From the NCBI RefSeq assembly GCF_000143415.4, contig NW_003314267.1:3460387-3524386 (forward strand): a stretch of DNA of 64,000 bases, read 5' to 3'. The notes beneath the pieces were generated by a model. It saw only the letters and a list, made by a program, of their open reading frames with translations. It had not been told where the DNA came from and made no database searches. This DNA is from Selaginella moellendorffii (lineage: Eukaryota > Plantae > Lycopodiophyta). This document shows positions 1-64,000 of this stretch, in pieces; the first letter of the stretch is position 1, and each line of letters begins with the position of its first letter. The translations under genes were made by a program, and so were the position numbers.

Positions 1-559
1 AGCCCCCGGGACAAAGCAAGAGAATGAGCCGGTACCTCTATAGCTTATCTTGGCCACTAGTCTTTTGCTCCTATCCTTTGATCGTTGCACCAAACAATAT
101 AGGATCATTGCCTTCATCCTCGAGGTTGTAAGCGACTAAATTTTCCATTTTACTTTAGTCACTTAACCACACCTCCGACCACTTGGAGGAGTCTCATTCA
201 CAACCTCCATAAGTCCAATTCAAGACTTGGGACTTGTTAGCCCCAAGAATGGCATCCATGCCACCCAACCTTTGCACCTGGTCCAAGTGCTCCATGTGTC
301 TGATCCCATGATCGACACTCAAAGGTACCACCTACATAACAGCCTATTACGCTAAGGCCATGCCCAATCACCTTTGCCGCACTAGTAGTCCAATACCACT
401 TGCATCACAGTCTTGTCTCTCCAAGACTGGGCCAACCATTCGTGAGTGGTCATCCCAAATCTACTCCTTAGCATCCTTAGGATGCCCACCGACAAGGGGA
501 ATAGCCTTCCCCAATATCCCTCTTTCAATCCCCACCAAATCCCTTCCTACCCATGGCCA

Positions 560-1550
560 TGTTCCCCAACACTGCCATTGGGTCAAGGCCCACAAGCTTG
601 ACTACTAAGTCCCAATGTCCTCTGGGACTTCCTCACCATGTGACTGTATCTTTAGTCACTATGCCAGAGGTTTGCTCCTCTTCTTTTCCACAGTTTGGGA
701 CTTTGGGGCAACATTTCGGAACACTGTGGCCTTACGCGAGCCATTGGGGTACTCTCCCCGCCTTCTGTCTTTGGGTGCTCTAGCCATGGGCTTAGAGCGA
801 GGTTTTGTTGAGCCACACCAGGTATCCAAGTAGGTAGTGCCCACACTTAGACTGGGAGCATTGACCATTTGATCTCCCGGGGGAACTAGAGCCGGCTTTT
901 GAACACTTCACCAAGCTACCCTGCTTGTCTGTCCGTATTCACTATAGTCTTGGACTTCTCAGTGGTCATCCCATCACCCAACAGCTGGGTATGGCTTTCT
1001 TGGGCCAAACTAGCCTTTTCTGGCCAAACTGGCTCCACTGGGCTCCAACCCCCACACTCTCCCTACTATACTTTTGGAACCTCACACAGGCCCCCCCCCC
1101 CCCCCCCCCCTGGGGGAAGATCGCTTTGGGTTTTCACCCAACAGCTTGGATTAATATTCGGCCTTGGACTCAGACTCGGACTTGGACTCGGACTCAGTCT
1201 TGGACTCAGACTCGGACTCGGTCTCTCGTGTCATCTCGGACTCCATCTCGGGCCCATCTCGGACTCCACCTTGAGTCCATCTCAGACTCCATTTCGGATT
1301 CCATCTTGGGTCCATCTCGGGTCCATCTCGGACTCCATCTCGTGTCCATCTCGGATCTGTCTCAGACTCCATCTCGGGTCCATCTCAGATCCATCTCGGA
1401 CTCTTCCACGTGTCATGTGTTGGTCCTCTTGTGTCCCTTTTCTAGAGACTCACTTATTGCTCACTTCGTGCTTGTTCCTTGAGCCCTTCGTTGGGAGTTT
1501 CACTCCTGCTCTCGACCTTTCAAGTCGAAGCTTTTAGTCTAAACGTGTTA
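560..1550 (-). mobile_element. Decayed LTR related to chromovirus family A, reverse orientation
   Basis: Reverse complement of the A-LTR 12-bp GAGTCCGAGATC-type repeats (1160-1400) and of the GGGTGAAA..CCAAAG..poly-G..GGTTCCAAAAGTATAGTAGGG module (1060-1140). Boundaries approximate. Confidence 0.6.
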
Positions 1551-2039
1551 TGTTCGTTTGGCTTTCACTTTGGCCACTACCACATGGCACCCTTTTGGCT
1601 CCACTTTGGGGCCTAGGGGTTTTGTGTCTCACAGAGGTATTCTTTCGGTTCCATAGTAAAGGCTTTGCTTTGCCAAGTCTAGGGGTGTTCACCTTTAGTA
1701 AGTCTCCCCAATATTTTCTGGTATGGGCTCTATCTATGGCCCAACCTTACAACCCACTCATAGGTCCTTTTTTAGAGACTATTTTCTTGACTCACAATAC
1801 CATTGCATTGTCGTAGTTCATTTTCCTTATGCGTCCTTTTCATTTGGTCACTTTGATCAAGTCACACCATTACCAATAGTTTAAATCAACATTTTGAACT
1901 AGGAACCTTATTCTTTAACCTTAGAAAGACCTTAACCTTAGGAGGACCTTATCCTTGCTTAGCCATAAAATCACCTAGTGATCTAACTTTGACACCTTAA
2001 TAAGTTTCTCAATAAGTTCTAGGCCTTCCAAACCTTTAA

Positions 2040-3990
2040 GTTGTTGACCATGACTCTGGGGGTAACCCCCACACTTGGCAGTGTGCCCAAGCCAGCCCTT
2101 CCGGCCAAGGGTCCATAGCAACTGAGATTGGGTGTCCCAATCTTATTCACCACGTCCTTGGTGCCACTTGCACCAAAGTGTTCAAGTTAGATATATCAAA
2201 TTTTCACACTAAATAATTTAATTGTATGTCATGACTCCCCTGCTTGGCGATATGCCTAAGCTAGTCTCCTTACTGAGAGTATATGACCACTGAAAAATAA
2301 GTGTCCTCATATTCTAAACCATCACCACGCCCTAGTGACTTGGGACTCGAACCCAAGCACTAGAGGGTTGGGACTCGAACCCAACCTCCGTATAAGCATA
2401 TATGGACAGCATCACCATCACCTAGGATGCCTAGTATGATTCCCCATGCTAGTGCACCAACTTATACCTAAAGCATGCTATAGATCATAGTTTAGGAACC
2501 TAGTTCATTTGAACTTCCAAGTCTTCTCACTTGACAAGTCTCAATACCTTATGGTTGGGTGGATTGTGTGTGCTTGGGAAAAATTTGGAAAACATTGCAA
2601 AGTATGATCATGCATGGACTCCTCTATATTTGGCTTTATATGTCACCCCTTTTGAAGTTAACACCTTCAACTAGGGCTTTTGTCCCCCCGACTTGCCAAT
2701 CTTGCTTAGTAAGTCATCCGACCAATGTAACATAGTTTCATGCATAAGCATGAAAGTCTTTAACCATTGATTTTCATTGAAAGCCATTTCTTTGAACACT
2801 AAGGAATTAGTTCTCTAATTTTGATAGCCTCACTTTATAGCAAACTTCAAGACTATGTTTCTGCTATACCATTCTAATTTTACACAATTCTATTAATCAT
2901 TTACACTTGCCTTTCTAGATATCAACCTACCCATAATTGTCTTTGGGAACATTGAAGGGATTTTATCTTTTAGTTTGCTAAAGCCTCTCCTTTCACAAAC
3001 TTTTTAATTGCTATATGATCTAATATGGATAATTTTATACTTTAGATTCTCCATGGCATCACAATTGTTAATAGCAACACCTTTGAGCACCCATTTGATC
3101 CTCCACTCCCAATTTGTATAACCACTTTTAATTATACCCTTTGATTACTATAGTTGGTTTCATACGTTTCCTTCAGTTATTCTCCTCCAGGCTAGAAAGA
3201 TAGCTTTGCACTTTTTACCATGTCTTAGCAAGTATTCTTAAGGATAAACCTACTTAATAGTTTAAGAAGTGGTTCCTTAATTTGGATATACTCACATTGT
3301 AATCCCACACACTAGGATTAATGTTGCTATTTATGATCTTTTACATGTCCGTCACTAACCTTGCTAAAATCCCTTTTGCTTTTGTCCAATTCGAATAGAT
3401 AGACTTCTTTCGTCTCTACAACCTTGGACATTGAATAATACTTTCTATCCATTATTCGTTAGGGACTTAGTCCCTTGAGTTTTATCTAATGCCTTCATGA
3501 TATTAAACACCATTTCCTAGTGTTTTAGAGTGTTTAGGTGTTCTAATGATGGCATTTTTTGACAATAAGAATTTCCTTTTATAACATTGACTTACTATAT
3601 TGCAACATAAGTAATTTATCCCTGCATAGGATATATTTAACCTTTTTATCCCAATAAAAAATCTTGGGAAGTTAATTTCTACCAATCTAATCAATTATGC
3701 CACATATTTTGCTTAAATGCCTTATAGTCATCAAGTCCTGCAATTCATTGCTAGTGCTTTTGCATCTTCATCATTATTTGGGTTCACACACTCAAATTGC
3801 ATGTCTCCCACTTTATGCTATACCAATCCCATTTCTATTAAAATTCTTTCGGCAAAGGGTTCTCATGAACCAATCAATTTCACTTTAAGGCCTCATCCCT
3901 TGAAACACTTGGGGTCTTCACCCCATCAGTTCTATGAGCTTACTTTCATGACACTTTCCATTTGTGTCTAGGTTTTTGCCAAAACCAAAA
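2040..3990 (-). mobile_element. Heavily decayed internal region (3' UTR and pol remnants) of an A-related Gypsy element
   Basis: 2040-2120 resembles the reverse complement of 44370-44445. The GGGTTCGAGTCCC hairpins at 2341-2386 match the A 3' UTR. Only traces of pol remain. Confidence 0.45.
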
Positions 3991-4399
3991 CAGTCATTTC
4001 TCATGCCAATTATTAATTAATATTGCACTATAGTGTTCACACACAATTTTGTGCCAAAGTTGTTTTCTTATAGGAACACCATATCTCATTGAAATGTTGG
4101 TTATATGAGCATGATGTTCAATATCTAGGCATATTATTGGATAATAAAGATTTGTGTTGAAGTGAACTTTTGTAAAGTTTTAGGTAAAAGGAAGTTGATT
4201 GAGTCTTAAGAATTTATATTTCTAGACAAAGAGTTATTCTTTGTCTAGGATGGAAAATTCTCCACAAATTTTCATAGACTTTTCTAATGGTTAATTTGTT
4301 AATTATTTTACTCGAAAACCATTCCTTTTTCGTAAGTCATTGCAAATTAGTAAAGGGGTTTGAGTTGACTTTGGTTAACTTAAACTTGAGTAAGCAGTT

Positions 4400-7125
4400 T
4401 ATAAGATGTGGCCCAAAAGGGATTCTAATTTTTTAGGTTAAGGCAATTGAGTTTGATAGAGTCTAGAGTAAAAGTGGCTATTGCTTTTCTAGAAAGGTGA
4501 CTCTTGTGCTTTTCTTTTGTAGCATTATACTTGATGGTAGGTTATACCTTGCATTGAATTAGACTCTATGAGAGTAGTGAGTTCTCACTAATTTGACTTA
4601 ATTATGGTGGTTCTGTGTCTTGGTGAGGGATAGTGATGTCCAACTTAATTATTTACGATGGAGATGTTAATATCTATATTATATCTTTATTTATTAAGAG
4701 GTTATACACCATATGAGTCCATCTTATGGTTTTCACTTTAGTTTCAAGTGTTAATCATGCATAGCTAGCTTTTTCAATTATGCTCAGAGCTGTCAACTAA
4801 ACATGTTAGTGAGCTTATCATGGTTTGATTGGATTCAGGTAGTCATTTTGTTCGTACTTATCTATATTCCTATATGTTGTGTGTGGAGTGTTACTTTTCC
4901 ATTGTACAAGTATATGACATGATGATGTGAGTTTGGTGTTAGATTTTATGAAAGTTAGTTGAAGAGTGATTGTTAATTGCTTTGGGACTTATGATTACTT
5001 ATAGACTTCTTTGAAGACTATTGACACTTTACTCAGCTTGATGATGATTTAGTAGTGATGGGCTCACTACCAAATAGTGTTGTGAAGGATCATGTTATTG
5101 ATCTTGCATGGTTTCTCTATATTAGCATTTTGATTTAATCTTTATCAATATTATTTAGTTATATTTAGTTTTTGGTGTTAGATTGTTTTGATGTGGTGAT
5201 CACTCCTTAATGAAGTGTTATTTGTAGCTAAGTTTTGCTAAAAGATTGGTCTCAAATACTAAATTTAGTATTTTCAACTTTGGTTAGCTTGGTTGTTAAA
5301 GAGTATTGAGTGGTGACTTACTCTTGCTTTCTTTTAGTTTTGTTTTGGTGTTAATGGCATTGAAGTGATGCCTTGATATTAATATTATTAAAGTTGAGAT
5401 TGAATGAGATGAGATATCATTTTGTTTTGCTAGTTTTAATAAAAATATATTGATAGTTTGGCTATACCTTTATATTATTGACATTTGTGCACTTGCTAGT
5501 TTGCAACTATGTTAATATTCAAATGAATTGAGTGGCAAGTTAAGTTAACTATATTTTAGAAAAGGTTTTTTAATAAAGGTTAAACTTTGGCTTTTCCTTA
5601 GAAAGTGATCTAATCATGAACTATCTTGGCTTTGCAAGTAGAAAAGCTGGTGGTTGGTATTAAATTTATTAGTTTCTTGTGGATTTAAGTTGGGATATAT
5701 CAATCATTAATGATTCTTTTTATGCTTGTTATGAAGTGAGTTACATTTCGCTATAAACAGTGGATTCATAAAGGATCAATCTTAGTCACTTGTTGACCAT
5801 AATTTTGTTGTATTTAGCTTTTGAATTGATATAAAAATACTCATTATTAACTTGTCTTTATAAAGTTTAGCATATGAATGTATTGAACAAAATATTGTGG
5901 ATTGTACCATGATTTCTTCTTTGGCATTGAAGTTGGTTTATGTGATCATTTTTAAGGGAGATTTGGCTATAAGCTTCTTCAAGCTTCTGGCTATTTGAGT
6001 TTCATGTTCATTATTCCATTTATTTAAGAGTTGTTGGGGAAGGCATATTTGCTTATTAGCTTCGATGTTGAAGTTAGTGTTTGCATTTGGTAATCATTAG
6101 TGATGATTGATTGTCATCTAGAATAGTTGATTATCTTTATCAAAAGTTTTACTTAATTATTGTTGATGTTGAATGATTTACTATTCTTTGGGATGGTGGA
6201 TTATTTATTTGATAATGATTATGCGTCTCTCTATTAATGGGATGATTGATGATTTTTCATGATAGTTAGTTGTTTTCTTTAATAGCTTTTGGCTTTTCTT
6301 ATTATTACATAATCTATGATTCACTTTAAATTGGTTTATTGGATTTGAGATGTTGGTAAAGATGTTACCAATGCTTTTTTGACTAACTTTGGTTCCTTAG
6401 TATTGTTGATAGGAATCTATTTAGATTGGCTAGTGCAACTATTAGCATGAATGAATGTTTATTCACCCTTGCAATATTTATTCTATTCTATTGATTGTTG
6501 TTATGGTTAATTCTAATAGATTTAGATATTATTTCCTTTAGATGATACATTCATGAGCATTTTGTTTGTTCAGTTAATGATACTTTATGTTTTTTAAATT
6601 GTCTTTCGTAAATTGTTTAGCATGGTATTTACAATATTTAATAGTTAAACTTTAGGGGTGGGGTATCTATATCTTAGCTAGTACCCATAGATACGCCACC
6701 AATTAAGCTTTAGCTGATGGGGTATCTATATCCTCACATTAGACCATTGGTATGCTACAATAACGCTAGACTCTATATGGCTTTGTTTTACATGCTGGTT
6801 CTAACATTAGGATGTTGGATGCTCTAGGACTATTCCAAGTTGTTGTGCTTCTCCTTTCACTCTTTATGCTATACACTTAAAAGTTACACTGCGCTTCTAT
6901 CCCTTCACTCTTTAGGCTGTACACTCAAGAGTCACTCTATGTTTCTATCCCTTCACTCTTTAGGTAGTATACTCAAAAGTCATTTTATGCTTCTATCCTT
7001 TTATTTCGTGAGTTGTATATTTAGGAGTTGTTTCAGGCTTTGCTTCTTTCACTCCTTGGCTCTATGCTCAGGAGTTTGGCTTTATCCCTTTGTTTAGTGG
7101 CCTAACACCCTAAAATTTGGGTTAA
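4400..7125 (+). mobile_element. Decayed relic of Tat family C (3' internal region and partial LTR)
   Basis: 6710-7120 aligns by eye with solo LTR 17010-17290 and includes ~39-bp tandem repeats. 6350-6650 resembles 13000-13290. Confidence 0.5.
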
Positions 7126-7619
7126 ACAGCTAAGTACACCAAGCCTCAAGGTTTTTGATTATCTTGTGGTATAACAAGACTTATTCATAAGACCTTTTAA
7201 ATCCCAAGCATTGGGTACATCTCTTATTTTAGCACATTAGGAGGAAATACTATGAGCTCACAGCCTAGTATTTATACCTCAACTCCCCACTTCCATCCCA
7301 AAGGGAAGGCCCAAGCCCCTAGGAAGGGGTGATGGTACTTAAGTAGGGCACCATTTCATTTGAGTCAAGAGTATTGTAGTTGGTTTCCCTTCTCATTCAA
7401 GACTATTAACGCGTAATTGATTTATTTTTTAGGAGTAGGAGTTACTCTTGAGCATTTCCTCAAGGAGCCTCTTTAACACTCCTCAAGCCCATGTTTACTT
7501 TCATTTAAGGCTACTAACCCCCAATCTTAACCCTCAACTTGGTTTGGAAGAATTATTGGAGAGTTCTTTCAAGACTAGGTCCTTAGCCTCATTATCCTTA
7601 CTATAGTTTTGGAACCCTT

Positions 7620-7910
7620 TGCGACTAGTTGCCTCACATAGAATAGCTAATCTACATAAAAGAAGGATTAATAGATTCAGTCCGGAAATGGAGGTGTTGA
7701 TTCCCCTTAATTCAAGTTAATAAGGACATTGACATCTCTAAAAAGGGGGCAAATGTAGAATATATAATTATGGGATGAAATTTGGATATATTATCACTAT
7801 GAATCTTTAGAACTTTGAGGGATAAATAGAGATAAAATAGTCAATAAAGGTTCTTTCATAAAGCAACTACCTTTTTTCCAATTGATTTAAGATGAGAGAG
7901 ATAGGGGAGA
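7620..7910 (+). mobile_element. Decayed TRIM fragment (same family as 14920-15642)
   Basis: Reverse-complement similarity to the TRIM internal region (aatagctaatctac, ggacattgacatctct, purine tract) and to its LTR. Confidence 0.55.
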
Positions 7911-7914
7911 AAGA

Positions 7915-10900
7915 TAATATAAGTTGCCATATGGGTGCCAGTGTTATTTGTGAAAAAGAAAAATGACTCTATGCATATATGCATAGACTATTGGTTGTTT
8001 AACAAGTATACAAAAAAGAACAAATATGCTTTATTTTGTTAAAGTGGGACTTATTCAGTAAAGTGGGACATTAATTAGCATGTGTCCACATGCCATTTCC
8101 TAGTACTTAATTAATATTTATTAATATTTCTATCAGTTTTTTAATTTATTTTTTTATATTTCACAATATTATAACACAAAATCATATGAAAAGTTTTTAA
8201 TTTATAAATTATAAAGCTAAAACTTCAATTTTTTATTGTTGTTATAAAAATGGCATGTGGCCACACACCATAAGTGGGATAATGAAAAGTTCCACTTTAA
8301 CGAAATAAAGCATAAATACTCTTTTTACCAAGGATTGAGGACTTATTCTATAGGTTGGGAAAGGCAAAATATGTTTTGGGATTTGATCTAAAGTTTGGAT
8401 ATTACCAAATCAAAGTAGTAAAGGAAAAATGTCAAAAAAACAATTTGTCAAATGAGGTATGAGAGTTTTGAGTTTTTAGTGATACCCTTTAAGTTGTCTA
8501 ATGCACTGGTAACAATCTCGACACTAATGAACCATATCTTTGTATGATCTTTTTGTGGTAGTCTACATTAATGACATTTTTATCTATATCAAAATGCTAG
8601 AGGAATATGTTGAACACCTAATGAATATGTTTGAGAAACTAAAGGAACATAAATTATATTCTAAAGAAAGTAAATGTGATTTCGCTCAATAAGAGGTAAA
8701 GTTTCTCAGATATATAATGGGCAAGGACAGGCTTAAAGTGGATCTTGAGAAGGTTTAAGAAATCCAAGAATGGGAAAAACCATCAAGTATACATAAATTA
8801 AAGGCATTTTTATGGTTATACAACTAATATCGAAAGTTCATCAAACACTATTTAAGAGTAACTCTACCTTTAACAAATTAAATGGGAAAAGAGAAGATTG
8901 TATAGTGGCATTTGTCCACCTCAAAGGGGAATTAAGGAAGGCTCTTATGTTGGCATTATCAAATTTTGGTAAGGACTTCGAAGTAGAAATAGACACCTCA
9001 AATTTTGCATTAAACGTAGTTTTGAAGTAAAAGAATTACCCAATAGTGTTTTTCTTGAAGAAGTTAGATAAGGCTCAATAAATGTGGCCTGCCATGAAAA
9101 AGAACTATTTGTGGTGATCAAGATGATCAAGGAATGGCAATATTACCTTATGAAGCACTTCAAGGTATATATCGATAATGTGGCAATGAAACACTTTTTG
9201 TCAAACCTTGACTTCCAAGGAAAATAGGGTTGGTGGGCCAATGCTTTGGCTAAGCTCAATTGCGAGATTTTGTATAAATCTGTTAAAAGCTTGATGCTTT
9301 AAATCAAAAAGCAAGCTTGAAGTTGGCAATATCTAATGCAACAATAACTTTTTAGGATGATGTATGGACAATGTATGAGGATGATAGTTTAGCACAATAA
9401 GTGTTGCTAAGGAATGAAAATGTGTGCGATGCTCACCAAAAGTGAGTTACATAGAGAAGAGAAAATTGATTATGTGAAATATGACAAACTCATTTATTAT
9501 AAGCAAACAAGGGTGTATGTCCCAAAAGGGGAACTAATGAAGATGGAGAAGAATGTTATGATAAACTTTTTGTAAGACACAACAAAGTGCCCAAGACAAT
9601 AGATTTACTTAAGAAAAAGCATCACTAGCTAAACATGACTAGGACATTTAAAACTATGTAAAGATATGCCCACTGTATCAGCAAGTAAAGGCTATGACCA
9701 AAGCTAGTGGGGGCTTGTTACAAAGCCTTTTAATCCTCGATTGTCCATGAAAATGTCTTACAATAAACTTTATTAAAGGACTCCCCTCAAATGAAGGGTT
9801 TGATGTGATATTCATGGTGGTAGATTGGCTTTCTAAAATGGCACTTTTCATACCCATTACAATGGAAGTGGATTCGAAAGGTGTGGCGAAACTATTCTTT
9901 AAACAAGTGGTTCAAGTGCGAGGAAGGCTAAAAGAAATCATTTCAAATCAAGATAAATTTTTTACTAGTAATCTCTAAAGAACTCTCCTAGAGTAGAATC
10001 ACACTAAGCTACAATTCAATATAGCCTATCACCCACAGACATGTAATAAGTAGCAAGTTAAATATAATAGTAATAACATTTCTTGACAAATGGGCAAACA
10101 GAAAGGGTAAATAGGTAGATAGAGGATTATTTGTGATGTTATGTCTTTAGAGGTTAGATTAATTGGGTAAGTCATTTGTGACTTTGAGAAATGTGTTATA
10201 ACAATTTACCACATTCAAGTATTGGGGTGAGTCCATAGGAAGTTATTAATAAGCAAGTTATTGAAGGTCCCATAGAACTTGGTGTGGCTAGTACCATGGA
10301 GAGTTACCTGCAATGGAGGAATTTATAGCAGAAAAACTCAACATTTGGAATTTGGTGAGGGATTCTTTAGAACAAGGTCAACAAAGGCAAATTAAATATA
10401 TGAACCAAAAGTGCAGAGATATGGGTTCTAACTTGGGGAGAAGGTCTAGAACACAAAAAGTTACCAAATGAGTCCATTAGAAATTGACCCAAAAGTAAAG
10501 TGTATATATTTTTAGAACAAAGTGATCTTAAGTTTTTTTAAAATATTTATAAAACCCTATGAAATTAAGGCTCAAATTAGTAATGTGGCTTACTTTCTTG
10601 GGAGATGGGGAGGATGCACCTTATGCTCTACGTGAATTTACTCAAGCCAGACTTTGGGGACCCTTTTTGCAAAGACCAAGTGAGACTTTTATTCGAGGTT
10701 ATTTAAGAGGAAAAGAAATATGAAGTTGAGGCCATCATTAATGTGCATAATAGCAAGCAACAAAGATGTGAGGTGAAAGAGTTCCATGTGAAGCAAAAAG
10801 GGTTTCCACCCTACAAAGCAACATAAGAACTAGAAAAAAAAACCTAACAAATGCTCAAGATCTAATAGAGGAATTTTTACAAAGTAGAATTTTATATATT

Positions 10901-12190
10901 TATGAAAAATTCAATTAAAGTATCCATTTATGAAATTGAGGAATGTCCTATATTGAAAGCCAAAAGTAAGTTAATTAGTATTAGGTCAATTAGGCATAGA
11001 GAGCTACAACCAACTCCCCAAAAGGATGTCAAATCCATAAACATATTCCATGAAGTTTGGGTTCAAATCCCAACCAACCCTCTACTAGGGTGAGGTGAAG
11101 TGAAGGGTATATATAGACTTCTAGTAGAGGAGGCTAACTTAGGCACACCACTAAATGGGAAGCCATGGTTAATAAGTTATAAGATTGAATAGATATATTC
11201 AATGTGGTGTCAAATTTCTTCTATAAATAATAGAGTTGTAAAGAACCATTTCCCTAAGGTGCTGTAAGTTAAAGGATCCCTGAAATCATAACCAAAATGA
11301 TAAAGAGTTTATCGGACGAGATTGAGTTTGAGTTTGAGTAAAAGACTAAGTCTGAGATATGAGATTGGGTCCGAAACCAAGTTCAAGTGTAAGATCGAGT
11401 TCAAGTCCAAATATTAATATAGGTTCTGGGGTGAAAGCCCAAAACAATCATCCCCCTGAGGGGGTGGGGGCTGTGAGGGGTTCCAAAAGTATAATAGGGA
11501 TAATGAAGTTAAAGATCTAGTCTTGAACGAACACTTCAGTGGTGCTTCCAAATTAAGTTGGGGAAAAGATTAAGGGTTAATAACCTTGGGTGGGAGTGAG
11601 CATAGGCTTGAGGAGTGCTAGAAAGGCTTTTCAAGTGCTCAAGAGTAACTCTTGCTCTTGGAAGGGAAATTGTTTATGGTGCTCCCGACTCAAGTTTTAG
11701 TGGTGTCCCACTTGAGTATTATTAAGCTTATTGGTTTTTGCCCTTCCTAAGGGCTTGAGCCTTCCCTTCAAGATGGAGGTGGGGAATTGACATACCTATA
11801 TTAAGTCATTAAGCTATAGTGTTTCCCTTTGGTGTCCCAGACTAAGAGATACACCCAAAGCTTGGGATTTAGAGGGTTCTATGAACAAACCTCGTGTACC
11901 ATGGGATATTAAGAACTTGGAGGTTTGGTGTACTTAGTTATTATTTGTGCCTATAGGGAGTGTAGCTGAACTTGAAATTCAATTTAATCTGGGGAGGGGG
12001 ATTAAGAGAGAGTTTAGGAACCTATGAAGAGTTGGTTGATACTTTGTTACTCGTGTAATAAATATCTAAACCTAAGTAGGATTAAGTTGGAGTTAGTACG
12101 ATATGGGAACCTTGGCAAGGGAACTTAAGGCAAAGGTGGTCGGATAGATGAGATAAATTAACAAATTGATAAAGGAAATTTTAGCTTACA
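7915..12190 (+). mobile_element. Older decayed copy (A') of chromovirus A: RT-RH-INT-chromodomain remnants and 3' LTR (11237-12190)
   Basis: Collinear with 27330-28544 joined to 42560-45617. LTR runs TGTAAAGAACC..GCTTACA. Many C>T/G>A stops. Confidence 0.9.
8026..8313 (-). mobile_element. 288-bp MITE of the Sola1-like family, TSD AAAT
   Basis: TIRs ATGCTTTATTTTGTTAAAGTGGGA / TCCACTTTAACGAAATAAAGCAT. AAAT at 8022-8025 and 8314-8317. Removing it rejoins the RT KKNKY..LPR region. Both ends match the ends of the 14-kb element in inverted orientation. Confidence 0.92.
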
Positions 12191-12959
12191 ACATGATGAT
12201 GTTTTATATACTTATATAAAATAGGAGAGTCATAGTAAGCATGAAGGAAGAATGGAATGAAAACCAAAGGAAAAAGCACTATTAGAAATAAAAGATTATC
12301 CAAATTAATCCTTACAAAATAATGAAAATTGTCATTAAGTTAATATTGAGAATGTAAATGCATGAAATACAAAGTTCTTAAATCTATTATAAAGCCCACA
12401 GATCGGCACCTCAACCCATCCACTAACTCTAGAATAATAAGCTTCTAAGGAGGGAGAGGATTTTGATATAGAGTATTAGCATAGTTTATTGACCTCCTAG
12501 GGTGAAGAATAATCTTAACATCATAGATTTAAATTTTCAAGGCCTATTGAGGAGTACAACTAACTAAGTTTTTTCACTTTAATAATGAAGTGATTGTAAT
12601 ATGATCACCTTGTCTAAGAACTATGCAAGTAAGCATGTAACTTCTCAAAACCCCAAACCCCTACTAAACAGTGTAGACCACTCTTAAGCTTATAAGATAA
12701 AAAGTTCAACTCACAAGCTAAGCTTAATTTTTAATTGTAGTTTAATAAATTTTATTAATTAAGGTTTATGGGAAACTTAACTGTAACTTATAATTTAACA
12801 TCTCTCTGCACTTTATATAAGTAAAGCTTTTAAAGGATTCAAGAACTTAAATATTTACTACATACCATAATAAGTAGGTTTGTCATAACTTTAAATAAAA
12901 TAAGATTTATTTATAAACAATCTACTTTATTTAGAAAAGTAATCTTGAATACTATATGT

Positions 12960-14792
12960 TCTTTATCGTTTGCTCTGGATTAGTCTTTTGGGTTTAAGAT
13001 ATCGATAAGCTATTGCTAACACTTACTTGAGCAACTTTGGTTCTTTCGTATTGTTGACTGGGATTTATTTAGATTGGCTAGTGTGATAGTTGGCATTAAC
13101 AAATATTTATTGGTCTTGTATCATTTATTCTATTTTGTTTATTATTACTACAATTGGTTCTAATAGATTAGATATTATTTCCTTTAGGTGATACATTTGT
13201 GAGCATCTTTTTTGCTAGTCAATGATAGTTTATATTTTTTGAGTAAGTTGTTTGGCATGTTATCTATAATTTTTCAAAGTTAAGCTTTATCATTGAGTTT
13301 TTCTTGATAATACACTTACTATTGAATTTTGTTGGATAGTTCATCCTATGTCTTGAAACTATAATGATTGGTGGTTCCTATATTATTAGTTTATTGGATG
13401 ATAACTTACTTGGAATACTTTTGTGTTCTAATCTATGCCTAATTCACTAATAGTTTAGTCTCTAAGCTATCATTGTTTTTGACTTTAATATTGTTCTTTG
13501 GGTTAGGCTAATATAGGCAAGCTAGCTTTGGCACTTAGTGTACATAGTGAAAGTCTAGTAATGGGGTAGTTACTGTCGATTAGTCACATCACCCGGCTCT
13601 TTCTCGATATTCCTTATTCACAGTGTGACTATGTAAATAACTCTTGCATATTTATAATAGTCTATTTAAACCTTAGTGATGGGTTTGGTTTTTTTGCTCA
13701 AGAGGATTAGGACCTTTGGCTTCTTTCTTTATGTCACTAGTGGGTAAAGCCATATCTCATTTATAGTCTAGGTGACATCTAAAGTAGTAAGGGTGGCTAG
13801 CTCCATTGGTCATTTCCTTGTTGGCAACAGCCGGAAGGTATCTAAGTTGTAGTGTATTTGCATTAGATAAAGAGGTTGCCTTTTAACTTATTTAAGTTGG
13901 TGCATTTTTCACAAAGTGTGAACATTGTAAACTTTTTTTGGAGTTGTTTCTTTGGTAGTGATCTAGATTAGAGTATGTATCGATGAGGACATTAGTTTTC
14001 CTTAAGGAGGGGAGAGTGTTGTGAATGTGAGTATAAGTATCGAAAGTTACTTACCAGCAAGTCCTTTCAAATATTCTTTCCTTACTACCATAACAGCAAG
14101 AGCTTGGTATTGCTAGACCCTTTTATTAGTCTTTGCTTTAAGATAGTTAAGAAATTGGTCTTCACATGTGCACTTGGTCAAAAGAGTATAAGGACAGAAT
14201 TTCTAAGTGCTATTAGTCAAACATACTTAACCTGGTTAGAAAAACTCATTCATTAGCTTGCACTTGCTAATATTGAGAACCCTCGCAATATTGAGTGTGG
14301 TCCTTCAATATTCGCTAGACGATAACTTATTATGTCCACCAAGACACTCTCACTATCATGCCATGGGGTTGGGGGTTCCAAATATATAATAGAGATAGTG
14401 GGTACATGGCTGACCAACTTGAGGCATAGTCTAGTACCCTCACATTAGGCCATCAGTATGCTAAAATTAATCCATTTAACTTTGTTTTGCATGTTAGTCC
14501 AAGCATTAAGATGTTTGATGCTCTATGACTGTTTTTATGTTGTTCCATATTTTTGTCCTTTCACTCATTAGGCTAAATGCTCAAGAGTCACTCTATGCTT
14601 TAGTTTCTATGCTCCTTGGATGCAAGCTTGGGAGTTTGGCTCCATCCCTTCATTCAATGGCTTAAGGCTCTAAAATTCAAGTTTCACTTTGCTGTCCTTG
14701 GATACATGGCATGTGGAGGATTAAGGTTCCACTCCATGGTTATCCTATGGTAAACCACCATAAAGTAAAGGGTGAAAACCACATATGCTACA
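12960..14792 (+). mobile_element. Decayed Tat family C 3' region, PPT and 3' LTR (14017-14792)
   Basis: PPT AAGGAGGGGAGAG followed by TGTTGTGAATGTG..ATGCTACA. Similar to 16283-17423 and to the reverse complement of 57654-59250. Confidence 0.7.
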
Positions 14793-14919
14793 TTATTATA
14801 GCATACATAATTTTCACCTTATACCCTATTTTCACCATATAATAACTATGGAGTAGAATCTAACCTTTATACATATTGTTAAGGGCAACAAAGTAGAACT
14901 TGAGTTTTAAGATATTAGG

Positions 14920-15642
14920 TGTAGTGCACCTTATCTCTCTCCCCTTAAGCCAACTGGAAAAGAGGTAATTGCTTGATGAGAGAGCCCTTAATGGCTATTT
15001 TATCCCCATTTATCCCCCAAGGTTCCAAGGATCCACGGTGACAATATATCCAAATCTCATCCCATGATCACATGTGCTACACTCACCCCCCCTTCAGAGA
15101 TGTCAATGTCCTCATTGACTATTGACTAGCAACCCCAATCTACCAATCCTCCCATGATGACATGTGCTACACTCACCCCCCCTTCAGAGATGTCAATGTC
15201 CTCATTGACTATTTTCTAGCAACCCCAATCTACCAATCCTTCCATTGTGTAGATTAGCTATTCCATGTGAAGCAACTAATCATCCACCTGTACCGCAGTC
15301 CCACGGTGGATACCTTCGTCCGTGGATACTCCACACAAGAGGAAGGACGTATGCATGGATGCCCAATACGTACGATTTCAAATTTAGGGGTAGGAATATA
15401 CCTTGCTCAAGGGTATATTATATTTTAGGTAGCCACTAATCAATGGGAATCGAACCCATGCCATTTTCTCCGATACCAACTGTAGCGCACCTTATCTCTC
15501 TCCCCTTAAGCCAACTGGAAAAGGGGCAATTGCTTGATGAGAGAGCCCTTAGTGGCTATTTTATCCCCATTTATCCCCTAAGGTTCCAAGGATTCACGGT
15601 GACAGTATATTCAAATCTCATCCCATGATCACATGTGCTACA
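14920..15642 (-). mobile_element. TRIM (terminal-repeat retrotransposon in miniature), 162-bp LTRs, TSD TTAGG
   Basis: Near-identical TG..CA repeats at 14920-15081 and 15481-15642. TTAGG on both flanks. Met-type PBS TGGTATCGGAG on the minus strand (~15468-15478), PPT at 15082-15094, internal ~90-bp duplication, no ORF. Confidence 0.92.
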
Positions 15643-16282
15643 TTAGGCCATTGAACAAAGAGATGGAACCAAACCCCTAAATATATAGCAAAGAAGCTAT
15701 AACCCATCCTATCTTCAGCCAACTGGAAAAGGGATAACTTAAAAGAGCTATTAGTGTTATTTTATCTTTATTATCTCGTAAAGTTTTAAAGATCCATGAT
15801 GATAGTATATCCATTCATCTCATGATCACACATACTACCCCTTTTAGTGATGTTTCTTTGGTGGTTATATAGATTAGAGTATGTGTTAGTGAGGACGTCG
15901 ATCTTCTCAAAAGGGGGATTATGTCATGAATGTGATAGTAGGTATCAAAAACTATTTATTAACAACTTCTTTTGGATATTTTTCTTTTACTATCATGACA
16001 ACAAGAGATCAGTATTGCTAAACCCTTTATCAATCTTTGCCCGAGCTAGTTAAGAAACTAGTTTTCACACATGTAGGATGGATTTCCTAAGTACTATTAT
16101 TCAAGTATATTTGACTTAGTTAAAAAAATACATTCATTGACTAGTGTTGAGACCCTTGTGATATTGAGTTTAGTCCCTCAATATTTGTTAGATGAAAGTT
16201 TACTATATTGACACTCCTATTAACATGCTTTATGTGTTAGTCTCGTTTTAATATTATCAACTATTTTGGAAAGTATCTATAT

Positions 16283-17423
16283 TGTCGCAAATGTGACTTC
16301 GGGTATCAAAAGTTACCTGTCGACCAGTCCTTACGGACACTCTTTCCTTACTACCACGACGGTAGGAGGTCGGTATTGCTAGACCCTTTATCAGTCCCTC
16401 TTGTGCTAGTGGAGTTAACTGGGCATTTCGAGTGTACTTAGACCGGACGACCATAAGGACGGAATTCCTACGTGTTATTAGCTAAGCATACTTAGCCCGG
16501 TAAGGAATTCCCGTCTCGTTATGTCTTGCACTGGCTAGTGACAAGAACCCTTGCGTATTGAGATTGGTCCCTCAATATCGCTGGATGATAGCTTACCGTG
16601 TCTGCCAAACACCCTCGCTATCATGCCCTTTGTGTTAGTCTCACTTCGGTCCCAAATGCTATTTATGGAAAGTGTCTAGATTTGCTCATTTGGCATATCT
16701 ACGGAATGTAGAGATCAGCCTGAACACAATGGTGTTCGTCCCATGTCCAAATTCACATTCTAAGAACATTCCATATTTAGTAAGTTTCAAGCTTGTCCCA
16801 GAGACTAACTCCTGATACTAAGGGAGGCTTGGGGTGAAAGCCCAAAGCGTGTGTTCCTCAAGGGGGGGCTGTGGGGGGTTCCAAATGTATAGTAGGGATA
16901 GTGGGTAGGTCGGGCATGGCCGCCCAACCTGAGGTATAGTCTAGCTCCCGCTTGCGTGCCTGTCCTTGTTCTACGTCCGGCTTGGGTCTAAGCCCAAGCT
17001 CCACACCATGCTAGCTGGTGGAGTACCCATATCCTCGTGTTAGGCCACCGGTATGCTGAAATAGTGCCAGACTCCGTTTGGCTCTGTTTTACGTGTTGGT
17101 CCTGGCATTGGGATGCTGGTTACTCTAGGACTGTTTCAAGTCGCTCCGGGCTCCTGTCCCTTCGCTCCTTGGGCTATATGCTCGGGAGTTGCTCCGTGGT
17201 CCGGTTTCATCATTCCTTGGCTTTACGCTTGGGAGTTTGGCACCGTTCCTTCGTTCAGTGGCCCAAGGCCCTGAACCTCGGGTTCCATTCCACGTTCCTT
17301 TGGACACATGGCATGTGACACGTGGCATCTGTCACATGGCACAAAGAGGGTTTAGGTTCCGCTCCGTGGTGTTATCCTATGGTAATCACCATAGGATAAA
17401 GGGTAAAAACCACGTGCACTACA
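16283..17423 (+). mobile_element. Solo LTR of Tat family C, TSD TATAT
   Basis: TGTCGC..CACTACA flanked by TATAT (16278-16282 and 17424-17428). Reverse-complement homolog of 57654-58775. Confidence 0.9.
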
Positions 17424-17899
17424 TATATCTACTAGTGAGGCATGTTTATAAAATATAAAGATTGTCCTAAATATGATGATATTGCTCCCACATCTAGATT
17501 CATAATTTAACACCATTCTATATTTGATAAGTTTTTGAGATTGTCCTAAAGACTACCTCTTGAGACTGGGATAAAAGCCCAAAATGTGCTTTCATATAGG
17601 GAATTTGTGAGGGGTTTTAAATATATAATAAGGATAGTGGGTAAGTTAGGCATTGTTGACCAACTTGAGACATTATTTAACTCTTTATTAAGCATGTTTA
17701 TTCTTGTTTTACATCTCCATACCATTCTAGCTAGTGAGACATTGGCCAGAAATCTAATATTGATGTTGTATAGGTTGGAGATCTTCCAATTCTAAGATCT
17801 TGTAGGTGTTTTTTTTTTGTTTTTTTTCTGTAAGATTTTTCTGTGCATGCTATACAATTGAAGTTTTAAAACACCTATTTTAGCCTTTAAAGGATCAAG

Positions 17900-18990
17900 T
17901 ATAAAGTGGTATCATTAAGGCAATCAATTCAAAGTTTTGCTTTTATAACACCCTTTAGAAGAGTGAGAGGAATCATTAGCAGTAGCATAACACAAGGGGG
18001 CTATGAGCTAAGTGAGTACTGAATCATTAAGGCTTAGCAATTAATTTAAATGATAAAACATAACTAATAAATAGTTTAGATAGCAGTGAAACAACTTACA
18101 AAAGATAGCTCAAAGAACATAAAATATCATTGACTAAACAAATAAAATACTGATAAATGTATCACCATAAAAAAATAACATTCTAATATATCATAACCAA
18201 CTTTAACAATAATGAACAAAACAGAATTAATACCACAAGGCTAATAAACATCCATTTAAGTGAACTATTGCACTGATTCATTTTAATAAATCCCAATCAA
18301 CAATATAAAGGAACAAAAATTGCTCAAATACATGTTAGCAACATTTTATTATCTCAAACCCAAAAAACAAATTCAAACCAAATCACAAAAAAATATAATA
18401 ATGCAAAAAGCTAGAAGCCATCAAAGTAACAACTAACCATCATAGAAATTGTCAATCACCCCATCAATAGAGATGTATATCATTGGTCAAAAAAGAATCT
18501 ACCATCCCAAATAATGATAAACCATCCATCATTAATAATAATCAAACAAGATCTCTAACAAGGATAATCAATTATGCTAGATGAAAATTAATTATCACTA
18601 TTAATTGTTAGATGCAAATACCAACTTAAACATCTATCTAAATTAATGAGCCAAAATGCTTTCCCTAACAACTCCTAATAAATGGAACAATAAGAACTTT
18701 ATAGCCAAGTCTTATATAAAAATAATCATAACTCTTGTAGCAACCAACTTAAATGCTAAAGAATAGTTATAAAAAATAACATCCTCCTTGATACATTTAT
18801 AAGCCAAATTTCATAATGCAAGAGCTAATGAAAAATATATCTACATCAATCCAAAAGCCAAGCATAACAAAAATATACTCAATAAGTGATTTCCAAATGA
18901 TCCTACATAAATCTATTTTCCATATCAAGCATAACTCACTTCATAATAAGCACAATAAAAATTCTTAATAATCAATACAGCTGTGAAGAA
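17900..18990 (-). mobile_element. Decayed retroelement relic, inverted homolog of ~5700-6650
   Basis: Reverse-complement similarity to the AT-rich relics at 5700-6650 and 13000-13290. Confidence 0.4.
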
Positions 18991-20446
18991 AATTTTACAT
19001 TCAAGTGTTTTAACCAAGCTTATTTTACCTTGTTTTTGCTTTTGTAGATAGTACTAATAAATTTAACCACTCTACGTTTTCTTGTCAACCTCATATAACT
19101 CACATATACACTAATATGACTTTTCCACTTAAACTGAAAGAGGAGAAAATGATAATTGACTATTGTTTCATATTCACTTTAGATAAAGCGCATTCTAGCA
19201 CTTTGATTAGAGATCCAAAAACTTGAATTTCCTTGGACTTGGAATTCTATAAATCTTATTGTTGTCTACTCTTTCCCACACCAGAAAGAAGAAACTTCAA
19301 GCATACAACCATACTAGTGTTAGTACAAATCACACCACAAACAAAATAGAGCCTAATAAAGATCAAAATGCTAACATAAAAAACTTTTACAAAAAAATAT
19401 TTAAAAAAAGGATAAAAATAAATACCTGGAGAGGAAAATGTGAAAGAAACCTCTCCATCCTTCTCTTTAGGGTTTAAAGTTTTCTATCTCTATCTCTCTC
19501 TCTATATATATGTTTGTAAAAATTCATAGTGAACCATAAATTGCAATTTAAGGGCAATAAAAAGAATGTCAATAATGTATAAAATGAATATAAATATTAT
19601 AGCATATCTAATATTTACAAGTGTAATGCTATTGTGATATCTGATATATGTATATATATGTATCCAAGGGTTTTTACCACATGAAGTCTAATTATCAGTG
19701 ATAATGTTAGTAATAACATTCTGCTATGGCATGTAGATCCAAAATATCCTATTTGACTATCAGAGTATCATTATATTGTCAAATCTTTAGTGCTAAGTGA
19801 AGTTAGTAATGATAATTCTTCAATGATATTGATTTGATTATCAGTACAAGTCTTATCCATAAGTGTAAATATTGCTCAATGATATTACAGCATGTGCATA
19901 GTATAGTATAATATATTTAATATGTTAATGCAATATGCCTTTTTATACTCTTTAACGTTCCTATCACAAATCCAAAACATGTACAAAATCTTGATGAGAA
20001 TGCATCATTTCTATATCATTAGGAAAAAATAATATCATATCTATAATAACTTAAACATTGATAGGTTGAAGTAATATAGTGCTTTGAATCCAATCACCTA
20101 TAGATAGTGCTAATAATGAAGATTTTTAATTCTAAGAGTTTAGGATCACTGGCTAAGATATCAATATCATTGAAAGGGCTGTACAATGTTAATGGTTGAC
20201 ATCACGCAAGATATAGTACAATAGTTGCTATCTCTGAAAAAAGTTGTTATCTCTTGAAATATTCTGCATATTTTTCAAGTTTTTAGTTATAGCATCATTA
20301 CTATATTCAAAAAATAAAGATTTGCATACAGTAAGATTGTATCTCATGTTATTTGTAAGATAAATTAAGATATCATGATATGGTAATAGCTAGGATAGGC
20401 TGCCAAGATTAGAGTTAGGTTTCACTGTCATAAGTTAGTGTTGCAA

Positions 20447-20540
20447 GAGATTGAGCATATGACTGATTGAGCATATGAGAGATTGAGAGCACTACAAGAG
20501 ATTGAGTGCATGATATATTGAGCACTATAAGAGATTGAGT
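20447..20540. repeat. Short degenerate tandem repeat (GAGATTGAGCA.. units of ~16-21 bp)
   Basis: About six GATTGAG-containing units in tandem. Confidence 0.7.
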
Positions 20541-22597
20541 GGAGGCTAAACACTATAATAATTTGAGTGCTATGAGAGTTAGGGGCAAAGCAAAGTGCAA
20601 GCACTGCAGAAGTGTCAAGTGTGGAGAGCCGAGCAACAATGCCACGAAGGGTAAGTTTCTTCCAATTAGTTTCTTTTCCATTTATTTGTTATTATCTATT
20701 TTCTTTCTCTCTTTGTTTCTACTGTTTCTTGCCAAGATCAAGAGCAATAGGGGCCAACTTAGGTTGAGGTTGTTGGTGAGGTTGGGCATCATAGGCAATT
20801 TTGTCATTAGTGGGGCCAATGTTATTTGAATAACCTTAGCCTCTGGGTAATAAAACTATCTAGGGTCCAACTTGGGCCAGCCACCTTGGGCAGTTTTGCG
20901 GTCTAAAGAGCTGAAGTTATTTGAATAATTTTGGACCTCTAGGCCATGAAATTGATGGCCATGAAACTATTTAAGGTCAAGCTTAATCCAACTAAGATAT
21001 ATGCCACTTGAGGTACCAGTTTACATTCAATTTTTTGCAAAGGTTGTAAGGGATGGAAGAATGTACTTAATAATGTTTATGAGAGTTCTAAAGGCACAAA
21101 GATAGATTGGTTTTAGGAGTTAGAGCTCCTTGGGAGGACACCTTCACTAAATCAAGAAAAAGTTATCAATGTTGGCAACAATTGTGATTCTAGTGATGAT
21201 AGAGAGGAGGATAAATAAACATTGGATCAAGTTCACACTCCACCACCTAAGTCAAGATCAAGATTCAATTCCACCACTAGATGGCCAAGATCTAGATCAA
21301 GTTCCACTAGTAAATGATAATGATTGAGTAGTTCAAAGAATATCATCTTAACTTTGAGATAAGCAAAGGTGACTTTTACAAACTAGATATGGTAACACAT
21401 GTTTTTTGTAGTGATGATTATTTAGTAATTTCATTCCAACTCAATAAGATTCTTATGATGAGGAATTGGAGGAACTCTCATCGACAATATGTCATATAAT
21501 GATAGCATATTTTTTGTTGTTTTTTCATTTACTTGGCTCTATTTAGTTCTGTCCTATTTCTCCAATAGCACATTGAGGCACTATGGGTGTCTTTGTTGAC
21601 TCCTATAGTAGATTACTAACATCTTTCATAAAAGAAAATATGAATATGGACATATAGTACCAATTTGACTATTAGTGTCAAATGACTCTAACTGGATCTA
21701 TAAGCTTATAATGTGTGCAACATATATTTGTTATGTCATATACTTGGAAAGACTTCTAAAGCATCCAGTTTTAGAAACTACAACTGATTATAATCTATAA
21801 AGCAGAGTATTAAAATCTTAATAAATATAATTTACATTCTTGAGGTTAAAGGCATCTTATGAAATCCTTTGAGCTAGCATTTGAAGAAATGATATTCTTC
21901 AATAGAAAACATTAATTTACTAGAGTCATGTGCTACCTTTACCATAGAACCATTACCTATTGTGCAATCAATCACAAATTTAATGAGCAATAGAGCTTAA
22001 ATAAAACTTGCATCAATGATGGAGTTTGAAATTGATATCCAGGAAACGTGTTACAAATTTGCTCATGCATATGGTTGAGTATGATGTTAGTTGAATTGTT
22101 ATACTCAGGAAAAACATATGTTGCACACTCACTATCATGAAATTAACCATATGTATTTCTATAGAAGGCATTATCATAACCTAGAAAATAAAGAGTTTAA
22201 AAATTCCATTTGCCTTGGACACCCCTAGTATCGATACTAATATGATTTATGATGCATCTAGAAGAAAATGACTTCAAATAAACTTTTGAGTTTTCTTGAT
22301 AATATACTTGTGTGAGCGCATGGAATATTGAAAGGGAATACAAAAATGTGCATATTAATTAGCCCAAAAATTTAGCCTATATACACGAGCGAGTGGTCCG
22401 GATTGAAACCAATCCAACGGCTACCAAAATCCTACTATGCTAATATTAGTATATGGCATCGTAGTCGTACACTTGGCCCTCACATCATCCCCTCTTCTCA
22501 GAATAATGGAAGGCCGTCAGGGTTCTCTTGTAGACGGGCCGGGATCTGGAGGAACGTCAGGAGGAAGCATTGGTGGATCTGTAGATGGTATTAATTG

Positions 22598-24128
22598 CTA
22601 CTGAACCATTTGTATGAAGCGTTTCAACCGCTGCACATGCACAATCTGTGGAGGATCGGCCTGCTGGACGTCATGCCGAACCTCATAAACTTGTGGTCCA
22701 ACTTGCCACAACACCCGATACAGTCCTTTCCACTGCGCAAGGAGCCCCTTAAATAAACCACGTACCGTAAGATGGGGAAAACGGACTAACACCAAATCAT
22801 CCACTTTGTACTCTGCAGGTGGATGATGATGGGAGTTGTAGTGCCGTTGTTGTCCCACTTGTACGCGGCCTAAGTGTTCGGCAGACTCAGCTCGGACAAG
22901 TGGAAGAATGCTCGTCAAATATTGATCCCACAATCTAGCATCGGGAGCTCGTGGCAATCGCGAAGGTAAACCCAACTCTGTTGGTAATATTGGATCATGA
23001 CCATATAGGAGTTTATATGGTGAAGCACCAACAGAACTCTGCACCCTTGTGACATAGGCATACCAAAGAGACGGCAAGTAACCATCCCAATCCGAATGCT
23101 GAAAGTTCACATACTTTGCAATCATCCCTTTGAATGTCCAAACGAGCCGTTCCACCAGACAGTCTGATTGTGGATGATAAGCACTAGTGAAAGTGTGGCG
23201 TATCCCCAACCGAGATGTCAAAACATGAAATACCTCAGCCATAAATACAGGACCATTATCCGAAAGAATCTGCTCTGAACAAGAATGCTGGAACACCACT
23301 CAATTGAGGAGGAAGTATCCAACAGCAATTGCAGAGGTGCTAGCAAGAGCACTAACTTCCACCCAATGAGTCAAGTAGTCAAAAGCAATAATAACATACT
23401 CATTGCCAACAGTTGACCATGGAAAAGGTCCCATAAGATCAAACGCCACCAACTCAAATGGACGGGAAACTGCAATTGACTCCAACCGTCCTTCCGCAGC
23501 ACAAGGGGGAGTATTACGAGCTTGGCACCAAATGCAGCTACGCACATACCAGATAATATCACGTTGCATCTCCGACCAATAGAAAGACCTACGCAGCTTC
23601 TCAGTCACACGACGATGTCCCATATGCCCACCTAAAACAGAAGAATCATGGTAGGCATGGAGAAACTACGGAATAAAGATAGAAGGCACCACTAGCAGTA
23701 AATGATCATTAGTATCTGTCCCCACAAAATAAAGAAAGCCATCTTCAAGACGATATTGAGAATGTAAATGCCTGAAAGGCAAGTCATCAGCAAGTGATGC
23801 AGGATTCTCAAATGCATCTCGAAGCCTTTGAATCCACAGCTCAATCTTTTGAGCCTTGCGAACCTCATCAAGAGAAGGTAGATCTTGCTCTGTGCCTTGT
23901 GGACACTGAACGTCAAGTACAGCAACCACCGACGGCATAGAATCCTCGTCTACAAAATCCACAGATGCTAGAACAACAGGCTCATCAGAAACATGAGAAG
24001 AGAGTGGAGAAGGAAGAGGAGCTCGAGAAAGGGCGTCAGTATCAGCCATAGAACTCCCTGGGTGATGAACAACATCAAAATCATATATCTGAAGCTTCAA
24101 AACCCATCGAGTAGTACGACCAACCAGG
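22598..24128 (-). pseudogene. Element B pol, 3' part: RNase H end and integrase (zinc finger, DDE core, GPY-like tail)
   Basis: GHMG..CIWC, FDLMGP, DYLTHWVE, LSDNG, YHPQSDCLVER, WKGLY; premature stops. Confidence 0.9.
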
Positions 24129-24209
24129 TGTAAGGAACCGACTCCCCGAGATGTCATAGGCTAAAGGATCCCCGAAAGCATGACCGAAATGACAAAGAGT
24201 TCATCGGAT

Positions 24210-24470
24210 GGGACCGAGTAGAAGATCGAGTCCAAGACTGACTCTGAGACCGAGTTCAAGATAGAGTCCGGGATCGAGCCCGAGGCCGAATCGGAGACCG
24301 AGTTCGAGACAGAGTCCGAGATCCAAATCGGGTCCAAGACCAAGTCTGAGGTCGAGTCCGAAGTCAAGTCCGAGATCGGGTCTGAGATCAAGTCCAAGAT
24401 CGAGTCCGAGACCGAGTCCGAAGTCGGGTCCGAGATCGAGTCCGAGATTGAATTTGAGACTAAGTCCAAA
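24210..24470 (+). repeat. 12-bp tandem repeats (GAGTCCGAGATC-like) in the U3 of the A LTR; also at 44590-44850
   Basis: Directly visible; source of the ES/SD/LG-repeat ORFs in the ORF track. Confidence 0.85.
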
Positions 24471-25324
24471 TACTAATACGGGGTGAAAGCCCAAAGTGTG
24501 CGTCTCCCAAGGGGGGGGGGGGGCCAGGGGCTGCAGGGGGTTCCAAAAGTATAGTAGGGATAGTGAGGTCTAGGAACCAGTCTTGAAGGAACTCTCCAGT
24601 GGTGCTTCCAAACTGACTTGACGTTGAGACTGGGGCCGAGGGGCCTTGGGTGGGAGTGAGCATGGGCTTGGGTGGTGCCGAAGGGGCCACCCAGGGAAGT
24701 GCTCAAGAGCAGCTCCCACTCCCGAAAGGGAAACCGACTGCGGTGCTCCTGGCTCATGTGGAGTGGTGCCCCACTTGAGTACCTTGTGGCTCATTGGTCC
24801 TCGCCCTTCCTAGGGGCTTGGGCCTTCCCTTCGGGATGGAAGTGGGGGCATAGAGGTACCCATACTGGGCCGTTAGGCCACGGTGTTTCGCCCCGATGTC
24901 CCGAAGCAAGTGTTGCACCCAAGGCTTGGGATTTAGAGGGTCCCATGATCAAGTCTTGTTGTACCAAGGGGTGTTAGGAACCTGGAGGTTTGGTGTGCTT
25001 GGCTGCTTGTGCCTACGGGGAGTGTAGCCGAACCTTAAGTCCAGTTTATCCTGGGGAGGGGGATTGGGAGAGATTTGGGAATCCGTAGATGGATGGCTAA
25101 CACTTTGTTGCTCGTGTAGTGAGTAGCTGAAACCAAGTAGGACCAAGTAGGAGCTGGTACAATAGGCGAGAACCTTGGCGAGGGAACTTAGCACAAGCCA
25201 AGGCAGTGTTGGTCGGATAGACAAGGTAAGCTTGCAAATTGGAAAGGAAAAATTTATGGCTTACAATTTGGTATTGAAGCCTTTTCCTCAGTTCTAGCGA
25301 AGGATAGAGGCGGATTGCTGGGAG

Positions 25325-28300
25325 ATGGCAAAGGCAGGACGTAAGCGAACCCAGGTGGAGACAGAACCCCTGCTAGAGCTGGAGCCTCCAGTCGAACAAG
25401 AGGCTATGGATGAGGAATCCTTGCATGAGGAGGACTCCAGTGAGGAAACTTCCAAACATGAGTCCAGTGGCAAGGTTTAGTCGTCCAAGGCTCGATTGGA
25501 CATTCTAGAAGGACAATTGGCGCAGACCAATGCTCTGCTGGAGACTCTCGTACACAAGCTAAAGCGTGATGAGAAGCGAAAGAAAAAGTGAAAGACTGCG
25601 GATGCTAGTAGCGTAGAAGGTGCGGACCCTTCGGCGGACTGAGGCAAAACTAGACAAGGTTGAATAGACCGAAGTTGAATCAGTCCCTCAGGCAGTTCTC
25701 AAGTACAAACCAAAGCCCCCACCGGTCTTGAAGGGAGTGAACGACTATAAGGTGGTGGAGGATTGGTTTTACGATATGGAGGACTACTTCCGAGCGTTAC
25801 GGTTACCAAGCTCAGAGAAGGTCCCATGTGCAAAACCATACTTGGCAGATAATGCCAAGTCTTGGTGGAGAACAATAGAGGCTAACGAAGGACCAGTGGC
25901 CACTTGGGAAATGATGAAGGCGAGGATCCGTGCAACTTACGTTCCTCCGAATGCTACTCTGCATCTAAGGGACAAGCTGAGTAGGCTGAAGCAGACTAGA
26001 ACCATTCAGGAGCATATGAATGGGTTTATGGCAAAGAGGATTCTTGTCACGGACATGGGGGATATGGATGCGTTCCATGCCTTCATATCAAGTTTGCAAA
26101 CCTGGGCTCGTGGTGAGGTGATGCGTTGGAACCCAACCAACTACAAGGAAGTGTTGGATGCGGCCATCAAGGTGCATTTTAATAATAACCTGCGAAAAGG
26201 GAACACGACGGGGTCGGGGTCCACATTTAGCAAAGGGGCCAAACCAAGGGGAATGTATAGGAGAGGGAAATTCAAAAAGAGTTTCTTTAAGAATGAGTCC
26301 TCGGGGTTCCGAAAAGGTAAATCCGGTGGCCAGCGAGCGAGTATGTGGGGGAGTCAAGCAAAAAGAGACAAACCCATGGATAAGAAGGTCAAGTCGTATA
26401 GCAGTGTGGGAAACAATGTATGCTACAACTGCGGTGAAGTGGGACACTTTTCAAGAGAATGTCCCTACCCGAAGAAGGCTAGAGCCAATATGGCCATTAA
26501 GTTGGGTGAAGTCCAAACTGAGGTATGTAATCCAGTCCCTAACTCAAAGTTACTCATTACACGAGCAACTTTGGTAAAGAGTCATTTGCGACATCTACTA
26601 GCCCTCCAAGGGAAGCTCGAAGGTAGCTTTGTTAAGATCTTTATTGACACGAGTGCTTTGGATAATTTTGTGGCTGCAGATATAGTCCGGCAAGCCGGAC
26701 TAATGGTGTAGCGGCTAGGCGAACCAAGGACTATAGAGTTTGTTCAAGGTAGCCAAAGCACTAATGAGGTACTTCGACAAGCGAGAGTTGAAGTAGGGAC
26801 ATGGAAAGTATACATGGATTTCACCGTGTTGGACATGGCAGGATTTGACGTGATCTTCGGAATGGATTGGTTCAATCGGTTCGTGGTAGCCCTGCATGGA
26901 CAAGGTAGGAAGCTTGTGGTACTGGCGAATGCCCAAGGGAGAAGATCTAGAGTGGAGGCCCAAGATCTAAAGGTAGGGCAAAGCAAGGCCAAAGAATCCT
27001 GCTTAAACTTGGTGTCCACGGGAGGACAACTCACTAAAGGAACTAAGGTAGCATTTTTGTGCTTACTCTTGGTGAAGAGTGACAAAAAGATTGGAACAGA
27101 AGAAGTACCTTTAGTGATCCAGCGGGTGTTGGACCAATTCCAGGATACCATGCCGGAGGAGTTACCAGCGGGGTTGCCCTCCGCACGACCGATAGAACAT
27201 AAGATTGAGCTGGTCGAGGGTGCTAAGGCGGTGGTTCGTCCCCCCTATCGTTTGAACGAAAAAGAACTCGAGGAGCTCAAGCGCCAACTAGAGGAGTTGG
27301 TGGACAAAGGGTATGTTAGGTTGAGCAAGTCGCCGTATGGGGCGCTGGTGTTATTTGTGAAAAAGAAAGATGGATCTATACGCATGTGCATAGACTACTG
27401 GTTGCTCAACAAATATACAAAGAAGAACAAGTACCCTTTGCCAAGGATTGAGGACCTGTTCGATAGGTTGGGAAAGGCAAAATACTTCTCGAGGATTGAC
27501 CTAAGGTCAGGATACTACCAGATCAAGGTAGCAGAGGAAGATGTCGAGAAGACAACCTGTCGAACCAAGTATGGGAGCTTTGAGTTTCTAGTGATACCCT
27601 TTGGGCTGTATAATGCACTGGCAACGTTTTCGGCGTTGATGAACCATATCTTTGTACCCTATCTAGATCACTTCGTAGTCGTCTATATCGACAACATCCT
27701 GATCTATAGCGAGATGCTAGAGGATCATGCCGAATACTTGGTGAAGGTGTTTGAGAAGCTAAGGGAACACAAGCTGTATGCTAAAGAGAGCAAATGTGAC
27801 TTTGCTCAACAAAAGGTAAAGTTTCTCGGGCATGTGGTGGGCAAGGACGGGTTCAAGGTGCACCCTGAGAAGGTCCAAGCGATCCAGGATTGGGAGCAAC
27901 CATCGAATGTACACGAGTTAAGGGCATTCTTGGGGCTATGCAATTACTACCGAAAGTTTATCAGACACTATTCGAGAGTAGCCCTACCCTTAACGGACCA
28001 AACAGGAAAAGAGAAGATGGTATGGACAGGGGAATGCGAGGCGGCATTCGTCCACCTCAAAGGGAAGTTGAGGAAGGCTCCCGTGTTGGCATTACCAGAC
28101 TTTGGTAAGGACTTCGAGGTAGAAACGGACGCTTCAGACTTTGCATTGGGTGCAGTTTTGAAGCAAGACAACCATCCAATAGCGTTCTTCTTGAAGAAGT
28201 TGGACAAGGCTCAAAGGAACTGGCCTGCCCACGAGAAGGAACTGTTTGCGGTGGTCAAGGCGCTCAAGGAGTGTCGACACTACCTTGGGAGACACTTCAA

Positions 28301-28544
28301 GGTTTACACGGATAATGTGGCAACGAAACACTTCTTGTCACAGCCCGACCTGAGAGGGAAACAGGATCGGTGGGCCAATGCCTTGGCCGAGTTTGATTGC
28401 GAGATTTTGTACAAGCCTGGGAAGAGCAACATTGTGGTAGATGTGCTGAGTCGAAAAGCGAGCTTGAATTTGGCGATATCCAGTGTGACAGCAACCTTTT
28501 GGGACGATGTGTGGACAGCATATGAGAATGATGGTCTAGCACAA
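25325..28544 (+). pseudogene. Element A gag-pol, 5' part (gag with CCHC knuckle, protease, RT, RNase H)
   Basis: CYNCGEVGHFSREC, FIDTSA (protease), LPRIEDL, PFGL, YIDN (YIDD mutated), ETDASD. Gag and pol are in one frame with a premature stop at 26709-26711. Confidence 0.95.
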
Positions 28545-29184
28545 AAGCTCTATTTTGTTAAAGTGGGAATTGTCATTATCCCACTTGTAAAATAAGGTTT
28601 CCAAACCTTTATATAGTATATAAATATAACAAAATTCAACTGCATTGAGGCACATGCCATTTTATTTTAAACAAGGAAATGTCTACTCAATCACTTCTCC
28701 TCCCCCTGCCACTACTTCACCTCTCTCTTCTCCTTGTCATCGTCGTCCAATTTCTTTCCATCCTTTTAATATTGGCTCAGTTGCTCCGAGTCTAGGTGGA
28801 GCCCAAGTCCCCATTCAATTTTTACTTTCCCCTTATTAATAAAACAACTTCGTAGACTTCCAATAACATGCTGTAACACTTCTAGTATAATGCAAATCCT
28901 CTCAAAGAATTGTCTTTTAATATTAATACAATGGCATGGAACCCCATGCCATAATAAGTTACATTTTTAAATAAATACATGCCATCTTAGACTGTTATTT
29001 TTTGCCTCCAACGCCTATACAATAATCTTGGAATTTCATCACTCTCCACACTATCAGGATTTAAACCCAATAGTAATGCCATCTCTTCTCTAATACGTCC
29101 ACGCTCATGTTCAGTGGTCGAAGAACCCATTCGGTTGAGTAGATTATGGAGATGCGGATAGTGCTTGGCTAGACAATATACATG

Positions 29185-32100
29185 CTATAAATGATGACTG
29201 GTGTCTGTCCGATCAAATGGCTTCTGATATACCGTTCCATCTGCCATTTGGTTGATTTCTGCAGCCACCTCCTGAACTGGCCGGTTCTCTATCACCATCG
29301 TTCCAAGCCGTTTTGCAAGGTCCCCCAGAACATACGGTTTCTTCTCCCTAGTTTCCATACTGCAAGAGATGGGGTGCACTGCATATGTGTGCGTGTTTGC
29401 TGCAGTTTTAATCGGCGAGTCATCGATGATGAGGATTTCACTTGACCTAGCAGTCCGGTTCATCACTACAGCCTCTGGCTTGACGAAGATGGGCTTGCTA
29501 CCCCTCACATGGACCATAGTCAAGCAATCCTCCTGCGTTAGGAGAAAGTCAAATGGTAATATTACTCGTGTCTGATCGTGCATCATCTGTAGCAACGTTA
29601 ATGCATTGTGGCGCATCATGGATGTCCAAACTCCCAATTGCAAATTGAACCCGGCCCTCTGTTTTAAGTGTCGCATGGTCATTATTAGATCCCGCAGTTT
29701 CTCCCGTGTGATTAATGTGAATCTGTCTCTTTTGACCAACTTGCGACCGCAGGCTTTGGAGGGTGCAGTGACATTTGAGGATGAGCCACGCTCATGGGAG
29801 AAAAGGACACCGTTCAAATCAAAAATGATACAGTACCTTCGCCGTGACTCTGAAATGAAATGCGTCAGCATAAAAAATAGTACAAGTCAATTTTACCATC
29901 TACAATATTAGCGAATGGTGCTCCCGATGGTCGTTGAGAGGGTTTTAGTCGAGGAAACGTGAAGGGCGGAAATACTCTCCTCTGTAATGTGGGGTCAATC
30001 GCATCCCATGGCGTGTGGGCACATGCCATTTCAGCTGTAGACTCTGGTACAACTGGCTCAACAGTGGCATGGGGTGGTTCCGATGGCATGTGATCACACG
30101 CCATTTCAGCTGGTGCCTCCGTTGGCAAAGTGGACATGACCAAACAGGCAGCAGGGGCGGTGTAGGGAGGTTCCAATGGCGCGTAGTCAGACGATTGGGC
30201 ACACGTTGAGTCCGTTGGAAATGAGGATACGACCGGCTCGGCGGCTGGGGCGGCCTCATGCGGGTCCAATGGCGCCTGGTCACCGTCAGTTGGATATGTG
30301 GACAAGATTGACTCAGTGGTATGGGCAGCATCAAGTGGAGCGTGGTCAGCTTGCTTGGCGTTGATATGGATAGTAGCCTCCACCAACTCTGATGACTCTT
30401 GCAGGCAAGTAGAGTCCACTGGCAGATCCATATGCATGTCCAAGTATCTCCCTTCGATTGAGATGGTATCCTCCCGTGCTACTAAAAACAAACTCATTAG
30501 CACATTAAATCGACTATACTATATTTACCATCAACTGCTATTGAGGAACTAGGACCGATATCACTTGGGCGCACTGTTGATTCTGAAGGATTGGACATAC
30601 GTTTCGACCCTTGCTTGGCACTATCCTTCCTCGACACTAAAGGCTAGAGTTTGTAAATTCAACTGAATAATCTCTACTTACCATTTGCTCTGCGACCTAC
30701 ATGGACAATGTTAGAAATGGTAAAAGGTTAGGAATGGATGTACTATTATTTACCTAATGGTTTGTCTTGTATGACCTTCCTCTGCTGCTCTTTGGCCACC
30801 TCAGGCTGGCCATTGTCGTCATCATCGTCGTCGTCGTTATTGTGATCGTCACCATTGTGAGGACCATCCAAGTCCTCTTCGTCCTCCTCTTCTTCGTCCT
30901 CCTCTTCTTTGTCCTCCTCTTCGTCCTTCTGCTCTTCCTGCTCATTATCTTTCTCTGGCTCCTCATCCCCCTCCTGCATTTCTTCCATAGGCTGCTCAGG
31001 CTGGATGGCTTATTCTTCCAGGACCATCTTGGGAAAATCATCTGGCCGAATCTCCATCTCAAAATACAAGACATCCATAACCTGTTTTAGTGCGTGACCT
31101 AGGACCGATCCTCACCCGACTATCTTAACATGGTTTCTGCATGTTCTTGCACCCTTCGAAGACAACAAAATGAGAAAAACGTGGCCCTAACTTGAAAAGC
31201 ATCCCTCATCCATTGTACCTCTCCATTGAGATTGGGGAAGGGGAGTCCGCCTTAGGAATCTGAGTCAGGAGGTGGTGACTGGCTGCTTTCACTCAGCCCT
31301 TGATCTGCAATGAATGGCATGAGCACACATGCCATAACCGCGAGGCATTACCTATCATCTTTTCGTTGCCCTTCTTCCTTTTCGAATCAAACACCTCTGA
31401 TCCCGACGACTGTCCAACATGCTTTCACTTTTTATGACCACTGTCAGTTTGAGCTTGGCTGGTGCTTGCCTGTTTTGCCTTTGAAGAAGTGTCTCCTACA
31501 AGGAATGGCATGAGACCACACGCCATTGCAAATGTAATTTGTACCTCCTTTTTTCCTATTGCTTGTCTGTTTGTCCTTCTTCGACGCGCCACTAGTGCGC
31601 TTTTCAGTCCTCGTGTCTAAATATTCACAACGATCTATAATCAAAATGGCGTGAGGCCTCACGTGACCTTACCTTGTGCAGGTTGTGAGCTCGGCCCAAC
31701 ATGGGTATCTTCAACAGTAGCTGTTAACGCCGTTTCAGCATCTGGGGGTGGCCACGCTGCTGCATACAGAGCTTGTGAGATAACATTTAAACTTAAAGTG
31801 CGTACTCACCAGGTTCGCAGAGAAGATACTGTTTTTCTTTGGCAACTGTAATTATATGCTCCATTGAAGTCACCTCTTCAATGGAGTTTGTCACCGCAAC
31901 ACACGGGACACCCTTGAGTAGTGCGCTCGAAAGAATAGTCCGCCGCAGTTGTACTCGACAACGCATTTGCCCTTGNNNNNNNNNNNNNNNNNNNNNNNNN
32001 NNNNNNNNNNNNNNNNNNNNNNNNNNNNNNNNNNNNNNNNNNNNNNNNNNNNNNNNNNNNNNNNNNNNNNNNNNNTTTCCCATGCTGCACCTGGAGCTTT

Positions 32101-34414
32101 CTTTGGATTCGAAAGCTCTATAGCCGTCTTTAGTTCCTCAGGCACGGGTAAATTGACCTCCCTCAGATCAATTTGATCGGCCTTGTCCAAACGAAGCTGG
32201 GAAGTCACTCCAATCCCACTCTGCTGTAGGACCAATAACAAGGGCGAGTGTGAAGATGCGGACATTCGTCGGTATCTTCTTCTTAGCCATTATCCCATGG
32301 ATCTCCCGCATCTCCTTGCCTTTCAACCGAGCCTTCACCTCGTTCAAGGCCTTCCAGAACTTGTGATAGGATTCAGAGTCATAGATCATATAGTGGACTG
32401 AAGATTCCACCTCCGCAAATCCCACCATTAAGTCAATGATGGAGCTGACTTCGTTTGCATGAGTGATCTCCTCATTTGTGAAGTCCATCACACAAAAGAT
32501 GTTCTTGACCTGCTCATCTCCACGGGAAACGATGCTCCTCCACCTTTGATCCTCATCCGAATTCACGTATACCCGGTAAGGTTCTCGATAGGCCTCTGCT
32601 GCGGGGTCGAGCTGTTTCTGAAGCCGGCAGTCGACATCCCTCTTAATGAAATTTGGATACTGATCCAACTTCTCAGCTTTACTTTTCGTGGCATCCCGCA
32701 GCAGATCGATGAACTTGGGGGCCCCCTTCACGTACTCGTCGATGTCTTCATTTGACAACTCCAGCGCTTCTATCATCTCTTGGGTGGTGTCGATGCTCAC
32801 CCTCTCCATGGCCACTTGCTTGAAGATCCAATCCTTCAATAGCGCACGAGCTCTCAGAGTCGTGCACAAGTCCTCGTATGTCACAATATGGCCGGGAGTC
32901 ATTTTGGTCTTGTTGAAGACTACCTCACCACGTAGAAGAGCATTAGCCACTGTCAGAAGGTCGTCGTCGTCTAGAGACCGCGAGAAACGCAAGGCGTTGA
33001 GCTTCAAATCATTGGGCTTCCGGCCGTCCTCCACACCCATTGAGTTTAGCAACTCCTCGTCATGGTACCTCCTCAACACATCTACCCATTTGTCAAAAAC
33101 AACTTTTGTCGCGAGTAGAATGTTATGGATGCTGAGTGTGTCATTGACCCCCAGTGTTTTCGAGAGAAGACTCGAGAATTCCTGCAATGGAAATGGCGTG
33201 AGGCCACATGCTATGCCACATGCAACAAGGCTTACCTGCCAAGCGCTAGTTGCTAGTGCACGTCCTTGTCCTGGTTTTTGTGGATTCTTTAGTTGAACCC
33301 AGAGCTTCCGTGTTCGTGCCAATGTTTCATGCAGACCCAATTTGTAGCACGTTTCTTGCTTGACATTCTGCGCGTGGGAGATGTATATGATAGATCGAAG
33401 GGGCGAGTTGCCTTTTATCAGGCGGACAACTCTTGTCTTGAAGACTTTCTTCACCTCCTTGCCCACCATAATATCCACAACTATCTCTTGCATCGCCAAG
33501 CTAGAATGCTGCCCGGAGACGGCATAGAACCGGATGTTCTGATCGTCCAACACCTTCCTATTGATCAAGTCTGGAAACCTCATCTCACCCTTCATTGTTC
33601 GGTAGTAGGGGATCACGTCTGCGATGTCAGGTGTTACTGGACTTGCCAGCATCTTCTGCTTCAGTTTCTCCACCCACTCATCAGATACTAGCGTGTGGTT
33701 GTATTTGCTTTGGATGTCGATACGGCTCACGTCGATTGTATATACTTTGTTGGAATAGTAACAAGTACTATTATCTGCGATGATTTTTGCTACCTCTTCT
33801 TGCTCTTTCTGCTCTTTGCGGCTCTTCTTTTTGATGGGTGTAGTGTTCGAACCCGAGGCAATGGCATCACCGAGTAGCTTCTTTTTTGGAGAAGGAGAGT
33901 CAGACGTCGGCTTGAGCTTGACCACCCTTTTCTACTTCGGGGTAGTTTCCAGATCGACCCCCTTCCTCTTCGCTTTGTGAACTGGAGGCACTCTCAACAG
34001 CTCAATGCTGGAATATAGTTTTTGAACATCGCCATAGGTGAGGTCCGTGGATTCCATGTGATCTTCATAGACCCGCAGCGTCTTTGAAATTGTGGGCCTC
34101 CTAGACAACCTCTCCCTAGCTCCCTCTAGGAATTCCTCATAACCACTGCCCCCCTCCGGGAAGCCGCTAGGATGTGCAAGGTGGATCTTGAAGGCAGACG
34201 CTGTCTCTACCATAAGTGCCAGTCCATATTCTTGCATGGAACTGTATGGAGTGTCTGTCACTTGGATGAGGATCCCCATGCATTCTTTTCTCCCACCATC
34301 TGTGTTGTACAGCCTCAGATCCTCGCCTTCCATCCCGAAAGTCCAACTGGTGAGCTCCTCCCCCTTCTCTGCATCCACATTGATAGTGGCTGGAAGAAGA
34401 ATGCAATTCCTCTC
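29185..34414 (-). pseudogene. Multi-exon cargo gene: ParB/Srx-like domain, degenerate DNA-MTase-like fold, K-rich/acidic/Pro-rich linkers, FCP1/NIF-like HAD phosphatase domain
   Basis: A chain of GT-AG introns of ~45-57 nt keeps one frame (33182-33235, ~31760-31809, 31617-31672, 31496-31544, 31305-31351, ~30697-30754, ~30637-30681, ~30482-30528, ~29849-29897). Motifs FYAVSGQHS (33504-33529), IFDLNGV, VWTS, IIDDSP. Several stops are CAA/CGA>TAA/TGA, with a few frameshifts near the N gap. The first exon(s) probably lie upstream (donor at 34756). Confidence 0.75.
31976..32075. other. Assembly gap (100 N)
   Basis: Run of N. Confidence 1.
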
Positions 34415-35325
34415 CTGTTCAGAAATGCACAACAATTAGAGTTGACAGATGAAAAGCTAGCAGCTGGAAATAACGTGAGGCTACATGCCATTCACCACTG
34501 CATCATATGTCTTGAGGCTGCATCCTAAGATGGTGTGAGGCTACACGCCATCTATAACCGGACTGCACTCGAGAGCCCAATCGGTGCATGTCAATGTTGC
34601 TACTGAATGGCATGTGGCCTCATGCCATTTTCTACTTGGCCTAAAAGACTTACCATTTGAAGCCGAATGGAGGCGTGACAATCGAGGCCGGACTCGCTGG
34701 CAAATGTGCACTGTGTGTGTAGCGGATCGTAGCAGCAAGGCTACTCTGCCACTTACAGTTGGAGAGTGGCGCTAAAATCTCCCGGGACGCCAAGTGGGCT
34801 GCATGTGGGTGGCGGAGTGGGCAGCGGAGTTGGCGGCGAAGTTACAAGCTGGGTGTGTCTTGAAGTGGACACCGATGCACATGAGCGCGATGCGAGCACG
34901 AGTGTGATGCAAGCGCGAGTGGACGCCGATGCACACGAGAAACTTGTAGAGAAGGTAGATGAGCGCGAATGTGAGCGTGATCGCGAGTGGGAGCGCGATG
35001 CGAGCGCGAGTGTGCGAGCGCGAGTACGATGCAAAACCTAACCTCACACGCGCGAAATGTCACAACGGTTGGTAATCCCGCAACGTCATCATTCCTCGGA
35101 CTTGGGCGCCACCATTAATTTCTGGATCGCCGCGCGCATGCATGCACGTGAAATCCAAAAGAAATCCGCAACGTCATCATTCCTCAGACTGCATGCACGC
35201 GAAATCCAAAAGAAAGATCATGATTGGGATATCATTTAATACCCTTGCTATATTTATACCATACATGATTGGATATTCCAAAGCATCTTGTATTTCCAAA
35301 AATGCCAGATATTCAGCTAAATAAA

Positions 35326-37243
35326 GAATGGTATACAATGTCCTTCTTGATGACCCTGCAAAGAAGCATCTCGATCGAACACCACATGAGACCACACGAA
35401 CCTTATAATGTTTCAGGGGCATTTGCCATAGATCTGACCGTTATTTTGCTCCAAGATTCTACAGTTTGGTGTGCATTGACCTTTCCATCGACACTGCAAA
35501 GGGACATCACAATCAGATGCGGGATCACAAGAAACCAACTTCACTAACTCTGGTTTCACCAAGATCTAAGTAAGGAGTTATGAAATGAAAGGACCCTCTC
35601 TATTGAAATGTGTTTATGGTCCAGACATATCAAAGGATTTTGCATCAAGTTCTGTATTTGCATGTTTATCAAGCTACTGAATTGCTAAACCCTAAACCCT
35701 AAACATGTGGCAAATGCTGCGTGAAGAAAGATGCCCTTTCTGGGCAAATGCTGTAAGAGGCAGATGCCGAGCAGTTACACGGCGAATAATCTTGGCGCGG
35801 ATCGCTGACATGGCATGGCAAAGTTCGAATCACTGACATAGCACAGCTGGATCGAGGCAAGGACATGATGTGACAAAGTTCAACGTCCGACAGCAAAGTC
35901 TAGAAGCTACTCAATTTGAAATTTGTCAGAGGAATTATAAGATCTGGTTTGTCAGAGGATTTGATGTGACGTTCAAGCGTGTGGGCTCATGCAATTTTGA
36001 TCCCAAAAAATGCACCAAAAAATGCTCGGCGTCATCTGGCGTTATCTCTTGAATGGCATGGGGCCGCATGCCATTTTCAAGGGCACATAGGAGTATATTC
36101 CTAGAATATTCTAACACGCGCGAGATTTTTTTGAGTTTTCTGGAGATCCAACCGTTAGATCGCAACTAGATTTTATAGAATGGTATACAATGTCTTTCTT
36201 GATGACCCTGCAAAGAAGCATCTCGACGAACACCACATGAGACCACACGAGCCTTACAATTTTTCAGGGGCATTTGCCATAGATCCGACCGTTATTTTGC
36301 TCCAAGATTTTACAGTTTGGTGTGCATTGACCTTTCCATCGACACTGCAAAGGGACATCACAATCAGATGCGGGATCACAAGAAACTAACTTCACTAACT
36401 CTGGTTTCACCAAGATCTAGGTAAAGAGTTATGAAATGAAAGGACCCTCTCTATTGAAATGTGTTTATGGTCTTAGGGGCATTGTGACATATCAAAGGAT
36501 TTTGCATCAAGTTCTGTATTTGCATGTTTATCAAGCTACTGAATTGCTAAACCCTAAACCCTAAACCCTAAACATGTGGCAAATGCTGCGTGAAGAAAGA
36601 TGCCCTTTCTGGGCAAATGCTGTAAGAGGCAGATGCCGAGCAGATGTATCTCAGGCTAGCGAAGGGACAAATGAAAGCTAGCTATAAACATGACGGGATG
36701 CAAATAGATTACTAGGCTGGTCCTGCGAAAATCAAAACCATAATTGAAAACATTGAAAATGCAAAAAGAAAGGTTTATAATATTTTTAAATTTTAAGCAA
36801 CCAAAGGAATGTAAGTAGGGCATGTGTTTGTAAGTTTAAAAATGCCTCAACCACTTAAATTCCCAAGTAAATAAAGCTGTTTATATTTTTGGTACAGGTA
36901 AACTTTATAGCGTGTGGGCTCATGCAATTTTGAACCCAAAGTGCACCAAAAAATGCTCGACTAGCATTATTCTTTGAATGGCGTGTGGCCTTATATTGCT
37001 ATAAATGGACATACACACACAGCATAATTATTCCTTTACACGGCGAATAATCTTGGCGCGGATCGCTGACACGGCATGGCAAAGTTCCAATCACTGACAT
37101 GACACAGCTGGATCGAGGCAAGGACATGATGTGACAAAGTTCAACCTCCGACAGCAAAGTCTAGAAGCTACTCAGTTTGAAATTTGTCAGAGGAATCATA
37201 AGATCTGGTTTGTTAGAGGATTTGATGTGATGTTCAAGCGTGT
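35326..37243. repeat. Direct segmental duplications in the divergent intergenic region of the Sola1-like element
   Basis: 35326-35774 matches 36178-36643; 35775-35983 matches 37036-37243. Confidence 0.9.
35685..35704. repeat. Plant telomeric repeat / telo-box tract (CCCTAAA)n; second tract at 36547-36573
   Basis: CTAAACCCTAAACCCTAAAC and a copy one unit longer. Confidence 0.9.
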
Positions 37244-37855
37244 GTTATTTTTGAATTCTCGAACTCATTCCTAGGTCTATCATTTTTGTGCGCCGTGTTC
37301 TTGGTTCCGCTGAGCGTAGTGAGCGCTGCTTGTGTAAGCGGCGTTGTGAGCTGTGGTTTATGCTTCTATAAGAGGTTGCGGCATTGCGAGTGCCATTGCG
37401 AGCGGCAGTTTATGCGAGTGGCAGTTTGTGCGAGCGGCGCTACGAGCAGTTGCGGTGTTGCGAGCGGCGCTACGAGTAGTTGCGGTGTTGCGAGCAGCAC
37501 TGTCTTTGGTGTGGCTACCGCTTCCTCTTGATATTTGGCACTTGTGCTTCCTGGTATGTTCACCATGGAATGGCTTAGGACCACATTTAGAAATGGCATG
37601 AGGCCACATGCCATCTTGGGCCCTTGCAATTTCATGGCTAGCGTATTGTCATGTATGTTTTTACTTGCCTGCAACTGTGTGTATATCAAGATGGCATGAG
37701 GCCTCATGCCAATTTTGTGAATGCAAAATTTCACGTGGGTGTCAATAGCATGTTTGAATAATGGCATGTGGCCTCATGCTATTTGGTATGTTATGATTTA
37801 GGCCATTCTCCAATCATTTTTTGTATGGTCTTAACTTCTTTTCTGCACTTTCAGA

Positions 37856-40800
37856 ATGGCCTTCAGGGTTGGGGAAAAGGTTTACATTTTGAATGGTGGG
37901 AAGAGAGTTGCAAAAGGGACCCTTGTGTCTATGGATCGGAACTTTGTTATACACTGTCAAAGGCTTGGGGAAGGCAATGCTGCTGTATCAGTAGAGACTG
38001 TCTTCGATGGGAATGTGGTCGCTATTGAACGAGGAGAGATGGTCGTCGGGGTAAATGTTGTTGTTGCCTTGAAAAATCTGCAGAAGAAAGCAGATGTTGG
38101 GGACAGCACAAGTGCGACGCATGTTCCCTCCGTGGATCTTAAGAACCGTGCTACATGGATTCAGGCAAAGGTGTTTCTAAACAACCCCGAGAGGGAGGTG
38201 GTAGCTGAGGGCTTAGCCACAGTTGTCGATCCAAGAGATGCGGTTGCTAATCAAGAATTGGGCTGGGATGATATTGGAGTTGCAATTTTAGAGGTTGTTG
38301 ACACAGAAGAAAACAGTCTGACTATTGGAAGCATTGTGCGGTGGAAATTGAGGCATTTAGTGTTTGAGAATGTGAAGGATTCACAATCAAACACCACTAC
38401 AACTGATGACAGAACATCTTTTCATGGGAAAAGAAAGTACACCTTCCTACAGCGCAGCCAAAGGGATCTGAGCAACGAACCGAAAAGGCAGAAAATGGCG
38501 ATGGAGGTTCGAATGGTCTCGACAGTTGCTTGTTGCAAGAGGAGGTGCTGTCAACATGCTGATTGGGATGCTATTGAAGAGGAGAGAGCAAGATACAAGA
38601 CATTGTCCTGGAAGGCAGCTCGCAATTTTGTGTATGAGGCATTACGGTCATTTGTTGATGCTTCAGAACATCAGGTGGGGGGCATGGTCTTCCAGAGGGG
38701 TTTGGTCTGCATGAAGGCATGGAGAATCATTTATGGAGTCCCTCAAACCACATTCTACAGAATCAAAACTGAGTTCGAGGAATAAAGGGTTCAACAGGCA
38801 GTCCATGGGAACGACGGTACGCACAAAACCAGGGGTCATGTTGTATATGGAGAGGCAATCTTCAAGAGGTTTGTCGAGACATGTAGCGAGCAGCAACCAC
38901 ATAAAACCTGCCTCTTGGAAGATGGAACACGAGACACCCAACGAGTTCACCCTTCCATGTATACCAAGGGGGCCATATTGGAAGATATGAATTGGGAACT
39001 CCAGAGTAATGGCTATAGGAAGCTGAGCCAATCTAGATTTAGTAGATTGTGGAGCAACAGGTTCAGGGATATGAGTATAGGAAAGTACTCCAGCTTTTCA
39101 AAGTGTGACGAGTGCACTGCTATCAAAATGGATTTGTCGAAGAATTTTTGCAGCGCTCAAGAGCGAGAGACGTTGGTTAGAAGGCGGCTCGACCACAACA
39201 TCGAGCAGAGAAGCTGCAGGACTGCATATTATCATAACAGGATTCTCTCCATGGAGAGACCTGACTCTTACCTCTGCATCATCCACGACAAAATGGACCA
39301 GAAAAAGACGTGCTTACCTCGACTCAATCCTGCCCCCAAGGCAATTTCCTCATCCATGCAGCTGCCTGTGTCTCTGTTTGGCATAATCGCTCATGGGCAT
39401 GGTGCCCAGAACTATGGGAACTTCTTTGTACCTCTATGGGGTGGCGAGGGTGCAAACATGATGATTGCGTCCCTAACAAAACACTTAAGGTCTCTGCAAA
39501 GTGCGCAGACTGAGCTGAACGGCCAACCCTTGCATAAGGCCCTTGTCGATCGAACCCCATACAGGGTTCAGCTGGAGGAGGAGCAAAGCCTTGCAGTATC
39601 GCGTGGGGCCCCATGCCATCCCAGTGAATATGTTGGCCGTCAGATTGTAGGGTTATCACGTGAGGCCTCATGCCATTCTGACGAGGCTGGTCGCCCGGTG
39701 AATGCACAGCCTCATCCAAACGAAGTAGAATCTCAAGGAAGTTCTTGCGGCCGATGTAGCCTTCCACCCCATCTTCTGCTCCAAACAGACAATGCTGGCA
39801 GTGAGAACAAAAACATGTACGTCTTCGCGTACTTGGCGATGCTTGTTGCCAAAGGCATATTTGAAACGGTTACACTTGGCTTTCTCATGGTTGGGCACAC
39901 TCATGAAGACGTCAATGCCATGTTCAGTCACCTGGCAGAGTCCCTCCGGCGATCCAATGTCCTCACCCTCCCACAACTCTACGATGAATTCCAAAATTGC
40001 ATCAAAGGCACTGTTGAAGCTGCACTTGTGACAGAGGTTCCAGACTTTAAGGGGTTTGTAAGAGGCTACATCAGGGATGGATCCGAAACACTGATTGGCC
40101 ACTCCAAGCCTCTTCAGTTTCATTTCAGCATGCGTGACGGTGCTCCAGTGATGAGGTACAAGATGAGAGAATGGGACATAGTGTGGCTGCCAGTGGATGG
40201 CATTGAACTCTTCAAAAGAGATCCCATAACTGGGGAACCTATGATTCCTTAGGGTTCCCCACGGCCGATGCACCCGGATGGACTCAAAGACCAGGAAAGT
40301 ATAGTGGCCGGGATTAGACAGCATATTGCCTTCTGGAAGAGGGGGTTGGTGTTTGGTGGAGAATCCTATTTTAAGAGGTGCAAGCCTTTGTTCGAATACT
40401 GGGAGAAGATTATATCTGCTATCCAAAATGGGCCGGTTGTATATGAAGAATTGGAAGAGTCCTTTTGGCTAGAACCTAGAGCACCAGATAGTAGCGGAAT
40501 AATGTCCTCTGGAAATGCAGTGATAGACAACGATGTTGAGGATCACTATTGTGGGCCGAGGAACAAGAAGCCGGATTCAGCATTCAATCCAGTACAGGTC
40601 TGCAAAGGAATGGTCGTGCTTGTCAGACCCAGTAATAAAAAACAAATGATATGGGTGGGGCGCTACATCACTGATGTAGAGGAGGACGCGGAAACTAACT
40701 CCTTCAATGTAACTGTGGAGTGGTTCAAGCCAAGTTCCAGATATACGAAGGATTGCCTAGAAAAGAGATGGGTGCTAAATCCAAGGGATCCCAGCATGAG

Positions 40801-40924
40801 CATATCGGTGGATAATGTTGTGCATGGTTGGATGCGGAAGCAGAGTGCCACCATCACCTTGCCAGACCATGCAAGAGATGCAGCAAGAGCATTCATAACC
40901 CGGGTTCAAGGTGAGATTCATTAA
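37856..40924 (+). pseudogene. Sola1-like DDD transposase (~1020 aa when two in-frame stops are read through), with N-terminal Tnp1/En/Spm-like repeats and a C-terminal BAH-like domain
   Basis: Three track ORFs share one frame (stops at 38783-38785 and 40250-40252). CC..C..HA and KCDEC Cys motifs; IIHDKMDQ, LQTDNAGSENKN and FLMVGHTHEDVN (third D mutated by G>A). 4-bp TSD. Confidence 0.82.
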
Positions 40925-41637
40925 TATTCCTTTACTAAGTTTCTAATGTATTTTATTTCAAGGTGAACAATCCAAATCTGAATCAGAGGAGGCGTGATGG
41001 CATGTGGCCTTACGCCATTCATAGGTGAGATGATACAAATAACAAGTATAAATTCTTAGTTGTTCTAGCAAATTTTACTTAAAGTTCAAGGTGAACAAGC
41101 CGAATATGAATTCATTGGATTGTTATAACAAATTGCGAGGTGATGGCATGAGGCGATACGCCATTTGAGAGTGGTAGCCATTCCTATATGAGGTGAGTGA
41201 AATATTTATTAGAAATACCTCATTCAATTGTGCACTTCTAAGTCTTGGTCCACTCAGAACTGTTTGCATGTTTCTATTTTAATTCTTTCTCTAAAATGTT
41301 ATTTAGCATGTGGCTTCATGCCATTGCTCTCCACAATCATGCATTGAATTTTTCTATCCTTGCATAATACTTCTCCATATATATAGCATGTGCACATATG
41401 TGATATGGTTCATTAGGCCTGATATAGTGTGTGAGGTAAAACAAAGATGATGTGACATATGCATTTACCAATCACACGTGCATAAATCTAATAATATGGC
41501 GTGTGGCCCATATTAATGGCACATAAACCCATATTGTGGGCTTACGTGCTTTATGTACCATCATTCCCTTGCAGCGTGTGTGTTGGTTTCCTTTTATAAC
41601 ACAACGAACTCCATATTTTAGGGTGAAGAGCGTTCTC

Positions 41638-41895
41638 ATGGCAAGCACAAAATCTGTAAGTGAGGCAGAAAAGGAGACGGAGAAGGAGATAGGTGAAGAT
41701 GTAGAATATATAAGTCTTCCAAACTCCCCGTACTATACTCCAGGTGATCATTTTTCTGAACAAACGGCAACATTAACAACTATCGAGAATGCCCCAGTAA
41801 CGTCAGAGACAACAATCCAAAGCAAAACAACTGACCTGGAGAAGGATGATAGTACCGCTGAGAGTACCAAAAAGGAGGTGTCCACTAGCGCTTAG
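41638..41895 (+). CDS. Possible small acidic, S/T/E-rich ORF or terminal exon inside the Sola1-like element
   Basis: Open frame with coding-like composition in an AT-rich context, preceded by a possible acceptor (TTTTAG). No recognisable domain. Confidence 0.3.
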   Translation: MASTKSVSEAEKETEKEIGEDVEYISLPNSPYYTPGDHFSEQTATLTTIENAPVTSETTIQSKTTDLEKDDSTAESTKKEVSTSA

Positions 41896-42555
41896 GCTTA
41901 TAATGGCGTGTGCCCTCATGCCATTTACTTGATCACCAAATACCTTTTTCCCTTTGCACTAGTATATCTTAATACCGGTCTGAGAAATAGAATGGCATGT
42001 GCCCTCAGGCCTTTTACTAAATCACCTTTGAAAGAAATGCAAGCCTCTATGTCGTAAAAAAAAGGTACTAGAAAAATTCCTTAATAATATGAATGTTATT
42101 TAGTTTCATGAAAATACACTAAGGGTCAAATGAGTTAAATGACTTCTCCAGACTAGCAATGCCTCTTGCTACACCTTCACAATTAGATTCGTTAGAAAAA
42201 GATAACATTGAATAATATCTAAATGTTCTCACCATTAAGTTATATGTCTGGCTAATAGGAATGACGTTCATCTTGGAAAGCTCACCACACGCTCAATGAA
42301 CAAACAAATAGTGTGTGCGCGCATGCCATCGCTCTTCTTTAGCTTCAGATTCGGCTTGTTCACCTTGACAATGAGATTTATTATACAACCAGATGGACTC
42401 AGTCTGGACACAAAGTCACCACGCTAGTCACCATGCCCCAGATATGTCTAGCCCCTGGATAAAAAACATATAATTTCACGTCATTTTCAAATACTTGAAA
42501 ATTTGTACCTAGTCCCATTTTACTGAATAAATCCCACTTTAACGAAATAGAGCTT

Positions 42556-44110
42556 ACAAGAAGTGTTGCTGAGGAATCTAGAGGCACGGGAAGCTCACCA
42601 AAGAGGTGGGCTGCCAACGGAAGAGAAAACGGGCTATGCGGAACGCAACGAACTCATCTATTACAAGCAAACGAGGGTGTATGTTCCAGAAGGGGAACTA
42701 AGGAAGGTAGCCTTAGAAGAGTGTCATGACGGACCTCTTGCGGGACACAGCGGAGTGCCCAAGACAATGGTCTTACTCAAGAGGAAGTACTATTGGCCAG
42801 ATATGGCTAAGGATATCCAAGACTATGTAAAGACATGTCCAACATGTCAGCAGGTCAAAGCCGTGACTAAGGCTAGTGGGGGCTTGTTGCAGAGCATCCC
42901 AATTCCAGATCATCTGTGGAAATGTCTTACGATGGACTTCATCACGGGACTCCCCCCAAGTGAGGGGTTTGATGCGATATTCGTGGTGGTGGACTGATTT
43001 TCAAAGATGGCACATTTCATACCCACCACAACGGATGTGGATGCGAAAGGTGTGGCGAAGCTGTTCTTCGAACAAGTGGTTCGAGTGTGGGGAAGACCAG
43101 AAGAGATTATCTCAGATCAAGATAAGCTCTTCACTATTAGGTTCTGGAGAACTCTCTTGGAACAGTATCGCACCAAGTTGAAATTCAGCACAGCCTATCA
43201 CCCACAGGCAGGTATGGGGTATTAAGTCAAGTTTGAGGGCACTAACACTTCTTGACAGAAGGACAAACGGAAAGGGTGAATAGGCAGCTGGAGGATTATT
43301 TGCGATGCTATGTCTCGGGAGACCAAACTGATTGGGTAAGTCATTTGGGACTTGCGGAAATGTGTTATAACAACTCACCACATTCGAGTATCGGGGTGAG
43401 TCCATGGGAAGTCATCAATGGGCGAGCTATTGAAGGTCCTGTGGAACTCGGCGTGGCCGAGTATCATGGAGAGCTACCTGCAATGGAGGCATTCACGGTG
43501 GAAAGACTCAACATTTGGAATCTAGTGAGGGATTCCTTGGAACGGGCTCAACAAAGGCAAACCAAGTACGCGAACCAAAAGTGCCAGGATGTAGAGTTCC
43601 AAGCTGGGGAAAGGTGTGGCTGAACACCAAGAACCTCAAGCTACCAAGTGGGATTAGCCGAAAGTTGACCCAAAGGTAAAAATGCATGTATTCTTGTAAA
43701 TGAAATGATCTTAAGTTCCTTAAGCAGGTTCGCGGGGCCTTACGAGATTGAGGCACGAATCGGTAAAGTGGCTTACCATCTCCGACTTCCTCGAGAGATG
43801 GGGAAGATGCACCCAGTGTTCCATGTGAACTTACTCAAGCCGTACTTTGAGGATCCGCTTCGCAAGGACCAAGTAAGACCTTTACCTGAGGTTATCCAAG
43901 GGGAAGAGGAATACGAAGTCGAGGCCATCCTCAATGCGCGCAGGAGCAAGTGACAAGGACGCGAGGTGAGAGAGTTCCATGTGAAGTGGAAAGGATTTCC
44001 ACACTGTGAAGCAACATGGGAACCGGAGGAGAACCTAGTGAACGCGCGAGATCTAGTGGAGGAATTTCTGCAAGGCAAAACTCGATGTACTTATGCAAAG
44101 TTCAATTAAA
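42556..44110 (+). pseudogene. Element A pol, 3' part: integrase and chromodomain, split by two GT-AG introns
   Basis: HD..GHSG..CPTC, MDFITGLP, ISDQD, HPQA^EGQTERVN, KLTQR^FAGPY, YEVEAIL..VKWKGF..TWEP. Introns at 43212-43258 and 43676-43727; one frameshift near 43610. Confidence 0.9.
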
Positions 44111-45617
44111 GTATCAATTTGCAAAGTTGAGCAGTGGCATATGTTGGGACCCTCGCCGAAGGTAAGCTAATTAGCATGGGTTAGCTAGGTCGACCAGGCA
44201 TAGGGCACTACGCCCGACTCCCCGTAGGGATGTCAAATCCGTAGACGTATTCTACGGAGGTTGGGTTTGAGTCCCAACCCCCTAGTAAAGCAAGGCTGGG
44301 TTCAAGTCAAGACCCCATACTAGGGTGTGGTGAGGTGAGGGGTATAGGGACATTTATATTCCGTTGTCATGGGCTCTTGGCCGGGGAGGCTAACTTAGGC
44401 ACACCACTAAGTGGGAGGATGCTCCCGGAGACATGGTCAACAAGTTGTAGGATAAAAAGAGACGTTCGATGTGGGCATCGAACTTCTTCTATGGGTGGTG
44501 GAGTTGTAAGGAACCGACTCCCCGAGATGTCGTAGGCTAAAGGATCTCCGAAAGCATGACCGAAATGACAAAGAGTTCATCGGATGGGACCGAGTCGAAG
44601 ATTGAGTCCAAGACCGACTCTGAGACCGAGTTCGAGATAGAGTCCGGGATCGAGCCCGAAGCCGAATCGGAGACTGAGTTCGAGACAGAGTCCGAGATCC
44701 AAATCAGGTCTGAGACCGAGTCCGAGGTCGAATCCGAAGTCGAGTCCGAGATCGGGTCCAAGATCGAGTCCAAGATCGAGTCCGAGACCGAGTCCGAAGT
44801 CGGGTCTGAGATCGAGTCCGAGATCGAATCTGAGACTAAGTCCAAATACTAATACGGGTCAAGGGGTGAAAGCCCAAAGCATGCGTCTCCCGGGGGGGGG
44901 GGGGCTGTAGGGGGTTCCAAAAGTATAGTAAGGATAGTGAGGTCCAGGAACCAGTCTTGAAGGAACTCTTTAGTGGTGCTTCCAAACTGACTTGACGTTG
45001 AGACTGGGGCCGAGGGGCCTTGGGTGGTGCCGGAGGGGCCACCTAGGGAAGTGCTCAAGAGCAGCTCCCACTCCCGAAAGGGAAACCGACTACAGTGCTC
45101 CCGGCTCATATGGAGTGGTGCCCCACTTGAGTACCTTGTGGCTCATTGGTCCTCGCCCTTCCTAGGGGCTTGGGCCTTCCCTTCAGGATGGAAGTGGGGG
45201 GGTAGAGGTACCCATACTGGGCCGTTAAGCCACAGTGTTTCGCCCCGATGTCCCGAAGCAAGTGTTACACCCAAGGCTTGGGATTTAGAGGGTCCCATAA
45301 TCAAGTCTTGTTGTACCAAGGGGTGTTAGGAACCTGAAGGCTTGGTGTGCTTGGCTGCTTGTGCATGCGGGGAGTGTAGCCAAACTTTAAGTCTAGTCTA
45401 ACCCAGGGAGGGGGATTGGGAGAGACTTGGGAATCCGTAGATGGATGGCTAACACTCCGTTGCTCGTGTAGTGAGTAGCTGAAACCAAGTAGGACCAAGT
45501 AGGAGCTGGTACAATGGGCGAGAACCTTGGCGAGGGAATTTAGCACAAGCTAAGGTAGTGTTGGTCGGATAGACGAGGTAAGCTTGCAAATTGGAAAGGA
45601 AAAATTTGTGGCTTACA

Positions 45618-48307
45618 CCAGGTTCTTCCGCTTCAATAATGAAGTAACGGCAGAATGGTCACCTTCAAGTAACGTCTGAGAACCATGTAGATATGCATGA
45701 ATTTTCTCAAAACCCCAAACTGCAGCAAAACACTCCTTCTCTGTCGTGGAAGAGTTCACCTCTACTAGTTGTAACGTACGGCTTATATATGCAATAGGAT
45801 GATGCTGACCAGGCACACTTGGGCTTTCTTGCATCAACACACCTCCAAGACCAATATCAGAAGCATCTACATGCAAAATAAAAGGTCGAGTGTAGTTAGG
45901 ATATGCCAAAACCGGAGGAATCGTCAACAGCTCTTTGAGATCCACAAACACCCGCTCACAATCTAAAGACCAGATGAAAGATGACGTTGATGACTTCAGC
46001 AACGCTCGCAATGGTGCAGTGCGATCAGAAAGATGATCCACAAAACGACCGAGATACTGCATCTTGCCCAGGAAGTACTGCATATCATTCACACACTTCA
46101 GAGTAGGGAACTTTAGAATGGCTACAAGTTTGTTAGGATCAACTTGCTAACCCTCACGAGAAATACAGTACCCAGGATAAGTTGTGTCCTTGGACCCAAA
46201 CACGCACTTCGACCGCTTCAGCTTTAAACCAATGTCCCATAGTTGATCTAACACTTTACACACATCACGAATGTGCTCCTCCCACATCCCCTCCAAGTGA
46301 ATCAAGACATCATTGATGAAGTCAGCAGTCACCTCTGGCATATCACAAAGAACCTCGTCCATCATCCGCTAGAAAGTTGTTGGAGCATTGTTCAAACCAA
46401 ATGGCATCATCAAGAACTCGTACAAACCAAATGGTGTACGAAAAGCAGTCTTAGGAATATCTTCTTCGGCCATTAGTACTTGCCAGTGTACCCAGAAGCA
46501 AGATCTAGCTTGGTGAACCAACGACTTCGCCCCAGACGATCCAAGAGATCAGCAGTGTGAGGAAGAGGGTACACATCCGGGATCGTCACTTCATTTAACG
46601 GACAATAGTCGATGCAAAAACAAATACTCCCATCAGGCTTCGTCACAAGATGAGGTTCACATGCCCAAGGACTTTGCAACTTCCGACACCCTTCTCCAAC
46701 ATCTCTTTGACATTTGCATGTAAAATCTTGATCTCCTTGGGTGACCAACGATGAATATGAACCTTGATTAGACGAGCATCCCCGGTTGGAATTGGATGAC
46801 ATGTGGCAATCTTGGCCCCAGACAAGAGGTCAAATTCAAAGAGATCAGCATACTCCTTCATGAGCCGGTCAACAGCTGCAACACAAAGATCATCGGAGGG
46901 ATCAGAAAAGGGAAGAGCAGAACAAATGAAAACACAGGAGGAAATAGTGGGGGAACAAAAGTAATGGAAGCAGAGGTAGAAGTAGAGGGACGAAGAGGTA
47001 TGGAAGTGAGAGGAATGGATGAAACATAAGGAAGTATGAAACAAGGGGGAGAAGCCTCAAAGTCACACTTGGCATGATTTCGCTGCAATCAATCTATACC
47101 AAGAATGAGGTCAAAAGCTTGACTCGGCACCACCCGCAACGACTGCAACTCAAGCTCGAGATTGCCCACACGCACAACCAGGTCCGCTTCATCTCGTGCA
47201 CACGCATGTGTACGGCCGTTGCCATAAAGAATGAAAACTAAATCTACCGCATGACGCAAGTGTAGACGACAACATGTGGCAACAGGTCGAGCAATAGAAG
47301 ATAAACTCGAACCTGTATCAACCAAATAGAGAGAATAATAGGAGACCTCTTGTTATAAAAAGCAGCTTGGAAAATAAACACTGGATGAACCGGTGCCGAG
47401 TGAACCCCTTGATGATACTTCCGAAAGAAAAATAGAGGGGTCACTAATTTATTCGCGCAAGGTCCCTCCGTTACTCATGTACCTCCTTGTTTCCTGGATG
47501 CACCTCGGTGTCCAAACCTTCCACCGCAGTAGCACCAACAGGACGTTGCTGACGCCAAGGTCTCCACCCAGGAAATGGAGGTCGCCAATCCGGAAAGCGC
47601 CGACAACGCTGATAAGTATGACCAACTTCATCACACGCCCAATAACGAACATCACGGCCACGACCACGTCCTCGCCCTTGTCCTTGGACTCGAGTAACAG
47701 CAGCATCAACCTCCATTGGAACAGGACCATCACCCATAGAAAGTGGAGCTAAAGGACGTGCAATGAGAATTAGAAGAGGCGATATCTTGATGCAATTTGG
47801 CATTCGTTTCCAAAGTCTTTTACTTCGTGTGGAGCCAAATATGTCGAAGTGGATCAAGCTAGGAATGTTGTGGTTAGCACTTTGTCAAGATCTTGTCGGA
47901 CTTATGCATGCACTTGTTCCCGCCACCCTTGACGATGGTTTTCGCTTGGCACAACGTTATGCCAACTTAGATGGCCCTTGGCGAAGACGATGCAATTGTT
48001 GGAAGGCATCATCACAATCATTGGCATGTCCGAAGGTGCGTTTGAAGATGTCCGGTAGAACACTCCAATCCCCACGAGTGGCTACACTCAATCCAATGTA
48101 CCACTGCAACGCCGTCCCTTGGAGACACGTGGGGAACTCACGCAAACATTGAGCATCATCCCAAGAATGATATGTGGCAATCACCGTGAAATGATCGAAC
48201 TAATGGTACATATCATCCCCAGGATTCCCACGAAAGAACTCCGGCCAAACGCGAGGATTGGCACCAAGAGCAGGAGGAGTTGGACCACGTGCCATGAATG
48301 CCGCCAT
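45618..48307 (-). pseudogene. Element B gag, protease, RT and RNase H start
   Basis: WACDEVGHTYQRC knuckle, VDTGS, YPLP, LDLASGY, MPFGL, FIND, HVDASD; frameshifts and stops. Confidence 0.9.
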
Positions 48308-48829
48308 CAATTGAGTTTGGTTGTTCAAATGCAAATGCATAGCATCAAGCAATTGAATCAACTGCTGCTCTAGAGTTAAAGGAGGAGATTGCTGATCTGC
48401 TATGAAGATATACGAAAAAGAAAGAGCAAAAGAAGAGAAATGACAAAAAGCTGGAAGGAAATGGTGGATTTAGACAATGCAAAAAGCTAGATCTAAATCA
48501 AAATTCTGAAAGGAAAGAACAAAAGAAAGGAAATGGAAAAAGCTAGATCTAGACGATGCAAAAGTTAGATCTAAACCAAAATCCCAAATCCAAGCACTCC
48601 CCAGGGACAATCAAAGGTGCCCCTCACTTCCACCAATATGAGTGCATGGAATATGGAAAGGGAATACAAAAATGTGCATATCAATTAGCCCAAAAACCCT
48701 AGCTTATATACAGGAGCAAGTGGTCTGGATTGAAACCAATCTGATGGCTACCAAAATCCCACTACGCTAATATTAGTATACGGCATCGTAGTCGTACACT
48801 TGGCCCTCACACTTGCAATTAAATTCAGT

Positions 48830-64000: not shown

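Follow-up and report, generated by a model that had tools for sequence, protein, structure and literature searches.

Intron loss through an RNA intermediate is the classic proof of retrotransposition. How, then, can a retrotransposon hold four spliced introns, two of them in a catalytic domain, and pass these two on across copies that are 25% apart? Plant LTR elements are generally intron-less, with Ogre and EVD as the exceptions named in the available part of a 2025 review (PMC12786077), and such inheritance requires a rule for which RNA is copied. The element that raises this question lies in the window, a stretch of 64,000 nucleotides of Selaginella moellendorffii DNA (contig NW_003314267.1, positions 3,460,387 to 3,524,386), and consists of the following parts.

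24129-45617, plus strand: LTR element overall, 7474 bp without its nested insert
24124-24128, plus strand: 5' target-site duplication CCAGG, repeated at 45618-45622
24129-25265, plus strand: 5' LTR, 1137 bp, TGTAAG...CTTACA, with a 13-G tract at 24511
24550-24557, plus strand: TATA-like box, in a region common to other LTR families
25269-25281, plus strand: primer-binding site (PBS) of the initiator-Met tRNA type, 13 nt
25325-26522, plus strand: gag (Retrotrans_gag and zf-CCHC in Pfam), ATG at 25325, with stops and a frameshift in the window copy
26680-28544, plus strand: rest of protease, RT and RNase H (Pfam)
42556-44109, plus strand: integrase, SH3 domain and chromodomain in three exons, Chromo match at 43954-44106 (Pfam)
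44493-44503, plus strand: PPT-like stretch, purine-rich only
44505-45617, plus strand: 3' LTR, 1113 bp, with a donor copy GAG/GTAAGC at 45578 and no acceptor behind it

The Pfam matches follow the Ty3/gypsy order (gag, zinc knuckle, protease, RT, RNase H, integrase zinc finger, SH3 and a C-terminal chromodomain), which together with TG..CA LTRs, a target-site duplication, a PBS and a PPT, the last being purine-rich and nothing more, identifies a Ty3/gypsy chromovirus. The two LTRs, each with a tract of 13 G, are 91% identical including gaps, with 57 transitions and 4 transversions over 1106 aligned sites. In protein searches, the closest full-length homologues were plant polyproteins with a chromodomain (RT identity 53-57%); these searches returned neither a close relative over the full length nor a product annotated as Gag alone, and one 156-aa Gag fragment matched at 72%. 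The PBS was matched to tRNA-iMet partly through what we take to be the 3' end of the plant tRNA. The published description of the SM1-Galahad family of S. moellendorffii (Novikov et al. 2012, PMC3350952) was used for this match as well; in its available part, the family is roughly 7.5 kb long, with LTRs of 1076/1146 bp, an 11-25 G tract, a 13-nt tRNA-Met PBS and a 3885-bp ORF that lacks the chromodomain and ends in the integrase, the chromodomain being placed in a short later ORF.

The window element agrees with this description in size, LTR length, poly-G tract, 13-nt PBS, a 3885-bp ORF and a downstream chromodomain, and is here taken as a member of SM1-Galahad, matched by the published description alone. 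From its gag ATG to the first in-frame stop, which falls inside the first integrase intron, there are 3883 bp, or 3885 bp with a 2-nt indel present in expressed contigs of two sequencing runs (X1 and X3, see below). Since the ORF of the SM1-Galahad consensus has this very length, the introns described below appear to be the family norm. Whereas the published 3' part consists of two extra short ORFs, here these are exons of pol; their lengths of 316 and 309 bp are matched inexactly, a 1-nt indel and a stop being present in this part of the window copy. The terms 'intron' and 'splic' have no occurrence in the main text of that paper, and 'intron' is absent from the text of its supplement, 3 of whose 33 pages are textless. 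The annotation can thus be corrected, as the published broken ORF and two extra ORFs make up one spliced gene, so the report that no intact SM1-Galahad copy was found (PMC3350952, available part) needs re-examination.

Two further features set the frame for what follows, the insert that interrupts the element and a second copy of the family.

28545-42555, no strand assigned: nested DNA transposon, 14,011 bp, with a 24-bp TIR, a 4-bp TSD ACAA and a DUF7869 ORF, absent from expressed copies
8324-12190, plus strand: older, decayed family copy spanning RT to 3' LTR, with introns at 10043-10089 and 10495-10544

The nested transposon, which splits pol at 28544/42556, has its DUF7869 ORF, presumably Sola-like, at 38786-40252, a NIF-phosphatase-like ORF at 29185-29886 (minus strand), an unassigned 587-aa ORF at 32168-33931 (minus strand) and a 100-N gap at 31976. 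A 288-bp miniature element at 8026-8313, inside the RT of the old copy, has the same TIRs, so one transposon family struck both copies. The window also holds a second LTR family (16283-17423, 13572-14793 and 57720-59242, minus strand; solo LTR of 1141 bp with a TATAT duplication), which shares its TATA region with the window element and has an internal part that looks non-coding. Further occupants are a small TRIM-like element with LTRs of about 170 bp and an iMet-type PBS (14911-15642, minus strand; decayed relative at 49472-49720), two copies of another retroelement in opposite orientation and about 82% alike (45811-48811 and 54859-57652) and a non-chromovirus gypsy pol (60917-63147, minus strand). 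A degenerate tandem array of 11-12 nt forms part of U3 in both LTRs (24200-24470 and 44580-44840), with a related array on the other strand at 1052-1414. An open frame of 308 aa in very AT-rich DNA (50149-51075, minus strand) has no Pfam match; its last third, judged by eye, presumably resembles a bulb-type lectin.

Transcripts were compared in five (X1-X5) of the 23 sequencing runs with matches, as contigs for X1-X3 and raw RNA reads for X4 and X5. The RNA status of X1-X3 is presumed (shares 0.07-0.09) and not on record, X1 and X2 belong to one study, and the contigs derive from other family copies that are mostly 90-95% alike and free of the nested insert. As the skips in X1 and X2 are exact GT-AG, cDNA is the plain reading of their material. 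An earlier note, made from the letters of this DNA alone, had predicted an intron across the boundary between the LTR and the internal region.

25226-25291, plus strand: leader intron, 66 nt, GT..AG, comprising the last 40 nt of the LTR, an upstream ATG (25256), a spacer and the PBS in full; removed in X1 and kept in X3
25260-25264, plus strand: CTTAC, candidate branch site, coinciding with the LTR terminal repeat

This intron is spliced in one of the two runs that cover the site, in a copy related to that of the window. In X1 contig 3 (depth 7.9, short side 114 letters), just 3 letters separate 25220 from 25290, so that 66 nt net are missing, and the junction is 25225/25292 with two transitions at the exon end. 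X3 contig 6 (24583-25396) runs unspliced through the leader and keeps the PBS. In X4 and X5, with 62 and 26 reads placed on 24470-28548, depth is zero at 25150-25693, around the junction; most of these reads fall at 24723-25080 and run into unrelated sequence at both ends, and are an LTR fragment inside another transcript. In X1, three contigs tile the element (25107-26218, 26206-27442 and 27444-44056, at depths 7.9, 7.7 and 11.2) with all four introns removed, and none of the five X1 records placed on the element covers the PBS. Transcription that begins downstream of the donor would have spoken against the prediction, but the leader-spliced X1 contig begins at 25107. The first letters of the LTR contigs are 24577 (X1) and 24583 (X3), from two studies and 27-33 nt past the TATA-like box, so that a start near 24577-24583, about 30 nt after the box, is likely, with the proviso that contigs cannot prove a start.

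The sequence around the sites agrees with this junction. The donor AAG/GTAAGC at 25226 (the slash marks the cut) lies 40 nt inside the LTR end at 25265, and the acceptor CTTTTCCTCAG/ is at 25291; the donor was expected inside the LTR end, given as U5 in the earlier note, and again in the 3' LTR, and both sites are in place, at 25226 and at 45578 (GAG/GTAAGC). A CTTAC and an acceptor had been put after the PBS, which is right for the acceptor and wrong for CTTAC, as the latter precedes the PBS. Being the LTR's own terminal inverted repeat (TGTAAG...CTTACA), CTTAC is no independent sign of splicing and was dropped as one. Under a strict pattern, the leader sites form the only donor-acceptor pair of the window on either strand (5 donors and 53 acceptors on the plus strand, 2 and 77 on the minus strand); both sites were in place in none of 2000 shuffles, with the donor alone in 17 and the acceptor alone in 7, figures that overstate the case against chance as the pattern was fixed after the site had been seen. 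The leader donor scores 7/9, as do those of the protease intron and of integrase intron 1, and the U content of the leader intron is 0.33 against 0.16 in its flanks (0.30-0.35 against 0.16-0.18 over all four introns).

Among other elements the comparison is thin: two other iMet-PBS elements in the window have no donor of at least 6/9 within the last 120 nt of the LTR, and one of three ends in a second Galahad-like LTR family of the window has a 6/9 donor, both samples being too few to weigh. As possible intron-less controls, five metagenome loci at 30-53% identity showed no LTR pair and no iMet-type PBS in a pattern search, and a search of viral contigs for related loci returned nothing. A hairpin between the LTR end and the PBS and pyrimidine tract folded no better than shuffles (z -0.97 for the whole intron, -1.13 for 201 nt); z -2.0 was obtained solely for a segment cut to suit it, and the hairpin is not used as evidence.

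Could the leader junction come from cryptic processing in transcripts of a single decayed copy and play no part in the family's life cycle? Its support is one contig in one run, the family's describers found no intact copy (PMC3350952, available part), and conservation of donor and acceptor can be compared in three LTRs only, one of them decayed (that of the old copy, where the donor GT has become AT). Against this, the junction coincides to the letter with a prediction made on another copy, its donor is present in both LTRs, the intron is U-rich like the other three, and the family needs splicing to make integrase at all. We consider such an accident very improbable.

The need for splicing comes from the integrase, where the window copy carries two short introns.

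43212-43258, plus strand: integrase intron 1, 47 nt, with a CTAAC branch motif, splitting HPQ-x-x-GQTER; retention leads to a stop at 43223
43676-43727, plus strand: integrase intron 2, 52 nt

We take the Glu of GQTER to be the third catalytic residue of integrase. On 42545-44570, contigs of two of the three contig runs (X1 and X2) skip 47 nt and 52 nt, which upholds the claim that these introns are real; the first skip is placed 5 nt upstream in the alignment, likely as the expressed copy differs at the exon end. Intron 1 is also skipped in one of nine X4 reads, in the orientation of sense RNA. In X3, intron 1 is retained, and contigs enter intron 2 from both sides with no sign of its splicing. 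All nine homologous polyproteins compared are continuous across the site of intron 1, so the integrase introns are insertions. An intron-less DNA copy is an unlikely source of the spliced contigs: X3 has the other letter in common at all 35 positions that it covers among those listed, with 54 more outside the list, and yet keeps intron 1, and such a copy cannot yield the leader junction, because normal reverse transcription rebuilds the PBS.

The same two introns stand at the same places in the old copy (47 nt and about 50 nt), which is about 75% identical to the window copy. Between the two copies, transversions are more frequent in introns (11 of 97 sites) than in integrase exons (51 of 1422; Fisher p=0.0013), whereas transitions, most of which reflect post-insertion decay, show no difference (p=0.90); both integrase acceptors have decayed in the old copy. 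The integrase introns have thus passed through active lineages, and hence through replication, while drifting, and such inheritance requires a genomic RNA that keeps them.

A fourth intron, missing from the intron set of the earlier note (whose leader and two integrase introns were borne out), lies at the junction of gag and pol.

26523-26679, plus strand: alternative intron in coding sequence, 157 nt, GT..AG, holding the protease motif IDTSA

X1 contig 4 skips exactly 26523-26679. Its removal deletes the protease motif and yields a message for Gag alone, in which the stop follows two codons further on, and homologues place their D[ST]GA motif in the region that matches this intron. Contigs of X3 end at 26522 and resume at 26678, break points that are those expected if protease-spliced and unspliced forms coexist, which suggests that they do. 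Since X3 breaks at the protease sites while its sole 5' contig keeps the PBS unbroken, protease-spliced RNA that bears the PBS may exist, and splicing is perhaps not all-or-none. X3 itself may be pre-mRNA or DNA.

Taken together, it is moderately probable in our judgement that the element sorts its RNA by splicing, such that spliced RNA is translated and unprimed, and unspliced genomic RNA alone is copied. Leader splicing deletes the LTR end and the tRNA primer site and would so leave the spliced message unprimed. It follows from the reading frames that three RNA forms are needed: a genomic RNA with all four introns, translation of which would stop inside the integrase before GQTER; a Pol mRNA that keeps the protease intron and loses both integrase introns; and a Gag mRNA from which the protease intron is removed, with the stop two codons later. 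As the first intron, short, U-rich and with a 7/9 donor, the leader intron would probably be removed from nearly every transcript that engages the spliceosome. RNAs with a spliced integrase would then rarely bear the PBS, so intron-free copies would be rare. Conversely, an RNA with both a spliced integrase and a PBS would be copied into a working intron-free element, and the introns would soon be lost; removal of the PBS would close this route if near-universal on molecules spliced elsewhere.

The pattern by run fits the proposal, made in the earlier note, that mRNA goes unprimed and only unspliced RNA is copied: X1 is spliced throughout and lacks the PBS, and X3 has the PBS with an unspliced integrase. 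The coupling on single molecules is what we infer from this pattern, as the leader and integrase junctions, which in an uninterrupted copy lie about 4 kb from each other, are separated here by 18 kb and no read or contig spans both. The combination named as refuting, a spliced integrase with the PBS kept, was seen in none of X1-X3 when scored by run, on contigs that carry no phasing. A missing PBS could be circumvented if reverse transcription switches templates between RNAs packaged together. That the intron is a safeguard against intron loss, as was also proposed, is compatible with the retention of introns, but the purpose this implies is not established by it, as a by-product of RNA partition fits equally. 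We regard it as more likely that selection acted on the partition between mRNA and genomic RNA, with persistence of the integrase introns as a consequence, than that their persistence was the purpose. The sister family SM2-Galahad has hundreds of copies with a single unbroken ORF (PMC3350952, available part), so the introns are dispensable for success. A stricter version of the model is possible but rather doubtful: an obligate two-way split, in which genomic RNA would lack a complete integrase code and mRNA could not be primed, and in which the PBS intron would have lifted the filter that purges introns and let spliceosomal introns settle in pol. If true, other chromoviruses may use this device too, and one could predict from it where to find retroelements with introns.

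Evidence at the 3' end bears on another way of excluding spliced RNA from replication, either by early polyadenylation behind the chromodomain or by a BARE-like pool of unspliced, uncapped genomic RNA, which would make the leader intron redundant for intron retention.

44162-44227, plus strand: putative fifth intron or putative U1 site within the 3' UTR, AAG/GTAAGC ... CCCCGTAG, possible acceptor 66 nt on; donor AAA/GTAAGT in the older copy

Short of the PPT, at 44056 in X1 and 44066 in X2, the spliced contigs come to an end, and their depth stays at zero as far as 44570, whereas an intron-retaining X3 contig continues to 44215; an AATTAAA lies at 44104, and the strong donor 55 nt past the pol stop, which the old copy retains, could work as a termination-controlling U1 site. 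There are precedents in the available parts of the respective papers, as EVD ties splicing to early termination (PMC5580714) and BARE keeps separate pools (PMC3735527). Contigs, however, cannot show ends, no cluster of ends appears among those listed, X1 and X2 are one study, and AATTAAA overlaps the stop codon, a possible cause of its conservation. Neither an early end nor a separate pool explains why an intron is positioned exactly over the PBS, and both could act together with leader splicing. As a replacement for sorting by leader splicing we judge them unlikely. A few X4 reads of opposite orientation lie in the 3' UTR at 44109-44448.

A third proposal assigns the leader intron to expression, through export or translation, removal of an upstream ATG or of the PBS as a target of tRNA fragments, or a block of the poly(A) site in the 5' LTR, with the integrase introns kept for a packaging signal or a low dose of Pol. 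An upstream ATG does lie inside the leader intron, at 25256, but the 3' LTR has GTG in its place and seven other upstream ATGs remain in the leader. In mouse, according to the available part of a preprint, 3' tRNA fragments repress through the PBS and LTR donors upstream exclude the PBS from transcripts (bioRxiv 10.64898/2026.01.22.698655), and in foamy viruses the donor that lies in R keeps the 5' poly(A) site suppressed (PMC5035957, available part). Benefits of these two kinds may be what was under selection. That the integrase introns drift faster speaks against a sequence-specific role for them, and without a PBS priming would be blocked regardless of the benefit for which the leader intron was selected. 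As the whole account of the four introns, a role in expression seems to us quite improbable, and sorting of RNA by splicing remains our preferred reading.

Removal of the PBS by splicing is a simple rule of the kind that inherited introns call for, and two questions become testable by long reads: how mRNA and genome can both come from a single transcription unit, and by what means retroelements retain introns.

Each ingredient has a counterpart elsewhere, and the window element is a member of none of the systems that supply them, that is, BARE1/EVD, Ogre, foamy viruses and Penelope-like elements; the published statements compared here are those in the available parts of the cited papers. BARE1 and EVD/COPIA93 likewise make a Gag-only mRNA through an alternative protease intron (PMC3735527, PMC5580714), which in BARE1 is U-rich as are the four introns here (PMC3735527), and BARE keeps translated and replicated RNA in separate pools (PMC3735527). 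However, these are Ty1/copia elements that the gypsy-ordered window element resembles without membership, the BARE mRNA lacks the R domain through use of a second TATA box and the short EVD RNA ends early, and neither splicing of the PBS nor integrase introns are described in those parts (PMC3735527, PMC5580714). Ogre (Ty3/gypsy, Tat) also has a non-coding intron in the polyprotein region that is partly removed for translation of Pol and kept in DNA (PMC6317226, PMC12786077), but as one long intron between two ORFs, compared to two introns of about 50 nt inside a domain here; the parts of these papers considered mention no PBS-removing intron (PMC6317226, PMC12786077). In Diaspora, LTR donors are predicted only, and its 2005 paper says that no introns upstream of gag are known. 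The available literature on Cer1, ta-TRIM, sunflower and Tcn1 held no matching case, and the literature searched, mostly outside subscription journals and Repbase-type annotation, contained nothing on SM1-Galahad introns, nor any LTR retrotransposon whose own mRNA has an intron that removes the PBS.

Penelope-like elements also keep introns through retrotransposition, including a 5' UTR intron at or across the boundary between repeat and body, but use no tRNA priming and no integrase, and the reason for their intron retention is stated as unknown (bioRxiv 10.1101/2021.04.23.441226). Foamy viruses share the layout at the 5' end, with a major donor in the LTR upstream of the PBS, in their case within R, and a spliced pol mRNA (PMC5035957, PMC7828637), and since the donor lies upstream, their pol mRNA would lack the PBS. 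They differ in that Gag comes from unspliced RNA, the acceptor lies in gag, the leader is joined to a distant ORF and pol has no non-coding introns (PMC5035957, PMC7828637). In the window element, a donor inside the LTR and upstream of the PBS is likewise in use, as seen in one run, but the spliced leader feeds gag, and the 395-bp 3' UTR leaves no room for env behind pol.

Follow-up and report, generated by a model that had tools for sequence, protein, structure and literature searches.

The window, a stretch of 64,000 nt from Selaginella moellendorffii contig NW_003314267.1, contains a Ty3/gypsy retrotransposon on the plus strand, here called copy A. Its 5′ long terminal repeat (LTR; 24129-25265) measures 1,137 nt, has TG..CA ends and carries a tract of 13 G at 24511, and its 3′ LTR (44505-45617) measures 1,113 nt with a 13-G tract at 44892. 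The two LTRs are 94.5% identical over 1,106 aligned nt, with transitions accounting for 57 of the 61 differences, and the element is bordered by a 5-bp target duplication, CCAGG, at 24124-24128 and 45618-45622. Both LTRs harbor a degenerate tandem array of GAGTCC/GAGATC-like units (24200-24460 and 44580-44840), and a related array lies in inverted orientation at 1052-1289 (region 1052-1414). A 13-nt primer-binding-site-like sequence is found at 25269-25281, which we take to resemble a tRNA-Met primer site with about three mismatches.

Pfam domains follow each other in the order gag, CCHC, protease, reverse transcriptase (RT), RNase H, integrase zinc finger, SH3_Tf2-1 and chromodomain, and the gag-protease-RT-RNase H-integrase order between the LTRs is that of a chromovirus. 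The first coding block (25325-28544) spans gag with its CCHC motif, protease, RT and RNase H, and is damaged by stops and one frameshift; protease to RNase H lie in one frame, and no intron-like gap was seen in RT-RNase H, where the tblastn alignment was continuous over 27099-28466. The upstream part of the integrase (42560-43211) comprises the zinc-binding domain (Pfam Integrase_H2C2, 4e-23), the region of the first catalytic Asp at 42932 and the second Asp at 43115. A middle exon (43259-43675) carries the catalytic Glu codon at 43270 and the C-terminal half of the core, and aligns with positions 1265-1335 of Ty3 Gag-Pol (E 7e-5). The last exon (43728-44109) encodes the SH3_Tf2-1/GPY-F domain (3e-15) and a Pfam Chromo domain (1.4e-12, 43954-44106), which is accessible in frame only once the RNA is spliced. 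Copy A itself is dead, because it contains in-frame stops at 26709, 42995 and 43951 and several more in 5′ gag, together with two frameshifts, one of them near 43610 in the middle exon. It measures 7,477 nt without a 14-kb insertion, and its coding length without the two introns described below is 4,671 nt.

The 14-kb insertion, which does not belong to the chromovirus family, is a terminal-inverted-repeat element (28545-42555) lying in the RNase H-integrase linker, with terminal inverted repeats of about 24 nt and a 4-bp duplication, ACAA; a second family member in the window, copy A′, aligns across its empty site. Its frames include a DUF7869 gene (38786-40249), a NIF-like phosphatase frame on the minus strand (29188-29886) and several unassigned ones, and it is presumably Sola-like. 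The DUF7869 protein has a 94%-identical counterpart in a Logan contig, and the named matches in the protein search came from a liverwort (32-41%) and lancelet. By eye, a short AT-rich piece at about 8040-8312, directly upstream of A′, looks like both ends of this element. Another gypsy family, with copies about 80% alike, occupies 45811-48811 (minus), 54859-57652 (plus) and 22311-23300 (minus); its integrase at 22601-23299 has an uninterrupted HPQ motif with no insert. A Tat-like gypsy element was also noticed on the minus strand at 59200-64000, with an integrase lacking inserts at the equivalent motif and, by eye, an additional RNase H-like region ahead of RT, a layout that the available text of PMC6317226 ascribes to club-moss TatI and gymnosperm TatII.

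Both inserts that concern us here lie in the integrase of copy A. The initial annotation had described them as spliceosomal introns, and their positions, lengths and ends were confirmed: intron 1 (43212-43258, plus strand) has 47 nt, reads GTATGG..CACTAAC..TTGACAG and is in phase 1, while intron 2 (43676-43727, plus strand) has 52 nt, reads GTAAAA..TAAGCAG and is in phase 2. Neither length is divisible by 3, so that each shifts the frame if kept. When intron 1 is retained an in-frame TAA is met at 43223-43225, and retention of intron 2 creates an in-frame stop directly at the donor, which bears out the further claim that the inserts break the frame and that splicing restores the motifs. Intron 1 falls within the catalytic core, between the second Asp (43115) and the Glu (43270), and its excision leaves exactly 35 codons between the two residues, the D,D(35)E spacing of the integrase core. 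Intron 2 lies just ahead of the GPY/F (SH3_Tf2-1) tail and chromodomain, which it sets apart from the core.

Both introns show features expected of the U2 type, namely GT..AG ends and a branch-point-like motif, which is CACTAAC in intron 1 (A at 43245, 13 nt from the 3′ end) and weak in intron 2 (A at 43714, likewise 13 nt from the 3′ end), as well as precise removal in contigs from runs guessed to be RNA. The GC content of intron 2 is 29% compared to about 50% in the exons. Folding of the introns with their flanks was no better than that of shuffled sequences (z 0.2, 0.05, -0.03, 1.4). A 25-nt piece of intron 1, searched in the 64-kb window for the multiple unrelated insertions typical of introners, gave one match. 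The GACAG and AG/GT repeats at the intron ends were considered as insertion target duplications and are weak evidence of this, since they overlap with the splice consensus.

A search with the middle exon retrieved 34 homologous integrases, most of them 36-57% identical, and site 1 was uninterrupted in all 34: the motif reads HPQ[TSA]DGQ[TS]ER in 28 and [RS]PQTDGQTER in the remaining 6. At site 2, a continuous K[LF]..[RK][FYW].GP[FY] was found in 29 of the 34, the pattern being unmatched in 5. The best RT matches of copy A were 52-58% identical and included seed-plant elements. Eight of 120 RT relatives extend to the HPQ motif, of which seven continue through it and one stops 3 residues past the matched motif. 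Scanning metagenomes with the middle exon brought up no relatives; with RT, the scan found three distant loci (41, 38 and 30% identity) in which both integrase motifs were absent, and hence no intron-bearing relative in another species.

Eight of 24 listed sequencing runs were mapped to the region. Splicing was assessed over 42900-44150 in four contig sets from four studies (X15, X17, X18 and X20), which are RNA-like in that their RNA status is a guess; the run index recorded no holder of the sequence as RNA. In these sets the spliced joints, whose absence would speak against the introns, were looked for and were present at both sites. A joint removing 47 nt, 43206 to 43254, occurs in X15 and X18 (two of the four), and a 52-nt GT..AG joint, 43673 to 43726, in X15, X18 and X20 (three of the four). 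The former is identical to intron 1 after a 5-nt slide over GACAG: at 43208 most copies differ from the window (depth 643,590 of 643,738 in the DNA run X1), and with this variant both the exon end and the intron end read GACAG in most copies. A single X15 contig of 2,500 nt lacks both introns and extends 1,441 nt past the 5′ end of the assessed interval.

Intron 1 was retained in contigs of X17 and X20. The X20 contig (depth 59) carries 255 unrelated nt joined at 43178, keeps intron 1 and has intron 2 spliced; it probably represents a piece of the family within a different transcript and, being chimeric, need not be genomic RNA of the element. The X17 contigs end at 43680 and restart at 43715, both inside intron 2, and are uninformative on its splicing. 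Three runs recorded as RNA yielded 6, 2 and 0 reads out of 9.2 million each (0 in X24), and no spliced joint was listed from these few reads. The bin depths of RNA run X22 (0.75, 0.22, 1 and 0.76) agree with a single 150-nt read having 41 nt on one side of the intron 1 gap and 109 nt on the other, a reading obtained by arithmetic on the depths and not a listed joint. Also from bin depths, three RNA reads in X22 and X23 appear partly aligned at 43648-43700, end within intron 2 and continue into unrelated sequence.

In genomic DNA the introns are kept. The DNA run X1, possibly the source of the window itself, contributed 18,162 contig records mapping here, and the intron-less joints that copies lacking the inserts would give were absent among the best 15 of its 29 joints, the weakest of which had a depth of 133.5 where totals reach several hundred thousand. 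The bin depth over the introns (739,000; 767,000-890,000) was similar to that of the flanks, bearing in mind that summed contig depth is not copy number. Per-site depth inside intron 2 was 219,000-376,000 compared to 712,000-845,000 at the nearest listed flanking sites, and exonic sites dip as low (79,000-222,000, e.g., 79,000 at 43137). Rare intron-less copies are possible, since contigs drop rare variants and the best 15 of 29 joints were those seen. As copy A has paired LTRs, a 5-bp target duplication and both introns, it was likely intron-containing RNA that was reverse transcribed.

Copy A′ (8324-12190, plus strand) is a decayed, 5′-truncated family member extending from RT to the 3′ LTR, with a right flank different from that of copy A. 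The initial annotation had reported inserts at the same two sites in this copy, and they are indeed present, at 10043-10089 (intron 1) and 10495-10544 (intron 2), both on the plus strand with GT kept and AG lost. They are not independent, as had been supposed, since they are homologous to those of copy A (66% identity, 31/47, for intron 1 and 70%, 35/50, for intron 2), which rules out an independent gain in A′; and with both 3′ AG lost, A′ is no separate evidence for conserved splice signals. We therefore regard its inserts as inherited and decayed. The coding segments of the two copies are 74-80% identical and the 3′ untranslated part 76%, the coding differences being mostly C>T/G>A.

Because both lineages carried the introns, the comparison of A with A′ could be used as a test of selection on the spliced frame, with a null model of 3000 permutations in which substitution type and C/G context were preserved. 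Of the 175 differences between this one pair of decayed copies in the sequence downstream of intron 1, 76 were synonymous, compared to 57.4±4.8 under the null (0/3000; z 3.9). When C>T/G>A changes were left out, 22 of 53 were synonymous with 14.4 expected (p 0.008). No synonymous excess was observed in the two wrong frames (z -2.3, -0.2) or in the 3′-UTR and LTR (z 0.5, -0.6, -0.3), and the RT-RNase H control gave z 5.5. Taken piece by piece, the p values were 0.0005 for exon 2a, 0.40 for the short exon 2b piece and 0.03 for exon 3. Variants in the RNA-like contigs were also scored, using 39 of 40 listed rows (75 in all), the omitted row lying in a copy A stop. Among the listed sites varying between these contigs, 11 of 13 were synonymous (middle exon, 8 of 10; p 0.004), and among those where all contigs differ from the window, 14 of 26. 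These data back purifying selection on the spliced frame downstream of intron 1.

The family has likely been described before. SM1-Galahad is a Galadriel-related chromovirus of S. moellendorffii (Novikov et al., 2012; PMC3350952), presented in the main text of that paper as an element of about 7.5 kb with hundreds of copies and LTRs longer than 1 kb with a poly-G of 11-25 nt. Its authors described three ORFs, a main one of 3,885 bp ending in the "core Int" and two further ones (316 and 309 bp), and found "no intact copy"; the word "intron" is absent from the main text. The sister family SM2-Galahad is uninterrupted, with one ORF of 4,731 bp and young intact copies (PMC3350952). Against these published figures, copy A has the size of SM1-Galahad (7,477 nt, LTRs of 1,137 and 1,113 nt, 13 G) and shares with it the 13-nt primer-site-like sequence and a substituted chromo-box. 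It measures 3,886 nt from the ATG at 25325 to the intron 1 stop, allowing for one frameshift; the 316-bp ORF corresponds to 320 nt up to the intron 2 stop, as read in a copy carrying a 1-nt shift, which is near and not exact; and the 309-bp chromodomain ORF corresponds to 309 nt plus the stop. The SM2-Galahad ORF is in turn close to the 4,671 nt of spliced coding length. Copy A thus likely belongs to SM1-Galahad, a match made on layout, and it appears that this family was already described, but without its introns. As the outgroups and the sister family are uninterrupted, the simplest reading would be that the introns were gained within the lineage of copy A.

Splicing is used by other retroelements in different ways. 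Foamy viruses express the pol enzyme from a spliced mRNA while their genome is the unspliced RNA; there, one large splice removes gag, unlike small introns within an enzyme frame. In the material available on Ogre (Ty3/gypsy, Tat lineage; pea and Medicago), splicing is required for Pol and a single intron lies between GAG-PROT and RT, whereas copy A has two introns of 47-52 nt inside the integrase, one of them within the catalytic triad, and its RT-RNase H is independent of both splices. As in Ogre, an enzyme depends on splicing, yet the family is not of the Ogre type. The Ty1/copia elements EVD, BARE1 and Drosophila copia make spliced RNA for short Gag side by side with unspliced RNA, and the packaged RNA of BARE1 is a separate, uncapped and unspliced pool, according to the accessible text of PMC3735527 and PMC5580714. 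In these elements splicing abolishes Pol coding and the unspliced RNA yields all enzymes, so that the logic of copy A is inverted. Penelope-like elements keep introns after retrotransposition, but they belong to a different order of retroelements and have no LTR/integrase cycle, and most of their introns covered in the available text of PMC8557442 sit in the 5′-UTR or close to the N-terminus. A cryptic intron of Tf2 is on record in the literature consulted. Full-text searches of mainly open-access literature turned up no account of an intron within the integrase of an LTR element, and only two papers there name Galahad together with Selaginella; the available portions of PMC12477816, PMC13148404, PMC9940879, PMC6523491, PMC12130899 and PMC2864245 contained nothing on the subject. 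An earlier annotation of these introns, for example in Repbase or the REXdb supplements, is possible.

Taken together, it is very probable that the two introns are removed in what is probably RNA and kept in the genomic copies, the integrase likely being made only from spliced mRNA and copying likely proceeding from intron-retaining RNA. The initial annotation had proposed this division of labor, which the joints, the DNA copies and the selection downstream of intron 1 support. From the frames, unspliced RNA would give Gag, protease, RT and RNase H with an integrase stub ending before the catalytic Glu; RNA keeping intron 2 alone would give an integrase core without the GPY/F tail and chromodomain; and doubly spliced RNA would give the whole polyprotein of about 4.67 kb coding length. 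With a single ORF, incomplete splicing of intron 1 is predicted to keep the ratio of integrase to Gag low, and the unspliced RNA is predicted to be the packaged pool, as in barley BARE. That such small introns function would be explained by a small-intron splicing system of the host: the intron lengths of S. moellendorffii group with those of most fungi, unlike other land plants, in the accessible text of PMC6157073. A fuller account, somewhat more likely than not, is that an autonomous chromovirus family acquired two host-type micro-introns in the integrase, the first of which divides the catalytic triad, and that these have survived hundreds of cycles of reverse transcription because only unspliced RNA replicates. 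Separate RNA pools as in BARE1 would be our preferred guess for how spliced RNA is excluded.

The main rival to separate pools is that intron-less copies are unfit. The introns would be real and packaging not selective: spliced RNA would also be reverse transcribed, with intron-less copies rare as they are poorly expressed, silenced or unfit, the introns being needed for export or expression. This is a possibility we hold with reserve. Unless the mRNA has a start of its own, the 5′ LTR and primer site would be common to full-length RNA in spliced and unspliced form, and contig filtering, with the best 15 of 29 X1 joints seen, leaves room for a few intron-less copies. However, with splicing in three of the four RNA-like runs, unfit intron-less insertions should pile up as dead copies, and no such joint appeared among those 15 down to the weakest depth.

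It is unlikely that the family is non-autonomous and borrows its integrase, for instance from SM2-Galahad, the inserts being damage that is tolerated and spliced by the host only by chance. The published survey, in the text available (PMC3350952), lists no intact SM1-Galahad copy beside the young intact ones of SM2-Galahad, both copies in the window are broken, and expression in raw RNA reads is low; but the excess of synonymous differences that two intron-bearing copies show downstream of intron 1 (z 3.9, with 5.5 for RT-RNase H), the mostly synonymous variation among RNA-like contigs and the presence of two separate inserts, whose removal restores the frame exactly in each case, argue against it. 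Spread at the DNA level, by segmental duplication or carriage in DNA transposons and with the introns never reverse transcribed, is very improbable: the region is rich in nested elements, including the 14-kb DNA transposon, but this lies inside copy A and not around it, paired LTRs and a 5-bp target duplication belong to copy A itself, and the right flank of A′ differs. Translational recoding, although common in LTR elements, or assembly artefacts can scarcely account for the precise GT-AG joints that contigs from three studies show, for inserts found in A′ and throughout X1, and for introns with no notable RNA structure.

In the textbook account, introns are lost when spliced mRNA is reverse transcribed. 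Since an intron-less copy should be fully coding, the persistence of both ORF-breaking introns in so large a family means, on the reading we prefer, that spliced RNA must be excluded from copying. With its many copies, the family is a natural test case for the sorting of genome RNA and mRNA by LTR elements and for the rate at which RT-mediated intron loss occurs. It also suggests a route by which a single-ORF element could ration its integrase and possibly make a form without the chromatin-targeting tail. The published oddity of SM1-Galahad, with three ORFs and no intact copy, is apparently resolved, and serves as a warning that, where host introns are very short, autonomous elements can be overlooked when annotation relies on intact ORFs. 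If true, this would be a strategy not reported before, in which splicing turns on the integrase alone, and ORF-based surveys would misfile such families as dead.
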